A stretch of DNA of 64,000 bases from Spirochaetia bacterium (GCA_963675665.1 OY776510.1:352001-416000); one strand, 5' to 3'. Positions 1-64,000 are shown, numbered from the stretch's first letter. Translations and numbers: made by a program. Notes: generated by a model from the letters alone, not told the origin.

Positions 1-159
1 GTATCAGCTATATGTTATTACATCAGTATTTGAAAACGAAGTTCAATAAACCACTATTATCCATACTTTCCGTTTGCCCAGCTTGTCGAAACCGTGGCCA
101 GGAACCCTCCAAATAAAAGGACCGCCCTTTCGGACGGTCCTTTTATTTTATCAATGCTA

Positions 160-2643
160 CTATTCAATTCCCGAAACGGCAAATTCAACCCTTCGGTTCT
201 TCCACCTGATGCTTCGATCGGTGACCGATACCATCGGGTATTTTCCGCCGAAAGCTTCCATCTGTATCCGATCCGGATCCATTCCCATTTCAACAAGGGT
301 TTTCCGAACTTCCTGCGCGCGGTTTTCAGTCAGCGGATAGAGGATTTCCTCTTCTTTTTCTTCACGGTCTCCGCCGCGATATATATTCAGAGCATGAGCA
401 TCGAGGATCAACCCGTATTCGGGAAAACGCTCCGAAAGTTCTATAATTCTACCGAGTGAAGAAATGTTTTCCTTATACTGTGCAGGCCCTGCGGAATCGA
501 GCTTATATTTATAGGCCCCGAAAATTATATTCGGTACCATAACAAAATACTTGCCGTCTTTCTTTATAAGCATTACATCAATAGGAATCCTCTCCTGGAG
601 GGTTGATGTATTGCCGGACTTGTCCGTTACCCTGAGCTTAATTGTATACTTCTCGCCGCTGACGATGTTTATTCCGTTATCGGAGGTACTCCAGGTTATA
701 TCACCGCTCGGATTTCCTTCGCCGGCATATGTTCTGATATTATTGCCGTGCTCATCATAGATATCCATCATCCAGCCGCGAACCGCCTGATCTTCTTCAA
801 CATCAACCGAGATAAAAACCGATCCTTCAAGGCCCTTTTCCGTTTCGGCGAAAGCATTGGTCCTGACAACCATCCTGATTTTCGGCGGCTTGTTATCAAG
901 AACAAAAAGATCAGATTCGGTTTTAACAAAATCTCCTTTCAGGTAATCTACATAAAGCACCGCCTGGTAAACGCCCTCAAGCGCCGGGGCAACATTACCT
1001 TCCTGAAGTATCATGCCGTCCCAGGACAGTTCGGCAGGAAGAGTATCGGTTCCCCTGAACGAGGTCAGAACCTCGCCGGAATCATCGATTACTACTATCT
1101 TCCATTCCTTGACATCGGTATGCAGATCAGATTCAATCTGAACATGAAGCTTGTCTTCAAATCCGTCCCCGTTGGGTGAAAAACCTGCCGGAACTTTCAG
1201 GACTGTTGAGACCGGGCGCCGATCAATTTTAAACGTTAAGGGTTCGGCATATGTAACATTTCCGGCAAGATCGGTAAATACTCCCAAAACAAGATACTCT
1301 CCGTCGGGTACTTCTTTACCGTCAGGGGCCCTGCCGTCCCATTTTACAAGCGACGTTGTTCTTGAATAATCCGTTTCCATTACCACCTTGCCGGTCATAT
1401 CGATGATACTGCCTTCCCAGGTAACAACTTCATTTGCCCGGTATCGTACGGAAACGGTATCTCCCAGGCCGTCGCCGTTGGGAGAGAACGCAAGGCGTTC
1501 GGGTATTATTTCAACATTGGGCGCGGTTATATCGATTATTATGTCCTTCTCTGCTACCGGGCGCCATGAGTTTTCATATTGAACAGACATGGAAAACAGA
1601 TAGTTTCCGGGGTAAAGCGGCAGCCCCGATTCATTCAGGCCGTCCAGAACAACTGTTTCAGGCAAACCGTCGGATGCAGCGCCCTTTTTCTGCATTACCA
1701 CGCCGCCGCCGTCTGCAAGCGACCAGCTCCATGAAACAATATCTTCCTTCAATTCATAGGCCGGGGTTATAACCACTTTGTCTTTTACACCGTCGGCATT
1801 GGGAGAAAAAACAGAAGTATCCGTTTCAAGAACAAGGCGGGGCGACATTCCGTTAATCACAATTCCCTGAATCTGATATTTATCAGACTTGTTTCCTGCA
1901 AGGTCGGTCGTTTGAATTTCATAACTGTATTTACCGTCGGAAAGCATCTTTCCGTCGTCATTCAGGCCGTCCCAGAGGACATCTCCCGGTGCTTCATTGC
2001 TCCAGTCAAAGGTTTTTACAGGTTTACCGGCGCTGTCTTTAAAAACGCCCTTCCATTCCTTTTCTACGGTTCCGTCCGCCTGCAGAATAATCAGCACATC
2101 GCCGTTTCCGTCATTATTCGGAGAAAACAACAGCGACTCAGGCTTCTTAACCGATACGGACGGTTTTTTCGTATCGACAATAAAATCATCAACATCTATC
2201 TCTGTAATCTGGTCGGAAGCGTCCATAACCCAGACGGTAACTTTATAAACTCCGTCGGCAACCAGATTGCCGTCGGGGTCGGTTCCGTCCCACGTAATCT
2301 TTTTCTCCAGATTAAACTCATCATATCCGCGAAAAATCTGAAAAAGCCAGAAAACATCGCTTTTTTCGGTCTCTATTTTTTCTGCTACGACATTTCCGGC
2401 GGAATCAGTAATTCTCAGACCATATTCGGGAACATACCCTTCTTCACTCTTTACATAAATCTTTACGCTGAATTTAAGGGTAGCATCATCCATAACACCG
2501 TCTCCGTTGGGAGACAGGTACTGTGTTCCGGAGGTTACCGGCGGTATTTCGGGAACTTCCGCGGATCCGAACGCAAACAGCGATAATCCTGATACTGATA
2601 AAAACAGCACTGTTAAAAGGGCCGCTTTTTTAAATACAGACAT
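160..2643 (-). CDS. Exported FlgD-Ig-like repeat protein with C-terminal OmpA-like peptidoglycan-binding domain
   Basis: Signal peptide ending LFAFGSAE; five (F/L)SPNxDG-initiated beta-rich repeats with WDG and YxxxxxxxD motifs; C-terminus LTENRA...GGKYP...NRRVEF. Start moved to ATG 2643, which has GGAGG upstream. Confidence 0.8.
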   Translation of the reverse strand: MSVFKKAALLTVLFLSVSGLSLFAFGSAEVPEIPPVTSGTQYLSPNGDGVMDDATLKFSVKIYVKSEEGYVPEYGLRITDSAGNVVAEKIETEKSDVFWLFQIFRGYDEFNLEKKITWDGTDPDGNLVADGVYKVTVWVMDASDQITEIDVDDFIVDTKKPSVSVKKPESLLFSPNNDGNGDVLIILQADGTVEKEWKGVFKDSAGKPVKTFDWSNEAPGDVLWDGLNDDGKMLSDGKYSYEIQTTDLAGNKSDKYQIQGIVINGMSPRLVLETDTSVFSPNADGVKDKVVITPAYELKEDIVSWSWSLADGGGVVMQKKGAASDGLPETVVLDGLNESGLPLYPGNYLFSMSVQYENSWRPVAEKDIIIDITAPNVEIIPERLAFSPNGDGLGDTVSVRYRANEVVTWEGSIIDMTGKVVMETDYSRTTSLVKWDGRAPDGKEVPDGEYLVLGVFTDLAGNVTYAEPLTFKIDRRPVSTVLKVPAGFSPNGDGFEDKLHVQIESDLHTDVKEWKIVVIDDSGEVLTSFRGTDTLPAELSWDGMILQEGNVAPALEGVYQAVLYVDYLKGDFVKTESDLFVLDNKPPKIRMVVRTNAFAETEKGLEGSVFISVDVEEDQAVRGWMMDIYDEHGNNIRTYAGEGNPSGDITWSTSDNGINIVSGEKYTIKLRVTDKSGNTSTLQERIPIDVMLIKKDGKYFVMVPNIIFGAYKYKLDSAGPAQYKENISSLGRIIELSERFPEYGLILDAHALNIYRGGDREEKEEEILYPLTENRAQEVRKTLVEMGMDPDRIQMEAFGGKYPMVSVTDRSIRWKNRRVEFAVSGIE

Positions 2644-2701
2644 GAACTTCCTCCAAATATGCTTCAACTTATAAATTATCTCATTCTACCATATAAAACA
2701 T

Positions 2702-3883
2702 TCATGAGGCAAAGAAGTTACCTCTTTTAAATGTTGTCACCCCAAAAAATGACGTCAAATTCCGTGGAAGATCGGTAAAAGATGCTCTGATTCCCAGATT
2801 CTGCGCCTTTTTTCCTTTTACGTAATAAAGAAGAGGAACATATTCACGTGTATGGTCTGTCCCCTTAAAAGTCGGATCACATCCGTGGTCGGCTGTAATA
2901 ACAAGAAGGTCGCCTTCATCCATAAGTTCAATCATTTCGGGCAGTCTGTCGTCTACAGCCCTGACAGCATCATGATACCCCTGAACATCGCGCCTGTGCC
3001 CGTAGACCATATCGGTATCAACCAGATTCACAAAAATAAACTCGGCCTTTTCCGGTTTTACGGAAAGCAGCTTCAACGTCCTGTCGATACATGCGGGATT
3101 TCCTTTATCAGGCCAGGTTTCATCTATGCCCTGTCCATTGAATATATCGCCTATCTTGCCTACGGCTATGGTTTTAACTCCTTCCGTCCGCAGATGGTCA
3201 AGAATTGATTCTTCCGGCAGCGCAATGCTGTAATCATGGCGCCGGCTGGTTCGACTGAAAGCTCCCGGACGGCCTTCAAAAGGTCTGGCGATTATACGGC
3301 CGACCATGTAAGAATCACATAACCGGCGCGTAATTTCACAAATGCGGTAAAGTTCATCAATCGGAATAATGTCTTCATGCGCAGCAATCTGAAAAACCGA
3401 ATCGGCTGATGTGTAACAGATGGGCGCACCTGTTTTCATATGTTCTTCGCCCAGTTCTTCTATTATAGCGGTGCCCGACGCAGCTTTATTTCCGAGAATG
3501 GTCCGACCGGTTTCTCTTTCAAAAGCATCAACCAGCTCAGACGGAAAAGACGGATATTCCGGCGGAAAGACAGGAAAAGGTTTATCCAGAACAATACCGG
3601 CAAGTTCCCAGTGACCCGTCGTCGTATCCTTTCCGGGAGAAGATTCGTTCATAACGCCGTATGAAGCAAGCGGGGCGTCGACCGGGGGGCAGCCTTTCAG
3701 CTCGTTCCCAAGCAGCATGGACGCGTTGCCGAGTCCGAGTTTCTGTAAACTGGACCAGTCGGCTCCGCCGGGTACATTTTCACTTATGTGCAGTGCTGTA
3801 TTCGAACCGACATCCCCGTATCTGTCGGCATCCGGCAGCTCTCCGATCCCGAAACTGTCTATTACAAGTACTGTCGCACGCAT
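2702..3883 (-). CDS. deoB: Phosphopentomutase
   Basis: LVIDSFGIG, GKDTTTGHWE, YTSADSVFQIAAHE, YGHRRD and TADHGCDPT...DHTREYVP motifs. Confidence 0.95.
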   Translation of the reverse strand: MRATVLVIDSFGIGELPDADRYGDVGSNTALHISENVPGGADWSSLQKLGLGNASMLLGNELKGCPPVDAPLASYGVMNESSPGKDTTTGHWELAGIVLDKPFPVFPPEYPSFPSELVDAFERETGRTILGNKAASGTAIIEELGEEHMKTGAPICYTSADSVFQIAAHEDIIPIDELYRICEITRRLCDSYMVGRIIARPFEGRPGAFSRTSRRHDYSIALPEESILDHLRTEGVKTIAVGKIGDIFNGQGIDETWPDKGNPACIDRTLKLLSVKPEKAEFIFVNLVDTDMVYGHRRDVQGYHDAVRAVDDRLPEMIELMDEGDLLVITADHGCDPTFKGTDHTREYVPLLYYVKGKKAQNLGIRASFTDLPRNLTSFFGVTTFKRGNFFAS

Positions 3884-3991
3884 TATATTAACCTCCGAAC
3901 TTTGCTGCCGGGGAGGGCAGCTCTACAAAAATATCGGCAAATGCCCTGTTAATATCAATATACTCCATTTTCAGCCTTATTCAAAAAAGAT

Positions 3992-4019
3992 TTGCCGTCG
4001 GACAGGCTTATGTTATAAT
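3992..4019 (+). promoter_or_regulatory. Sigma70-type promoter of the glutamine synthetase gene (probably leaderless)
   Basis: TTGCCG (3992-3997), 16-bp spacer, extended -10 TGT-TATAAT (TATAAT at 4014-4019); ATG at 4026 with no SD. Confidence 0.55.
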
Positions 4020-4025
4020 TTTCTT

Positions 4026-5567
4026 ATGAATACCCATTTCGCTCTTGAAAATCCGATAGAAGTTCTTACCGGTAAAAAAAGGTCGGAACTTACCAGAGAC
4101 GATCTTATCAATATTATCAATAAAAAACAGATCGAACGAATTACGTTTCACTACACTGCCATAGACGGCAGGGTGAAAGAACTCAGGCTGCCGATTACCG
4201 GCCATGAGCAGGCTGAAATAATTCTGGCTGAGGGAGAACGCGTCGACGGCTCTTCGCTTTTCAAGGGAGTTGTGGACGCCGGTAAATCCGATCTTTACGT
4301 AATTCCCGTTTATAAATCCGCTTTCATAAACCCCTTTGATCAGACAAGCCTGGATTTTATCTGCCGGTTCGTCACAGGCGACGGCGAACTTGCTCCGTTT
4401 GCACCGGACAATCTGCTCTCTATTACTCACCAGATACTGAAAGAAGAATTCGACGTGGAATTCAACGCGCTTGGAGAACTTGAGTTTTATCTTATCGGGA
4501 ACCAGGATGTTAATCTTTACCCGCTGCCGAACCAGAAGGGCTATCACGGAAGCAGCCCCTACGTTAAAACAACCGACATTGTAAACGAAATGCTCCGGGT
4601 TATGACCAATATTACAAGCGAAATAAAGTATGCACATAATGAAGTGGGACTCATCAACCGGCTTGAGAGCGACAACCCCCTTCTCAACGGCAAGCTTGCC
4701 GAGCAGGTTGAGATTGAGTTTCTTCCCGCCCCGATTGAAGATGCTGCTGATGTAGTTGTTCTCGGCAAGTGGCTGTGCCAGAGCATTGCGAACCAGTACG
4801 GACTGATTGCCACTTTTTATCCGAAGATTCAGATAGGAGATGCCGGAAGCGGGCTCCATTTTCACACAATGCTGAGAAGAAACAATAAGAACATAATGCT
4901 GAATGCCGATCAGGAACTTTCCGAGGAAGCGCTGAAACTTATAGGCGGGTTATGCAGATACGCGCCTACGCTTTCGGCATTCGGTAATATGACCGCAGGT
5001 TCTTTTCTCAGACTGGTTCCTCACCAGGAAGCGCCGACAAAGGTCTGCTGGGGATATTCAAACCGCAGCGCCCTGATAAGGGTACCGCTGGGCTGGCGCA
5101 ATCTTGACAACCTTGCAATGAAGGTCAATCCGCAGCAGAGACTGAAGGCTGATATCAAGGACAGCCGGCAGACCGTCGAGTTACGAAGCGCCGACGGAAG
5201 CGCAAATACCCACCTGCTGCTTGCCGCCATGACTACCGCCGTGCTATGGGCCTTCCGCAATCCCGAAGAATCCCTTAAACTGGCGAAGAAAAACTTTGTT
5301 GCGGGAAATATTCACAGCGATCCTGAAATGGAAAAGAAACTTATCGATATTGCGACCAGCTGCGTTGAAACGTCTGAAACCCTTAATGAGCACCGGTCCT
5401 ATTACGAAGAAGACGGATATTTTACCGAAACACTAATCAACAAGGTTATAGAACTGCTCGAGGCCGAAAACGACAGGGGTCTTAATAAAAAAATAATATC
5501 ACTGCCGCCGGAAGACGGCAGGATGCTGGCTGAAGACTTTATAAAAAAAGGATTCAGCAAGTATTAA
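4026..5567 (+). CDS. glnA: Glutamine synthetase family protein (type I-like)
   Basis: VDGSSLF, GELEFYL, HNEVG, EQVEIEF, GSGLHFH, RLVPHQEAP, NRSALIRVP and VELRSAD motifs. The ORF-track start (3717) overlaps deoB, so the start is taken at MNTHF. Confidence 0.85.
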   Translation: MNTHFALENPIEVLTGKKRSELTRDDLINIINKKQIERITFHYTAIDGRVKELRLPITGHEQAEIILAEGERVDGSSLFKGVVDAGKSDLYVIPVYKSAFINPFDQTSLDFICRFVTGDGELAPFAPDNLLSITHQILKEEFDVEFNALGELEFYLIGNQDVNLYPLPNQKGYHGSSPYVKTTDIVNEMLRVMTNITSEIKYAHNEVGLINRLESDNPLLNGKLAEQVEIEFLPAPIEDAADVVVLGKWLCQSIANQYGLIATFYPKIQIGDAGSGLHFHTMLRRNNKNIMLNADQELSEEALKLIGGLCRYAPTLSAFGNMTAGSFLRLVPHQEAPTKVCWGYSNRSALIRVPLGWRNLDNLAMKVNPQQRLKADIKDSRQTVELRSADGSANTHLLLAAMTTAVLWAFRNPEESLKLAKKNFVAGNIHSDPEMEKKLIDIATSCVETSETLNEHRSYYEEDGYFTETLINKVIELLEAENDRGLNKKIISLPPEDGRMLAEDFIKKGFSKY

Positions 5568-6791
5568 TCAGCGTAACGGCACCTCAATTTCAATATCGCT
5601 CAGCGGATACGAAGAACACGTATGGATATACCCGAATTTTTTGTCGGCTGCCCTGCGCCCGTCGGTATTTTCAGGAATAAAAACGTCGCCGCTGATGAGA
5701 CGGCTGCGACAGAACCCGCATTCGCCGCTTCTGCACCTCGAAGGCGCCTTTACGCCGCCGCGTTCAAGAGAGGTCAGCAGACTCTCGGTTGCTGCCGCTT
5801 CAAGCTGATACGTTTCCCCGTTTATATGGACCTTCAAATTGAATGTTTTACTTTCATAACCGGCCGGATATTTTTCGTCCGCAGAGACGTTATCCGCCTC
5901 TCCGAATAATTCTCTCCGGATAAATTTCTTCTGAATCTGCATTTGAACAAGCTCTTTTTCAACAAAATTGTACATCGCCTGCGGACCGCACATAAATACC
6001 GAGAACGGTTTATCCGAATGCGCATATCTGCTTATCAGTTCCCTGGTTATAAAGCCTGTCTCAACGTTACCGCCCGGGTTCTCATCCGAAATAACATTAA
6101 TCAGCTGGATTTTGCCGTCGGTTCTTTTCATCAGTTCGTCAAATTCATTCCGGAAGATAATATCCTTTTCGCGGCGATTTCCGAACAGAACAATCAGATT
6201 AAAATCCTCAGTTCCCTCCGCTATCGCTCTTGCCATTGCCCGAAAGGGCGTGATTCCGCATCCGCCGGCAATTCCTATAACCGTATCGGAATCGCGCAGA
6301 GATTCATAATAAAAATCGCCTTCGGGGCCGGAAACTTCAACACCGGTCCCTTTTTTCCAGTTGCCCTGAATAAAAGGAGAGACAAAACCGTCGGCCTGCT
6401 TCTTAATGCTTATGATATAAAAACCTGAAAGGGCGTCTTTCGGCGAGGAGCTTATGGATACGGGACGGGTAACGAATGCGCCGTCAATCTCAAGGCTGAC
6501 GCTCAGGTACTGTCCCGCCCTGAAATACGCACATTTTTCCGTACCCTTACCGGTGTCGGGAACCAGCCTGTAGGAAATTATATCGCCGCCTTCATCAATT
6601 ACTTCGCTTACAATCATATACTGGACCTTCGGATGCAGCGACCTTGCCAGAAGATTCATCGGCAAATCAACCGTTAAAGGCGAAGCCTCTGCCGCTTCAA
6701 TCCTCTTCCTTCTTTCCGGCACCAGGTTTTTAAACGCAAGAAGATCAAGAAATCCGAAAGCTTTTACCTTTACATTCAATCTATTATCCAT
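5568..6791 (-). CDS. FNR-type FAD/NAD(P)-binding reductase with C-terminal 2Fe-2S ferredoxin domain
   Basis: FRAGQY, TRPVSISS, GFVS, IAGGCGITPF, FMCGP, then CRSGECGFC...C ferredoxin motif. Confidence 0.88.
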   Translation of the reverse strand: MDNRLNVKVKAFGFLDLLAFKNLVPERRKRIEAAEASPLTVDLPMNLLARSLHPKVQYMIVSEVIDEGGDIISYRLVPDTGKGTEKCAYFRAGQYLSVSLEIDGAFVTRPVSISSSPKDALSGFYIISIKKQADGFVSPFIQGNWKKGTGVEVSGPEGDFYYESLRDSDTVIGIAGGCGITPFRAMARAIAEGTEDFNLIVLFGNRREKDIIFRNEFDELMKRTDGKIQLINVISDENPGGNVETGFITRELISRYAHSDKPFSVFMCGPQAMYNFVEKELVQMQIQKKFIRRELFGEADNVSADEKYPAGYESKTFNLKVHINGETYQLEAAATESLLTSLERGGVKAPSRCRSGECGFCRSRLISGDVFIPENTDGRRAADKKFGYIHTCSSYPLSDIEIEVPLR

Positions 6792-8314
6792 CAGTTTTTC
6801 TCCATTCTGTCTTTCAATGTAAGAAGCGCAGCTGTTTCCCCCGAAAGATACGAGGAGCTGTACCCGAACAATCTGAACGCAAAGCCTCCGCAGAACCTCA
6901 GCCCCTGAAGCCTGTGATCTTCATCCATCATCATCATCCGCGGAAGAAGCGAATCCCAGGAATCGGCTTCATACCCGTATATGCTTCCGTTATTCGCCCC
7001 GGTATATCGGGCAAAGGTAGCGGGACTTGCAACCGATATTTCTTCTATCGCATCCCTGATATGAATACCGGTGGTTTTTTCAAAATTATCAATTACTTCA
7101 CCGGCTATTTCGTTCTTGGTCCGATAGTACTTCTCAGCTGAAATGTCCGACCATGCGTCATCGGTGTACAGTGTGGTGAACGACATTATGGATGTTCCCG
7201 GGGGAGAACAGTCCGGGATGGCCTTGTTCAGACAGACGGTGGCCTGTATCGGTTTCTTGTCTATCTTTTTCAAATCCGAATAAAGCTTCCCGGTGTCCAT
7301 CGACGGATATATAAAGTAGCTGTAATCGGTAATACCCAGTTCCTCAGGGGTTTTGTTTAATCCCAGGTAGAGCACCCACCCCTGGGCCCCTGATCTTCGC
7401 GCGTTACCGGCCCTGATTTCTATTTCCGGGACTGCTTCTGGCGGCGTTACCATTGATGAAAAAACTACATGCCGCGGAATGTTTGCTATCACATGTTCGG
7501 TCTTAAACTCGCCCTTATCGGTCAGAACGCTCTTAACCGCCCCGTTTTGCGTGTTTATTTTTTCGGCCTTCGTATTAAACATTACAGTGCCGCCGAGCTT
7601 TTGGAATTCATCAATGAGCGCCGAAGAAATTTCATGCGAACGGAGTTTCGGGATATATGCTCCCTTATCCATGTATTTATATACCATTGCGGCGAAAATT
7701 GTAAAATTCAGCCTGCTGACGGGAAGCCCTATATAACACCAGTATGCGTTCAGTATCCTGCGCGCTTTTGCCGGAATTTTCAGTGATTTTTCAACCTGCT
7801 CAACCGAATAGGATGCCGTTTTAAGAAAATTTGGATATTCTTTCATAAGGACTTTTTTATCCGGATGCCCCTTTGACGCACCAAGATAGTTTAATCCGGC
7901 CAGAATTTCTTCCGCAAGCGCGAAAAAACTCTCAATCGACACCCTTGAGCCCGGCACCTGCTTCTCCATCTCGTCTACATACTCTTTAAGGCCGAACGGC
8001 ATTCTTACGTCAAGAATTCCTTCCGGGTCGTCGGTTGTTATCAGGCGGTAAGCCTCGGGAACGGGAACAAAATCCACCTCAATATTCAGCCTTTTAAAAA
8101 GCTCCCCTACGCCTCCCGGATTATCAGCCGAACCGACATCGCAAAGTTCATGCAGGGACGGCTCAAACTCAAAACGCCCCCTGATAAAACTGGAAGCAAA
8201 TCCTCCCGGCAAATTATGCTGTTCAACAAGAAGCGTTTTCAGACCTTTTTGAGCTGCTGTAACGGCAGCCGTAAGCCCGCCGTTACCGGCTCCCAAAACA
8301 ACTACATCATACAT
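6791..8314 (-). CDS. Phytoene desaturase/CrtISO/retinol-saturase-like FAD-dependent oxidoreductase
   Basis: N-terminal YDVVVLGAGNGGLTAA...EQHNLPGG, ASPATFARYT...GSIYG, GLRFCGG. Start ATG 8314 with GGAG; stop overlaps the next start (TGATG). Confidence 0.82.
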   Translation of the reverse strand: MYDVVVLGAGNGGLTAAVTAAQKGLKTLLVEQHNLPGGFASSFIRGRFEFEPSLHELCDVGSADNPGGVGELFKRLNIEVDFVPVPEAYRLITTDDPEGILDVRMPFGLKEYVDEMEKQVPGSRVSIESFFALAEEILAGLNYLGASKGHPDKKVLMKEYPNFLKTASYSVEQVEKSLKIPAKARRILNAYWCYIGLPVSRLNFTIFAAMVYKYMDKGAYIPKLRSHEISSALIDEFQKLGGTVMFNTKAEKINTQNGAVKSVLTDKGEFKTEHVIANIPRHVVFSSMVTPPEAVPEIEIRAGNARRSGAQGWVLYLGLNKTPEELGITDYSYFIYPSMDTGKLYSDLKKIDKKPIQATVCLNKAIPDCSPPGTSIMSFTTLYTDDAWSDISAEKYYRTKNEIAGEVIDNFEKTTGIHIRDAIEEISVASPATFARYTGANNGSIYGYEADSWDSLLPRMMMMDEDHRLQGLRFCGGFAFRLFGYSSSYLSGETAALLTLKDRMEKN

Positions 8315-8329
8315 ATTTCTCTCCAGATT

Positions 8330-8351
8330 TGTGGTATGGCCAGAGACCACT
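8330..8351. promoter_or_regulatory. Putative GntR/FadR operator 1 (TGTGG-N12-CCAC)
   Basis: TGTGGTATGGCCAGAGACCACT lies just upstream of the oxidoreductase start and matches a second site at 8427. Confidence 0.55.
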
Positions 8352-8426
8352 AGAACTATAAACTGTATTTCTTTATTTTGTAAAGAAAAATATTTTTATA
8401 CAAAGTTTATATTCCAATTTACCGGC

Positions 8427-8448
8427 TGTGGTATATAATATGTCCACA
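8427..8448. promoter_or_regulatory. Putative GntR/FadR operator 2 overlapping the regulator's -10
   Basis: TGTGGTATATAATATGTCCACA has the same TGTGGTAT-N9-CCAC geometry and contains TATAAT. Confidence 0.55.
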
Positions 8449-8459
8449 AAGGAGCGCTG

Positions 8460-9182
8460 ATGAACAACAAGAATTTCAGGGAATTGAAGTCTCCCAGCCT
8501 GAAGGAATTATTTGTACAGGAAATTGAATCAATGATTATATCCGGGCAGCTGCAGACGGGCGAACGCCTTCCCCCGGAAAGGGAGCTTTCCGAAAAAATG
8601 CATGTCAGCCGCAGTGTTATAAATTCAGGCGTTTCAGAGCTTGCAGCAAAGGGATTTCTTGAAGTTGTACCCAGACAGGGGACCTTTATTTCCGATTATA
8701 AACGTAAAGGCTCTTTTGGAATTCTCTCATCAATCATGAATTATCACGGGGGCAAGCTTGACCATGAAATATTTCAGTCGCTGATGGCAATCCGCCAATT
8801 AATTGAAATAGAAAGCGCCAGCCTTGCGGCCGTCAAGAGAACGGATGAAGATCTGAAAGAACTTGAAGAGATAGTAAACAATAAAATGCTCCTGGATATC
8901 AGTAACCCCGATTATATTGCGGAACAGAATTTCCTGTTTCACTACAAAATTACCCTTGCGTCGGGGAATATCCTTTATGCGCTGTTGATGGGATCTTTCG
9001 AGCCGCTCTGTATTGAATTGATTCGGAAATATTTTCATGCCGGGGAGAATTCAGAAATATCAGTCCACAGGCATAAAAAACTGTTTAATGCGATAAAGGC
9101 CCGCGACCCTGAAAAGGCAGCACAGCAAATGAAGGAAATTCTGACGCACGGGGCTTCAATACTGTCACGTATAGCCCAATAG
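8460..9182 (+). CDS. GntR/FadR family transcriptional regulator
   Basis: GERLPPERELSEKMHVSRSVI wHTH plus FCD domain; divergent from the oxidoreductase pair. Confidence 0.92.
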   Translation: MNNKNFRELKSPSLKELFVQEIESMIISGQLQTGERLPPERELSEKMHVSRSVINSGVSELAAKGFLEVVPRQGTFISDYKRKGSFGILSSIMNYHGGKLDHEIFQSLMAIRQLIEIESASLAAVKRTDEDLKELEEIVNNKMLLDISNPDYIAEQNFLFHYKITLASGNILYALLMGSFEPLCIELIRKYFHAGENSEISVHRHKKLFNAIKARDPEKAAQQMKEILTHGASILSRIAQ

Positions 9183-9215
9183 TCCGTTTATGCTTCGAAC
9201 TGCTTCCGTTCTGAT

Positions 9216-10571
9216 TTAAATCACAAGCATTATCTGAACGTCGCAGACATTTGTATTTGTCGGACCTGTTACAAGGAGTCCCCCGGTCTGTCTGAAGTAA
9301 TTGTATGAATCGTTATTGTCCAGGTAATCCTGAATGCTCAGCCCGGCAGCCCTTCCGGCGGCGGCTATGTCGTCCGCGGCGAATGCTCCGGCGGCATCGG
9401 TCGGCCCGTCGTTACCGTCGGTACCGCCTGAAAGAAAATAAATCTGCGGCGTATCTTTCAGTTCATTCAGAAACGCCAGCGCCATCTCCTGATTTCGGCC
9501 GCCCAGGCCTTTACCCTTTATCGTAACGGTTGTTTCGCCGCCGCCGATTATACAGGCAGGCCGCGGAAGCATACCCTGATCTCGAAGGATGTCGCGGCCT
9601 ATACCCAGGTAGAACTTCGCCGCTTCGGATGCTTCTCCGGTTATCTGTGACGACAGGATTTTTGTGTTATAACCCAATTCAACAGCCTTGTTCTCCGCAG
9701 AGCGGAGCGCCGCGAGGTTTGTCCCGATAAGGATATTCTTTACCCGCTGAAAAACCCCGGAGCCTGATTTCGGCGTTTCCGGGACTTCACCGGCAACACC
9801 TTTTTCGATAAGTTCGCGGACGGCAGCGGGAAGACGTTCCCCGATTTTGTATTTGGAAATTATCGCGGCGGCATCGGAAAAGAAGGACCCGTCGGGCACT
9901 GTCAGGCCCGATGCTATCGAATCAAGCCTGTCGCCGATTACATCGGACAGAATCAGGTTCAGGACCTCGGCAGGGAACATTGCCTCGGCAAGCCGGCCGC
10001 CCTTGATCCCGGAGAGATGCTTTCTGATGGTATTTATTTCTGCGATTTCAGCTCCGCATTCAAGAAGCAGTTTCGTTGTCTGCTGTTTTTCATCAAGGCT
10101 GAGATTAATTCCGCCGGAAGCATAGGGTTTACACAAAAGGGCTGAGCCCCCGCCCGAGATAAGGTTGATTACAAGCGACTTTTCATCGGCGGAAGACACG
10201 AGCTTCAGAATTTCGGAGGCGGCCCGGCTGCTTTGATCATCGGGTACGGGGTGTCCGGCCTCGATTGTTTTTATATATTCCAGCCTCTCGGTATGTCCGT
10301 ATTTTACAGAGATAAGCCCGGCGGTAATCCGTTCACCAAGAATTGCCTCCAGCCCCTTTGCCATCCTGGCCGTGGCCTTGCCGGCCCCGGTTACAATTAT
10401 CCGGTTGAACGCAGACAAGTCGTATTCCGCCTTCTGATCCGGCAGAGTTACAGAAAAACGATCTCCGTCAAGCCTACACTGCTGAAGAAGCATGGCTTCC
10501 GGGTCAACCCGTCTTACCGAGGCGTTGAATATCGCCTTAAGATCCTCTCTATACTCTCTGCCTTTAGTCAT
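9216..10571 (-). CDS. Glycerate 2-kinase (MOFRL/TtuD family)
   Basis: GAGKA, AGHPVPD, LISGGGSAL, SDVIGD...IASG, GGETTV, GGRNQE, GTDGNDGPTDAAG and TNTNVCD motifs. Confidence 0.92.
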   Translation of the reverse strand: MTKGREYREDLKAIFNASVRRVDPEAMLLQQCRLDGDRFSVTLPDQKAEYDLSAFNRIIVTGAGKATARMAKGLEAILGERITAGLISVKYGHTERLEYIKTIEAGHPVPDDQSSRAASEILKLVSSADEKSLVINLISGGGSALLCKPYASGGINLSLDEKQQTTKLLLECGAEIAEINTIRKHLSGIKGGRLAEAMFPAEVLNLILSDVIGDRLDSIASGLTVPDGSFFSDAAAIISKYKIGERLPAAVRELIEKGVAGEVPETPKSGSGVFQRVKNILIGTNLAALRSAENKAVELGYNTKILSSQITGEASEAAKFYLGIGRDILRDQGMLPRPACIIGGGETTVTIKGKGLGGRNQEMALAFLNELKDTPQIYFLSGGTDGNDGPTDAAGAFAADDIAAAGRAAGLSIQDYLDNNDSYNYFRQTGGLLVTGPTNTNVCDVQIMLVI

Positions 10572-10603
10572 ATATTTCTCCCGTCCGTTCTGATCTTGAT
10601 ATT

Positions 10604-11953
10604 CTAGTGATACGACGGACCTATCAGCTTTTCAGGAAGCCAGGTTATAATCTCCGGAAAAACTATACAAAGTACCAGCACCAGCATGATAATAAGAACA
10701 AAAGGAATAACTCCTTTTATTATATCACCCATGGTAAGCCCCAGTTTGGGATCAGCTGTCCCTTTAAGCACAAATATCGACATGGCCATAGGCGGCGTCT
10801 GAAAAGCCATCTGAAGGTTTATACAAATCATCATTCCCGCCCACAGGGGATTAAAACCAAGCTGAGTAAGTATCGGGGAAAAAATCGGAACAATGATAAA
10901 TACAATACCTATCCATTCTATGAACATCCCAAGCAGAAATACAATAAGCATAATAACCGCAAAAGAGGCCCATTTGCCGCCGGGAACTGCAAGGATGAGC
11001 TTTGTTACAACATCTCCTGATCCGGCGCTCATAAATATTCCGACAAAAGCATAACATAAAGCAGCTATTATAACAACAAAGGAACTTACCCTAAGGGTTT
11101 CGATCGCGGCATGCTTAATAAGGCTCCAGCTGAATTTCCTGTATATTATCGCCAGAATAACTGCTGCAAGACTTCCTACAGCGGCAGCCTCGGTAGGAGG
11201 CGCCATTCCTGAAAAAATTGTACCCAAAACAGCAATAATCAGGGCAACCGGAGGAACAAGGGATTTCATAAGTTTTACGAATTTGGCCATAGAAAACGGA
11301 GTTATTTCACTTTCAGACATTGCAGGTCCCGCTTCCGGCTGCAGACGGCACCTTATTGCAATATATGCAACATAGAGCGCCGAAAGCAGCAGTCCGGGGA
11401 AAATAGCGCCCATGAACATCTGGCCGATCGAAAGCCCGGCCTGGGGTCCGTAGACTACAAGCATTATACTCGGAGGAATAAGAATCCCCAGGGTTCCGGA
11501 GGCTACTATGGTACCTGCTGCAAGCGGCTTGTTATATCCGCGTGTTATCATGGGACCTAACGCTATAAGCGTAAGTATGGTAACGGAAGCCGCAATTACC
11601 CCCAGGCAAGCAGCAAGGATAGTCCCGAATATAACGGTAACTATGGCAAGTCCGCCCTTAAGACCTCCGAGCGATTCGTACAGACTTTCATACAGCGTTT
11701 TCGTTATTCCCGAATGCTGGAGTATTACCCCCATAAAAGTGAACAGAGGTACCGCCAGATAAGGATAATTAAGCGAAAGGCCGTAAAAACGGCTGTAAAG
11801 AATGTGAAAAGTTGTTTCAGGCCCGAAAACGAGAAATCCGACAATGAACGAAACACTTCCGATTACAAAAGCGATGGGGAAACCGGTTAAGACCAGTGCA
11901 AAAACTCCCCCGAGCATTAAAAAGGTTACGAGTTCTGCGCTTATATCAATCAA
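10604..11953 (-). CDS. TRAP transporter large permease (DctM)
   Basis: Highly hydrophobic; LAVPLF, GTLGILIPPSI, PTEAAAVG, FQTPP. Probable TTG start at 11953. Confidence 0.92.
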   Translation of the reverse strand: MIDISAELVTFLMLGGVFALVLTGFPIAFVIGSVSFIVGFLVFGPETTFHILYSRFYGLSLNYPYLAVPLFTFMGVILQHSGITKTLYESLYESLGGLKGGLAIVTVIFGTILAACLGVIAASVTILTLIALGPMITRGYNKPLAAGTIVASGTLGILIPPSIMLVVYGPQAGLSIGQMFMGAIFPGLLLSALYVAYIAIRCRLQPEAGPAMSESEITPFSMAKFVKLMKSLVPPVALIIAVLGTIFSGMAPPTEAAAVGSLAAVILAIIYRKFSWSLIKHAAIETLRVSSFVVIIAALCYAFVGIFMSAGSGDVVTKLILAVPGGKWASFAVIMLIVFLLGMFIEWIGIVFIIVPIFSPILTQLGFNPLWAGMMICINLQMAFQTPPMAMSIFVLKGTADPKLGLTMGDIIKGVIPFVLIIMLVLVLCIVFPEIITWLPEKLIGPSYH

Positions 11954-12464
11954 TTTTCTCACCCCTTATCAAAAAATAAAAATCTCGAATAAATTTAGCC
12001 AATCCCTGCAGAATCAGCATCAACAACCCCAGGGCGAATATAATTCTGTACGGAGCCGCCGGAGGATACCAGAAGCTGTTGAACATCACCTCATTAACCA
12101 TCACAGCCTTTACAGACCACTTCACCGCAAGCTTAAACATGATGATCATCAGCGGAAAAAACAGAATCAATGAACAGATTACATCCATAAGTGCCTGTTT
12201 TCTCTCAGACAGCTGGCTGTAGATAAGATCAACTCTGGTATGAGAATCTTTCAGATAAGTGTATGAGGCTCCGAGCAGATACAGGGCGCCTCCGGCCATA
12301 CAGAGGCTGTCATAGGCCCAGATTGTAGGAGCGTTAAAGAAATGTCTGGATATGGTTTCGTACGATCCTATCAGAACAAGGAGCACAGCAAACCACTTAC
12401 CCACCTGCCCGGCTTTTTCACTTATCATATCAATCGTTTTTATCAATATTCTTAAAAAGGTCAT
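11946..12464 (-). CDS. TRAP transporter small permease (DctQ)
   Basis: Four TM segments, RHFFNAPTIWAYD, HTRVD. Confidence 0.9.
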   Translation of the reverse strand: MTFLRILIKTIDMISEKAGQVGKWFAVLLVLIGSYETISRHFFNAPTIWAYDSLCMAGGALYLLGASYTYLKDSHTRVDLIYSQLSERKQALMDVICSLILFFPLMIIMFKLAVKWSVKAVMVNEVMFNSFWYPPAAPYRIIFALGLLMLILQGLAKFIRDFYFLIRGEKID

Positions 12465-12534
12465 GCTATGACTCCTTATAAAACAGGCCCCCGCTGCCGT
12501 TTTGACAGTAGGGACCCGTATTAAAAATAGTTAA

Positions 12535-13608
12535 TTAATGAACTGCGTCGTATGCTTCACCATATTCTTTCATCGACTGGTAGATTTTGCCGAAAATAGG
12601 ATCTTCCGTAGCAGACTTCTCTTTATAGAAGGCTGCAGCTTCTGCTGTAAGAGCTTCTTCAATGTCGGACGGTACCTTGTATACTTCTACACCCGCTCCC
12701 CTGAATTTCTCAATAGCGTTTACTGATTCATAAACAAGGTATTCATGCTGGGCCTGGGTCCATCTGTCTATTTCACTCTGAACAATTTCCTTCAGATCAT
12801 CCGGAAGTTCATTCCATGCGTCCTTGTTAACAAAGAACACCTGCGGATCACTGGGAGCTCTTGTCGGTGAGATGTAAAGATAAGGCGCTACTTCATTAAA
12901 ATGCATGTTCCAGTTTGTCGCCAGGGTTGAGTATTCAAAGGCGTCGATAGTACCACGCTGCATGGCTTCATAACATTCGCTGCCCGGGATTATAACGGTT
13001 GCCGCACCCATTCTCTTAAGTACTTCACCTCCGTCGCCCATACATCTTGCCTTAAGACCTTTAATATCCGCAAGACTTTCAAGCTTGACTTTGGAATGAA
13101 AGAAAACTTCTTCCGGGAGCGGAGACAGCGCTCCGGGGAACGTGATTACATCATAGCCTTCCATCATTTCATTCATCAGGTCAGCTCCGCCGCCGTAGTT
13201 GAACCAGGTTCTAAGCGATTCTCCCGGTAGTCCGCCCGGACGGGAGCTTATAAGGCCGGCTGCAGGCCATTTATCCAGATTGTACATCGGACAGGTATAA
13301 CCCATCTGAAGAACACCTTCGTTAATGGCATCAAGTTCTTTGTATGCCGGAACAATCGAACCTCCGACAAACGGTTTAACCTCAAGTCTTCCGCCGCTGG
13401 CAAGCGTGATGGCTTCACAGCATTTATCATGAAAAATCTGTGACGGATCAGTTGCCGGTCCATGTCCTGAAGATTTCCAGACAATCTTTTCAACCTTCTT
13501 TACAGGTTCATCACCTGCCGCTGCAGTTTCTTTTTCTGCACAAGAAGTCATCCCGAACACAAGAAGCACAGCAAGCAGAATTAATACAGCTTTTTGTCTT
13601 TTAAACAT
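12535..13608 (-). CDS. TRAP substrate-binding lipoprotein (DctP, TakP/2-oxoacid-like)
   Basis: Lipobox MTSC; SGGRLEVKPF, GLKAR, EAMQRGTIDAFEY, WNELPDDLK. Confidence 0.88.
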   Translation of the reverse strand: MFKRQKAVLILLAVLLVFGMTSCAEKETAAAGDEPVKKVEKIVWKSSGHGPATDPSQIFHDKCCEAITLASGGRLEVKPFVGGSIVPAYKELDAINEGVLQMGYTCPMYNLDKWPAAGLISSRPGGLPGESLRTWFNYGGGADLMNEMMEGYDVITFPGALSPLPEEVFFHSKVKLESLADIKGLKARCMGDGGEVLKRMGAATVIIPGSECYEAMQRGTIDAFEYSTLATNWNMHFNEVAPYLYISPTRAPSDPQVFFVNKDAWNELPDDLKEIVQSEIDRWTQAQHEYLVYESVNAIEKFRGAGVEVYKVPSDIEEALTAEAAAFYKEKSATEDPIFGKIYQSMKEYGEAYDAVH

Positions 13609-13656
13609 CTATTCCCTCCTGAATAATTAATAATGAGCTGCGGGATTTCCGCCGAC

Positions 13657-14490
13657 TCAATAATCCAAAAAAATACTGCTTCCGGTGCTGTTATGAAAAA
13701 AACTGCTGCCTTCACGTTCAAGCCTCTTCATTCCATCAACACCGGTACAGTGAGAAACTCCCAGTATTTTAATATTGTCGTTGCTGAGATATTTAATGGA
13801 CATCTCAAGGTTCTCACCAGAAGCCTCAACCAGGTGAGTTCCCCCGAGAACCGCATATACAGGCTTATCAAACTCTGCATATACAGTATCAATCATATTT
13901 TTAACCCCCGGATGAGAGCATCCAAGCAACACGACCATGCCCAGAGGAGTTTCTATTGCGATTAAAATTTCATCGTTAAAAGGATCGCTTACAAACCGGT
14001 TGTTTTTTTTCAGTTTAAAGCGGGAATTAATTGTTTCGTCTGTATTACTGCGAATAAAATCCGTAATTATAAAGATTCCGTTCCCAAGATCTGTCTTCCG
14101 GCTTTCAATAAAGCTGTGTTTGATATTTTTTTCCGTCAAATCCGCTTCAATGAAATTGTTTCCAAGGTATTCATATGAATTGTTCCGGTATCCGTATTTT
14201 TCTTCGAAAAAACCGTTTCCTAGAAAAAGTTTAAAATCATCGTTTATATCAGCCAAAGCCATCAGACCGCCGGTGTGATCATAGTGACCGTGGCTGAGTA
14301 TAACCTTCTCAACCCTTCTCAAATCCAAATTGAGCTGGGCAGCATTGTATAAAAAAGCATCAGTCTGCCCTGCATCGAACAACAGCATCGAACCATCCTT
14401 TTCGATGCAGAATGAAATGCCATGCTCGGTTTTTAACCCAAGGTGTTCACCCCGGCTGTTTTCAATCAACGTAGTAATCTTCAATGGCAT
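13657..14490 (-). CDS. MBL-fold metallo-hydrolase (MJ0301-like subgroup)
   Basis: EHGISF, FDAG, SHGHYDHTGGL, GCSHPG, GGTHL and SHCTG motifs. Confidence 0.85.
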   Translation of the reverse strand: MPLKITTLIENSRGEHLGLKTEHGISFCIEKDGSMLLFDAGQTDAFLYNAAQLNLDLRRVEKVILSHGHYDHTGGLMALADINDDFKLFLGNGFFEEKYGYRNNSYEYLGNNFIEADLTEKNIKHSFIESRKTDLGNGIFIITDFIRSNTDETINSRFKLKKNNRFVSDPFNDEILIAIETPLGMVVLLGCSHPGVKNMIDTVYAEFDKPVYAVLGGTHLVEASGENLEMSIKYLSNDNIKILGVSHCTGVDGMKRLEREGSSFFHNSTGSSIFLDY

Positions 14491-14512
14491 AATGCTTTTT
14501 ATTCTCCTCTTT

Positions 14513-15220
14513 TCAGTTGCTTTGCATTGACCTCCTGATATCCTCTACGGCATTATTCAGATGCTCCAGCATCGCCGCTTCCGCTTTTTCAGGATTGCCG
14601 GCCTTTATGGCCTTTACAATGGCTTTATGCTCACCAACGGTTTTCTCTATTCTTCCCGGAACATGCAGACTTGAAATCCACCCTTCCGGAAGCGATTTGG
14701 TCATCGCTTTCATTATGAAATAAAGGGTCCTGTTTTTGGTTGATTTCGCGAGCAGTTCATGGAACCTCTCATCACACTTTATAAGGCTCCCGGTGCTTCC
14801 CCCCGGCATTTCCGCCTCAAAATCGCTACAGGCTTTCTCCAGCTTTTCGATATCATGATCATCAGCTTTCATAGCGGAGTGCGCAGCAGCTTTCGGATCG
14901 ATAATCAGCCTTACTTCAAAATGATCAAAAATAGATTCTTCATTTGATCTAAGCCATTCCTGAAAAGCCGCCAGCTCATGCTGGATCGAATCAGCTATAA
15001 AGATTCCCTTTCCGTGCTTAACGGAAACATACCCGGTTGCTTCAAGAATCCTGACAGCTTCCCTTATTGAAGACCTGCTGACTTCAAGTTTTTTTGTCAG
15101 TTCATTCTCTGAGTAAAATTTATCGCCCGGGGAAAAGCCGTCTTCGCTAATCATCTGCTTGATTGCTTCGATAACCCGATCCGACAGTCTGATTTTTTTT
15201 ATCGGTTCCATTTTTACCAC
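14513..15220 (-). CDS. GntR/FadR family transcriptional regulator
   Basis: GDKFYSENELTKKLEVSRSSIREA wHTH; FCD domain with DERFH, EH and HL. Confidence 0.92.
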   Translation of the reverse strand: MVKMEPIKKIRLSDRVIEAIKQMISEDGFSPGDKFYSENELTKKLEVSRSSIREAVRILEATGYVSVKHGKGIFIADSIQHELAAFQEWLRSNEESIFDHFEVRLIIDPKAAAHSAMKADDHDIEKLEKACSDFEAEMPGGSTGSLIKCDERFHELLAKSTKNRTLYFIMKAMTKSLPEGWISSLHVPGRIEKTVGEHKAIVKAIKAGNPEKAEAAMLEHLNNAVEDIRRSMQSN

Positions 15221-15225
15221 CTTAT

Positions 15226-15260
15226 AGATATCTTATCATCAGATATCTACTCATCAGACA
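15226..15260. promoter_or_regulatory. 15-bp-period direct repeat containing TCATCAGA; putative GntR operator array
   Basis: AGATATCTTATCATC / AGATATCTACTCATC / AGACA immediately upstream of the GntR start; a third TCATCAGA at 15356-15363. Confidence 0.5.
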
Positions 15261-15339
15261 AGTTGATTCTACACCTGCCTGAATAATATGTCAAGATTTA
15301 TTGAATACATTTTAAGTCCTTTTTTGGAGATACTAACTG

Positions 15340-15374
15340 TTAGCAGCATGTATGCTCATCAGACATGCTGCTAA
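15340..15374. repeat. Perfect 12-bp inverted repeat enclosing a TCATCAG core
   Basis: TTAGCAGCATGT-ATGCTCATCAG-ACATGCTGCTAA. Confidence 0.7.
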
Positions 15375-15518
15375 TGATAATGAAATTAAATCCGTGAGTC
15401 AATTCAACTTTTTATTCAGTGATTAGTTATCAAATCCGCATGTAAATAAAAAATAAACCCCGAATCAACTCTTTCGAATTCACCCGGGGCTGTCGGTATG
15501 CAGGAAAACCGAATCTGC

Positions 15519-16298
15519 CTAATACCCGCTCTCAATCGTCTGGCCGCTGATTATTTTTATTCCGCCGCTGGTGCCCAGCCTTGTAGCTCCGGCTTTGATC
15601 ATTGCAACAGCATCATCAAATGTCCGGACCCCTCCGGCAGCCTTTACTTCGGCATGTGCACCTACAGTCTTTTTCATCAGCGCAACATGTTCGGGTTTTG
15701 CACCGGCAGTTGAGAACCCGGTTGAGGTTTTTACAAAGTGCGCCCCCGTTTCCTTGCAGATCTGACAGGCAAGAATAATTTCCTCTTCCGTAAGAAGGGC
15801 GGTTTCTATTATGACTTTCAGTTTCGCCCTCTGGCCGCATGCCCGAAGGACCCAAAGCACATCGTCTTTAACAAGTTTCAGGTCCCGTGATTTAAGGGCG
15901 CCGATATTCATTACCATATCGATTTCGTTTGCCCCGTCCTCAATAGCATGACGTGCTTCAAAATGTTTGCTTCGACTGTTCATGGCGCCGAGAGGAAAGC
16001 CTACAACGGAACAAACCTTTACATCCGTTCCCCGAAGGTTCCCGGCACAGCGTTCAACCCAGGTTGTATTCACGCATACTGAATAAAACCCGTACTCTTT
16101 AGCCTCGCTGCAGAGCTTGTCTATATCCTCAGCTGTCGCCTCAGGCTTCAGCAATGTATGATCTATATATTTGGCCAGTTCCGAAGGCCTAATGCTCAAG
16201 CTATCTCCGGTGTTTTTCCCGGTAGAAAAAGCCGGTTCAGCTTTCAGCCTGCTGACAACCTCTTTGGTTATGCTCTCAATCAGTTCATTTTCATCCAT
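15519..16298 (-). CDS. deoC: Deoxyribose-phosphate aldolase with N-terminal BMC encapsulation peptide
   Basis: IDHTLLKPEAT, VVGFPLGA, EIDMVMNIG, LKVIIET, FVKTSTGF, VKAAGGVR, RLGTS; N-terminal amphipathic MDENELIESITKEVVSRLK plus linker. Confidence 0.95.
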   Translation of the reverse strand: MDENELIESITKEVVSRLKAEPAFSTGKNTGDSLSIRPSELAKYIDHTLLKPEATAEDIDKLCSEAKEYGFYSVCVNTTWVERCAGNLRGTDVKVCSVVGFPLGAMNSRSKHFEARHAIEDGANEIDMVMNIGALKSRDLKLVKDDVLWVLRACGQRAKLKVIIETALLTEEEIILACQICKETGAHFVKTSTGFSTAGAKPEHVALMKKTVGAHAEVKAAGGVRTFDDAVAMIKAGATRLGTSGGIKIISGQTIESGY

Positions 16299-16303
16299 AA
16301 TTT

Positions 16304-16798
16304 TTATCCGTTTCCCCTTTCCACAGCCATCATTTTATTAATCCTCGGCCAGTGCCTGCCGCCTTCGAAGCGTGTCTCAAGCCATATTTTTACCATTTCG
16401 CACAGCTCCCGGGGCTGGTGCAGCGGTCCTCCGAGTGTTAATACATTTGCGTTATTGTGTAATCGGCTGTTTTTCACCGTTACTATATCATAACACAGAG
16501 CGGCGCGTATACCTCTTACCTTGTTGCAGACCATCGACGATCCTATTCCGGCGCCGTCTATCATTATTCCGCGCGAATCATCTTCAGCGGCCACCTTTCT
16601 GGCAACCTTCACCGCATAATCAGGGTAATCCACGCTTTCTTTTGAAAAAGTGCCTACGTCCTCCACCCTGTAACCGAGCGTTTCAATATATCTTTTCAGG
16701 ATTTCCTTGGATTCGAAACCTCCGTGGTCCGAGCCGATATATATCTTTGTAATCTTATCGGTACTGTTCTTTTCACTGAAATCAACACTGTTATACAT
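16304..16798 (-). CDS. rpiB: Ribose-5-phosphate isomerase B family protein (BMC-associated)
   Basis: IGSDHGG, SVDYPD, IDGAGIGS, NKVRGIRAA, SRLHNNANVL, FEGGRH. Confidence 0.9.
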   Translation of the reverse strand: MYNSVDFSEKNSTDKITKIYIGSDHGGFESKEILKRYIETLGYRVEDVGTFSKESVDYPDYAVKVARKVAAEDDSRGIMIDGAGIGSSMVCNKVRGIRAALCYDIVTVKNSRLHNNANVLTLGGPLHQPRELCEMVKIWLETRFEGGRHWPRINKMMAVERGNG

Positions 16799-16800
16799 AA

Positions 16801-17073
16801 TCACCCCGCTGTTGTAATTTCATCAATTATTCCGACAATTACCGTCCGTATCGGTAGCCCCGACGAGTTTAAAACCAGGTTTGCCGAACCGCCCTCGTCA
16901 ATAACAAGCACCCTGTCTCCCGTGCCGGCCTGCACCGTATCCACTGCGATAAAAGACGCTCCGGCCCTGCCGCCGTCCGGGGCTTCCGGCGTTACGATCA
17001 ATAATTTCAGATTCTTCAGAGCTCCAATTTTCGCATCGGCGACAACAGTTCCGGTAACCCTGCCTGCAATCAT
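16801..17073 (-). CDS. BMC vertex pentamer (EutN/CcmL, BMC-P)
   Basis: MIAGRVTGTVVA...AVDTVQAGTGDRVLV...GSA...IVGIID. Confidence 0.92.
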   Translation of the reverse strand: MIAGRVTGTVVADAKIGALKNLKLLIVTPEAPDGGRAGASFIAVDTVQAGTGDRVLVIDEGGSANLVLNSSGLPIRTVIVGIIDEITTAG

Positions 17074-17342
17074 ACTTCCGCCTTTTCCAGCTGATCAATA
17101 ATACCGATTACCGCGGCATCAGCCGGATTAAACTGATTTCTCATCGACATCGCGGCCTCTCTGCCGCCCTCGTAAATCACCAAATCGCCGGGACCCGCCT
17201 GGACCGTATCGCAGGCAACTATCGGAGGGCCCTTTTCTTTCATTTCATCATCAAGCGGCTGGATAAGAAGCAGGATTTCTCCTTCAAAAGATTCCACCTT
17301 GACGGAACATACAACCGAACCCGTTACTCTTGCTATCTTCAT
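17070..17342 (-). CDS. BMC vertex pentamer (EutN/CcmL, BMC-P)
   Basis: MKIARVTGSVVCS.K...ACDTVQAGPGDLV...GREA...DAAVIGIID. Confidence 0.92.
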   Translation of the reverse strand: MKIARVTGSVVCSVKVESFEGEILLLIQPLDDEMKEKGPPIVACDTVQAGPGDLVIYEGGREAAMSMRNQFNPADAAVIGIIDQLEKAEV

Positions 17343-17354
17343 ATCTCAACCGCC

Positions 17355-18773
17355 TCAGACTATCCTGAAATTATCAACCAGAACGCACCGCCGTTCCCTG
17401 GTAAATGTCCTTGCCCTGGTGAACCCTTCCCCGGTAGGGCTGGCTATCGTAAAAGACGTGAACCCTGAACCGCCGTAACCCATACCGTTGAAATTCGAAC
17501 CGTTTTTAACAAACAGCGAACAGTTCATAATTCTGGCCATTTTTGAGAGCTTGTCGATGTTGGTTGAATGTATCGACGCGCTGTGCCTGAAACCGTGTTC
17601 AACTTCAAAAGCAAAATCAATCGCTTCGTCTACATTGTTCATTCTTACAAGCGGGATTACGGGCATCAGCTGCTCGGTCCATACCAGGGGATGAGAACCG
17701 TCGACTTCGCACAGCAGGATTCGCGTTTCCTCCGGAATATCAAGCCCTATCATTCCGGCAATTACCGATGCGTTTTTACCAACATATTTTTTGTTTATCG
17801 CACCTTCATCGCCTTTTCTTCCGGGCCGTTCGATAACCATATCCGTAACCGCCTTAATCTGTTCCGAACCCAGTTCAAAAGCTCCCTGTCTGCACATTTC
17901 CGTTTTCAGAAGGTCGGCCACCTGCCTGACGACAAAGATTTCCTTTTCGCAGATACAAACGATATTGTTGTCAAAACCTGTGCCGGCAACTATGTCCCTT
18001 GCGGCTTTAGGAATATCAGCTGTTTCATCAACAACTACCGGCGGATTTCCGGGACCGGCGGCTATTACTTTTTTTGAGGACTGCCGCGCAAGGTTAACCA
18101 CTGCCGGACCGCCCGTAACCGTAAGCAAGTCTACCAGCGGGTGCTTCATAAGCATCTGACCGGACTCTATTGTAGGTGCATCAACAGTAGTTATTACGTT
18201 ATCAGGGCCCCCGGCTTCGGCAATTGCCCTGTTCAATATGCCTACCGTAAAAACCGATACCTTTTTAGCCGCCGGATGCGGGTTAAAAACCACCGTATTG
18301 CCGGCGGCAAGCATACTGATGGAATTATTGATTATGGTTTCGGTCGGATTAGTACTGGGCGCAATTGCCCCTATTACGCCGTACGGCGCATTTTCCACCA
18401 GCGTCAGCCCGTGATCATCGGTAAAACTCTGCGGCTCCAGGTCTTCCACGCCGGGAGTTAAATCGGCGGCAAGGGCGTTCTTTTTTAATTTATCTTCATA
18501 CCGCCCCATTCCTGTTTCTTCCACAGCCATGGCGGCCAGTTTTTCCACGTTGGCATGAACTGCTGCTCGCATTTCCTTTATCATCTTTCGCCGGACTTCC
18601 AGACTTGTCTTCCGGTAAACGCCGAATGCTTTCGAGGCCTCATAGACGGCCTTGTTGATATCAGGAAAGACTCCGGGCACACTGTAAGCCGCCGCTTCTT
18701 TCCTGCCGTCGGTATTTAATTCCTCAATTACATTTTTCACTATCTCACTGACAGCTTTTTCATCAATTTCCAT
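17355..18773 (-). CDS. CoA-acylating aldehyde dehydrogenase (EutE/PduP family) with N-terminal encapsulation peptide
   Basis: ETGMGRYEDK, PYGVIGAIAPSTNPTET, TGGPAVV, AGPGNPPVVVDETAD, FDNNIVCICEKE, FTIASPTGEG; N-terminal IDEKAVSEIVKNVIEEL. Confidence 0.93.
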   Translation of the reverse strand: MEIDEKAVSEIVKNVIEELNTDGRKEAAAYSVPGVFPDINKAVYEASKAFGVYRKTSLEVRRKMIKEMRAAVHANVEKLAAMAVEETGMGRYEDKLKKNALAADLTPGVEDLEPQSFTDDHGLTLVENAPYGVIGAIAPSTNPTETIINNSISMLAAGNTVVFNPHPAAKKVSVFTVGILNRAIAEAGGPDNVITTVDAPTIESGQMLMKHPLVDLLTVTGGPAVVNLARQSSKKVIAAGPGNPPVVVDETADIPKAARDIVAGTGFDNNIVCICEKEIFVVRQVADLLKTEMCRQGAFELGSEQIKAVTDMVIERPGRKGDEGAINKKYVGKNASVIAGMIGLDIPEETRILLCEVDGSHPLVWTEQLMPVIPLVRMNNVDEAIDFAFEVEHGFRHSASIHSTNIDKLSKMARIMNCSLFVKNGSNFNGMGYGGSGFTSFTIASPTGEGFTRARTFTRERRCVLVDNFRIV

Positions 18774-19326
18774 TGAAAAACCCCTTAAGGTCCGGATGCG
18801 GGCCCGGTATTATCACTCTGCTGTAAAGCATGCCCTTGCTGAAAAGCGGTTCTGCCGCTGCGTCAACCGCAGGCTGTACATCGCTTACCGGCCCGTTTAT
18901 CATCAAAATTCCCCGGCCGCCTGTTTCGTTCCCTGCCTTGATGGATACTATGTCGATTTCAGCCTTCTTTGCGGCCCTGTCAGCGGCTTCTATGGCGCCG
19001 GCAACGGACACTGATTCGACTATACCCAGCGCGTCGGGGGCCCGGGGGGCGCGGAACGTCTGCAGGGCCGGCAGAATACTACCGTCCAGAGCAGTGAGCA
19101 GCAGATGATCAAGTATCATGCTGCTGTTTTCAACAGCCCCGATTCCGGCATCAAGCGCTATTTCCGTCGACGCGACATCGCCGGTAACAAGAATCAGGAA
19201 TTTACCCGGATTGACAATGTCCGCCTTCAATACTGAAACCGGAGCCGACTTTATCATTGCATCAAGGCACACATAACCGTCTGCGATGCTGAGCAGTTCA
19301 AGAACACCAAGAATTTCAGCATTCAT
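18763..19326 (-). CDS. Tandem BMC shell protein (BMC-T, PduT-like)
   Basis: Two BMC domains (LGVLELLSIADGY...DAMIKSA...GDVA; ALGIVE...AIEAADRAAKKA...IIPGPH). Confidence 0.88.
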   Translation of the reverse strand: MNAEILGVLELLSIADGYVCLDAMIKSAPVSVLKADIVNPGKFLILVTGDVASTEIALDAGIGAVENSSMILDHLLLTALDGSILPALQTFRAPRAPDALGIVESVSVAGAIEAADRAAKKAEIDIVSIKAGNETGGRGILMINGPVSDVQPAVDAAAEPLFSKGMLYSRVIIPGPHPDLKGFFNGN

Positions 19327-19610
19327 TTTCTGTATACTTCCCTTCCGTTTTCAACTACAGAATCGACAATTCCTACTATGAGCGCATCAACGGGTTTGTC
19401 GATCGTAGAGGGCGTCTGCCTTGTTGACGAGCCCTGTGAAACCATAACAATCTCGTCTTTACCGGCGCCGATTATATCCAGCGCTATCATGTCGCCGCCT
19501 GCCGTTTTGCCTTCGGGCGTCAGCGGGGACACAACCAGATACGCCGGCGAATCAAGTCCGTCCGCTCTGACTGCCGCAACAACCGTGCCGCTTACTTTTG
19601 CCAGCAGCAT
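19323..19610 (-). CDS. BMC vertex pentamer (EutN/CcmL, BMC-P)
   Basis: MLLAKVSGTVVA...ALDIIGAGKDEIVMVSQGSSTR...PVDALIVGIVD. Confidence 0.92.
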   Translation of the reverse strand: MLLAKVSGTVVAAVRADGLDSPAYLVVSPLTPEGKTAGGDMIALDIIGAGKDEIVMVSQGSSTRQTPSTIDKPVDALIVGIVDSVVENGREVYRK

Positions 19611-19912
19611 TATTTTAAGCCCGCCTTTGAATAAACGATCTTTCCGTCGATTTCCAGATTATCAACTATGGCTGTTATTGTCGCGTCGCTCGGTTTTCCA
19701 CTTGTAACATCAGTCTGCCGGCTGCTGCTTCCGGTCACATAGAATACTATCTCGCCCATCCCTGCGCCTACGGCATCCATTGCGACAATAAAATCGTTTT
19801 TACCTTTCATTGTCTTCGGATCCAGTTTTTCAACCAGAAGGAATTTAATTCCGTCAAGCCTCGGCTCTTTCATAGTCGAGACTACCGTGCCGACCACTTT
19901 TGAAAGTACCAT
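19610..19912 (-). CDS. BMC vertex pentamer (EutN/CcmL, BMC-P)
   Basis: MVLSKVVGTVVSTMK...AMDAVGAGMGEIV...GSSSR...PSDATITAIVD. Confidence 0.93.
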   Translation of the reverse strand: MVLSKVVGTVVSTMKEPRLDGIKFLLVEKLDPKTMKGKNDFIVAMDAVGAGMGEIVFYVTGSSSRQTDVTSGKPSDATITAIVDNLEIDGKIVYSKAGLK

Positions 19913-19915
19913 CGG

Positions 19916-20215
19916 TTACTTCTTGCCTTCGGCTCTTCCAAGCGGATAGACAGCGTCAACGCTTTCATGGGGCCTGGGTATAATACTCACTGAAATAATT
20001 TCGCCCACACGCTCTGCTGCGCGGTTGCCCGCATCAAGAGCAGCCCTGACTGCCGCCACATCTCCCCTTATCACGGACGTTGTATACCCGCCGCCGATTT
20101 TAACCTGGCCGATGAGTTCAACATTGGCCGCTTTTACCATTGCATCCGAGGCTTCAACCATTGCGGCGAATCCTCGTGTCTCTATCATTCCCAAAGCATT
20201 TTCAGTTATTGCCAT
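19916..20215 (-). CDS. BMC shell hexamer (BMC-H, EutM/PduA-like)
   Basis: ALGMIETRG...EASDAMVKAANV...KIGGGY...IRGDVAAVRAA...IIPRPH. Confidence 0.95.
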   Translation of the reverse strand: MAITENALGMIETRGFAAMVEASDAMVKAANVELIGQVKIGGGYTTSVIRGDVAAVRAALDAGNRAAERVGEIISVSIIPRPHESVDAVYPLGRAEGKK

Positions 20216-20842
20216 TTATTCCTCCCTTCCGTTTATATCAGCAAGCCTTGCTTCGACCACATCCTTGCTTACAAGCACTTCGGCCTCTTCACCCGCGATA
20301 TAAACTCTTCCGTATTTACCATACCCAGTTACATTTATAATCTTGATAGTGGACGCTTTCTCTGCTTCATTAGCCGCATAAAAAGCATATCCGGCCGGTT
20401 CGATCTCAAGAACAAACAGGGTATCTCCCCTCAGCACCATATTCCCATACCGGACTTTATTTACAAGCTGTGCATGGTGATCACTGACGTTTTTGATAAG
20501 CTGGCTTGTAAGAACGCGGGGTTTCATCCTGCTGGCCTCTTCCAGTTTCAGCTCTTCAAGGACGGCACTCCCGGCCTGCCTTACATCGGCCTGACTGTCT
20601 GAATGGACCTCCAGCAGGCCGAAGGAGCGCTCAACTATCTGTATACCCGGGACCACATTCGTGGCCTTCAGGGCAATATCGGTAAGCCTGTTTATTTCTA
20701 TTCCCGGTGAGATCTCAATAAACGCGCAGGCCTGGCCTCCCACAGGGAAATACCCCCGTGAAATAGTGCACATATACGACGCCATCTGAAGCTGCAGCGA
20801 ATCAATAAAATTATAAGTTCGAAGATCTACGTTGTTCATCAT
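20216..20842 (-). CDS. Permuted, probably stacking tandem BMC shell protein (CsoS1D/CcmP-like BMC-T)
   Basis: LRTYNFIDSLQ.QMA, EISPGIEINRLTDIALKATNV.PG..IVERSFGLLEVH, LEIEPAGYAFYAANEAEKA, G.YGRVY. Confidence 0.87.
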   Translation of the reverse strand: MMNNVDLRTYNFIDSLQLQMASYMCTISRGYFPVGGQACAFIEISPGIEINRLTDIALKATNVVPGIQIVERSFGLLEVHSDSQADVRQAGSAVLEELKLEEASRMKPRVLTSQLIKNVSDHHAQLVNKVRYGNMVLRGDTLFVLEIEPAGYAFYAANEAEKASTIKIINVTGYGKYGRVYIAGEEAEVLVSKDVVEARLADINGREE

Positions 20843-20848
20843 TCACAC

Positions 20849-21136
20849 TCAGCCGTTCAGCGGCAGTTTCGCGTCTACAGAAGAATCCGGCCGGGGTATC
20901 AGGTGTACTGAAATAACCTCCCCAATTTTTTCGCCGGCCCTGCTTCCTGCATCAAGAGCAGCCTTTACAGCGGCAACGTCTCCCCGGATTACGGCGGTAA
21001 CGTATCCCCCGCCGGTTTTTTCCCAGCCTTTCAAATCGACTTTCGCAGCTTTTACCATCGCATCCGAAGCTTCAACAAGAGCGGCGAACCCCTTTGTTTC
21101 TATCATACCTAATGCTTCCGTCTGTATGTCAGCCAT
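20849..21136 (-). CDS. BMC shell hexamer (BMC-H)
   Basis: EALGMIETKG...EASDAMVKAAKV...KTGGGYVT..IRGDVAAVKAA...LIPRP. Confidence 0.95.
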   Translation of the reverse strand: MADIQTEALGMIETKGFAALVEASDAMVKAAKVDLKGWEKTGGGYVTAVIRGDVAAVKAALDAGSRAGEKIGEVISVHLIPRPDSSVDAKLPLNG

Positions 21137-21147
21137 ACAACCTCCTG

Positions 21148-21927
21148 TTAAACAGTAAATAATTCTATGCCATAATCCCTGATAATACGTTCATATTCTT
21201 CAGGAATACCGGTATCCGTTATAATTGCACTGAAATCTTCAAGTGAAGCAAAATAATTGGTCTGGACCTTTCCGAATTTACTCGAATCAATCAGCAGAAT
21301 CCTTTTCTGGCTGGATTCCATTATCGCTTCCTTTACAGCCCTCTCGTGGTGAATCTTTGTCGTCACTCCCAGCTCTGCGGTTGCTCCGCTGGCCGAGACA
21401 AAGGCTGTAACCGCCCGTGTCCGCCTGATAAGAGACAAACCCTCGGGACTTTCAAACATCTGGGAACGTTCATGAAACAACCCCCCGGCAAACAGCACCT
21501 GGCAGTTTTTCTTTCTGGTCATTTCATTCAGCACATTAAGCGAGTAGCAGAGTACTGTCAGGGGAAAATCAGCCGGAATCAGCCTGGAAACCAGTTCCAT
21601 CGTCGAACCGGAATCGAGAGTGATAACATCGTCGGGGTCGATAAGGGAAACAGCTTTTTCGGCTATCCTCTTTTTTTCGGCCATCCTGATCGTTCCCGCG
21701 ACAGGCAGAGTATAATCCGCTTCCGGGTTTCTGCCTGTCGTTCCGGAATTGTAAAATACCCCTCCGTGCCTTGAAAGAACAAGATTCTGATCTTCAAGGA
21801 TTCTCAGATCACGGCGTATCGTCATCTCTGATACCTGCAGCTTCCCGGAAAGATACTTTACATCCGCTGATTTGTTTTCTTCGAGATATTCAACTATCGA
21901 ATTCAGCCGCCTGATTTTCTTGTTCAT
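21148..21927 (-). CDS. DeoR/GlpR family transcriptional regulator heading the BMC locus
   Basis: VSEMTIRRDL HTH, EKKRIA, LDSGST, DSSKFG, IITD. Confidence 0.93.
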   Translation of the reverse strand: MNKKIRRLNSIVEYLEENKSADVKYLSGKLQVSEMTIRRDLRILEDQNLVLSRHGGVFYNSGTTGRNPEADYTLPVAGTIRMAEKKRIAEKAVSLIDPDDVITLDSGSTMELVSRLIPADFPLTVLCYSLNVLNEMTRKKNCQVLFAGGLFHERSQMFESPEGLSLIRRTRAVTAFVSASGATAELGVTTKIHHERAVKEAIMESSQKRILLIDSSKFGKVQTNYFASLEDFSAIITDTGIPEEYERIIRDYGIELFTV

Positions 21928-21938
21928 TGCAATAAGTC

Positions 21939-22008
21939 AGTGTAGATCCGGAAGTGTTATTTGTCAAACATTTTATCATTTTTTGTTATTATTTTGTTAC
22001 TTTTAACA
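21939..22008 (-). promoter_or_regulatory. BMC-locus promoter with DeoR-like operators
   Basis: Minus-strand TTGACA (21967-21962), 17-bp spacer, TACACT (21944-21939). Overlapping TGTTATTTGTCAAACA (21955-21970) and TGTTACTTTTAACA (21995-22008) resemble the TGTTA..TAACA deo operator. Confidence 0.55.
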
Positions 22009-22100
22009 TTTTGAGTTTTGAACTGATCCAATAAAAAAGGAGGCTGTCGCCCCCTTATATCCAATAACGCAAATCCTGCTCAAATTACTAATCCAAGCAA

Positions 22101-22144
22101 GACTTCGAGAACTGATTTTTTTAACTGCAGTTTTTAGAAGTCTC
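22101..22144. repeat. Degenerate copy of the palindromic REP/MITE-like repeat, abutting the galE stop codon
   Basis: AACTGCAGTTTTTAGAAGTCT (22123-22143) is identical to 34405-34425; imperfect left arm GACTTCGAGAACTG. Confidence 0.65.
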
Positions 22145-23134
22145 CTATTTAAGAAGCTCGTCCAGTTTGTCCCTGTAAACTTCCCATGAAGTTGCGATAA
22201 GTGTCTCACAGTCGCTGTATTCGGCAACCCAGCCGAGCTTCTCTTTGGCCATTGCAGACGATGCAACAAGTTTTGCAGGGTCCCCGGGTCGTCTGCCTAC
22301 AATTTCGGAAGGAATCTCGCGTCCTGAAATTCTGCGTGCTTCTTCCAGCAGTTCCAGCACCGACAGCCCGTTTTCAGAACCAAGGTTAACGGTAAGGCTC
22401 TCGTCTTTCTCATTAATATATTTCAGGGCCCTGACATGGGCATCGGCCAGGTCAGTCACATGAACGTAATCACGCACCCCGGTTCCGTCTTTTGTGTCGT
22501 AGTCGTTACCGAAAATCTGGAGCTTTTCACGTATCCCCGCGGCAGTCTCCATTATCACAGGAAGCAGATTAGCCGGGTTGCGTTCAAGGCCCCTGATTTC
22601 ACCGTCAACATCGTAGCCGGCTGCATTGAAGTATCTTAAAGCTGCATATTTCAAGCCCTTAAGTTTATCATACCAGGAAAGGAACCGTTCAATCTCAAGC
22701 TTGGTGAAACCGTAGTAGTTTTCCGGGTTTTTAGGGTGCTCTTCGTCTACCGGAAGCCTTTTCGGTTCACCGAAAATAGCTGCTGACGAGGAAAAAACAA
22801 GCTTTTTCACACCGGCATCACAAAGAGCGTTAAGAATATTAATGGTGCCTGAGATATTGTTAACCGAATACTTCTCCGGATGAATCATCGACTCGCCTGC
22901 GGCTTTGAAGGCGGCAAGATGCACTGCCGCATCAAACTTATCAGACTGGAATGCATCTGAAAGTTCCAGCTGATTCAGAATATCCCCCTCAATAAACCCG
23001 GCTTCACTGAAAAGATTTTCTTCACGGCCCGAGGAAAGGTTGTCGAATACGGTTATTTTATGTCCCGCGTTTAAAAAAGCCTTTACAACATGGCTGCCGA
23101 TATACCCGGCGCCGCCTATTACCATTACTTTCAT
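22145..23134 (-). CDS. galE: UDP-glucose 4-epimerase
   Basis: GGAGYIGSH, FSSSAA, YGFTK, LRYFNAAG, DGTGVRDYVHV, RRPGDP. Confidence 0.95.
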   Translation of the reverse strand: MKVMVIGGAGYIGSHVVKAFLNAGHKITVFDNLSSGREENLFSEAGFIEGDILNQLELSDAFQSDKFDAAVHLAAFKAAGESMIHPEKYSVNNISGTINILNALCDAGVKKLVFSSSAAIFGEPKRLPVDEEHPKNPENYYGFTKLEIERFLSWYDKLKGLKYAALRYFNAAGYDVDGEIRGLERNPANLLPVIMETAAGIREKLQIFGNDYDTKDGTGVRDYVHVTDLADAHVRALKYINEKDESLTVNLGSENGLSVLELLEEARRISGREIPSEIVGRRPGDPAKLVASSAMAKEKLGWVAEYSDCETLIATSWEVYRDKLDELLK

Positions 23135-23154
23135 TTAATACTCCCGTCCCTGCA

Positions 23155-24432
23155 CTACAATACTCTGCAGGCAGGTTTATTTCTGATTCCGAGCTCTGCG
23201 CAACATCCTTCTCCAAAAATACGCTCCATGTAAACAGTATACTCGTTTACACGGTTTACTGGAATATATGCCTGGACAGTTCCGGCAAATCCTCCGCCCT
23301 GCACACGGCAGGCGCCGTCGCCGGATAGAAACTGCTCACTGAATGCGAGTCCGATACTCAAAGCCTGTTCAGCCGGCCTTCTTCCGATATATATGTTCTG
23401 AAGATATTTAAACGACGAATTACCCGATTCATTTACCAGCCTTAAATATTCGGCAAAATCATCATTTTCAAGAGCCTTAAACTGGGCAACTGTCCTTTTG
23501 TTTTCGTTGATAAAATGAAAAGCCCGAAGAACGGCCCTGTCTCCGCAGCTTTCGCGAATACCCCGGATATTATCCGACAGCTGGTCCATTGTGATTCCGC
23601 GGCAGACATCCCTTCCGAGCCTCCCGGCTGCACAGCGCATTTCTTTCGGTATTGCGCTGTATTCATCCGACAAATCTGCGTGGCTCGATCCGACTGCGGT
23701 GACCATCAGGCTGTAGCCTTTCGCGGCAAAACTGTAGCTGATCGGTTTTATAACAGGCGCTTCCGGATTTTTAAAATCGATGCCCACTACACCGCCTGCA
23801 GCACAGGCTACCTGGTCCATCAGGCCGCAGGCCTTGCCGAAATATTGGTTTTCGGCAAACTGACCTATCTGTGATACCTCGACATAGCCGACTTTTCCGT
23901 TGTTATACAATTCGCTCAACACCGTTCCAATCAGAACTTCTATTGATGCCGAAGAGCTTAACCCGGATCCGGGCAGGACCTTTGAATCCATATTGCAGTT
24001 AAACCCGCCGGTTTTATAACCAAGCTCTTTGAAGCGGAAAAGAATGCCTCTGAGCAAAGCTGTAGTTGTGTCTTTTTCGCCTGCACGCACCGAAAGATCT
24101 GCCGTATCGAGCGTTACGGGATCATAGCCTTCGGAGATAAACCTAACCTTGCTTCCATCCGTTTTGGAAGCAACACATACTGAATCAAGCTCTACACTTC
24201 CTGCCAGTACATTTCCATGATTGTGATCCGTATGGTTTCCTCCCAGTTCAGTACGTCCCGGAGTACTGATCACCATTGCTTCCGTATCGCCGAATAACTC
24301 ATTATGCATATTCAACAATTTAAGATACCGTTCTCTTTGGGCCGGAAGCGCAGCCTCATTGTAGATTTCACCAAGAACGACATCGGCTGAACAGGTTGTT
24401 ACATCCCTGATAAGTTCTTTAATCGTCTTCAT
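23155..24432 (-). CDS. galK: Galactokinase
   Basis: PGRTELGGNHTDHN, GSGLSSSAS, AENQYFGKACGLMDQ, GGGFAG. Confidence 0.92.
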   Translation of the reverse strand: MKTIKELIRDVTTCSADVVLGEIYNEAALPAQRERYLKLLNMHNELFGDTEAMVISTPGRTELGGNHTDHNHGNVLAGSVELDSVCVASKTDGSKVRFISEGYDPVTLDTADLSVRAGEKDTTTALLRGILFRFKELGYKTGGFNCNMDSKVLPGSGLSSSASIEVLIGTVLSELYNNGKVGYVEVSQIGQFAENQYFGKACGLMDQVACAAGGVVGIDFKNPEAPVIKPISYSFAAKGYSLMVTAVGSSHADLSDEYSAIPKEMRCAAGRLGRDVCRGITMDQLSDNIRGIRESCGDRAVLRAFHFINENKRTVAQFKALENDDFAEYLRLVNESGNSSFKYLQNIYIGRRPAEQALSIGLAFSEQFLSGDGACRVQGGGFAGTVQAYIPVNRVNEYTVYMERIFGEGCCAELGIRNKPACRVL

Positions 24433-25472
24433 TCTGCTGCCTCCCTGCTGAAGTGGATTTCCGGTACTGCCCGGAGGGTTGAAGCCGCACCTTCCGCGCT
24501 GATATCCCTTTGCGGCATTGCAAGAAGCTCATACCCAACCATAAATTTCCTTATTTCGGCGGATCGCAGCAGCGGAGGGAAATAGTGAAAGTGAAAATGT
24601 ACTTCAGGATACTCGCCGCCGTCGGTAGGTTTCTGATGGATTCCCATCGAATACGGAAATCTTGTCTGAAAAAGATTATCGTATTTGATGCCGAGCAAAC
24701 GCAGAACGACTGCAAGATCCGTCTTCTCTTTATCATTCATAAGCGAAATACTGCCCATATGCCGTTTCGGCAGGATCATTGTTTCATATGGCCAGACGGC
24801 CCAGAACGGAACCAGAACTACGAAGCTTTCATTTTCATGAATTACCCTGCTGCCGTCTTCAAGTTCCTGCTTCAGATAATCGCATAGCATACATGAATTC
24901 TTCTCTTCATAATGCATTTTTTGATTTAAAAGTTCCATAGCCGGAAGCACCGGTATTTCACGCTCGGCCCATATCTGGCCGTGGGGGTGCGGATTTGAGC
25001 AGCCCATCATCGAGCCCCGGTTTTCAAAAATCTGTACATGATTTATGAATTCCATTGAACCGAGTTCTATATACTGGTCAACCCAAAGCTGAACTACATT
25101 TTTTATATCTTCTGTTTTCATCAATGCAAGGGTAAGATCATGCCTGGGAGAAAAACAGATTACACGGCATAAACCCTGTTCGGTTTTAGCCTGCAGAAGT
25201 CCGTTCTTATACACGCCTTCTTCTGTTTTCGGGAGAATGGCCATAAAATCATTATCAAAAACAAAAGTCCCGCTATAGTCGGGGTTCTTTATATCTCCGG
25301 CCCTTTTATTCCCCGGACAAAGATAACAGCCCGGATCATATTCCGGTAATCTTTCAGTAACGCTCTTGTCGACCTGTCCGTTCCACGGTCTTCTTGTCCG
25401 GTGCGGCGACACCTTTACCCATTCTCCCGTCAGGATATTCAGTCTGCGGTGAGGGTCTTCATTGAAATTCAA
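24429..25472 (-). CDS. galT: Galactose-1-phosphate uridylyltransferase
   Basis: HRRLNILTGEW, CYLCPGN, FENRG.MMGCSNPHPHGQIW, RKFMVGYE. TTG start at 25472 with GGAGG upstream. Confidence 0.94.
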   Translation of the reverse strand: MNFNEDPHRRLNILTGEWVKVSPHRTRRPWNGQVDKSVTERLPEYDPGCYLCPGNKRAGDIKNPDYSGTFVFDNDFMAILPKTEEGVYKNGLLQAKTEQGLCRVICFSPRHDLTLALMKTEDIKNVVQLWVDQYIELGSMEFINHVQIFENRGSMMGCSNPHPHGQIWAEREIPVLPAMELLNQKMHYEEKNSCMLCDYLKQELEDGSRVIHENESFVVLVPFWAVWPYETMILPKRHMGSISLMNDKEKTDLAVVLRLLGIKYDNLFQTRFPYSMGIHQKPTDGGEYPEVHFHFHYFPPLLRSAEIRKFMVGYELLAMPQRDISAEGAASTLRAVPEIHFSREAAE

Positions 25473-25505
25473 ATTTCTGCCTCCGGTTTGAATATAAATA
25501 AATGC

Positions 25506-25533
25506 TTGACAATAATATGTACACGTGTACAAT
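25506..25533. promoter_or_regulatory. LacI-type operator palindrome within the divergent gal/LacI promoter
   Basis: Perfect 14-bp palindrome TGTACACGTGTACA (25518-25531) between TTGACA (25506) and TACAAT (25528). Confidence 0.65.
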
Positions 25534-25558
25534 ACTATGAGATGAGGCGCAGGTCAAT

Positions 25559-26554
25559 ATGAAAAAAGCTGATTCAGATAAATCAGTCCCGCTCAGGGAC
25601 CAGGTTGCCGCGGCAGCAAATGTCAGCAGCGCAACGGTTTCCAGGGTTTATAATAATCCTTCAAGTGTAAGCAGGGAAAAATGCGAAGCAGTCAGAAATG
25701 CCGCAGAAGCTCTGGGCTATGTTCCGAACAAGTCGGCAAGTGCTCTCAGACGTAACGGCAGCGGTATAATCACCCTTGTTGAACTTAAAAAAAAGCAAAG
25801 ACAATACTACTGGGCAGATCTGCCGATTTTCAAATGGTTTTATGCCGATGTTCTTCACTCGGTAAAAAATGTAATTGACGGCAGTATGTACCAGCTGAAT
25901 ATAGCCTCGGTCAAAGGCCCGGATGATTTGAAAGCATTAAAAGCCGGAACAGACGGTCTTATCTGCTATGATGTTGACGAGCCCGCAGAGGCTGAAATGA
26001 TCGCGGAGGCCGGCATTCCTTACGTTATAGGCCACCACACAAAATCGTTCGCCGGCTTTTCAAGATGCAGTACCGATAATTTTGAGGGGGGCCGTATCCA
26101 GGCCTTAATGCTTAAAGATGTCGGCTGCAACCGGCCGGCCTATATAACAGCTCATCTTGATATGGTCCGGCCCCACCGGGAGCGGCTTGAAGGATTTTTA
26201 TCGGTATATTCCGAACAGAATGTGATAATTACCGGAGACGGAGTTGGCCGTGAAGCCGGATACAAAGCGGTGCATAATCTTGCAGACACTGTAGACGGCA
26301 TTGCTGCAGTAAACGACATTACAGCTGCCGGCGCAGGATACGCATTAATGGAATCCGGGCTAAAGGTGCAGCAGGATATTCCGCTGGCAGGCTATGATAA
26401 TATGCCTTTAAGCATTGCTCTTCCGTTCAGGCTTTTATCCGTTGATCTGAAACCGTCCATTATATATGAAAAAGCGGCCGATAAACTTTTGGAACTTCTA
26501 TTAGGAAAAAAACCGGAAGAAAATTCAACTGTACTTCCTGAAAAAATAATTTAA
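25559..26554 (+). CDS. LacI family transcriptional regulator (probable gal regulator)
   Basis: QVAAAANVSSATVSRV HTH, LGYVPN..A..L, TDNFEGG, GYDN. Confidence 0.9.
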   Translation: MKKADSDKSVPLRDQVAAAANVSSATVSRVYNNPSSVSREKCEAVRNAAEALGYVPNKSASALRRNGSGIITLVELKKKQRQYYWADLPIFKWFYADVLHSVKNVIDGSMYQLNIASVKGPDDLKALKAGTDGLICYDVDEPAEAEMIAEAGIPYVIGHHTKSFAGFSRCSTDNFEGGRIQALMLKDVGCNRPAYITAHLDMVRPHRERLEGFLSVYSEQNVIITGDGVGREAGYKAVHNLADTVDGIAAVNDITAAGAGYALMESGLKVQQDIPLAGYDNMPLSIALPFRLLSVDLKPSIIYEKAADKLLELLLGKKPEENSTVLPEKII

Positions 26555-26570
26555 TCTTCTTTTCATGATC

Positions 26571-26624
26571 TTGACAAATTTCCATGATAATTATATATTT
26601 ACATATGAACAATTGCTCATATGT
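26571..26624 (+). promoter_or_regulatory. Sigma70 promoter plus SmtB/CzrA-type operator
   Basis: TTGACA (26571), 17-bp spacer, TATATT (26594); near-perfect palindrome ACATATGAACAATTGCTCATATGT (26601-26624). Confidence 0.8.
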
Positions 26625-26641
26625 TCAAGCATGGAGGCGAA

Positions 26642-26995
26642 ATGACTGAGAATGAAATTAAAATATCATGCAACCTGACGGAAAATGATGCCGGAGAACT
26701 GAGAAAAAAATTTCCCATAGAAGAGGAAATCCAGGATCTTTCAGAGTTCTTCAAGGTTTTCGGTGATTCGACCCGCCTCAGAATTCTTTTCCTGCTTAAA
26801 GAAGGAGAATTCTGCGTTCATGACATATCAATAATGGTTGACATGAACCAGACGGCAGTAAGCCATCAGCTGAAATCACTCAGACAGGCGCGACTGGTAA
26901 AATACCGGAAAGACGGGAAACAGGTTTTTTATTCGCTTAATGATGAGCATATCAACGAGATACTGGCCATCGGACTCCGTCATATAAATGAATAA
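26642..26995 (+). CDS. ArsR/SmtB metal-sensing repressor
   Basis: FFKVFGDSTRLRIL, FCVHD, QTAVSHQL, alpha5-type DEH...HINE; start ATG 26642 after GGAGG. Confidence 0.92.
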   Translation: MTENEIKISCNLTENDAGELRKKFPIEEEIQDLSEFFKVFGDSTRLRILFLLKEGEFCVHDISIMVDMNQTAVSHQLKSLRQARLVKYRKDGKQVFYSLNDEHINEILAIGLRHINE

Positions 26996-27025
26996 TATAA
27001 CGGCTGATTTTTACAGGAGAAACTG

Positions 27026-28378
27026 GTGATAATTACTTATATAAAACTTTTTTTAAGCGAAGCAGTGTCGCTCTTCTTCGATATGGCTCCATATATCATG
27101 CTTGGCATAGGTATTGCCGGACTGCTGCATGTAATTCTGAGCAAGGATTTTGTAGCCCGGCATATCGGAGGCAATAATATTGCTTCTGTTTTTAAGGCTG
27201 CTCTTTTCGGCGTTCCTCTGCCGTTATGCTCATGCGGAGTGGTTCCTACTGCAGTCTATCTGAAAAACTCGGGCGCCTCAAAAGCCGCTGTTACATCATT
27301 TCTTATATCAACGCCTCAGACGGGGATAGACAGTATCTCCGCAACCTGGGGAATGCTGGGCCCGGTATTCGCCGTATTCAAAGCCTTTGCAGCCCTGATA
27401 ATAGGAATGGCCGGAGGAATGGCCGATTATCTGCTGGACAGGAAGGCGGAAACAAAAGGCCCTGTTTCCGGCGCCCCAACAGCAAACAACCGCAGCGTTG
27501 TAGATACTGAAGGGATAACTCAATACAAGGGAGCAGGCGGAAAGATAAAAGAAGCCTTTAATTATGCTTTCTTTGAGCTTCTCGATGATATTGCTGTAAA
27601 CTTTATTATCGGCCTTGCAATAGCCGCAGTTATATCAATTGTAATTCCTGATAACTTCTTCGAAGGATCTTTTCTTTCAAATCCGCTGGTGAGCATGGCT
27701 GCAATGGTAATAATCGGGATACCCATGTATATCTGCTCAACCTCAAGCATTCCGATTGCCGTTGCATTGATTGTGAAAGGAATATCTCCCGGCGCCGCCT
27801 ATGTCTTCCTGGTGGCGGGACCGGCAACAAACGCTGCTTCCCTGGCAATAATTGGCAGGGCGCTAGGAAGAAAGACGACGATCAGGTATCTTATAACAAT
27901 AATTTCCGGTTCGCTTGTATTCGGCTTTACCATGGACCTTATCTATACACAACTCGGGATATCCCCGTTCGGCGCTGCCATGGCCCACCATCACGGCGAA
28001 ACGGCTCCGGGGCCTTTTCTGACGGCAGTATCCGTTTTCTTTCTGATAATGCTGATTGTACTGTTTTATCGAAGGATAAGAACAAAAATTAAAGGAGACC
28101 GATCGAAATGCGAATGCGGCGGGGAAGAAAGCTGTGAAACTGATAAATCCGTTAAGGAGAAAATAATGACGAGAATAAATATTGAAGGAATGAGCTGCAG
28201 CCACTGCACTGCAAGCGTTGAAAAGGCCCTGAGTACGGTAAGCGGAATAAATGCAATAGCTGTCAGCCTCTCGGGCAAATATGCTGATATCGACGGAGAA
28301 TTTGATCAGTCAGCTGCCGAAGCTGCAATCAGAAACGCAGGCTATGAGGTTGCAGGAAGCAGGGAACAACCTTTTTAA
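27026..28378 (+). CDS. ArsP/DUF318-type (SO_0444-like) metal efflux permease with C-terminal HMA domain
   Basis: GVPLPLCSCGVVP, STPQTGIDS, PMYICSTSSIPIA, GPATN; His/Cys-rich loops; GMSCSHC HMA motif. Confidence 0.85.
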   Translation: MIITYIKLFLSEAVSLFFDMAPYIMLGIGIAGLLHVILSKDFVARHIGGNNIASVFKAALFGVPLPLCSCGVVPTAVYLKNSGASKAAVTSFLISTPQTGIDSISATWGMLGPVFAVFKAFAALIIGMAGGMADYLLDRKAETKGPVSGAPTANNRSVVDTEGITQYKGAGGKIKEAFNYAFFELLDDIAVNFIIGLAIAAVISIVIPDNFFEGSFLSNPLVSMAAMVIIGIPMYICSTSSIPIAVALIVKGISPGAAYVFLVAGPATNAASLAIIGRALGRKTTIRYLITIISGSLVFGFTMDLIYTQLGISPFGAAMAHHHGETAPGPFLTAVSVFFLIMLIVLFYRRIRTKIKGDRSKCECGGEESCETDKSVKEKIMTRINIEGMSCSHCTASVEKALSTVSGINAIAVSLSGKYADIDGEFDQSAAEAAIRNAGYEVAGSREQPF

Positions 28379-28407
28379 GCGAACGTTTATATAATGATTC
28401 GGAACCA

Positions 28408-30018
28408 TCAATATACACTTTTTCTGTATTCAGTCGGGGTTACGCCGAAGTACTTCTTGTATACCCTGAAAAAATAATCGGGTTCGTTGTATCCGACTTT
28501 ATAACAAATCTCAGAGACATTTATTTCGGTTTCTTCCAATAGCCTGTTGGCTTCCTTCATTCTCACCTTCGTGAGGTATTTAACAAAGTTAACTCCCGTC
28601 TTTTCCTTGAAAATCTTGCTGAAATACTGCGGGCTCAGCAACACGCTCTCGGCCAGATCTTCAAGTGAAATCTCGGTATAGTAATGACTGTTTATATACT
28701 TTTTCACCCTGTCCATTATTCGTTCAATCTTGTCTTCATGACTGCTGCCCAGCAGATCTATAGCTTCATCAACAGATTTCTGTATTATCTTTTTCAGCCT
28801 TACAATACCGTCAAGCGATTTAATTTCTTCATAGACATTAATATTGAGGATGTCATATTCCCGGGTTATTTTTAACTTGTCGATAATCAGCTTCTGAATA
28901 TCGGTTATCATTGAATTCATATAGACCCGGGTATTGACCAGATTATCCGATTCCCGGTTTATCAGGATAAACCAGTTGAATATATCCTCAATATAATTAT
29001 GACAAGATTCTTTATCTCCCATTTTAATCGCGAATATCAGGCCCTCTTCTTTATGGGCCGGATATCTGTCAATATCTCTCAACTCAATAGCAATATCGTT
29101 ACACTGCCTGATGGATTTTGTATTTTCCAGCGACATTAGATCCTTGTTGGCTTCTTCATATGCGAAGACAAGGTTATTAATGCCCTTGTAGGGATTGCTC
29201 ATTCCCATGTCTACTTTCTCTTTATATAAATTCCCGATTCTTGTACATAACCGGGAACCGGTTTTCATTGAATAGGTTCTTACGGAATATTCTTTTTTAA
29301 AATCTTTTGTTGAGATAATTAATGCTATTTTATTTGAGGAAATTATCGATAACGCACATTTGAACTCTTTATGCAATTCGCCTGATAAGAAATTGAAAAT
29401 TTGTTTTATCGTCGGCTCTCGTTTATTGTTATTATCAACGACAAAATCAATTTGCTCATGTATTCTGAACAGAATTACAATACCACTTGAAAAATCTTTA
29501 TCCATTATTTTGAAATAACTGGACATTTCTTCTTTAAAAATATTTCCCTCAACTGCCAGTGTCGTAAACTGACTTTCCACCAGAGGAAGAGCTACTTTTA
29601 ATTTATTGTCTAATAACTGTTTTGTTTTTCGTTCCTGCTCTTCTTTCTCTATCTTGAGTATTGTATTATCCAGAGCTTTTTTTAACTGTTCCAGGGTATA
29701 AGGTTTTAAGAGATAATTATCTATACCCAACACAATAGCATTATTCATATAATCAAAATCACTATAAGCGCTTGAAATAATTACATGTATTTCTTTTTCA
29801 TTTCCCTTGATAAATCTTGAAGCTTCAATTCCATTTAATATAGGCATTTTAATATCCATTATGACTATATCAGGAAGTTTCTGTTCGCACAATTTAACCG
29901 CATCTCTGCCGTTTTCGACTTCTCCGATTAATTCTATTTCGGGAAAATAATCTTCTATTAATTTTCTTAAACCGTTTCTTTCTATTTTTTCATCATCGGC
30001 AATTATTATGCTATACAT
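28408..30018 (-). CDS. Two-component response regulator, REC + AraC (YesN-like)
   Basis: IIIADDE, DIVIMDIKMP, YLLKP; C-terminal SPQYFSKIFK...VGYNEPDYF.R.YKK..GVTPTEYR. Confidence 0.93.
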   Translation of the reverse strand: MYSIIIADDEKIERNGLRKLIEDYFPEIELIGEVENGRDAVKLCEQKLPDIVIMDIKMPILNGIEASRFIKGNEKEIHVIISSAYSDFDYMNNAIVLGIDNYLLKPYTLEQLKKALDNTILKIEKEEQERKTKQLLDNKLKVALPLVESQFTTLAVEGNIFKEEMSSYFKIMDKDFSSGIVILFRIHEQIDFVVDNNNKREPTIKQIFNFLSGELHKEFKCALSIISSNKIALIISTKDFKKEYSVRTYSMKTGSRLCTRIGNLYKEKVDMGMSNPYKGINNLVFAYEEANKDLMSLENTKSIRQCNDIAIELRDIDRYPAHKEEGLIFAIKMGDKESCHNYIEDIFNWFILINRESDNLVNTRVYMNSMITDIQKLIIDKLKITREYDILNINVYEEIKSLDGIVRLKKIIQKSVDEAIDLLGSSHEDKIERIMDRVKKYINSHYYTEISLEDLAESVLLSPQYFSKIFKEKTGVNFVKYLTKVRMKEANRLLEETEINVSEICYKVGYNEPDYFFRVYKKYFGVTPTEYRKSVY

Positions 30019-30033
30019 TTCCCGCCCGCCGGA

Positions 30034-31512
30034 TCATATTGCTTCAACATTCCTGTTTGTATATGGGATCAATATTTTCACGAAAGTTCCATGTTTCTTT
30101 AAATTATTAATATGAAATAAATCTTTTCGTCCAAAAAAATATTCTATCCTCTTTTTTACATTATTAATTCCTATTCCCCCGTTATCGCTTGAGAGGATGT
30201 CCTGCAGTTTACGTTCATCAATTCCAACACCGTTATCGATAATTTCTATTACCGCCACATCTTCATCACAAAAACAGTCCGGATACACGTTTATCTCAAG
30301 GGTCCCCTTCTCCGGCATGGGTTCAATTCCGTGAATTATTGCATTCTCGACCAAAGGCTGCAGAATAAAATAAGGAACCCTGATATCCAGAAGCGAATTC
30401 TCAATATTAAATTTATAATCAAAATTTTCAAGAAACCTTGTTTTATAGATCAGGATATATTCTTTAATATTCTCAATTTCATCGCGTAAAAAAATTCTTT
30501 CCTTTCTTTCATTTTCCAGATTATACCTGAGCAGCTGTGATGTGGACTGGATTAAGCTGTTCGTGGTCATTGCATTTTCAATCATTGATATCTTTGATAT
30601 TGTATTCAGGGTATTAAAAAGAAAATGCGGGTTCATCTGTGATCTCAGCATTTTTATTTCCGCTTCCTTGATCATGTTTACATTTCTGAGGTTCTTCATC
30701 TCTTCTTCTTTAAGTTTCTTTTCAAGTTCAGACTGATCTATTATTTTCTGTATTAGTAACCTGATCTTTCGCAACATTTCGTTAAAGGAATTTGCCAGTA
30801 CTGAAATTTCATCATTGGATTTGACGATTACCTCGGACACATTAATATCTCCTGAAGCAAATCGTTCAGCTTTTTTTGATAAATTCATTACCGGAGTTGA
30901 TATATGTTCCGAGAACTTGTAAATATAAAATACCAATAATGAAATCAACATTATCAAAGAGAAAACCAGCATAATATTGAGTTTTTCACCCAGGCTGCTC
31001 ATTTTTTCATATAAAGCGGAACTGTCGTCAAGAAGCGTTGAGACAATAAGATCTATTCTTTTATTAATATATACCGCAACACTTCTGTTGTACTTGAGCG
31101 CATCATAATACGGCTCGCCTTTGCCGATCAGTATAAACAGCTTGTTTATATTATTTTCGTATGTCCCCAGCATATTCCCAAGACCATATATCTCCGACCA
31201 TCCCGCAGAATAATAAACCTTTTCAGCATAACGATTGACTTCAGAATGAAGATCTTGAAGTTCAATAATCTTTTCATTCCTTTTCTCCAACTCTTTCGAT
31301 CGTACAAATAATGAATTAAAGTCGTAATCCAGCCTGTTGAAAGATGCGGACAACTCTTTATAAAAAAACAAATTGTCCAGGATTTCCTTGTGTTCATTAA
31401 CAATATAATCATTATATATCATTACCCCGAACACAATTACGGTCATAACCGCAAAAGGTATAATTGACAATATAATCAGTTTCTTCTTTAAAGTCTTAAT
31501 TTGTAAAAACAA
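30034..31512 (-). CDS. Sensor histidine kinase (YesM/LytS-like, HAMP)
   Basis: Two TM segments, HAMP DEISVLANSFNEM, LRSQMNPHFLFNTLN, LQPLVENAIIHG, DNGVG, GIGINNV. Confidence 0.93.
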   Translation of the reverse strand: MFLQIKTLKKKLIILSIIPFAVMTVIVFGVMIYNDYIVNEHKEILDNLFFYKELSASFNRLDYDFNSLFVRSKELEKRNEKIIELQDLHSEVNRYAEKVYYSAGWSEIYGLGNMLGTYENNINKLFILIGKGEPYYDALKYNRSVAVYINKRIDLIVSTLLDDSSALYEKMSSLGEKLNIMLVFSLIMLISLLVFYIYKFSEHISTPVMNLSKKAERFASGDINVSEVIVKSNDEISVLANSFNEMLRKIRLLIQKIIDQSELEKKLKEEEMKNLRNVNMIKEAEIKMLRSQMNPHFLFNTLNTISKISMIENAMTTNSLIQSTSQLLRYNLENERKERIFLRDEIENIKEYILIYKTRFLENFDYKFNIENSLLDIRVPYFILQPLVENAIIHGIEPMPEKGTLEINVYPDCFCDEDVAVIEIIDNGVGIDERKLQDILSSDNGGIGINNVKKRIEYFFGRKDLFHINNLKKHGTFVKILIPYTNRNVEAI

Positions 31513-31562
31513 TTCCGCCCCTGTTAATGCTATTAATGATATTTAAAATTTTAAAGATTTAA

Positions 31563-33086
31563 TTAAACAACCCCCGTAGCAGCAGCCATTATCAATTCTT
31601 CAGTAGCTTCATCAGAATCAAATTCACGTACAATTGTGCCGTTATTTAAAACGACGAACCTGTCGCAAATGCCGAGCAGCTCCGGTAATTCGGAAGAAAT
31701 AATGATAAATGATACCCCGTCGCTTGTCAATTTGTTAATGATGTTGTAGATTTCGTATTTCGCCCCTACATCGATACCCCTGGTCGGTTCATCCAGGATC
31801 ATTATACGGGGCTGCTGCAGAAGCCATCTTGCCATGATTACTTTCTGTTGGTTGCCTCCGCTCAGGTTTTTGATCTTCGTCTCAACATCCGGCGCTTTAA
31901 TATTTAACTTATCCATAAGTTCATTAACAATCCCGGTTTCTTCTTTTCTTTTAATCACACCGGTTTTAAACATCCTGTTAAGCATTACTATGGTTGCGTT
32001 TTCCCTGATACTTAAAGCCGGAATTATTCCTGAAGCCCTTCGATCTTCAGTAAGCAAGGCTATACCACCGGAAATGGCCTTGCGTATGGAGTTTATTTTC
32101 TCCTTGTTTTTATTTACATAAATACTATAACCTGCTTCAATATCAAGATTCCCGAAAATTGCGTTTACCAGTTCGCTTCGTCCGGAGCCGACCAAACCAG
32201 CTATTCCCAGTATCTCGCCTTTTTTAAGTACAAAAGAAGCCGAATCAATAATTTTTTTACCGTCAATGTATTTATGCATAACAGTTAAATTCTCAATTTT
32301 TAAAACCTCGTCTCCAATATCACGATTTCGCTTTGGATACCGGTTTTCCAGAGATCTTCCGACCATCATTTTTATTACAAGATCTACATCAAAGTCTTTC
32401 TTCTCCAGAGTTCCAATCTTACACCCGTCCCTCATAACCGTTATACGATCGCTTATTTCCATAACCTCTTCAATCTTGTGGGATATATAAATACAGGAAA
32501 GCCCTGAATTTCTAAGCTCATTGATTATATTGAAAAGATATTCCTTTTCATTCTCAGTAAGAGATGATGTCGGTTCATCCAGAACCAGCAACCTGGGTTT
32601 TTTTATAACGGCCTTTGCAATTGCAACCATCTGTTGTCTGCTGGTGCTTAGATTCTTTATTTTTTCATGAACATCGGCATCCAGGCCAACTTTATCCAAA
32701 ATCTTCTCAGCATCGTCATACATTTTTTTCCAGTCGACCAGAACCCTGTTCTTTCTTCTGATATTACCCACAAGCACATTCTCACATACGCTTAAATCAG
32801 GAATAAGATCTATTTCCTGATAAATCATTTCTATCCCGGCGGCCTGGGCCTGACCAGGATTGTTAAAACTTACATTCTTCCCGTCGATAATTATTTCTCC
32901 CGAATAGGAAGATGAAGGGTAAGCACCGCTCAGTATTTTCATCAGGGTTGTTTTACCGGCCCCGTTTTCACCCACAATGGCATGAACTTCACCCTTCCTG
33001 ACATCCATGGATATCGAATCAAGAGCTTTCACTCCGATAAAACATTTATCAATGTTCTTTAATTCAAGTATAACTTTCTCAGCCAC
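31563..33086 (-). CDS. Sugar ABC transporter ATP-binding protein (CUT2, RbsA/XylG-like)
   Basis: GENGAGKTT, LDEPT, ISHK, GLVGSGRSEL, LSGGNQQK, LDEPTRGIDVGAK. Confidence 0.95.
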   Translation of the reverse strand: MAEKVILELKNIDKCFIGVKALDSISMDVRKGEVHAIVGENGAGKTTLMKILSGAYPSSSYSGEIIIDGKNVSFNNPGQAQAAGIEMIYQEIDLIPDLSVCENVLVGNIRRKNRVLVDWKKMYDDAEKILDKVGLDADVHEKIKNLSTSRQQMVAIAKAVIKKPRLLVLDEPTSSLTENEKEYLFNIINELRNSGLSCIYISHKIEEVMEISDRITVMRDGCKIGTLEKKDFDVDLVIKMMVGRSLENRYPKRNRDIGDEVLKIENLTVMHKYIDGKKIIDSASFVLKKGEILGIAGLVGSGRSELVNAIFGNLDIEAGYSIYVNKNKEKINSIRKAISGGIALLTEDRRASGIIPALSIRENATIVMLNRMFKTGVIKRKEETGIVNELMDKLNIKAPDVETKIKNLSGGNQQKVIMARWLLQQPRIMILDEPTRGIDVGAKYEIYNIINKLTSDGVSFIIISSELPELLGICDRFVVLNNGTIVREFDSDEATEELIMAAATGVV

Positions 33087-33114
33087 GATGCTTCTCCTTA
33101 TATTACTTCCGCAT

Positions 33115-34356
33115 TTACTCTGCTGTAACCGCTACTAAAAACTGTCCGGCCGTTTCAAGATGCGAGTTAATGTCAATTGAAGCAATTTTCCTGTCCACAT
33201 GGGGGTTGCTCCAGCTGAATTTCAGTAACTGCACTTTAACCCCGAGATTATGACAAAAGGAATTGTCTCCCTTCCATACAACCTCTGTGTTCTCGTCAAA
33301 ATCATTATCGGGAGTTTCCCACCAGTCAGCCGTGTTTCGTCCGTATACCAGCGGAATAATCTCTTTTTCGACGTCGGTGTAATTAATAACATATTCTCCT
33401 ATCTCTACATCCATATCCGTAAACCACCCGCAAGCGTGAAGGAAATGCAGCTTGTTACAACACTGTTCAACCTTTATCCCCCTGATACTCTCCGGATAAA
33501 TTGAACCGGTTCTTCTGAGAGAAATATTTCCTGCTGCAACCTGGATTAGTCCCCTGACATCAAAAGCAACGTCACCGAAAACCTGTATGCCTTTGGGAAC
33601 ATTCTGAAGATCATGACCTTCATGGTTGTGCCAGTCGTCGTCCAGCGATGCGGTATAATAATCAGATAAATCAACCAGCCTTTTATCAGCCCATTGATTT
33701 CTCGGCATTACAGTGTTTACAGGTTTCGAACCATCGGAAAAATTCAAATAAATAGTTTCAACCGGTTCAACAGTAACGGCCAGAAGGAAGGGCGCAGCCC
33801 CTGTTAACTCTGATATAAAATCAATGGTGTTAAGTTCCGCATCCGGAAGCGGATTATTTACAGTATATTTATAAAATATCAACTCGCAATCTGAAGAATT
33901 ATTCTTATAACCTTTCCAGGCAACATCTGCGTCGGTAAGACTTAAATCACCCGTATCCGCCGTTACTGTTTTTGTGTTTTTTCCGTAAATAATCGGGACT
34001 GTTCTTTTTCGGCCGTCTTTATAATTAAGTAAATAATACCCGATTTTCATCCCCTCTTCTTCCACGCCGGCTGAACCGTGAAGAAAATGCAGTTTGCGAA
34101 AATCGGTATTTACGCTAATACCGGTTACCGATACCGGATAATCGGTATTATTCTTTATATATTTTTTATTGCCCGCAAGCTGAATTATTCCTCTCACATC
34201 AAATGCAACATTTGAATATATTTGCAGTCCGGACGGGATGTTGCTGAAACTCAAATCGTCAGTCCCGTATATATTCTCATCGAGGTATCCGTTATAATAT
34301 TCCGATAAATCCAGTAAATCCGGAAATGCCTGCTTGCTTCTTTTTAAAATCTCCAT
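33115..34356 (-). CDS. Uncharacterised protein made of two tandem ~200-aa beta-rich domains (paralogue A)
   Basis: Internal duplication DLS.YY...FDVRG.IQ...KLHFLH...IG.Y...Y...P..YG.N...NP.....I.....FL.AVT.E; no signal peptide; start ATG 34356 after GGAGG. Confidence 0.8.
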   Translation of the reverse strand: MEILKRSKQAFPDLLDLSEYYNGYLDENIYGTDDLSFSNIPSGLQIYSNVAFDVRGIIQLAGNKKYIKNNTDYPVSVTGISVNTDFRKLHFLHGSAGVEEEGMKIGYYLLNYKDGRKRTVPIIYGKNTKTVTADTGDLSLTDADVAWKGYKNNSSDCELIFYKYTVNNPLPDAELNTIDFISELTGAAPFLLAVTVEPVETIYLNFSDGSKPVNTVMPRNQWADKRLVDLSDYYTASLDDDWHNHEGHDLQNVPKGIQVFGDVAFDVRGLIQVAAGNISLRRTGSIYPESIRGIKVEQCCNKLHFLHACGWFTDMDVEIGEYVINYTDVEKEIIPLVYGRNTADWWETPDNDFDENTEVVWKGDNSFCHNLGVKVQLLKFSWSNPHVDRKIASIDINSHLETAGQFLVAVTAE

Positions 34357-34394
34357 AGTTTTCCTCCGTTCCAATATCAACTCTCTATTATGGG

Positions 34395-34523
34395 GACTTC
34401 TAAAAACTGCAGTTTTTAGAAGTCTACTTCAGATGTAATGGATGTTTACTTATTGACTGATAAGGAAATAAGTAAACTCCAAGCAACCTCTAAAAACCCC
34501 AGTTTAGGATTTTTAGAGGTTGC
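34395..34523. repeat. Composite palindromic REP/MITE-like element (three consecutive hairpins) inside the ABC operon
   Basis: Perfect 30-bp palindrome GACTTCTAAAAACTGCAGTTTTTAGAAGTC (34395-34424); 11-bp stem GTTTACTTATT/AATAAGTAAAC (34444-34477); 14-bp stem GCAACCTCTAAAAA/TTTTTAGAGGTTGC (34483-34523). Confidence 0.8.
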
Positions 34524-34524
34524 C

Positions 34525-35487
34525 TTATTCTATATCCCCGGTTTTTCTTCTTTTATAATGATCTATTCCAACAGCCAGGATTATGATTATTCCCGTTACA
34601 ATATTTTGCCAATAGGTTGAAATTCCCATGAGAACTATACCGTTCGATATTACGCTCAACAGTACAGCCCCTATCACCGTGCCGAGTATTGTTCCGGTTC
34701 CTCCGAACATGCTTGTTCCGCCTATTATTACAGCTGCTATTATCGTCATCTCCCAGCCCAGTCCCAACGAAATCTGGGCTGAGGTAATTCTTGATGTCAT
34801 AATAATTCCGGAAAAAGTTGCACATACAGCCGAAAGAACATATACCGAGATCTTAACCATATCAACATTTATTCCGGACAATCTCGAAGCTTCATTGTTC
34901 CCGCCCACGCAATAGACATAACGCCCGTAAACTGTATGGTTCAGCACAAAGACCGCCAATAGAGCAAGAGCTGCCGCAAACCAGACCGAATAAGGTATTC
35001 TTAAAAAAGCCCCGCTGCCGATCAGATTAAACCCGGCCGGCAACGGAAACACAGGTTTGCCTTTTGTAACAACATTCATAATACCTCTTGCGATATACAT
35101 ACTTCCAAGCGTAACTATCATTGCGGGTATTTTAAGTTTTACAATTATAACCCCGTTAAAAACACCGAACAGGGCCCCGACAAAAACACCCGCGGCTATT
35201 GATAAAGGTACCGGCATATTAAAATGCTTCATACAGATTGCGGTTATTAATCCTCCAAGACCGATTAATGAACCGACGGTAAGATCCAGACCTCCTGAAA
35301 TAAAAACAAAGGTCACGGCTATTCCGACAATTACCAGATACGAGCTTGTTCGTAAAATATTTACAATATTTATCCAGGAATAAAACGACTGATTGACCAA
35401 TGCTATTAATACACATATTGCCGCCAGCACAATAATTATTCCCAATTCATTTATTGTTTTTATATTTAGCATAATTTTCTTTTGCAT
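34525..35487 (-). CDS. Sugar ABC transporter permease (RbsC-like)
   Basis: GGLDLTVGS, IPAMIVTLG, YGRYVYCVGGNNEASRLSGI, IAAVIIGGTSMFGG. Confidence 0.95.
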   Translation of the reverse strand: MQKKIMLNIKTINELGIIIVLAAICVLIALVNQSFYSWINIVNILRTSSYLVIVGIAVTFVFISGGLDLTVGSLIGLGGLITAICMKHFNMPVPLSIAAGVFVGALFGVFNGVIIVKLKIPAMIVTLGSMYIARGIMNVVTKGKPVFPLPAGFNLIGSGAFLRIPYSVWFAAALALLAVFVLNHTVYGRYVYCVGGNNEASRLSGINVDMVKISVYVLSAVCATFSGIIMTSRITSAQISLGLGWEMTIIAAVIIGGTSMFGGTGTILGTVIGAVLLSVISNGIVLMGISTYWQNIVTGIIIILAVGIDHYKRRKTGDIE

Positions 35488-35609
35488 AATTTTCCCTTTT
35501 TCTGAACATAAACCTGACGATATTTTTCTGTTATTATTCCCGCACTATCCTTCAGTGTTTCAGACAAATTATCGGGGAGGGAATAATACCCTCCCCTGTC
35601 AATCTCCTT

Positions 35610-36875
35610 CTATACAACTGTAATAGCAAATAAAATCGGCGCGGAATTTTCAAGTTTGGAGATATAGTCTATTTTTGTAATCTCAACATCCGGATAAGGA
35701 TTCTGCCATGCATATTTAATTACCCTTGTTCTTAATCCGAACCTTCTGCTTGCGGCATTTGAGCCGAACCATGCTTCTTCAGCATCGCTGACCCTCCCTT
35801 CTTCAACGCGTTCCCACCAGTCCATTACGTTGACTCCGTATTCTACGGGAATAACCTCCTGCTTATTATTGGCATAATGCACAATGTATTCCGCTATTCT
35901 TGTTCCGCGTTCCGAATCGAAAGCGCAGGCATGCAGAAAATTAACGGTTTTTCCGGATCTGTTGATTTTGATACCCTTAAGCTCTTCAGGTAATGCAAGA
36001 CCTGTAATTTTCAGGGAGGTTTTTCCTCCCGCAAGTACCAGCAGTCCCCTCACATCAAATTTTACTCCGCCGAATTCCTGAATTCCCTTGGGCAGATCAT
36101 GCAGGTCGTGCCCGGCATGATTAAACCAGTCGTCATCAGGCGAAGCGGCAAAATAGTCAGACAGATCTATCTGTTCAGGCCTTGCTTCGGGACTTCTCGG
36201 AATTATATCGTTGTAGATCCTGATGGAATCAAACCACTCATGCTCCATTGTTGTCTGGAATGTTTCCATTGTCAGGGCGATCAGGAAAGGAGCCGATTCG
36301 GTTAAATCTGAGATAAAATCAATCTCTTTAATTTCCAAATCCGGAAGCGGATTGTTTACTGTATATTTATAGATCTTTCGGCCGTCGGTTATGCTAACAA
36401 CATCTGAACCCAGGGGCTGAAAACCCTTTTTCTCTACTGTAAAATCCAGCACATTTTGATTGTAAACAATGGGAATTCTTTCCGCTGCCCCGTTTTCATA
36501 ATGAATAATATATTCACCAATTTTTGTGTCGTCGGCAACGGAACCTGCCGTCCCCTGAAGGAAATCTATTTTTTCCGCTTTAAAGTTTACTTTAATTCCC
36601 TTAACAGATTCAGGATAATCATACCCCGTTATTTCGGCTGTATTTTTCCCGGCCAGCTGAATCATTCCCCTGAGGTCAAAGGCCCCCCGGAAATATGCAT
36701 GAATTCCTTTAGGCAGCAGGGAAAGATTAACGCCGGGCCGGCCGGTCCAGTCATCATCAAGGGCTGTTGTATAGTAATCCGACAGATCTACAAGATCATC
36801 TATAGCCTGCCTGCTGCGCGCAGGGATTTTATTTACAGGTTCAGCCTTGTTTAAATTTGTATCAGAGTTTTTCAT
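35610..36875 (-). CDS. Uncharacterised protein made of two tandem ~200-aa beta-rich domains (paralogue B)
   Basis: Same duplicated domain as 33115-34356; both contain YKYTVNNPLPD (31/33 nt identity at 33841-33873 vs 36339-36371); no signal peptide. Confidence 0.8.
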   Translation of the reverse strand: MKNSDTNLNKAEPVNKIPARSRQAIDDLVDLSDYYTTALDDDWTGRPGVNLSLLPKGIHAYFRGAFDLRGMIQLAGKNTAEITGYDYPESVKGIKVNFKAEKIDFLQGTAGSVADDTKIGEYIIHYENGAAERIPIVYNQNVLDFTVEKKGFQPLGSDVVSITDGRKIYKYTVNNPLPDLEIKEIDFISDLTESAPFLIALTMETFQTTMEHEWFDSIRIYNDIIPRSPEARPEQIDLSDYFAASPDDDWFNHAGHDLHDLPKGIQEFGGVKFDVRGLLVLAGGKTSLKITGLALPEELKGIKINRSGKTVNFLHACAFDSERGTRIAEYIVHYANNKQEVIPVEYGVNVMDWWERVEEGRVSDAEEAWFGSNAASRRFGLRTRVIKYAWQNPYPDVEITKIDYISKLENSAPILFAITVV

Positions 36876-36918
36876 TGTAATTACCTCAAGTAAAATATTT
36901 AATTTTTGATTGTAAAAT

Positions 36919-36959
36919 CAGGAATAATATATGAAGAAAATCTTCTTATATTATTCCTG
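36919..36959 (-). other. Long intergenic hairpin after the binding-protein gene (mRNA stabiliser or partial terminator)
   Basis: CAGGAATAATATA...TATATTATTCCTG 13-bp outer stem plus inner GAAGA/TCTTC. Confidence 0.6.
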
Positions 36960-36974
36960 TAAGAGTTAAACCAT

Positions 36975-37976
36975 TTATTTATTTTTATATGTATCGATAT
37001 TCTCTTTGGTTACAAGCGTAACTCCTGAATCCACAATATCCGGAACGGAATTGCCGTTTAAATGCTCAATAATGTTCTTTGCTCCAAGATATCCCATTTT
37101 ATAAAAATCCTGGGCCATTACTCCGTATATCGTGCCTTCTTTAACCGGAGCAAGATTTGTCTCAACATCATCCATTCCTATTGCCATAACTTTTTCCGTT
37201 AAACCCATCTCCTTCAGAACAATTCCATAGCTTGCCGGGCCCGCTCCTTCTGTTCCAAAGATTGCGTTTATCTGGGGGTTTGCTGTCAGCATTGCCGTTA
37301 AAACCTCAATAGTCTTTACAGCATCTGCATCGTTATCCTGAACATCAACTATTTCAGCTTTATCAAGATTTTTCTCTGCAAGATATTTTTTTAAACCTTC
37401 TACCTGCAGGATCTGATCCTGAGCATCAAGGTTGCTCATTATAACCCCGATTTTTAATTCTTCACCGACTTTCTCATGCAGCGCAGCGGCTTCAGCCATT
37501 CCGCATGCAATCTTGTCAGTTCCTATAAAAGATATCCTCTGAGACGGATCTTCTGCATCACAACATACGCATGTAACTACTATTCCGGCCTCTTTTGCTC
37601 TTTTTAACGCTTCAGTAAAAGCGCTCGGAGCAAACGGGTCTACAATTATACCGTCAGGTCTCTCGGCAATGGCGGTTTCCAGAGCTTCCAGTGTTTTTTC
37701 AAGGCCATGGTCATCGGCACCTATCCACCTTCCGTCAAAACCGAATTCCTCAATGGCTGCGTCCATTCCGTATTTTGCTCCCAGCCATACCGGATGGGCC
37801 GTCATCGGCGTTACGAAAATAATTCTTACAGGTTTTTCGTCCGCTGCTTTCTGTGATACAGCGCTGCTTTTTTCTTTTGAGCAACCCGACAATCCCATAA
37901 AAAGAACCATGCTAATGCAGATCGCAAACAGAAATAATCTTGTAATCCCCTTCTTCATTCTTTTTCTCCTGTTCAT
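36975..37976 (-). CDS. Sugar ABC transporter substrate-binding lipoprotein (type I PBP)
   Basis: Lipobox LSGC; HPVW...G...A, PDGII, FIGTD, IGMDD, QDFYKMGY, VDSGVTLVTKEN. The start may be the second Met (37958). Confidence 0.92.
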   Translation of the reverse strand: MNRRKRMKKGITRLFLFAICISMVLFMGLSGCSKEKSSAVSQKAADEKPVRIIFVTPMTAHPVWLGAKYGMDAAIEEFGFDGRWIGADDHGLEKTLEALETAIAERPDGIIVDPFAPSAFTEALKRAKEAGIVVTCVCCDAEDPSQRISFIGTDKIACGMAEAAALHEKVGEELKIGVIMSNLDAQDQILQVEGLKKYLAEKNLDKAEIVDVQDNDADAVKTIEVLTAMLTANPQINAIFGTEGAGPASYGIVLKEMGLTEKVMAIGMDDVETNLAPVKEGTIYGVMAQDFYKMGYLGAKNIIEHLNGNSVPDIVDSGVTLVTKENIDTYKNK

Positions 37977-38102
37977 ACAGACTCCCTTTTTGATAAACGG
38001 GAACGCCTGCTTATTTTAATACTATTTATAGTATTCTGTTTATGAAATCGAATTTTATTTAATTATCAAAAAGATAACTGTTAAAACCGATTTTGTAATT
38101 GT

Positions 38103-38317
38103 ATTTTAATATGTAAAATTTCACTCTGCATCATGAGATTCTTAGTATTAACTGTAATTTTTTAATATGTAATTTTAATTATTTAATTGTTTTCGATATT
38201 AATAATCAAACTGGTCCTGATTCTGTTTACCATTTTGTTGCCTGAATATTGGTATTAATTTTTTACAGCAAATGAGAAAAATCTCATGATGTCCGTGCAG
38301 CAGTTAACCGTTATAAT
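38103..38317. promoter_or_regulatory. Mirror-symmetric divergent promoter pair with a duplicated 39-bp activator-like site
   Basis: 38129-38167 and the reverse complement of 38253-38291 align without gaps at 29/39 (core CATCATGAGATT 12/12). Each is 21 bp from a -10 hexamer: TATAAT at 38312 on +, TAAAAT at 38108-38103 on -. Confidence 0.7.
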
Positions 38318-38365
38318 TTAGACAACAAAATCATTTTTAATCTAAATAAATAACAGAGGTACCCA

Positions 38366-39547
38366 ATGAGAGCATTTAATTATTATTCACCTACAAATAT
38401 TGTATTTGGAAACGGTCGTATAAGTGAAATCGGAAATCTAATCAACAGTGAATGCAGAAAACCGCTGCTTGTCATGAATAAAGGTCCTTTCAGACAGAAT
38501 GGAATTTATGATCAAATCAAAAAGTATATTGTTTCAAGTGGTCGTGAATTAATAGAGATGAATGATATAGATTCCAATCCCAGACTTTCAAGCGCAAGAG
38601 AAGGAACAAGAATCTGTAAAGAGAAAAAAGCCGACTGCATTATTGCAGTCGGCGGAGGAAGCGCAATGGACTGCGCCAAGGTCATTGGAGCTTCGGCTGC
38701 ATCGGGAACAGATCCTTACGAACTTCTCTGGGGGTCCAAACCTGAAGTAACTGTATCGCTGCCCGTCATAGCTGTTCCAACTATTGCCGCAACAGGTTCT
38801 GAATGCAACCCCACTGCCGTAATTGTTAATGATGAAACAAAAGAAAAGTATTTCTGCAACTGCATTCATCCTGTAACAACTATTCTTGATCCGGAACTGA
38901 CCTTAACTGTTCCTCTCAAACTGGCAATATGGGGCACAATGGACATCTTAAGCCATACATTTGAATACTACTTTAACGGAGATACAAATTCGGAATCACA
39001 GCTGCGTTTATCAGAATCGATTATACATGCGACAATGAAAGCGCTTGATGATCTTGTTAAAAATCCCGATGACGTACAGGCCCGTGGAGAATTAATCTGG
39101 TGTTCAATCATGGCCTGGGGCGGACTTACAAAAATCGGCCGCGGCGAACCGGACATGGCCTGTCACGGACTGGAGGAATCATTCTCAGGCTGGTTTGATA
39201 CTCACCACGGAGCATGCCTCGGTGTGTTGACTCCGAGATGGATGGATATTGTAAGCAAAAAAATACCGGAGCCGTTTGCCAGGTTCGGCCGGAATATTTT
39301 TTACATAGAAGAAAAAGATAACATAAAAGCGGCTGCCGCGGCTGTTGCCGAATATAAAACATGGCTTAAACAGGTTGGAGCCCCCGACACATATTTTGAT
39401 ATAGGGTCAAAAGATTTCTCTGATGAAGATCTAAAACATGTAGCAGAAACAAGCTGCAGAATATATAACGGTGCTGTCGGAAGGTTATATAAATTTGATA
39501 AAGAAGAATCCCTCAACCTTCTTAAAAGTGGAAAGGTAAAGCTATAA
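38366..39547 (+). CDS. Iron-containing alcohol dehydrogenase (BdhA/YqhD-like)
   Basis: FNYYSPTNIVFG, NPRLS, AVGGGSAMDCAK, TIAATGSE, DILSH, CHGLE, HHGACL. Confidence 0.9.
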   Translation: MRAFNYYSPTNIVFGNGRISEIGNLINSECRKPLLVMNKGPFRQNGIYDQIKKYIVSSGRELIEMNDIDSNPRLSSAREGTRICKEKKADCIIAVGGGSAMDCAKVIGASAASGTDPYELLWGSKPEVTVSLPVIAVPTIAATGSECNPTAVIVNDETKEKYFCNCIHPVTTILDPELTLTVPLKLAIWGTMDILSHTFEYYFNGDTNSESQLRLSESIIHATMKALDDLVKNPDDVQARGELIWCSIMAWGGLTKIGRGEPDMACHGLEESFSGWFDTHHGACLGVLTPRWMDIVSKKIPEPFARFGRNIFYIEEKDNIKAAAAAVAEYKTWLKQVGAPDTYFDIGSKDFSDEDLKHVAETSCRIYNGAVGRLYKFDKEESLNLLKSGKVKL

Positions 39548-39702
39548 CTCCATCCTTACAACTTAATAAAATTCTGATTCCGCCTGATCAGGGAAGACTC
39601 CTGTTAACCTGATTTCGGCGGGGTCTTTTCCCCAGCCTTTTAACCGTTTCTTTTTATACCGAAGGAGATTGGTTTGCAGAGCATACAAACAGTCCCGGAA
39701 GT

Positions 39703-40419
39703 TTACCGTAACCCTTTAAGTCTGCCGCGCAGTAGACCCACTCTCTCTTCCGTTGGAGGAAGAACTCCGTCAAGGGGATACTCCTTCCCGCAATTCGCCC
39801 ACTTGTTTTTTCCCATATCGTGATACGGAAGAAGTTCCACCCTTTCGGGAGGGTTATCTGATTCAAGTATTTCAGCCAGATGATCTACCTGTTCAACAGT
39901 ATCTGTATAACCCTCAACAATTACCTGTCTTACCCGGTATCTTATGTTGCTGTTCTGCAGATACTCCAGGCAGCAGAATGCCGAATCCCCTGAAAATGAG
40001 CAAATGCGCCCGTATTGGTTCATGTCGGAATGCTTGATGTCCAGAATTACAAGATCAACCAGGCGAAACAGCTCGGCGACTTTCCTGTTAAAAACGGATC
40101 CGGAAGTATCGACAGCCGTGCTGATTCCGTATTTCTTCAAGGACGCTGCCGCTTCGAAAAGAAAATCTCCCTGCAGCAGCGGCTCGCCGCCGGAAAATGT
40201 AACTCCGCCGTCCTCTCCGTAGTACTCCCGGTAAGACAGGGCCGTAGAAACCACCTTACCAACAGTATAGAGTTCACCGCCGTTGAGACTCCAGCTGTCG
40301 CGGTTATGGCAGTAAACGCACTGCATGTTACAGCCCTGAAGAAAAAAAACGGTTCTTATCCCGGGCCCGTCCAGGGTTCCCATGGTTTCTATAGAATGAA
40401 TTCGACCCTGAATCATCAT
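39703..40419 (-). CDS. pflA: Pyruvate formate-lyase activating enzyme (radical SAM)
   Basis: [44 protein letters not shown]. Confidence 0.93.
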
Positions 40420-42644
40420 ATTCTCTCAAAATAGGTTCTGGCGATAATTTCTTCCTTCTGAATTTTTGTAAGCTTGTGAAAATTTACGGCATAGCCGGAA
40501 ACCCTGACAGTCAGGTTCGGATACTTTCCCGGATTCTCCATTGCATCTTTTAACGTCTGCCTGTCCAGTACATTCACATTAAGATGATGCCCTGATTTTT
40601 TAAAATATCCGTTGATAATGTTGACAAGGTTCTTTTCCGACGACTGCTCATCCGGACCAAGCGTCCGCGGTGAAACCGAGAAAGTGCAGGAGATACCGTC
40701 GCGACAGCAGTCGAATGGAATCTTGGATACCGAGTTAAGCGAAGCAAGGGCCCCCATCTTTTCCCTGTTATGCATCGGGTTTGCTCCCGGAGCAAATGGT
40801 TCGCCGCGCTTCCTGCCGTCCGGGGTTGAACCTGTTTTTCTGCCGTAAACAACATTAGACGTAATAGTGAGAATTGACAGGCTGTGTTCGGCTTCTCTGT
40901 ATGTCTCCGTTTCCCTCAACAGGGAAATAAACTCCCCGGTCAGTTCGGCTGCAATTGTGTCTACCCTGTCGTCATCATTACCGAACTTCGGGAAATCGCC
41001 CTCTATCGAGTAATCGGTAATCAGCCCGGTTTTATCGGTAACCGGAGTAACCCTGGCATATTTAACAGCCGAAAGGGAATCGGCGGCGACCGACAGCCCG
41101 GCTATACCGAAGGCCATAAAGCGTTTTACATCGGTATTGTGCAGGGCCATCTGGGTTTTCTCGTAGGCGTATTTGTCATGCATATAATGAATAATATTCA
41201 TCGTGTTGACATATTTTTCACATAACCACTTCAGGTAGAAGGAAAACCGGCTGCGAACCCTGTCATAGTCAAGCGGACCCTGGTTCAGCGGCTCCCGGGC
41301 CGGGGCGATATATTCCCCGTCCAGTTCATCTCTGCCGCCGTTAAGCGAAACCAGCAGGGTTTTGGCCAGGTTGCAGCGGGCTCCGAAAAACTGCATTTCT
41401 TTTCCTATTTTCATGGCCGATACGCAGCAGGCTATGGCGTAATCATCGCCGTAATCGCTGCGCATAAGATCATCGTTTTCATACTGGATTGAATCAGTAT
41501 CGATTGACACCCTTGCGCAGAATTCCTTGAACCCGGAAGGAAGATCTTCCGACCACAGCACAGTAAGGTTCGGTTCTGCCGAGCTTCCGAGATTGTAAAG
41601 GGTCTGAAGCATTCTGTAGGAGGTTCTTGTTACCATAGGAACACCTTCTTCGGTCATTCCACCTATAACCTCGGTAATCCACATCGGATCTCCTGCAAAA
41701 AGCTCATTGTAATCCGGCGTGCGCAGCTGACGGGCACAGCGCAGTTTCAGAACAAAATCATCGACAATCTCCTGGATCCGGCTTTCAGTAATAACACCCT
41801 CGCTGAGGTCCCGTTCAAAATAGACGTCGAAGAAGGTACTGACCCGTCCGAGAGACATAGCCGCCCCGTTCTGCTCCTTGATTGCGCCGAGGTACGCAAA
41901 ATAAGTCCACTGCACGGCCTCTTTCCCGTTTGCAGCCGGCCTCGATATATCGATTCCGTAGAGCAGCGCCATTTTTTTCAGCTTTTCAAGAAAATCTATC
42001 TGTCTGTACAGTTCCTCAAGCAGACGGATAATTTCGTCGTTCATCTGCTTCTTCGACAGGTTGTCCTTGTCGCTGATTTTTTCGCCGATAAGCCTGTCGA
42101 CACCGTAAAGCGCTACTCTTCGATAATCGCCGATTATACGTCCCCGGCCGTAGGCATCCGGCAGCCCGGTAATAAGCCCCGAACGCCTGAGGGTTTTGAT
42201 TTCGTCGTCATAAACACGGAAAACCCCGTCGTTATGCGTGGTCCTGAACCGGAAATGGTTCTCAATCTCTTCCGAAAGGACCGCCCCGTAGGAAGCGCAG
42301 GCGTCCCGGGCCATCCGTATTCCGCCGAAAGGGTTTACACCTCTCTTCAAAGGTTCGTCGGTCTGAAGTCCGACGATAATTTCGTTGTCTTTATCAATGT
42401 ATCCTGCCGGATAACTGAGCAGCGACGAGACCTTTTCGGTGTCGATGGACAGCACCCCGTTGTTTTCGCTTTCAGTCTGCAACAGCTTATCAAGCCGGGC
42501 ATTTAACAATTCGGTTCGTCGGGTCGGGCCGCACAGGAAATTGCCGTCTTCATAATAGGGGGTATAATTAGTTTTAATGAAATTCCGGACATCGATTTCT
42601 TCAGTCCAAAGTCCTGCATTGAAATTTCGCCATTCTTTTCGCAT
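40416..42644 (-). CDS. pflB: Pyruvate formate-lyase (formate acetyltransferase)
   Basis: [26 protein letters not shown] catalytic Cys pair, RVSGYAV glycyl-radical motif. Confidence 0.96.
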
Positions 42645-42673
42645 CGGTGACTCCTTTAATAAGTCTGCCCGGC

Positions 42674-42713
42674 AAAAAAAACGTCCGGACAGATACTAAA
42701 ATCTGCCCAGACG
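42674..42713 (-). terminator. Intrinsic terminator forming the riboswitch expression platform
   Basis: Minus strand CGTCTGGGCAGAT-TTTAGT-ATCTGTCCGGACG-T8; the 5' arm overlaps aptamer P3. Confidence 0.85.
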
Positions 42714-42777
42714 GTCGGCATTAAACTTCAACTCCTGATCCCCTGCGGTTTACCCGCTGATCCGTCAGTCTCAGGAT
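42704..42777 (-). ncRNA. ZMP/ZTP (pfl) riboswitch aptamer
   Basis: Minus strand TCCTGA-GACTGACGG-ATCA-GCGG-GTAAA-CCGC-AGGGGA-TCAGGA-linker-GCCGACCGTCTGGGC: P1, P2, P3 and a GACGG/CCGTC pseudoknot, upstream of pflB. Promoter TGGACT-N17-TATCAT at 42812-42784. Confidence 0.88.
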
Positions 42778-42831
42778 GTTTATATGATAACGGATAATAT
42801 TCTTTTAGTCCAGTTTCAATCCGGATGCTTC

Positions 42832-42864
42832 TTGATTTTTACAAATGGTATCATTATAATACCA
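42832..42864 (+). promoter_or_regulatory. Toxin-antitoxin promoter with overlapping operator palindrome
   Basis: TTGATT (42832), 17-bp spacer, TATAAT (42855); TGGTAT-CATTATA-ATACCA (42846-42864); ATG 42867 has no SD. Confidence 0.65.
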
Positions 42865-42866
42865 GT

Positions 42867-43097
42867 ATGAGTTCAATACACATTCGAAACATTGATGAAA
42901 AAACACTATCATCGCTGAAAAACCTCGCCGCCCGGCATCACAGGTCCCTGCAGGGAGAGCTGCATTTCATCCTGGATAGAGCAGCAGAACTGGATATTGA
43001 AGAAGATTCCGATGAGGAGCTGAATCTGATAACAGTCAATTCAGGACTTGATTCTTCATGGAGCAGAGAGGACATATATGACAATAACAGCAGGTGA
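42867..43097 (+). CDS. FitA/StbC-like ribbon-helix-helix antitoxin
   Basis: SIHIRNIDE...LKNLAARHHRSLQGEL..IL, acidic tail ending WSREDIYD; overlaps the PIN gene. Confidence 0.85.
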   Translation: MSSIHIRNIDEKTLSSLKNLAARHHRSLQGELHFILDRAAELDIEEDSDEELNLITVNSGLDSSWSREDIYDNNSR

Positions 43098-43545
43098 GCT
43101 GATATTCATTGATACGAATATCCTTCTTTCAGCCACAGACAGCTCAAGAAAAAACCATGACGAGGCAAGAAAGCTGCTGAGGGTTATACCGGAAGCGGGA
43201 TTCAATCCTATATTCTGCGGACAGGTTATCAGGGAATATCTTGTTGTTGCTACCCGCCCCGTCGAAGCAAACGGCTTCGGCATGTCTGCAGGAGATGCCA
43301 TCCATAATATTAAACAATTTCAAAAAAGAATTGTTGTCTATGAAGAAAAACGCTCTTCAACTGAAATTCTGCAGCATCTGGTAATAAAACATCAGCTGAA
43401 CGGAAAACGAATACATGATGCAAACATCGCGGCGGTGATGATTACAAACGGAATCAAATACATCCTAACCGATAATCCTTCGGATTTCAGCTGTTTTGAG
43501 GATATAACAGCCGTCAGCTGCATGGAGGCAGTCAAAATCTTTTAG
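43078..43545 (+). CDS. PIN-domain (VapC-type) toxin
   Basis: FIDTNILL, QVIREY...ATRP, IHDANIAA, ILTDN..DF. Confidence 0.88.
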   Translation: MTITAGELIFIDTNILLSATDSSRKNHDEARKLLRVIPEAGFNPIFCGQVIREYLVVATRPVEANGFGMSAGDAIHNIKQFQKRIVVYEEKRSSTEILQHLVIKHQLNGKRIHDANIAAVMITNGIKYILTDNPSDFSCFEDITAVSCMEAVKIF

Positions 43546-43565
43546 TAGTATAAATATTACCTGAC

Positions 43566-43961
43566 TTATTCATCCTTACAGCAGTTGTCCAGAAGAATAT
43601 TCAGCGCCCCGATTGATATCGTAATCTCATAGATTGAAAGCCCCAGCGACAACAGCAGAAGGGCCAGGCTGGCTCCGAAAATAATTTCTCCTGCAAAGGT
43701 CAGCCCAAGGAAGATAAGCAGCATTGTTAGAACGCAGCAAAAAAAGCTCAGGACCCCGAGTATCTGCATATTTTTTATAATATTGATTCGCTTTCTGAGA
43801 TTGGATATCTGATCTGAAAACAGGCTGCTTCTGTTCTCTTCATACCTGGAATACAGGTCCCTAATCAGTCCCGCAAGAGTCAGATACCTGTTGGTATATG
43901 CAAGAAGCAGCAAAGATATTGCCGGAAAGAGGAGCGCCGGCGTGGTTAAAGTGAAGTTCAT
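43566..43961 (-). CDS. Small membrane protein (DUF2721-like)
   Basis: TTPALLFPAISLLLLAYTNR...LIR, three hydrophobic segments, EI.IS..AL. Confidence 0.7.
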   Translation of the reverse strand: MNFTLTTPALLFPAISLLLLAYTNRYLTLAGLIRDLYSRYEENRSSLFSDQISNLRKRINIIKNMQILGVLSFFCCVLTMLLIFLGLTFAGEIIFGASLALLLLSLGLSIYEITISIGALNILLDNCCKDE

Positions 43962-43964
43962 AAA

Positions 43965-45269
43965 CTACTCCACAACCCTGTAGATGAGCGGCAGTTTTTC
44001 CGGTGCTTTTCCACTGATTTTTACAGCCGCTTTAAAGCGACTTACAGCTTCACCAAGATTTTTTTCATCATTTACATGGAATACTGCTGTTTCTTCTCCT
44101 GCCGAAACCTTGTCGCCCAGCCTTTTTTTCATCCACAACCCCACCGCCGGATCTATCACATCGGATTTTGTCTGCCGTCCGGCGCCCAGCAGCATTGCCG
44201 ATATGCCGATCTCGGTATTATCCATTTCTGAAATCCATCCGTCCGCATCGGCCTTTACCGGTACAAGCTTTTCCGCCTGCGGCAGTTTTAAAACATCCCT
44301 GCAGACTGCCTCATCTCCACCCTGCGCCTTTATCATCTTCGACAGCGCTTCAAGCGCAGCGCCACTTTCAAGAGCCTTCGTCAGCATAGACATGGCGTCT
44401 ACCTCGGTTTCGGCAATATCCGCAAACCTCAACATCCAGGCCGATAGCGCGAATGCCACATCCTTCAGGTCTCCGGGATGCCCGCCGCGCAGTATTTCAA
44501 TCGCTTCCTGTACTTCAAGCGCATTGCCGACGGCATTGCCGAGCGGCTGGTTCATATCGGTCACAAGAGCCACCGTTCTGCGGCCGGCAAGTTTTCCGAT
44601 ATCGACCATGGCGCGGGCAAGTTCATATGATTCTTCAGCGGTTTTCATAAACGCGCCGCTGCCTGTTTTAACATCAAGAACAATGGCGTCAGCACCGGAT
44701 GCGATCTTTTTGCTCATAATGCTCGCCGCGATGAGCGACATATTATCAACTGTTACTGTTACGTCACGCAGCGCATACAGCTTTTTATCGGCCGGCACAA
44801 GGTTGCCGGTCTGTCCAATTACCGACAAACCGATTGAGTTGACGAGGTCCTGAAACGCATTCATCGTCTGTTCAATCGAAAGCCCCGGAATCGATTCGAG
44901 CTTGTCGAGGGTTCCTCCGGTGTGCCCAAGTCCCCTTCCCGACATCTTTGCCACCCTTCCGCCGCATGCGGCTACCAGGGGCGCCGCCACAAGGGTCGTG
45001 GTATCGGCGACACCGCCGGTTGAATGTTTGTCGACCTTTATACCCTTGATGCCGGACAGATCAATCGTATCGCCGGAGGCAACCATTGAAAGGGTCAAAT
45101 CAGTTGTTTCCTGCGGGTCCATCCCGTTAAACCAGATTGCCATCAGCAAAGCCGAAGCCTGGTAATCGGGAATGCTTCCGTCTACATAACCTTTTATAAA
45201 AAAATCAATTTCTTCCTTATCGAGCGCTTCTCCGCTCCTTTTTTTCAGGATTATATCGGTAACGTGCAT
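43965..45269 (-). CDS. pdp: Pyrimidine-nucleoside (thymidine) phosphorylase
   Basis: DKHSTGGV, KMSGRGLGHTGGTLDKLESIPG, PADKKLYALRDVT, SIMSKK, LDVKTGSGAFMK; start ATG 45269 after GGAGG. Confidence 0.94.
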   Translation of the reverse strand: MHVTDIILKKRSGEALDKEEIDFFIKGYVDGSIPDYQASALLMAIWFNGMDPQETTDLTLSMVASGDTIDLSGIKGIKVDKHSTGGVADTTTLVAAPLVAACGGRVAKMSGRGLGHTGGTLDKLESIPGLSIEQTMNAFQDLVNSIGLSVIGQTGNLVPADKKLYALRDVTVTVDNMSLIAASIMSKKIASGADAIVLDVKTGSGAFMKTAEESYELARAMVDIGKLAGRRTVALVTDMNQPLGNAVGNALEVQEAIEILRGGHPGDLKDVAFALSAWMLRFADIAETEVDAMSMLTKALESGAALEALSKMIKAQGGDEAVCRDVLKLPQAEKLVPVKADADGWISEMDNTEIGISAMLLGAGRQTKSDVIDPAVGLWMKKRLGDKVSAGEETAVFHVNDEKNLGEAVSRFKAAVKISGKAPEKLPLIYRVVE

Positions 45270-45343
45270 AGGGCCCTCCTGCATTGTTTCAGTATAATCC
45301 ATATCGGCTGCAAGATCGAATCTTATCATTATTTTTGGAAGTT

Positions 45344-46099
45344 TCAGTTGTCAAGCCTGATCTTTACCGATGAGACAATCTCCAATGCCGATGTTAAACC
45401 GTCCAGCTCATTTACAAGATCACCGTCACTTCCGTCCGCCGAACTCCTGCCTATAAGCTTCAACTCAACAGCGCCGGAATCGATTTCGGACGGGACAAAT
45501 TCAGCCGCATAAACAACCGCGGGTTGACCGCTGCCGTATTCACCTCCGGACCAGTTAGACGCTCTCGGAACTGCATCTGCAGGCCAGTTTTCATTGAAAT
45601 CGGTGGAATGATTAAATTCCGCGACTATCCTTACAGGAATGTTTTCGTCCGCCTGAGCCGGATTATAATAGACAGTTGAGCTTTTTGTTGCCGTTGCGGA
45701 AGTTACAGAATCGGGCAACGGCTCGTTACCACTCGGTAACATCAGGCCGTCGGAATAGCTGATACCTCTTCGAAACATCCAGTACGGCAACGCCTCTACG
45801 CGCCTGTTGCCTCCGTTAAAAATCCATTTCTCTTTTGCTATCTTTTCACTGACAACAACTGTATCAAGGTAGTTGCCGTCAAGATCTTCAATCCAGACTG
45901 CATACTGCGGAGGGTTTTTGGAATGGAATCCCGCAAAAAGCCGAAAGTCGTGAAGCCAGGCCTCACCGGCTTCTATTTCAATCATATATTTCCCTTCAGG
46001 AACACTTATAAGATCCCTGTTCCCGGCACAACTGCCTGCCAGCAGGCTGAAGATTGCCGTATTTACCAGCAATACCAAAATTAATTTCCTATTTTTCAT
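45344..46099 (-). CDS. Uncharacterised lipoprotein (DUF2271-like)
   Basis: Lipobox LAGSC; PQYAVWIED.DG.Y..T, LPYW, D.VTSAT, EFNHS.D, GQPAVVY. Confidence 0.65.
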   Translation of the reverse strand: MKNRKLILVLLVNTAIFSLLAGSCAGNRDLISVPEGKYMIEIEAGEAWLHDFRLFAGFHSKNPPQYAVWIEDLDGNYLDTVVVSEKIAKEKWIFNGGNRRVEALPYWMFRRGISYSDGLMLPSGNEPLPDSVTSATATKSSTVYYNPAQADENIPVRIVAEFNHSTDFNENWPADAVPRASNWSGGEYGSGQPAVVYAAEFVPSEIDSGAVELKLIGRSSADGSDGDLVNELDGLTSALEIVSSVKIRLDN

Positions 46100-46739
46100 T
46101 ATTGTCCTCCATTGTTCTGAAAATCATTTCCATCAGTTCTGTCCTGAAAATCATTTCCATCAGTTCCCCTACCGATTTTTTTATTCTGGACCACCCTTCT
46201 TCCGTTTCAAGACTGACTCCGTTGTACACCGGAGCATAATCCGCCTGTAAAGCCAGATAATATATTCCGGAGGTAATTACAGCTATGGTTGCGTGAATAT
46301 CTATTTCGGTAGAAGTTCCTTCGGCAAGAGCATTCGTCAGCATCAACCCCTGCTCTTCCGCTTTTTCCATTATCTTTTTACAGATCTTGTTTCCGGAAGA
46401 TATCTGCCATCTCAATAATTCTCTCATAACAGCAGAACTTCGGATTTCGTCAATCTGATCAGTTAAAACCGAAATCGCCGTTTCCCTTTTTTGTTGCAGA
46501 CTCATACGGTTCTTCAGTAATTCATCCATACCGCCTACCTTCTTAATCCAGTAGTTGTTATCTTCAGCCCAGCGCTGTATCAGGCCGTCAAAATCTCCGA
46601 AATAGCGGTAGATAAGCATCTTTGAGCATCCGGCTTTCTCAGCCACCCTGTTCACCCCTATCCCGGAAATTCCCGATTCAACCATCACGGAAGTAACGGC
46701 GTCAATCAGTCTTTGTTCAGTCTCGGTTCTGTTTTTCAT
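46089..46739 (-). CDS. TetR/AcrR family regulator
   Basis: GVNRVAEKAGCSKMLIYRYFG HTH. Confidence 0.9.
   Translation of the reverse strand: MKNRTETEQRLIDAVTSVMVESGISGIGVNRVAEKAGCSKMLIYRYFGDFDGLIQRWAEDNNYWIKKVGGMDELLKNRMSLQQKRETAISVLTDQIDEIRSSAVMRELLRWQISSGNKICKKIMEKAEEQGLMLTNALAEGTSTEIDIHATIAVITSGIYYLALQADYAPVYNGVSLETEEGWSRIKKSVGELMEMIFRTELMEMIFRTMEDNNEK
46113..46166. repeat. 27-bp in-frame tandem duplication at the TetR C-terminus
   Basis: TGTTCTGAAAATCATTTCCATCAGTTC / TGTCCTGAAAATCATTTCCATCAGTTC (26/27), encoding ELMEMIFRT twice. Confidence 0.9.
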
Positions 46740-46762
46740 GGATCTCCTCCGGTAACAGGCTC

Positions 46763-46791
46763 ATGTTACCATTCGGTAACATTAATGTCAA
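46763..46791 (-). promoter_or_regulatory. TetR autoregulated promoter/operator
   Basis: Palindrome ATGTTACC-ATTC-GGTAACAT (46763-46782) between minus-strand TTGACA (46791-46786) and TAACAT (46768-46763), 17-bp spacer. Confidence 0.7.
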
Positions 46792-46839
46792 CTGAAAAGC
46801 GAATAATGATGGAAAAGATTTAGAGTTAACAGGATTTAT

Positions 46840-47988
46840 TCAGCTGAACAGCTCAAGCTGTTCAAAATTTACGGGCCGGCGGTTGTCTTCAAGCGTCCGT
46901 GTAATATATTCGATATCAAGATGCAGCTCTTCTGAAAGACGTTTCAGCTGGTCCTCGGCCAGCAGATTTTCTTCGGCAAACAGGTAGATCAGAGCCTTCT
47001 CGGCTATACACGGAACATTAAGCGAATTCATACAGATAGGCTGGGCAGGTTCCGTATCAATGAAAGCCTCTTTCAAAACCTGATACAGCCGGGAACGCTC
47101 CATTTCATTCTTAATTGAAAACAGCTCCTGCTTCAGCGGATCAATATCACCCCGCGAGGCTGCCTGCCCAAGGGGTTTTAGCACAAGAAAGGTATAATCC
47201 TTGCCCGGCAGGTAATGGTGTTCATCACAACGCGTACAGTAATTCGGCTCAAGCGGGTTTTCCTTTACCGAATCACCGCCTATTACGATAAGCGGATCGA
47301 AATAAAGCGCCGGACATTCTTTTCCGTCAACAAGATAATAGCGGTATGTATAAAATGAATCTGCAATGCAGTCGTCATGTTCACAGTAGGCCGTCAGGGT
47401 AAAAACATCGGTTGAAACGCCGAGCAGAAACCTGGCTGCAGCATTGAAAATATCACGTCTGAAGTTCAAAATAAGAGTGGGAAAGATGAAATTCATACCG
47501 TACTGCTCGGAATAGCGGTTTACGACGTAGGCTATACGTTCGTCGTAGAAAGATGCTTCATCTATTATCCAGGTGCCTGTTTCGAGATGCTTTTCAATAA
47601 GCGCCTCAAGTTCAAAAGAGTCCCGGATTGCCGCGATGCTGCCTCCGCAGCGCTCATAGCCCCCTCGGTATGCAAGAGCATCTTCCGGGTAATCGGGAAA
47701 ACGTCCGGAATCAAGCGATGAACGGACAAAAAAGACACGGCGCCGGTCCGCTCCGGCAGTGGTCGTCAGTTCTGCTACTTCCTCGGATTTCATAAGCGCA
47801 ACACGTGAATCACGCCAGACACGGGAGGAAAATTCCGTTTTCCCTGATCCCATCGGACCTATAACCAGAATCCGTCGGGATGGGCGTGTGAAATCATGGT
47901 GATTGTTCGAATTATGAACATTAACAACCGGAAAGCCTAGGCTCTTTAAAAAACGTTCGGTTTCCGGGTTCCGTTTCGATTCAACCAA
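46840..47988 (-). CDS. tdk: Thymidine kinase, long spirochaete-type form
   Basis: GPMGSGKT P-loop, IIDEA, LTAYC...C, IGGD...YCTRC..H. Confidence 0.8.
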   Translation of the reverse strand: MVESKRNPETERFLKSLGFPVVNVHNSNNHHDFTRPSRRILVIGPMGSGKTEFSSRVWRDSRVALMKSEEVAELTTTAGADRRRVFFVRSSLDSGRFPDYPEDALAYRGGYERCGGSIAAIRDSFELEALIEKHLETGTWIIDEASFYDERIAYVVNRYSEQYGMNFIFPTLILNFRRDIFNAAARFLLGVSTDVFTLTAYCEHDDCIADSFYTYRYYLVDGKECPALYFDPLIVIGGDSVKENPLEPNYCTRCDEHHYLPGKDYTFLVLKPLGQAASRGDIDPLKQELFSIKNEMERSRLYQVLKEAFIDTEPAQPICMNSLNVPCIAEKALIYLFAEENLLAEDQLKRLSEELHLDIEYITRTLEDNRRPVNFEQLELFS

Positions 47989-48859
47989 TTTCTACTCCGT
48001 TATACCCTTTCAAAAAATCTATCAGAACCCTGTCGCGATCGCCGGATTCCGCATAGTCATTTATAAATTTATCATACCATATTCTAACATGTTTACGGAC
48101 TTTATCTACTTCTTTAATTCCCTTGGCGTCATCAACAAACATCTCATCGATAAAACGATCAGCCCATTCTTTCCGAAAGCTTTCAAAAAGAACTGAATTC
48201 ATATAGTAGCCGGCGGGGATGCAGTTTACGCTGTGCTGCTTAACCAGAAGCACCGATTCAATAATCTCAAGGGCGTTTTTAAAAACCCAGCCGGTTTCAG
48301 CGGTGAAATCTGCCGGATTATCAGCGTGTTTTTCAATAAGCTCGCAGGCTATAAAAGCGGTATAGGCGCATACCATGACGTGAAGACTCGGAACACAGTG
48401 CAGATGCGGGTCAAAAGCATGGATGACAATAAAATGAAAATTAGCAGTTACTGGCGGCCGGCTTGTAGTCGACTGGCACCTTTTGTATACATCCCCGGCG
48501 GCGTTGTACATCAACGCCATATCATTAACAAAAGCAGCTACGTCTAAAACAGCCTTTCTTCCGAACGTTTTAAGAAGCCACCCGGCGGTCTGCATCCAGA
48601 AAACGGTAAATGTATTATAAAGCCCCACCCATGAAGGATCAAAAGGAATATTCCGGTCCAGCTGATGATCAACATTAACAACAGGCCTTGTTTTGGGAAA
48701 AAGAACCGTCTGTATCTGCAGAAAAAAGAATTTTGTAAAAATAGCGGCTAAAGTTTTGCCGAGCCCTGCCAGTATTCGGGGCATGAATAAAGCGGATATC
48801 CATAAAAAAACCGGAGTAGTTTTCAGTATTCCATTTTTATTCTGGTTTCTTTTTTTCAT
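47981..48859 (-). CDS. Hypothetical protein with PAP2-like motifs
   Basis: DPHLHCVPSLHV and LLVKQHS resemble PAP2-superfamily C2/C3 motifs; overlaps the tdk start. Confidence 0.5.
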   Translation of the reverse strand: MKKRNQNKNGILKTTPVFLWISALFMPRILAGLGKTLAAIFTKFFFLQIQTVLFPKTRPVVNVDHQLDRNIPFDPSWVGLYNTFTVFWMQTAGWLLKTFGRKAVLDVAAFVNDMALMYNAAGDVYKRCQSTTSRPPVTANFHFIVIHAFDPHLHCVPSLHVMVCAYTAFIACELIEKHADNPADFTAETGWVFKNALEIIESVLLVKQHSVNCIPAGYYMNSVLFESFRKEWADRFIDEMFVDDAKGIKEVDKVRKHVRIWYDKFINDYAESGDRDRVLIDFLKGYNGVEIG

Positions 48860-48911
48860 TCCATCAGATTTATAGCCCGCAACCGGTAAAAAATCAAGGC
48901 TTTTTGATCCA

Positions 48912-48940
48912 TTGACTATACGCCGGGCAATTGTTATTTT
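48912..48940 (+). promoter_or_regulatory. Sigma70 promoter of the Nudix gene (probably leaderless)
   Basis: TTGACT (48912), 17-bp spacer, TGT-TATTTT (hexamer 48935-48940); ATG at 48948, no SD. Confidence 0.5.
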
Positions 48941-48947
48941 CTAATTC

Positions 48948-49889
48948 ATGATAGCAGAGAAACTTACTGAACCCGTCTTCTGGGTGCTTGCAGCCACAGC
49001 CATTCTTAATATAATGCAAAGAAGACACCATAAACACTGTGTTAAGAAGAGAACCTCCACCCTTATATGGGCTGTAATGGTGTTCGCTTTTTATGTAATT
49101 GTAATAGTAGTCGCTTCGAACGAAAAGATATCGGACTATTTTCTCATCGCCGGTGTAGCCGGTGTGGGAATAGCGCTATATTTTCTTCGTGAAAAAGCAT
49201 TGCCGTACAAGATCAAATGTACATCCTGCGGGGAAAGAATGAACTTCGACAGGATCCTGTACTACGATTCGAATATGTGCGAGAAATGCGATCCTCCCGT
49301 TGAAGAGGAAGAACCGAAACCCGGTTTCCTTTCGAAATTCATGAAGCCGCCCGAAGCTCCCGAACCGGAACCGGAAGAACCGGTTGTCGTTCCCGATACC
49401 GTCGATGAGGTTGACTGGGACAGCTGGAAATTCACCGAACAGGCAGTGATTTGTTATATCAAGGATCCTGGCAAAAACCAGGTTCTGCTAATCAACAAAA
49501 AAACCGGCCTGGGCGCGGGCAAGGTAAATGCCCCCGGCGGAAGAATTGAACCCGGTGAAATGCCTCTTGAAGCGGTTGTCCGTGAATGTCAGGAAGAAGT
49601 AGGCCTTACCCCGACAGATCCTGTTCATATCGGAGATCTCTATTTCATATTCAAAAACGGCCATTCGCTTCGCGGCTTTGTATATACCGCCGAGGCCTTC
49701 GAGGGAGAATTGATCGAAACGGATGAAGCCGAGCCGTTCTGGTGTGAGATGGACAGAATACCGTACGATAAAATGTGGGCAGACGATGAATTGTGGCTTG
49801 AAAAAGCCCTCAGCGGAGTCAGCATCAGCGGACGTTTCATCTTTGATGAAGACGAAATGCTCAGCGATGACGTTAAGATTGAAGAATAA
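48948..49889 (+). CDS. Membrane-anchored Nudix hydrolase (MTH1/8-oxo-dGTPase-like) with N-terminal TM and Zn-ribbon region
   Basis: Three hydrophobic segments, CTSC...CEKC, Pro/Glu linker, KKTGLGAGKVNAPGGRIEPGE...RECQEEVGL Nudix box, IPYDKMWADD. Confidence 0.82.
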   Translation: MIAEKLTEPVFWVLAATAILNIMQRRHHKHCVKKRTSTLIWAVMVFAFYVIVIVVASNEKISDYFLIAGVAGVGIALYFLREKALPYKIKCTSCGERMNFDRILYYDSNMCEKCDPPVEEEEPKPGFLSKFMKPPEAPEPEPEEPVVVPDTVDEVDWDSWKFTEQAVICYIKDPGKNQVLLINKKTGLGAGKVNAPGGRIEPGEMPLEAVVRECQEEVGLTPTDPVHIGDLYFIFKNGHSLRGFVYTAEAFEGELIETDEAEPFWCEMDRIPYDKMWADDELWLEKALSGVSISGRFIFDEDEMLSDDVKIEE

Positions 49890-49912
49890 CATGCAACATT
49901 GCAGGAGAAGAA

Positions 49913-51085
49913 ATGTACTGTATTAAAACTCTGAATAAAATTTCCAAAAAAGGCCTGAATCTTTTTGATTACAGCAAGTATTCCGTTGACGGTACCGAAG
50001 ATTTCACAGACGCAATAATTTTACGCAGCTTTAAAATGCACGATATGGAAATACCCGCAGGGTTGAAAACGGTTGCGCGTGCCGGGGCAGGCACCAATAA
50101 TATTCCGGTATCTGATTATACCGAAAAAGGTATTGTAGTTTTCAATACCCCCGGGGCAAACGCCAACAGCGTCAAGGAACTGGTTCTGATGAGCCTTTTC
50201 ATATCTTCCCGCAAGATCATCCGCGGCGTTTCCTGGGCCAATGAGCTACTCGGCAAGGGCGAGGAAGTTCCAAAACTTATTGAAAAGGGCAAATCCAATT
50301 TCAGCGGCAGCGAAATCAAAGGGAAAACACTGGGGGTTATCGGACTTGGGGCGATAGGCGTAATGGTTGCAAATGATGCTATCGCTCTGGGAATGAACGT
50401 AATCGGGTATGATCCCTATATTTCAATTGACGCGGCCTGGGGACTTTCACGACAGGTGAAAAAATCCGAAAATCTGGAATCTCTTCTTTCCAAATGTGAT
50501 TACCTTACAATGCACATGCCCCTGAACGATTCGACAATAGATTTTCTTAACGATGATACTCTTGCAATGATGAAAAAGGGCGTTAAAATTCTTAACTTTT
50601 CGCGCGGAGGGCTGGTCGACAATAAAGCAATAAAACGGGCCATCGACAACGGGACTGTAGATCGTTACGTTACTGACTTTCCCGAAGAAGAACTGCTCGG
50701 TATTGAAAATGTAATCCCGATTCCCCATCTTGGAGCATCTACACCTGAAGCCGAGGAAAACTGTGCCGTAATGGCTGTCAACCAGTTGATGGACTTTCTT
50801 GAAACCGGAAACATTAAAAATTCCGTGAATTTCCCTGACTGCCGGATGGATATGAACGGAGAAACCAGGATAACAATAGGGAACCGCAATGTACCCAACA
50901 TGGTAGGCCAGATATCTTCGGTACTTGCCGATGCGGGCCTTAATATTGCCAATATGATTAATCGCAATAAAGGTAATTATGCCTACAATATAATCGATAT
51001 CGACGGGAAGGTTCAGGAGAACGTTATTAAAAAAATTGAAGATATCGACGGTGTTATTTTTACCAGAATAATAAACGGAAAATAG
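49913..51085 (+). CDS. serA: D-3-phosphoglycerate dehydrogenase with ACT domain
   Basis: RAGAGTNNI, NTPGANANSVKEL, GVIGLGAIG, NFSRG, PHLGASTPEAEENCA, N.NVPNMVGQIS. Confidence 0.9.
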   Translation: MYCIKTLNKISKKGLNLFDYSKYSVDGTEDFTDAIILRSFKMHDMEIPAGLKTVARAGAGTNNIPVSDYTEKGIVVFNTPGANANSVKELVLMSLFISSRKIIRGVSWANELLGKGEEVPKLIEKGKSNFSGSEIKGKTLGVIGLGAIGVMVANDAIALGMNVIGYDPYISIDAAWGLSRQVKKSENLESLLSKCDYLTMHMPLNDSTIDFLNDDTLAMMKKGVKILNFSRGGLVDNKAIKRAIDNGTVDRYVTDFPEEELLGIENVIPIPHLGASTPEAEENCAVMAVNQLMDFLETGNIKNSVNFPDCRMDMNGETRITIGNRNVPNMVGQISSVLADAGLNIANMINRNKGNYAYNIIDIDGKVQENVIKKIEDIDGVIFTRIINGK

Positions 51086-51100
51086 ACAAGGGGAGGATAA

Positions 51101-52174
51101 ATGCTGAAAAGAAAAAATACAGCCGTCCTGTTGGTTGTTCTTTCATTTTTTATTATTTCCTGCGCCGCCGCTGATAAGGGAAAAACATCAGTTGCGACAG
51201 AAAAAACAACCAAAACAGAAAAGGAGGCGCAAATGGCGCTTAACGACGGTCTTTATGCTGAAATGAAAACAAGCAGAGGAACTATTTTGCTTGAACTGGA
51301 GTTTGAGAAAACCCCGATGACGGTAACAAACTTTGTGGGTCTGGCTGAAGGCACTATCAAAAACTCAAAGGGCGACGGGCCTTTTTACGACGGACTTAAA
51401 TTTCACAGGGTTATAGACAACTTTATGATTCAGGGCGGATGCCCACTTGGAACAGGGACCGGCGATCCCGGCTATAAATTTCCGGACGAATTTGATCCCA
51501 GTCTTAAACATACCGGACCCGGAATTCTGTCCATGGCAAACAGCGGCCCCGGCACCAACGGAAGCCAGTTTTTTATTACACACGTAAAAACCGACTGGCT
51601 TGACGGAAAACACACAGTCTTCGGCCATGTTGTTGAAGGTCAGGATGTAGTCAATTCAATCAAACAGGGCGACACAATAGAGAAAATCACTATTATCAGG
51701 CAGGGCGCCGGGGCAGAAGCGTTCAAGGCGGATCAGGAGTCTTTCAACGCTCTTGTGGCTGAATATGCCGCGAAAGCAAAAGCAGCGCTTGATGCCGAAC
51801 GCAAGGCTGAACTCGATCTGATAAAATCAAACTGGCCCAATGCCGTTGAAACCGATTCCGGGCTGCGTTACATTGTTGAAAAGGAAGGCGACGGGGGGAA
51901 AAGTCCTTCGATGGGGACTTCTGTTACAACACACTATACAGGCACCCTTCTTGACGGCACAAAATTCGACAGTTCCGTCGATCGCGGCGAGCCTGCAACC
52001 TTTAAAATAGGACAGGTTATCCAGGGTTGGAATGAAGCCCTTATGGATATGACCAAAGGTGAGAAACGGACCCTTATAATACCGCCCGAACTCGGATACG
52101 GCGAACGCGGTTATCCCGGAGTAATTCCTGCAAATGCATATCTTGTATTTGAGGTTGAACTGCTGGATTTTTAA
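51101..52174 (+). CDS. Dual cyclophilin-FKBP peptidyl-prolyl isomerase with lipoprotein signal
   Basis: Lipobox FIISC; cyclophilin [13 protein letters not shown]...[16 protein letters not shown]...LDGKHTVFG; FKBP HYTGTL.DG.KFDSS...VIQGW...IPPELGYG...LVFEVELL. Confidence 0.93.
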
Positions 52175-52196
52175 TCAAACAATAACGGTATTTTTC

Positions 52197-52227
52197 AGGC
52201 TGCCTGTAAACAGGCAGCCTTTTTTTT
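52197..52227 (+). terminator. Rho-independent terminator after the PPIase gene
   Basis: AGGCTGCCTGT-AA-ACAGGCAGCCT followed by T7; lies between convergent genes. Confidence 0.85.
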
Positions 52228-52237
52228 GGATTTTAAA

Positions 52238-53854
52238 TTATTCCTCTGCTTCTGTTAAATATTTTACCAGCGTCCTCTTTACCGCGCCTGCGGCAGAAAT
52301 TAATTCCAGAAACATCTTCTCCACCTTAATTCCCAACCCGTGATCATAAAGATTAATTCCAAAAATATCTTCCCTTGATAAAAGTGCCCTGATCCTTCCG
52401 TCTTTCAGCTCAGTATCACCAAGATTGATACCTGTCAGATATTCGCGCAAACAGTCAATATTCGGATCCGGACTCAGGGTAAACTCTTCACCGTTATCAT
52501 CAACAGCCATAAGATAACGCAGCCAGCCGGCAAAGAATAGCGGTATATATATCAACCCGGATAAGTCTGCTTCACTTTTCCTGATATAAGATTTAAGTGT
52601 TTCTCCGAACCTTATCGGTATTTTTTTCGACGTATCCGAGGCAATTCTCTGCGGGGTATCCGGAAGAAACGGGTTTGGGAACCTTTTTTCAATAACTTCT
52701 TTGATAAAATCAGCAGAATTGATAACGCCTGGCTCTTCCACAACCGGAAGCCCCTCAACATAACCTATCTTTTCTATTAGCCCCTTTAAAACAGGGTCAG
52801 TCATTTCATCCGCAATAGACGTATATCCCAAAAGACAGCCGAAAACAGCAAGAGCCGTATGCAACGGGTTGAGACAGGTGCAGACTTTCATCTTCTCGAT
52901 CTTATCAATAACATCCCTGTTTGAAATAATTATGCCGGCATGCTCAAAAGGCAGGCGACCGTTAGGAAAAACATCCTCGATGGCCAGGTACTCGGCTTCT
53001 TCAGTATTTACAAAAGCTGCAGTATATGTATTTCGGTTCGTTATGATTTCATTAATATCTTCCAGGCCATCTGCTTCAAGGCTACGGCGCACCTGCTCCG
53101 AAGGCCTGGGCGTAATTTTGTCTATCATACTCCAGTTATAAGAAATCAATTTTTTATTATTAAGGTAATCCAAAAACCCGTGATCATATAACCCCAGGGA
53201 TGAACCTCTTTCTGCAACAGATAATATCCCCTCCTTTAAAACCGTTCCGTTATGGCTGAAATTGTCCATACTGACAAGGGCCAGGGGAAACTGTCCGCTT
53301 CTATAGCGTTCATAACACAGGTCTGTTATCATTTGAATTGTATTTTTATATACACCGCCGCGGGCCTTCCAACACTCTTCGATATCAACGGAAATACTAT
53401 CTGTTTTTTCATCTTTTACGGCATAGCCTTTTTCCGTGATTGTCAGTGTAACTATCTGCAATGACGGGTTCCTTATAATCTCAACCAGCCGCCTGTAATC
53501 CGAGCAGGCTTTAAGGCTTTCCGCAACACTGGCTACAATATTTTTTTCTATTTCTCCGGTATTCTTTAAAGTAACTACAACAGAGAGATTGTCATAAGCC
53601 CTGTATGCCTTATCGATCAGCTCTTCATCGAAAGCTTCGCATACAATAATTCCTGTTTTACTTAAATTATTATTCAACAGATTCTGCTGAACAACCGCCG
53701 GGAAAGCTCTGAAAATATTGCCGGCGCCTATATGAAGCCATTCCGGCCGCTCAATAGTATTTTTCCATACTTCTTCAACCGGATATTGCGGCAGGTTGTA
53801 TCCTTTTTCTCTCCAGAAGTCACTGTTCTTCAAACCTTCAACCGATAATTTCAT
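52238..53854 (-). CDS. uxuB: Mannitol dehydrogenase family protein (D-mannonate oxidoreductase-like)
   Basis: WLHIGAGNIFRAF, LTITEKGY, SMDN, MIDKITPRP, EKMKVCTCLNPLHT, DTPQRIA.D.S.K; follows uxuA. Start at MKLSVE. Confidence 0.85.
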   Translation of the reverse strand: MKLSVEGLKNSDFWREKGYNLPQYPVEEVWKNTIERPEWLHIGAGNIFRAFPAVVQQNLLNNNLSKTGIIVCEAFDEELIDKAYRAYDNLSVVVTLKNTGEIEKNIVASVAESLKACSDYRRLVEIIRNPSLQIVTLTITEKGYAVKDEKTDSISVDIEECWKARGGVYKNTIQMITDLCYERYRSGQFPLALVSMDNFSHNGTVLKEGILSVAERGSSLGLYDHGFLDYLNNKKLISYNWSMIDKITPRPSEQVRRSLEADGLEDINEIITNRNTYTAAFVNTEEAEYLAIEDVFPNGRLPFEHAGIIISNRDVIDKIEKMKVCTCLNPLHTALAVFGCLLGYTSIADEMTDPVLKGLIEKIGYVEGLPVVEEPGVINSADFIKEVIEKRFPNPFLPDTPQRIASDTSKKIPIRFGETLKSYIRKSEADLSGLIYIPLFFAGWLRYLMAVDDNGEEFTLSPDPNIDCLREYLTGINLGDTELKDGRIRALLSREDIFGINLYDHGLGIKVEKMFLELISAAGAVKRTLVKYLTEAEE

Positions 53855-53855
53855 T

Positions 53856-54923
53856 TTAACCAGCCTGTTTCCTGACAGCCTCATACAAACCCAGAAGATA
53901 TTGCGCTCCCAGGGCCCTGTCATACAAACCGTATCCGGGCATGGCTTTCTCTCCCCAGATCGCCCGGCCGTGATCAGGGCGAACAGGACCGTCGAAACCT
54001 GTCTCATGGAAAGCCTTTACGATTTCATACATATCCAGCGAGCCGTCTTCAGACAAATGAGCCGATTCTTCAAATATTCCGGGTCCGGTATGCTTTGTGT
54101 TTCGAATATGAGCAAAATGTATTCTGCCCTTTAACGCTCTTATTATTTCCGGTATATCATTTTCCGGATTCGTACTTAAAGAACCGGTACATAGGGTAAT
54201 ACCATTATAATCACTATTGACCATACCTGTTAAAGACTGTAAATCCGAAAGGTTTTTCACTATTCTCGGCAATCCGAAAACGCTCCATGCAGGATCATCA
54301 ATATGAACAGCCATTTTTACTCCGTACTTTTCACATGTCGGCATAATTCCTTCAAGGAAATATTTCAGATTTTTTCTGATTTTTTCTTCATCTATATCAT
54401 TGTACAGTTCAAACAGCTCTTTTATTTTTGACATCCGCTCCGGCTCCCACCCGGGCATCATAAAGCCATTTGACGATTGATCTATCTGCTTAAACATTTT
54501 ATCCGGATCTATCGAATCAACCTTCAGCTGATCATAGGCGAGAACAGTGGACAAATCATCCCGAACCTTCGCGAGATCAGATCTTACCCAGTCAAACACA
54601 CCCATAAAATTATAACAAACCATATGTATGCCTGAATTTGAAAGCTTTTTCAGGGTATTGTTATACCTTTCAATATGCAGATCCCGCAACTCACTGCCTA
54701 CTTTAATTTCATCCGATATATTTAAACTTTCTATCCCGTATATCTCAAGACCTGAATCTTCAACGGTTTTTTTCAGGGCTTCTATTTCTTCAGAAGGCCA
54801 TTCTTCTCCGGCGGTTCGTCCGTAAAGGGTGGTAATCACCCCTTTAACACCTGGAATTTGTCGGATGTTTTTCAGCGGCACGGAATCGAATCCGGGCCCA
54901 AACCATCGCAAACTCATTAACAT
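53856..54923 (-). CDS. uxuA: Mannonate dehydratase
   Basis: LRWFG, QIPGV, CYNFM.VFDW.R, H.DDP, LCTGS, HFAH.RN, RPDHGR, PGYGLYDRALG. Confidence 0.95.
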   Translation of the reverse strand: MLMSLRWFGPGFDSVPLKNIRQIPGVKGVITTLYGRTAGEEWPSEEIEALKKTVEDSGLEIYGIESLNISDEIKVGSELRDLHIERYNNTLKKLSNSGIHMVCYNFMGVFDWVRSDLAKVRDDLSTVLAYDQLKVDSIDPDKMFKQIDQSSNGFMMPGWEPERMSKIKELFELYNDIDEEKIRKNLKYFLEGIMPTCEKYGVKMAVHIDDPAWSVFGLPRIVKNLSDLQSLTGMVNSDYNGITLCTGSLSTNPENDIPEIIRALKGRIHFAHIRNTKHTGPGIFEESAHLSEDGSLDMYEIVKAFHETGFDGPVRPDHGRAIWGEKAMPGYGLYDRALGAQYLLGLYEAVRKQAG

Positions 54924-54978
54924 ATACCTATCTCCTTAATCTCAAAATAATTAGAGATATTATTCAATATTCGAAAAT

Positions 54979-56259
54979 CTAACCAAAAATTAAATTCGGC
55001 AAAAAAAGAACAAGGTCCTTAAAAAATACACATATTCCTACCACTGCCAGTATTGCTATAACAAACGGAATAGTCTCGCGTGAAGTTTCTTCCGGAGTAC
55101 ACCCCATTATGCTTGAAGTAGTATAAACGGCAATTCCGACAGGCGGCGTCATTATTCCCATTGTTACAATTGTCATCATTATTATTCCGAACTGCACTGG
55201 ATCAATACCTGCCTTTGTAACAACCGGCAGTAATATGGGAGTCAGCAGCAACGCTACAACTGTTGTCTCTACAAACATCCCGCTGAATGTCAGCAACAGT
55301 ATTATTATAAAAAGCAGCAGATACTGGTTGGATGTAACGCCTATCAGAAATTCAGCCATTACCTGCGGTATGCGGTCATATACTATTCCGTATCCGAAAA
55401 TCCCGGATAAAGCAACAATAATCATTATTATCCCGATATCCCGGATGCTGTTTTTTACCGTTTCAATGAAAGCCTGCCATGTAAGCTCTTTGTAAACAAA
55501 GACCCCGATAACAATCGCATATACAGCAGCAAATGCCCCGGATTCCGACGGTGTCATAATCCCGATTCTTATTCCGACAAGCAGGATGACAGGAAACATC
55601 AGGGCCCAGATGCTGTTAACAATCGCTGAAAGCGTTTCTTTCACTGTAGGCTTTTCCACTTTTTCAGGCAAATACTTTTTCCTGCCCGCCGTTATACGGA
55701 TGGTTATCATCAGGGCCGCCATCATCAGCAATCCGGGCACAATTCCCGCTGCAAACAGCCTTCCTATTGAAACTTCTCCTACTGAACCGTAGATAATCAA
55801 TCCCATACTGGGAGGAATTGTCGCCGTTATAAGCGCTGTGCAGCCGTTAACTGCCGCGGAATAACCCTTTTTGTACCCGCGTTTTGTCATATCGGGACCT
55901 AAAATCCTGCACTCCATGGCAGCATCCGCATTTGCTGAACCTGAAACTCCTCCCATCAGGGTTGAGAGTATGCATGACACCTGGGCCAGATTGCCGTACA
56001 TATGACCGGTCAGGATATTCGAAAGCTTTATCAGCCTTTTCGTAATCCCGGTATTATTCATCAGGTTCCCGGCAAATATAAAAAGCGGTATGGCAAGCAG
56101 AGTAAAACTCTGAGTGGAGCTGACTACCTTCTGCACAATTATTGAAGGTGGCAGATCCGGGGTTGTAAAGAAAAAGATGGCGCCTGAAATACCGATTGCG
56201 AAAGCCACAGGCATACCCAGGAAAAGTAAAAGAATAAAAACCAGTACAACTATACCCAT
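54979..56259 (-). CDS. TRAP transporter large permease (DctM)
   Basis: SFTLLAIPLFI..G.LM, GVSGSANADAA, IPPSMG, TPSESGA, TPPVG. Confidence 0.93.
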   Translation of the reverse strand: MGIVVLVFILLLFLGMPVAFAIGISGAIFFFTTPDLPPSIIVQKVVSSTQSFTLLAIPLFIFAGNLMNNTGITKRLIKLSNILTGHMYGNLAQVSCILSTLMGGVSGSANADAAMECRILGPDMTKRGYKKGYSAAVNGCTALITATIPPSMGLIIYGSVGEVSIGRLFAAGIVPGLLMMAALMITIRITAGRKKYLPEKVEKPTVKETLSAIVNSIWALMFPVILLVGIRIGIMTPSESGAFAAVYAIVIGVFVYKELTWQAFIETVKNSIRDIGIIMIIVALSGIFGYGIVYDRIPQVMAEFLIGVTSNQYLLLFIIILLLTFSGMFVETTVVALLLTPILLPVVTKAGIDPVQFGIIMMTIVTMGIMTPPVGIAVYTTSSIMGCTPEETSRETIPFVIAILAVVGICVFFKDLVLFLPNLIFG

Positions 56260-56738
56260 CAGCACGTCACCCTAATATTAGTCATTTTAACCTTACGTAC
56301 AAGCTTTAAAATTATCGTCAGAATCATCAGGCATGAACCGACCGGAACACTTATGGCTGCCCAGGAATAGCTGATACCCAACGCCTGAAAAAGCCTTTTA
56401 TAATTCTCAATAGTCAGGGGGATTCCAAACCTGATTAATATGGCCAGGAATCCGACAATTACGATGTTCCAGATATAATAAAATGATAACTGAGCTTTGT
56501 TTGAAAGTTTTTTAATAAACATATCGACATTTACATAATCTGCCTTTCTGAGAGCAACATCAGCACCCAGAAAGACTACCCATGCAAACAGAAGCAATGA
56601 AACATCCTGTGCCCAGTTCAAGGGGTGTGATACAGCCCTGGCAAGAGCGGACAGAAAGACGAGAGCTACTATTATGCACAGGAATATTCCGGTAACAAGC
56701 TCTTCAACCCTGCAGAATGCTTCATAAAACTTCTTCAT
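56259..56738 (-). CDS. TRAP transporter small permease (DctQ)
   Basis: Four TM segments, PLNWAQD, WVVFLGA, VNVD. Confidence 0.9.
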   Translation of the reverse strand: MKKFYEAFCRVEELVTGIFLCIIVALVFLSALARAVSHPLNWAQDVSLLLFAWVVFLGADVALRKADYVNVDMFIKKLSNKAQLSFYYIWNIVIVGFLAILIRFGIPLTIENYKRLFQALGISYSWAAISVPVGSCLMILTIILKLVRKVKMTNIRVTC

Positions 56739-56753
56739 TGATAAAATCCTTAT

Positions 56754-57755
56754 TTATTTTCCAATCTCATTAAAAATTTGTTTTCTCAGCTCAAGAAATC
56801 CAAGTTCCTTATAAGCGGCTTCGGAAGCTGCTTTAAAAGCTGCTCTGTCCGCATCAACGACAACCATTCCCTCATCAACCATTTTCTGTTCAAATTCATC
56901 TCCCAGAGATTCGACGAGTCTGGCGTTACTTGTTGCAGCTTTTTTACACTCCTCGACAAGTATTGTCTGGTATTCTTCCGGAAGTGTTTTAAACCATTTC
57001 TCACCTACAATAATACCATTTACCAGCTGGAAATGAGCCGTTTTATTTATATATTTCAGTACTTCGTATATTCTTAATCCGTAAGAAGCTGTATGCTGGG
57101 CCTCACAACCGTCTACAGCTTTCGACTGTACACCGTTATATGTATCGGTCCAGCCCATGGCTACAGGTGTAGCGCCCATGGATGCAACAGATTTGGACCA
57201 TACCGGAGCGCCCGGGGTTCTTATTCTAACCCCGCTCAGATCCGCGGGAGATTTTACAGGTTTGTTTGTCAGGAAGTGTCTTGCTCCGTCATACCAGTTA
57301 AAACTGAGCACCCTGATATTATTCTGGCCGGAAAGTTCGTCAACCCAGGCAGAGAATGTATTTGTTTCGGTGATGGCCAAAACATCATCATAATTATCAG
57401 CAATATAGGGCATGCCGATAATTCCGATATCTTTAACATAATTGGACATTCTGCCGCCGTCAGTAAGAACCGCAACGTTTACACCCTGAATGGCCTGCTC
57501 GATAACATCTTCGTCACTGCCGAGCTGAGCGGAAGGATAAACTTCAATTTTAAGTTTACCTTCAGTCCGTTCACTGACCTTTTCAGCCCAGTCCTTAAAA
57601 CCGCTTACCATAGGACTTGATTCATTCAACTGAGTCGACATCTTCAGCGTATAAACCTTATCCCCCGAATCTTCCTGGGTGCCTGAAGCAAATACCATAC
57701 TGACAGAAATACTAATCATTACTATCAGTATTAGAGCTGTTTTTCTTTTTATCAT
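56754..57755 (-). CDS. TRAP substrate-binding protein (DctP, hexuronate-linked)
   Basis: Signal VFASGTQE; IEVYPSAQLG, GARHF, GVRIRTP, VDGCE. Confidence 0.92.
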   Translation of the reverse strand: MIKRKTALILIVMISISVSMVFASGTQEDSGDKVYTLKMSTQLNESSPMVSGFKDWAEKVSERTEGKLKIEVYPSAQLGSDEDVIEQAIQGVNVAVLTDGGRMSNYVKDIGIIGMPYIADNYDDVLAITETNTFSAWVDELSGQNNIRVLSFNWYDGARHFLTNKPVKSPADLSGVRIRTPGAPVWSKSVASMGATPVAMGWTDTYNGVQSKAVDGCEAQHTASYGLRIYEVLKYINKTAHFQLVNGIIVGEKWFKTLPEEYQTILVEECKKAATSNARLVESLGDEFEQKMVDEGMVVVDADRAAFKAASEAAYKELGFLELRKQIFNEIGK

Positions 57756-57906
57756 CTTCCTCTCCTTTAAAATTTATAATTAACATGCTACCATACAAGT
57801 GTACATGTGTCAAACTTTTTTTATCTTCAGCACGAAAGAAAAACCCCGACTTGATTTTTAAGAACTTACATACTAAAGTACTACAATATCACTCTTGGAG
57901 AACAGA

Positions 57907-58614
57907 ATGCGGGCAAAAAAAGCTTCATCAATAAGTAATACTGTTTACGATCTGCTTTATAAGAATATCGTAAACCTAAATCTGCCGCCGGGAACAACAA
58001 TAAGCGAAAAAGAAATTGCTGAAAAACTGAACGTCAGCAGGACCCCGGTCCGTGAAGCGTTCATAAAACTCTCACAGGAAGCTCTGGTAAATATAATACC
58101 GCAGAAAGGCACAATCGTTTCAAGAATTGATCTTGCAAGGGTACAGGAAGAACGTTTCCTGCGAGAATCTCTGGAATTTTCCGTTGTCGATTTATTTGTT
58201 AAATCAAAAACTGATTCGGGCCTGTTAAAGATGAATCAAATGATAGATAAACAGAAAAAAGCTCTTAAAAATCTGGAAATACTTGAATTCATCAATTATG
58301 ACGATGAATTTCACAGGATCATGTTTGAAGAAACAAACAAACTTCTCTGCTATAATCTAATTAAAAGTTTCTCAAGTCATTACAGAAGAATTCGGTATTT
58401 ATCCTTAAAAATTGAGAATATTCCTGCAAACGTAATCAGTCAGCACGAAGATCTGGTTCAGGCGCTGAAAGAAAATAATTCAGCCAAAGCGCAAAGTATA
58501 CTGAGAAAACATATCCAGAAACTGATTTTTGAAAAAGAAGAAATCTTTACCGTCTACCCTGACTATTTTCAGAAAGAAGAGGATAATATTGATGACTACA
58601 CGTTTATCAGCTAA
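57907..58614 (+). CDS. GntR family regulator divergent from the TRAP-uxu operon
   Basis: ISEKEIAEKLNVSRTPVREA, PQKGT.VS.ID, DDEFH, QH; start ATG 57907 after GGAG. Confidence 0.92.
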   Translation: MRAKKASSISNTVYDLLYKNIVNLNLPPGTTISEKEIAEKLNVSRTPVREAFIKLSQEALVNIIPQKGTIVSRIDLARVQEERFLRESLEFSVVDLFVKSKTDSGLLKMNQMIDKQKKALKNLEILEFINYDDEFHRIMFEETNKLLCYNLIKSFSSHYRRIRYLSLKIENIPANVISQHEDLVQALKENNSAKAQSILRKHIQKLIFEKEEIFTVYPDYFQKEEDNIDDYTFIS

Positions 58615-58619
58615 CAGCC

Positions 58620-59212
58620 CATAAGATTCAATGTTTCGCTGATGATTTCTCTGGATCTTGGGGTATCATCCTTGCAGTCAAACAGGCAGGGACCTTCCGG
58701 ATATTTTATTGCGGTAAGCTACGCTCCAGCCTTTTCCGCACGCTTGTTGAACCTTTCCATATTATCTACAATCTTTAAGATCAGGATTTCAAGCGCATGA
58801 TTAGGGTTCTGCAGCTTATAAGCAACAGAGATTATTCCGGCTCCCGCTATTGTCTGTCCCCTCTGGATATACGGGTTGTTATCCTTCAGAGCCTGCCATA
58901 CCAGTTTTGCGCATGGGCGTTTGTATCGCCGGCGAAAAGGATAACAACGCCTTTGGCTTCATTAATATCTTTTTCCGGCGGATAATCGATATCGGCAATT
59001 TTACAGGAATTATAATCCAGCCGCGCAACCTTCACTTCTGAAATCCCGGAGCGATAATTAAATTTCCGGAACCTATGCCTCCTTTTGCAGTCCTCTCGGC
59101 AAAATGTTCGTTCTATGAGAGAAGTTCCTTTTCTATATCAATTGTCGTTTGAGCGGCGGCAGGAAAAGATAGAATTATTATCACAGAAATAAAAAAAACG
59201 TTTTTCCCTCAT
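58620..59212 (-). pseudogene. Possible decayed gene for an exported protein
   Basis: GGAG plus ATG 59212. Removing one T from a T8 tract gives signal-peptide-like MREKRFFISVIIILSFPAAAQ, followed by an in-frame stop. A downstream frame reads DIDYPP...GVVILFAG. No long ORF in ~600 bp; the 3' boundary is approximate. Confidence 0.35.
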
Positions 59213-59270
59213 TGCAGCTCCTGATTATTATTGTTCATCAGCCTTACCACGAGAAAATTTTAAAGGATTT

Positions 59271-59741
59271 TCAGGGAACAATCCTGTATTCCATCGGAAA
59301 GAAGATTATACCGTCCTTCTGCTGCCGCTCATCAGTCTGAACAAATCCCAACCTTTTATATACGGGCAATGCAAACGGTGATGAAAAAACCGAGACAACC
59401 TCAGATTCCGGATATTCTTTTTTGATTTCTTCCAGGGAAAAGTCGAACATCATACGCCCTATACCTCTGCCGTGGAACTGCTTTTTCACAAAAAAGGTTG
59501 AAAGGTGAGTTTTATCACGAAAGGCACAGACTCCTGCCATAATTCCGTCGGCCCTTGCGCAAAGAGTGAGCGCGCCGTCATTCATTCGTTTCGAAACAGC
59601 CTCTTTGGTCAGAAAAGTGTAAAAATGTTCATTCCCCTCTTCGGGATAATCCGGGGCGACAAACTCGTCATAGACTTCCCGTACGAGAAGACAAAAATCA
59701 GGGATTTCGTTTTCAGTCAGTTTGCTTATTTTTATATCCAT
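59271..59741 (-). CDS. GNAT family N-acetyltransferase
   Basis: FFVKKQFHGRGIGR, SSPFALPVYKRLGF. Confidence 0.88.
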   Translation of the reverse strand: MDIKISKLTENEIPDFCLLVREVYDEFVAPDYPEEGNEHFYTFLTKEAVSKRMNDGALTLCARADGIMAGVCAFRDKTHLSTFFVKKQFHGRGIGRMMFDFSLEEIKKEYPESEVVSVFSSPFALPVYKRLGFVQTDERQQKDGIIFFPMEYRIVP

Positions 59742-59806
59742 ACATCAGAATAAAAAAAATTACGGATTAAAACAAGGTTATCTAAAAACCGTGCCATATT
59801 AAAATA

Positions 59807-59836
59807 AAAAAGCCTTCCCTGAATACAAAGAAGGCT
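59807..59836 (-). terminator. Rho-independent terminator after the RidA gene
   Basis: Minus strand AGCCTTC-N12-GAAGGCT-TTTT. Confidence 0.6.
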
Positions 59837-59855
59837 CCGTTTGATATGACGGATA

Positions 59856-60236
59856 TTATTCTTTTATCGCTATTGCTTCAATCTCAACCAGAGCGTCTTT
59901 GGGCAGTCTTGCCACTTCGACAGCGCTTCTTGCCGGAAAATCTGCAGAAAAGTATTTTGCATAAACTTCATTCATCTTATTGAAATCTTTCATACTGTTG
60001 AGAAAAACTGTAGTCTTTAGAACCTTTCCAAGGCTGCTGTTCTGACTCTCAAGCACAGCTTTCAGGTTCTCCAGGGCCTGCCCGGTCTGCTTTTCAACTG
60101 TTTCGGGCATTTTGCCGGTCTCTGCATCAATGCCTATCTGGCCCGATGTAAAAACCAGCTTTTCAAATGATGCAGCTACAGAATAGGGACCGATTGGTTC
60201 AGGTATCGATTTCCCGCTGTTTATTTCCATACTCAT
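59856..60236 (-). CDS. ridA: RidA/YjgF reactive enamine deaminase
   Basis: PIGPYS, SGQI, VLKTTVFL..M.DF..MNEVY, PARSAVEVARLPK.ALVEIEAIA. Confidence 0.9.
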   Translation of the reverse strand: MSMEINSGKSIPEPIGPYSVAASFEKLVFTSGQIGIDAETGKMPETVEKQTGQALENLKAVLESQNSSLGKVLKTTVFLNSMKDFNKMNEVYAKYFSADFPARSAVEVARLPKDALVEIEAIAIKE

Positions 60237-60262
60237 TTTTCTTCCTCCAAGTTATTAATCAG

Positions 60263-61192
60263 CTACCCGCATTTTGACAGAATAGATTCCCATCTTTTAT
60301 CAACTTCATTTTGAATATCCTGCAGCAAATGCTGATTCTCTTTTTCAAATAGATGCTTAAACCTTCCCTGAGGTTTTAAGAAATCTTCAACCGGAAGTTT
60401 CTTTTTCGGTTCATAGGTAAGCTTCCACTTTCCCTCATCCACTTCAAACATCGGCCAGTAACAGGTATCGGCAGCGAGCCTGCACATCTTCATCATATCT
60501 GCCGTTTCGTACCGCCAGCCTCTGGGACATGGCGCCAGCACATTCAGGAAAGCCGCTCCCTTTTTATATATCGCCTTTTCAGCCTTTTCGTGAATGTCTT
60601 TGAAATTTGTGAGAAAAGTGGTCTGGGCAACATAAGGTATATTATGGGCGGCAATAACGTCGGTCAGTTCCTTCCGGTTCTGAATCTTGCCGCTGCTTTC
60701 CGATCCGACGGGCGTTGTGGTCGTATCAGCATATTGCGGCGTAGCCGACGACCGCTGAATTCCGGTGTTCATATAAGCGCCGTTGTCATAGCAGACATAA
60801 ACCATATCATGATTTCTTTCCATCGCGCCTGAAAGCGACTGGAACCCGATATCATATGTACCTCCGTCGCCTCCGAACGTAATGAATTTGAAATCCTTTT
60901 TAATCCTTCCCCGTCTTTTCAGGGCATTATATGCACCTTCTACCCCGCTTACTGTTGCTGCAGCGTTTTCGAACGCATTATGTATGAAAGAATCTTTCCA
61001 GGATGTATACGGGTACATGAATGTCGACACCTCAAGACACCCTGTGGCACAGCCTATTACTGCCTTGTCTTCGGATTGAACACTTCTTAAAACAGCCCGG
61101 ACGGCAACGGGCGCTCCGCAACCCGCACACATTCGGTGTCCGCCGGCAAGCCTGTCCGGCTTCTGCACAATTTCTTTAAAATTATATGACAT
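60263..61192 (-). CDS. porB: 2-oxoacid:ferredoxin oxidoreductase beta subunit (TPP-binding)
   Basis: GHRMCAGCG, TGCLEV, GGDGGTYDIG.Q.LSGA, YDN.AYMNTGIQRS, PCPRGW. Confidence 0.9.
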   Translation of the reverse strand: MSYNFKEIVQKPDRLAGGHRMCAGCGAPVAVRAVLRSVQSEDKAVIGCATGCLEVSTFMYPYTSWKDSFIHNAFENAAATVSGVEGAYNALKRRGRIKKDFKFITFGGDGGTYDIGFQSLSGAMERNHDMVYVCYDNGAYMNTGIQRSSATPQYADTTTTPVGSESSGKIQNRKELTDVIAAHNIPYVAQTTFLTNFKDIHEKAEKAIYKKGAAFLNVLAPCPRGWRYETADMMKMCRLAADTCYWPMFEVDEGKWKLTYEPKKKLPVEDFLKPQGRFKHLFEKENQHLLQDIQNEVDKRWESILSKCG

Positions 61193-61194
61193 AA

Positions 61195-62376
61195 TTATTC
61201 TCTTACCCCCAGATACCTGAATATTCCGGCAGAATCATCACCTTCAGCAACATCTTCAAGCTCGTTATAAACCTGTCTGATATCATCCGTCCTGACGTCC
61301 CTTCCCCCGAGGCCGTAAACATAGCTGACTACCTTCACAGAGGTTCCGTGTCCGTACAGCGCTGAACGAATCTCGGCGAAAAGCGGCCCGCCGCAGCCGG
61401 ACATACCGTCGCTTTTATCAAGAACTGCAATTGCCTTCAGCCCGCCGAGAGCTTCTTTAATCTCGTCAAACGGAAACGGCCGGAAGACCCTGATCTTCAG
61501 AAGCCCTGCTTTAACCCCGTTTGAACGAAGTTCATCTACAACTGTCTTTGCAGTTCCGGCGGACGAATTGATAACAACAATACCTATTTCTGCATCATTC
61601 AGCTTATATTCCTCAAAGAACCCGTATTCGCGCCCCGTAAGTTTCCGGTACTCTTCGGCTACATCGAGAATTACCTTTCTGGCGTTCAGCATTGCCTGAA
61701 GCTGCTGCCTTTTGCTTTCCATGTAATATGCTGATGTAGCATACGGTCCCAGCGACAAATGAGAATCTTCCGACAAAAGATGGTTTTCAGGGTTATAAGT
61801 TCCTACAAACCCGCTGACTTTTTCATCTTCCAGCAGTTCGATATTTTCCACTGCATGACTTGTGATAAACCCGTCCTGACAAACCATAACCGGAAGCTGA
61901 ACATCAGGATGCTCACCAATCCGCACCGCCTGAATAAGATTATCGTATGCCTCCTGGTTGTCCTCGGAGTAAATCTGAATCCATCCGGCATCTCTTGCGC
62001 CCATTGAATCGCTGTGATCAGCATTAATGTTTATCGGTCCGGAAAGCGCCCTGTTAACACAAGCCATTGTTATCGGAAGTTTCAGCGACGATGCGATATA
62101 AAGCATTTCCCACATCAAAGCCAGCCCGCATGATGAGGTAGCCGTCATCGTTCTGGCTCCGGCTGCCTGCGAGCCGATACACGCGGACATCGCGCTGTGT
62201 TCGGATTCCACGGGAATAAATTCGGTATCTACCAGCCCTCCAGAAACATAGGACGAATAATACTGCGGGATCTCGGTAGAAGGGGTGATTGGAAAAGCCG
62301 GTAAAACATCCGGGTTTATCTGCCTCATGGCAGTTGCGGCAGCCTCATTGCCCGACATTCGCTCATAAACACTCAT
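61195..62376 (-). CDS. porA: 2-oxoacid:ferredoxin oxidoreductase alpha subunit
   Basis: GNEAAA, FPITPST, VESEHSAMSA, TATSS.GL, DHSD, DGFITSH, FRPFP, GLGGRD; start MSVYER. Confidence 0.9.
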   Translation of the reverse strand: MSVYERMSGNEAAATAMRQINPDVLPAFPITPSTEIPQYYSSYVSGGLVDTEFIPVESEHSAMSACIGSQAAGARTMTATSSCGLALMWEMLYIASSLKLPITMACVNRALSGPININADHSDSMGARDAGWIQIYSEDNQEAYDNLIQAVRIGEHPDVQLPVMVCQDGFITSHAVENIELLEDEKVSGFVGTYNPENHLLSEDSHLSLGPYATSAYYMESKRQQLQAMLNARKVILDVAEEYRKLTGREYGFFEEYKLNDAEIGIVVINSSAGTAKTVVDELRSNGVKAGLLKIRVFRPFPFDEIKEALGGLKAIAVLDKSDGMSGCGGPLFAEIRSALYGHGTSVKVVSYVYGLGGRDVRTDDIRQVYNELEDVAEGDDSAGIFRYLGVRE

Positions 62377-62678
62377 CAGTTGCCCTCCTTTTCCATCTTC
62401 AGGGCAGAGAACGAACATGCCTGCACACAAATTCCGCAGCCCTTGCATAAATTGAAATTAAACTGCAGTTTATCACCGTCGGCGGTTATCACTGAATCAG
62501 GACACACCGGGATGCATAAATAACAGCTTCTGCATTTACCAGGGTCAAGCTTTGGTTTAAGGCTGCTCCAGTCGCCCGTCCTGAAGTATTCCGAATTTCC
62601 GGCGGAATAAATCGCGCCGCCCGGCGTTATTTCTTTCCAGGAAACATCGGGTTTTATAATATTATTATCCGAACTCAT
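62376..62678 (-). CDS. porD: 2-oxoacid:ferredoxin oxidoreductase delta subunit (2x[4Fe-4S])
   Basis: TGDW...P, CRSCYLC...CP, CKGCGIC...C. Confidence 0.9.
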   Translation of the reverse strand: MSSDNNIIKPDVSWKEITPGGAIYSAGNSEYFRTGDWSSLKPKLDPGKCRSCYLCIPVCPDSVITADGDKLQFNFNLCKGCGICVQACSFSALKMEKEGN

Positions 62679-63253
62679 ACTCTTCCGACCTCTTCAATTG
62701 CCATTTCCAGGGCCTTCATATTTCCATCGATAACACCCGGCTTTGACGCAAATTTATGCCCGAATGAAGACCTCATCTCATCTATAAAAGTATCTCTGTC
62801 CATAATGCCGCTTACCGTTACTACTGCGGCAAGCATGGGAGTATTGGGAAAATATCTTCCCAATGCAGCTATGGATATTTTTGCGGCGTCAATAACAACG
62901 ACGCGTCCTTTATACCCGTTGAGCTTCCGGACTATCTCCTCGGGTTTCTTTTCCGTATTTATTATTATGGCGCCTGTTTCTTTCAACCCGGCAGTCACAT
63001 CTACTGATTCGATCAACGTTTCATCAACTACCGCAACAAAATCCGGTTCGTATATATTTGAATGTATATTGATTTTACTGCTGCTGATCCTGTTGTATGC
63101 TGTTATGGGCGCGCCCATACGTTCCGGCCCATACTCCGGAAAACCCTGGACAAACCTGCCGGTATTAAAGGCTACATCGGCCAGAAGCAGCGAAGCTGTT
63201 TTTGCTCCCTGCCCGCCGCGGCCGTGCCATCTGATCTCAATTAATTCGGACAT
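62675..63253 (-). CDS. porC: 2-oxoacid:ferredoxin oxidoreductase gamma subunit
   Basis: EIRWHGRGGQGAKTAS, FPEYGPERMGAP, PNTPML. Confidence 0.9.
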   Translation of the reverse strand: MSELIEIRWHGRGGQGAKTASLLLADVAFNTGRFVQGFPEYGPERMGAPITAYNRISSSKINIHSNIYEPDFVAVVDETLIESVDVTAGLKETGAIIINTEKKPEEIVRKLNGYKGRVVVIDAAKISIAALGRYFPNTPMLAAVVTVSGIMDRDTFIDEMRSSFGHKFASKPGVIDGNMKALEMAIEEVGRV

Positions 63254-63332
63254 ATTCCTCCTCCGTGATATTCTGCTGATACCATAAAAAACGGGAATCC
63301 TGTTAACAAAAAGTTTCCAATATTTACAGCAT

Positions 63333-63998
63333 TTATATCAGGCTAAGCGCGTATTCAAGACTCCTGATGATATCTTCAACATCTTCAATTCCTACAGACA
63401 ACCGAACAAGACCGTCGTCAATCCCCATTTTAGCCCTGTCTTCAGGCTTAAGCATACCGTGTGTCTGCAGAGGCGGCTGCTGTATCATGGTGTCGCAGTC
63501 TCCAAGGCTTACACAGTATTTGGCAATTTCCACATTGTCTGCAAATTTGGTGGCTTTTTCGAGACCTCCCTTAACAATAAACGACATCATGCCGCCGCAG
63601 CCCTGACTACCGAACAATTTTTTCGCGAGTTCGAAATCAGGATGACTTTCAAGTCCCGGATATTCAACCTTTTCGATCTTGTCGTGCTGCTCAAGCCATT
63701 TTGCAACCACAAGCGCATTTTCACTATGCTGCCGCATTCTAAGATGCAGGGTTTTCAGTCCCCTGAGCATCAGCCAGCAGCTGAACGGGCTGGGTACCGG
63801 GCCAAGCTCCTGATAAATCGATGCCCTGATCCTGTCTACAAATTCAGCTTTTCCCACAATAGCCCCGCCGACAAGATCTCCGTGGCCGTTTATATATTTT
63901 GTCGTGCTGTGTACAACTACATCAATGCCGTGTTCAATGGGTCTTACTATATACGGTGTTGTAAATGTACTGTCGACAATGGAAACTATATTGCGCTT
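63333..63998 (-). CDS. PLP-dependent transsulfuration-family enzyme (methionine gamma-lyase-like), 5' end outside the window
   Basis: The frame is open to the window edge: VDSTF.TP...HSTTKYINGHGD (PLP Lys), LRGLKTL.LRM, YPGL..HP, SLGD, TH, LVRLSVGIEDVEDII. Confidence 0.82.
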   Translation of the reverse strand, partial: KRNIVSIVDSTFTTPYIVRPIEHGIDVVVHSTTKYINGHGDLVGGAIVGKAEFVDRIRASIYQELGPVPSPFSCWLMLRGLKTLHLRMRQHSENALVVAKWLEQHDKIEKVEYPGLESHPDFELAKKLFGSQGCGGMMSFIVKGGLEKATKFADNVEIAKYCVSLGDCDTMIQQPPLQTHGMLKPEDRAKMGIDDGLVRLSVGIEDVEDIIRSLEYALSLI

Positions 63999-64000
63999 TT

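Follow-up and report, generated by a model that had tools for sequence, protein, structure and literature searches.

The described systems that most resemble the locus examined here are CUT2-type sugar ABC importers under SBP-LytS/YesM-YesN control. One of these, the XylFII-LytS-YesN system of Clostridium beijerinckii, senses D-xylose and controls xylFGH (PMC8050422). The operon described here has the same set of components, namely a Peripla_BP_4 sugar-binding protein (SBP), one RbsC-type permease, a double ATPase, a PF06580 sensor and an AraC-type regulator. However, it departs from the XylFII-LytS-YesN/xylFGH arrangement in its SBP-permease-ATPase gene order, in having a single SBP with no separate sensor SBP, and in carrying two genes, called TD-A and TD-B (for tandem domain), that are interleaved with those of the transporter. 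The RbsD, FucU and RhaM mutarotases, whose genes lie within sugar ABC operons, are small enzymes that convert sugars. Their likeness to the TD proteins is one of position alone, as cytoplasmic accessory genes between transporter genes; folds and sizes are unrelated.

The window is a stretch of 64,000 nucleotides from a Spirochaetia bacterium (GCA_963675665.1 OY776510.1:352001-416000), and the island of interest spans positions 28408-39547 (Table 1). On the minus strand, the order is SBP, TD-B, permease, TD-A, ATPase, kinase and regulator, with a divergent gene for an iron-containing alcohol dehydrogenase (Fe-ADH), and this agrees with the order and families read in an initial annotation of the same DNA.

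Table 1. Features of the island, with positions counted from the first nucleotide of the window.
Feature	Position	Strand	Details
YesN-like response regulator (receiver + AraC-type HTH)	28408..30018	-	536 aa; Pfam Response_reg 2.6e-23, HTH_18 4.3e-23
YesM/LytS-like sensor histidine kinase	30034..31512	-	492 aa; HAMP + His_kinase PF06580 + HATPase_c
CUT2-type double ABC ATPase	31563..33086	-	507 aa; two ABC_tran stretches
TD-A, predicted cytoplasmic tandem-domain protein	33115..34356	-	likely 413 aa from ATG 34356, with GGAGG 6 nt before it; ORF (421 aa) open from TTG 34380
Two strong hairpins, permease/TD-A spacer	34395..34525	-	dG -30.1 (z -7.4) and -15.6 (z -5.4) kcal/mol
RbsC-type ABC permease	34525..35487	-	320 aa; BPD_transp_2 PF02653 2.9e-44
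GC-rich hairpin downstream of TD-B, without a clean U-run	35574..35596	-	dG -21.4 kcal/mol, z -2.7
TD-B, predicted cytoplasmic tandem-domain protein	35610..36875	-	421 aa; GAGG 8 nt before ATG
AT-rich hairpin, SBP/TD-B spacer	36919..36959	-	dG -20.9 kcal/mol, z -5.8
Lipoprotein sugar-binding protein (SBP)	36975..37976	-	333 aa; Peripla_BP_4 PF13407 1.9e-45; lipobox LSGC
AT-rich region between the divergent SBP and Fe-ADH genes (presumed promoters)	37977..38365		
Iron-containing alcohol dehydrogenase (butanol-DH/YqhD type)	38366..39547	+	393 aa; Fe-ADH PF00465 2.9e-43, ADH_Fe_C PF25137 1.1e-18

The transporter genes encode a CUT2 importer: the Peripla_BP_4 SBP carries an export signal, the permease is of the BPD_transp_2 (RbsC/AraH-like) type, and one protein of ~500 aa contains both ABC domains of the ATPase. 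The closest solved relatives of the SBP are the sugar-binding protein 2h3h (5e-31), XylFII (5xsd/5xsj, 1e-29) and CbpA (7x0g). Among NCBIfam models, xylose and multiple-monosaccharide ATPases are the top matches of the ATPase and ribose and arabinose permeases match the permease, with all equivalog matches of the importer genes falling short of their cut-offs. A YesM/YesN two-component system is evident from the HAMP, PF06580 and HATPase_c domains of the kinase and the receiver and AraC-type HTH of the regulator. The Fe-ADH is closest among solved structures to 1vlj (3e-76) and YqhD.

The GC content is 0.33-0.43 across 28-39 kb, compared to 0.45-0.50 in the flanks. TD homologs were found in 0/5 same-genus and 0/5 other same-family genomes, and close SBP homologs in 0/400 genomes of the phylum. 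Given the low GC content and these absences, horizontal acquisition of the block is likely, as the initial annotation had proposed on noting its AT-richness. We propose that the block is an acquired operon for the import of a ribose/xylose/glucose-type sugar, which its own two-component system would control and with which the Fe-ADH may be paired.

The arrangement is not confined to this genome. One Christensenellaceae genome (locus L003) carries orthologs of all eight genes in identical order at 47-72% identity (SBP, 72%; permease, 71%; ATPase and Fe-ADH, 67%; TD-B, 61%; TD-A, 49%; kinase and regulator, 47%). There the Fe-ADH gene is co-directional and lies just upstream of the SBP gene, and the linkage of Fe-ADH to the importer consists of adjacency in these two genomes. 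Shared lengths of the longest contig (291384, 27681, 12007, 170099 and 11768) also point to co-location of TD-A-type and TD-B-type genes on five more contigs. No glycosidase, kinase or isomerase family was found in the island by Pfam or NCBIfam, which bears out one part of the earlier description. The statement that the TD genes are present instead of catabolic enzymes may go too far, because the TD proteins are perhaps enzymes themselves and because a GH130/PMM/PMI block lies directly upstream of the L003 locus.

The spacers that flank the TD genes are 99-168 nt long and contain hairpins, whereas other junctions measure 15-50 nt. The hairpins in the permease/TD-A spacer contain a 22-nt palindrome that is dispersed over the host genome (10 sites for the pattern versus 0 for a reversed control). 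The long spacers are consistent with TD genes that are passengers, lodged among transporter genes and having a redox/sulfur-linked or general stress role apart from the transported sugar. The acidobacterial TD clade, which sits among genes for thioredoxin, rhodanese, peroxiredoxin (AhpC-TSA) and Nitro_FeMo-Co proteins, likewise fits this explanation, as does an acidobacterial protein (P0060) in which TD is fused to Redoxin and Rhodanese. However, the L003 locus keeps the interleaved order despite its divergence, with a permease/TD-A spacer of merely 35 nt, and the nearest relatives of the window TD proteins form a clade that pairs TD-A with TD-B. Moreover, no promoter or terminator signal stood out in a scan inside the operon. 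We consider a passenger role improbable. In the region between the SBP and Fe-ADH genes, a promoter scan did no better than on shuffled sequences, and no Rfam family matched.

TD-A and TD-B are paralogs (42% identity, E 2e-115), each containing the same ~200-aa domain twice. The resulting four copies, which the initial annotation had also recognized, share 33-43% pairwise identity (E 1e-39 to 1e-64), far beyond chance. In a tree with their L003 counterparts, TD-A groups with TD-A and TD-B with TD-B at 100 SH-aLRT, indicating that the duplication is older than the split between the two loci. Neither protein has a hydrophobic N-terminus or a Tat motif with a hydrophobic stretch, and a signal peptide could not fit, since the ORFs of 421 aa lie in stop-to-stop frames of 435 and 437 codons. 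The absence of signal peptides had been noticed before, and on these sequence features both proteins are assigned to the cytoplasm. It is very improbable that TD-A and TD-B instead exit by a non-classical route and, like surface glycan-binding proteins, bind glycans outside the cell to supply the lipoprotein SBP. Signal-like N-termini do occur in 37/121 tandem homologs, and fused forms of the domain are extracytoplasmic, but the two window proteins have no such N-terminus and Pfam finds no secretion genes in the island.

The TD proteins have no match in Pfam, NCBIfam or PADLOC, and every source names them ‘hypothetical protein’, so that in these libraries the family is undescribed, as had been suspected. 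PADLOC, considered owing to fusions of the domain with STAND NTPases, returned 0 families for TD-A, TD-B and the Fe-ADH. Yet the domain is represented by about 4,900 representative clusters. An alignment of 65 tandem proteins from several phyla contains 22 invariant columns in domain 2 compared to 9 in domain 1, and both window proteins retain them. Those of domain 2 include R227, D237, D248, H256, R276, E297, D352, W353, W354, W369, W390 and D403.

AlphaFold models of TD-A (pLDDT 91.2, pTM 0.87) and TD-B (pLDDT 94.9, pTM 0.90) place the domain among beta-sandwich folds. Among 48161 chains, a single one has Z >= 8 with both models, and this is AziU3/AziU2 of Streptomyces sahachiroi (PDB 7wuw, 8gs1), reportedly first presented by Kurosawa et al. 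2022. The likeness extends to both domain types (rmsd 2.7-2.9, 156-160/197 residues), with Z values of 14.7 for the N-domain of TD-A and 13.8-14.4 for the C-domain of TD-B; the next best chains reach 7.2-7.3. Furthermore, two distinct ~200-aa chains of the AziU2-U3 entry both match TD, a parallel to the fusion of two domains in each TD protein. According to a review (PMC12559475), AziU3/U2 functions as an aziridine synthase, by way of sulfate displacement. It differs from TD in acting as separate subunits in a natural-product pathway, rather than as a fusion in a sugar operon. Because the structural alignment shows 12-15% identity, and because a profile of the four domains searched against all PDB sequences did not find AziU up to E 10, its chemistry is not transferable to TD.

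The genomic contexts of the domain elsewhere are glycan-linked. TD genes adjoin GH30, GH81, GH5, GH3 and GH94 genes across bacteria. GH families account for 12/95 scanned ORFs near a TD gene, spread over 7/20 tandem loci (13/20 have no GH nearby), versus 0/86 ORFs more than 6 kb away at the same loci, a rough comparison in which the near ORFs were hand-picked (72/136 listed, plus 23 from tandem loci) and related loci are not independent. GH30-TD pairs recur (L004, L005, L006, L082, L083 and L087), with the GH30 and SusC/SusD of L083 assigned only tentatively, from ORF sizes that match those of L004. At another locus (L019), a TD gene without a signal sequence is flanked by GH3 and by a GH94 that resembles chitobiose phosphorylase (1v7v, 1100 bits), and a phosphomutase comes next; together they form a series of cytoplasmic enzymes located behind an ABC importer.

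The commonest architectures place the TD domain outside the membrane, after a single transmembrane segment. A transmembrane segment follows the kinase in 7/8 TD receptor kinases, and the domain is also extracytoplasmic on 4/5 STAND/AAA_35 proteins and in 3/3 proteins where it follows a BlaR1 M56 domain. It forms the C-terminus of secreted GH-like proteins; within the host's own phylum, a distant TD-like domain is found on secreted proteins with GH42-like or GH39-like regions (3/3 large proteins examined). In Bacteroidales polysaccharide utilization loci (PULs), a lipoprotein form (lipobox LSSCSN) comes after SusC-SusD-GH30. The view in the initial annotation that such domains occur as accessory modules, attached to large proteins of the carbohydrate-active or kinase kind, is thus confirmed. 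Positions of the sensor or binding-module kind, outside the membrane or C-terminal on secreted GH-like proteins, are atypical of enzymes and count against catalysis.

These placements are those expected if TD-A and TD-B were non-catalytic, lectin-like or CBM-like binders that sense the sugar, tune the transporter (for example, via its ATPase) or signalling, or buffer the sugar, with the same sensor role in the kinase and BlaR1 fusions. We regard this as possible, nearly as likely as the reading we prefer. The PUL lipoprotein occupies the usual slot of a surface glycan-binding protein, the conserved W353, W354, W369 and W390 would suit sugar stacking, and the jelly-roll-like fold shares its general beta-sandwich shape with CBM6, 8, 15, 16, 22, 29, 35, 36, 51 and 86 (Z 6-7, in the range the tool calls common). 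Unlike CBMs, however, the window TD proteins are stand-alone and predicted to be cytoplasmic, and no Pfam CBM family matches them or 65 homologs. Most tandem homologs (84/121) have no signal-like N-terminus, and the TD protein at L019 is embedded among cytoplasmic enzymes. In addition, eight invariant charged residues of domain 2 are more suggestive of an active site or a metal site, and the sole strong structural relative is an enzyme. To our knowledge, non-catalytic cytoplasmic sugar binders are unusual within importer operons, which also weighs against a pure binding role.

We tentatively favor, at somewhat short of an even chance, the hypothesis that TD-A and TD-B bind and probably convert the imported sugar. 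As anciently duplicated cytoplasmic proteins, each a fused pair of beta-sandwich domains, they would bind a hexose-like sugar at the conserved site of the C-terminal domain and most likely act on it as an anomerase, isomerase, hydrolase or elimination-type enzyme, resembling a fused AziU3/U2. The Fe-ADH may then act on the aldehyde or alcohol produced. The initial annotation had offered three options, namely an enzyme, a sugar-binding protein of the cytoplasm and an accessory of the transporter, which are now narrowed to a glycan-linked role, either catalytic or binding. Neither the TD proteins nor their domains match a GH catalytic-domain model in Pfam or NCBIfam, and a GH172 double jelly-roll entry (8ah3) appears solely as a weak Foldseek match (E 3.2e-4, TM 0.16).

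A more specific proposal, which we consider rather doubtful, is that TD is a new catalytic family. Its members would be fused AziU3/U2-like pseudo-heterodimers that use the Asp/His/Glu/Trp site of domain 2 for leaving-group or ring chemistry on beta-linked hexoses, with TD-A and TD-B paired in an import operon. Candidate reactions include anomer conversion, anhydro-sugar formation or opening, and unusual glycoside cleavage. If true, this would define a new CAZy-type family of about 4,900 representative clusters, and would imply that PVC bacteria have re-used the module as a sugar-sensing ectodomain in receptor kinases, STAND ATPases and BlaR1-like transducers. The TD domain is widespread and has never been named, and the proteins described here offer a promising entry to a new family of carbohydrate-handling proteins.

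Seven co-directional minus-strand genes and one divergent gene make up the island, and the two sister tandem-domain proteins TD-A and TD-B, encoded between the genes of its sugar ABC transporter, are the new element of an otherwise ordinary importer operon. TD-A and TD-B are 42% identical (E 2e-115), and each consists of two copies of one domain of ~200 aa (the TD domain), as the initial annotation had read from the sequence; the four copies are 33-43% identical to one another (E 1e-39 to 1e-64). Neither protein matches any model in Pfam, NCBIfam or PADLOC, and the ESM Atlas returned matches only among unnamed 'hypothetical protein' clusters. A comparison of 65 homologs with Pfam at E <= 1 gave only scattered weak matches that we took to be chance; MEKHLA, matched by 10 of the 65, reached E 5e-4 at best. 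A literature search of limited scope yielded no paper describing the TD domain family, and an unnamed family is beyond the reach of a word search.

The earlier claim that both proteins are made without a signal peptide also holds. A hydrophobic N-terminus is absent from each, and the stop-to-stop frames exceed the ORFs by just 14 and 16 codons, too few to hide a signal peptide upstream. In TD-B, a GAGG precedes the ATG by 8 nt. The most likely start of TD-A, predicted from such sequence signals, is the ATG at 34356, 6 nt after GGAGG, which would give a protein of 413 aa like its ortholog elsewhere.

Features of the importer island in window coordinates, with the identity of each protein to its counterpart in the Christensenellaceae locus L003
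Feature	Position	Strand	Description	Basis	Identity (L003)
Fe-ADH	38366-39547	+	iron-containing alcohol dehydrogenase	Pfam/NCBIfam	67%
SBP	36975-37976	-	sugar-binding protein, Peripla_BP_4; lipoprotein signal at N-terminus (…FMGLSGC)	Pfam/NCBIfam	72%
Hairpin	36919-36959		dG -20.9 kcal/mol, z -5.8
TD-B	35610-36875	-	421-codon ORF between transporter genes		61%
Hairpin	35574-35596		dG -21.4 kcal/mol, z -2.7
Permease	34525-35487	-	RbsC/AraH-like BPD_transp_2	Pfam/NCBIfam	71%
Hairpin	34481-34525		dG -30.1 kcal/mol, z -7.4
Hairpin	34395-34424		dG -15.6 kcal/mol, z -5.4
TD-A	33115-34380	-	421-codon ORF between transporter genes		49%
ATPase	31563-33086	-	507 aa, two ABC domains	Pfam/NCBIfam	67%
Sensor kinase	30034-31512	-	HAMP/His_kinase/HATPase_c	Pfam/NCBIfam	47%
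Regulator	28408-30018	-	receiver/AraC-HTH	Pfam/NCBIfam	47%

The transporter, kinase/regulator pair and dehydrogenase are each unremarkable for their families. Every NCBIfam equivalog match to the transporter parts falls below its cut-off, so that none assigns a substrate. The nearest solved relatives of the SBP are the sugar ABC binding protein 2h3h (5e-31), XylFII (5xsd/5xsj, 1e-29) and CbpA (7x0g), and those of the Fe-ADH are the NADH-dependent butanol dehydrogenase 1vlj (3e-76) and YqhD. In its make-up the island is similar to SBP-LytS-YesN systems, which switch on CUT2 importers; an example is XylFII-LytS with xylFGH (PMC8050422). A role for the Fe-ADH in the same system is suggested solely by its adjacency in two genomes.

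Co-transcription of the operon genes is predicted as likely. The junctions around the TD genes are wider (99, 122 and 144-168 nt) than the other junctions of the operon (15-50 nt), and they carry strong hairpins without clean U-tracts. The two hairpins of the permease/TD-A spacer contain copies of a 22-nt palindrome, TCTAAAAACTGCAGTTTTTAGA, at 34399-34420 and 34489-34517. Since this palindrome occurs at 10 sites in the 5.15-Mb host genome (nine identical copies and one variant, versus none for the reversed control), both hairpins represent a dispersed host repeat rather than an operon-specific signal, and the palindrome has the look of a dispersed, REP-like hairpin which has colonised the low-GC island. 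The corresponding spacer in L003 is only 35 nt. Scans for promoters (39 sites versus 36.2 expected) and for terminator-like sites (18 versus 10.6 expected) were uninformative for operon structure, and a search of 27500-40500 against Rfam gave no match at E <= 0.1.

The AT-richer block of the initial annotation is readily apparent in the base composition, with GC at 0.33-0.43 across 28-39 kb versus 0.45-0.50 on both sides. The flanking genes are unrelated to the island: on one side (22145-28378) lie a galE/galK/galT Leloir cluster with a LacI regulator and an ArsR/ArsP-HMA (permease) pair, and on the other (39703-42644) pyruvate formate-lyase and its radical-SAM activase. TD homologs are absent from five genomes of the same genus and from five others of the same family, and a single weak match (E 8e-6) was found among 30 genomes of the class. 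Within the phylum the domain profile matches six of 400 other genomes at E <= 1e-10, and a close SBP homolog (E <= 1e-60) occurs in none of the 400 genomes of that sample. The host itself has no TD genes other than these two. Given the low GC, the unrelated flanks and the rarity of TD and SBP homologs in relatives, the simplest reading is that the whole block was acquired horizontally; the island borders show no direct or inverted repeats of note, and no mobility genes were seen. Another genome of the phylum (G253) encodes a signal-less single-domain TD protein of 191 aa (L105:7476-8051, E 1.3e-69 to the profile) between cation-efflux and thioesterase/methyltransferase genes, with transposases nearby and no sugar context.

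The arrangement that the initial annotation had proposed to look for in other genomes was recovered in full, but only once. Among 78 loci encoding a TD relative, taken from one-genome-per-species contigs, the island's transporter adjoins the TD gene only in L003, a Christensenellaceae metagenome-assembled genome (MAG) with the same eight genes on one strand in the order Fe-ADH, SBP, TD-B, permease, TD-A, ATPase, kinase and regulator, separated by spacers of 2-201 nt. A quick maximum-likelihood tree was built for 57 tandem proteins. In it the TD-A proteins of the window and L003 pair at 100 SH-aLRT on long branches, and both TD-B proteins fall within a seven-row clade, also at 100 SH-aLRT. The A/B duplication therefore predates the divergence of both hosts, and of the two proteins TD-A is the faster-evolving. 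Furthermore, TD-A-type proteins (P0270, P0315, P0271, P0280 and P0279) and TD-B-type proteins (P0003, P0312, P0314, P0318 and P0319) share the longest-contig sizes 291384, 27681, 12007, 170099 and 11768, from which we infer that the pair occurs together on five more contigs. A metagenome scan with TD-B gave seven loci, none above 51% identity, and no further ABC arrangement was read from them. Directly upstream of the L003 Fe-ADH gene and on the same strand (L003:121-7117) lies a second ABC system (SBP_bac_1 and two permeases) with GH130 (the beta-mannoside phosphorylase family), phosphomutase and mannose-6-phosphate isomerase, and a single regulon may comprise both blocks.

Confident AlphaFold models, for which 64-65 homologs were used (TD-B, pLDDT 94.9 and pTM 0.90; TD-A, pLDDT 91.2 and pTM 0.87), each show two beta-sandwich domains. 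When the models were searched against the full set of 48161 PDB representatives, one entry exceeded Z 8 for each, and it was the same for both: 7wuw_A, AziU3/U2, the aziridine synthase of Streptomyces sahachiroi. TD-B residues 232-421 align at Z 13.8 (rmsd 2.7, 156/197 residues) and TD-A residues 19-210 at Z 14.7 (rmsd 2.9, 160/197 residues), with the next-best rows at Z 7.2-7.3; a second-look run added 8gs1_A at Z 14.4. Foldseek likewise matched two different chains of ~200 aa from the AziU2-U3 complex at probability 1.00. Both TD domain types thus share their modeled fold with both subunits of this two-subunit enzyme, and a TD protein resembles a fusion of such a pair. Many carbohydrate-binding modules, Cry-toxin domain III, ephrin-receptor ligand-binding domains and other jelly rolls of this kind reached Z 6-7, a level that the tool rates as common. 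The further Foldseek matches of the two-domain model were generic beta-sandwich rows with low TM scores, among them reelin, Cry-toxin domain III, BcsB and capsid double jelly rolls, and were set aside as sharing architecture only.

Identity between AziU3/U2 and TD is 12-15%, and a sequence profile run against PDB sequences did not find AziU3/U2, returning three weak unrelated matches only. We take the modeled similarity as a shared fold and a probable distant kinship, and we do not transfer function from AziU3/U2, which a review describes as functionally an aziridine synthase using sulfate displacement (PMC12559475).

Conservation is unequal between the two halves of the protein. Across 65 aligned tandem proteins, in which column identity averages 48%, domain 1 has nine invariant columns versus 22 in domain 2, the latter including R227, D237, D248, H256, R276, E297, D352, W353, W354, W369, W390 and D403, and the domain 2 invariants are kept by both TD-A and TD-B. 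Motifs that recur across all architectures are DLS, YN, LPxG, FDVRG, HFLH, DWW, AWxG, WxNPxP, IDFxS and APFLxAIT, several of which have been lost from the N-domains of the window proteins, and the HxxGHD motif sets the tandem C-domain apart. Pseudo-dimeric enzymes and binding proteins show this pattern, in which one half is intact and the other degenerate. Judged by the alignment, domain 2 probably holds a conserved polar and aromatic site.

The genes that accompany TD relatives tie the family to beta-linked glycans. Around 20 tandem-type loci (+/-4.5 kb for 15, +/-3.5 kb for five), glycoside hydrolase (GH) families occur in 12 of 95 ORFs and at seven loci. We observed SusC-SusD-GH30-TD followed by GH30 or GH5 in Bacteroidales (L004 and L005), GH30-TD in Phycisphaerales (L006), Laminin_G_3-GH81-TD in Pirellulales (L008), GH5-TD in Acidobacteriota (L011), GH5…TD-GH3 in Sedimentisphaerales (L023), and SBP-permease-permease-GH3-TD-GH94-phosphomutase in Christensenellaceae (L019). 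None of 86 ORFs of at least 150 aa lying over 6 kb away at the same 20 loci encodes a GH. The comparison (Fisher p 4e-4 by ORFs, 8e-3 by loci) is rough, because the loci are related and the near set was hand-picked: it comprises 72 of 136 listed ORFs and 23 from five further tandem loci, and omits the TD genes and mostly short ORFs. By Pfam scan, the metagenome loci L082 and L087 carry GH30-TD pairs, and L083, with identical ORF sizes, probably has the SusC-SusD-GH30-TD order of L004. The closest matches to the GH30 neighbours are SrfJ (2wnw), human glucosylceramidase and 5ngk, the Bacteroides beta-1,6-glucanase BT3312. The GH94 of L019 is a chitobiose-phosphorylase look-alike (1v7v, 1100 bits), with a glucosamine-6-phosphate isomerase further on. 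In the host phylum, all three distant TD-like matches examined lie within secreted proteins of 1057-1370 aa, near the 3' end of each reading frame, alongside GH42-like or GH39-like plus Laminin_G_3 regions.

Several side observations concern these loci. L019 (4206-18698) belongs to the same MAG as L003, and its TD gene, a second one, lies in an apparent chitobiose/GlcNAc cluster that also has a ROK-like protein and YesM/YesN-like genes on both sides. At three GH30-containing loci the TD gene is followed by a 403-420-aa ORF without a Pfam family (L004:11571-12782, L005:12775-14037 and L082:9505-10716). In both Bacteroidales SusC-SusD-GH30-TD loci, genes for an ECF sigma factor and for an anti-sigma protein of FecR type come first (L004:1168-3207 and L005:1276-3187), and the L005 SusC has an STN domain, which together suggest control by trans-envelope signalling.

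At the remaining 13 of these 20 tandem loci, no GH lies near the TD gene. An acidobacterial clade (100 SH-aLRT) resides among thioredoxin/AhpC-TSA, rhodanese, Nitro_FeMo-Co and PAS/sigma-54 activator genes, a redox/sulfur setting at odds with the glycan picture. Loci of this clade are L010, L013, L017, L018 and L022, all from Acidobacteriaceae MAGs, and one TD homolog (P0060) is fused to Redoxin and Rhodanese.

What might TD-A and TD-B do? Four observations favor the reading that they act in the cytoplasm on the imported sugar, more likely as enzymes than as mere binders. First, both lack a signal peptide, and their genes lie within an importer operon in which no other catabolic gene is present. 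Second, the L019 relative stands in a row of cytoplasmic enzymes. Third, domain 2 has many invariant charged residues. Fourth, the only strong structural match, AziU3/U2, is to an enzyme of two subunits.

The architectures of the wider family bear on a competing explanation, in which TD-A and TD-B bind sugar or regulate without catalysis. A profile of the four window domains matches 4917 representatives (50% clusters) at E <= 1e-3, and 3067 and 893 at the stricter cut-offs of 1e-10 and 1e-30, from Verrucomicrobiota, Planctomycetota, Acidobacteriota, Bacteroidota, Chloroflexota and Bacillota; the family is covered by no Pfam or NCBIfam model, and every source name is hypothetical. Among 148 new representatives (of 150 listed, the other two having been found earlier), 109 have one TD domain, 34 have two and five have three or more; 57 are at least 600 aa, and 45 are single-domain proteins below 350 aa. 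We compared 35 mostly long members (33 of those listed plus P0005 and P0060) with Pfam and found protein kinase domains, mostly with WD40/TPR, in eight, nSTAND1 in two, AAA_35 in three, BlaR1-type Peptidase_M56 in three, WD40 and/or TPR only in 10, DUF2092 in one, CarboxypepD_reg only in one, Redoxin plus Rhodanese in one and no other family in six. A simple hydropathy scan places a single TM-like segment directly after the kinase domain in 7/8 kinases and after the NTPase in 4/5 STAND/AAA_35 proteins, and the TD domains follow the membrane domain in 3/3 M56 proteins, so that in these fusions the TD domain is mostly extracytoplasmic, where sensors sit. Of 121 stand-alone tandem homologs, 37 begin with a signal-like sequence, in several cases including a lipobox, and the other 84 do not, indicating that the family works on both sides of the membrane. 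The sample also holds a stand-alone protein of 645 aa with three TD domains (P0005), and nSTAND1-WD40-TPR giants of about 2650 aa carry three copies after a single TM-like segment (P0123/P0133). Given the STAND fusions we also considered a defence system, but dropped the idea: PADLOC gave no match, and the STAND/AAA_35 proteins mostly carry TD beyond the TM segment, sensor-like.

In the commonest architectures, the TD domain thus takes the usual place of non-catalytic modules for sensing or binding. Because this opposing evidence is real, we hold enzymes acting on the imported sugar to be a tentative proposal with slightly under an even chance of being correct, and a binder or regulator without catalysis to be somewhat less likely.

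The neighbouring GH30, GH81, GH5, GH3 and chitobiose-phosphorylase-like GH94 point to the use of beta-linked glycans, and they form a set to be expected where polymers of fungal or algal walls are used. The TD proteins have a fold in common only with a recently solved two-subunit enzyme, and their operon, with one SBP, one permease, one ATPase, one Fe-ADH and two TD proteins, is small, self-contained and tractable for assigning a ligand and an activity. Such an assignment would annotate components of polysaccharide utilization loci, accessory modules of glycosidases and many receptor-kinase ectodomains in poorly understood phyla.
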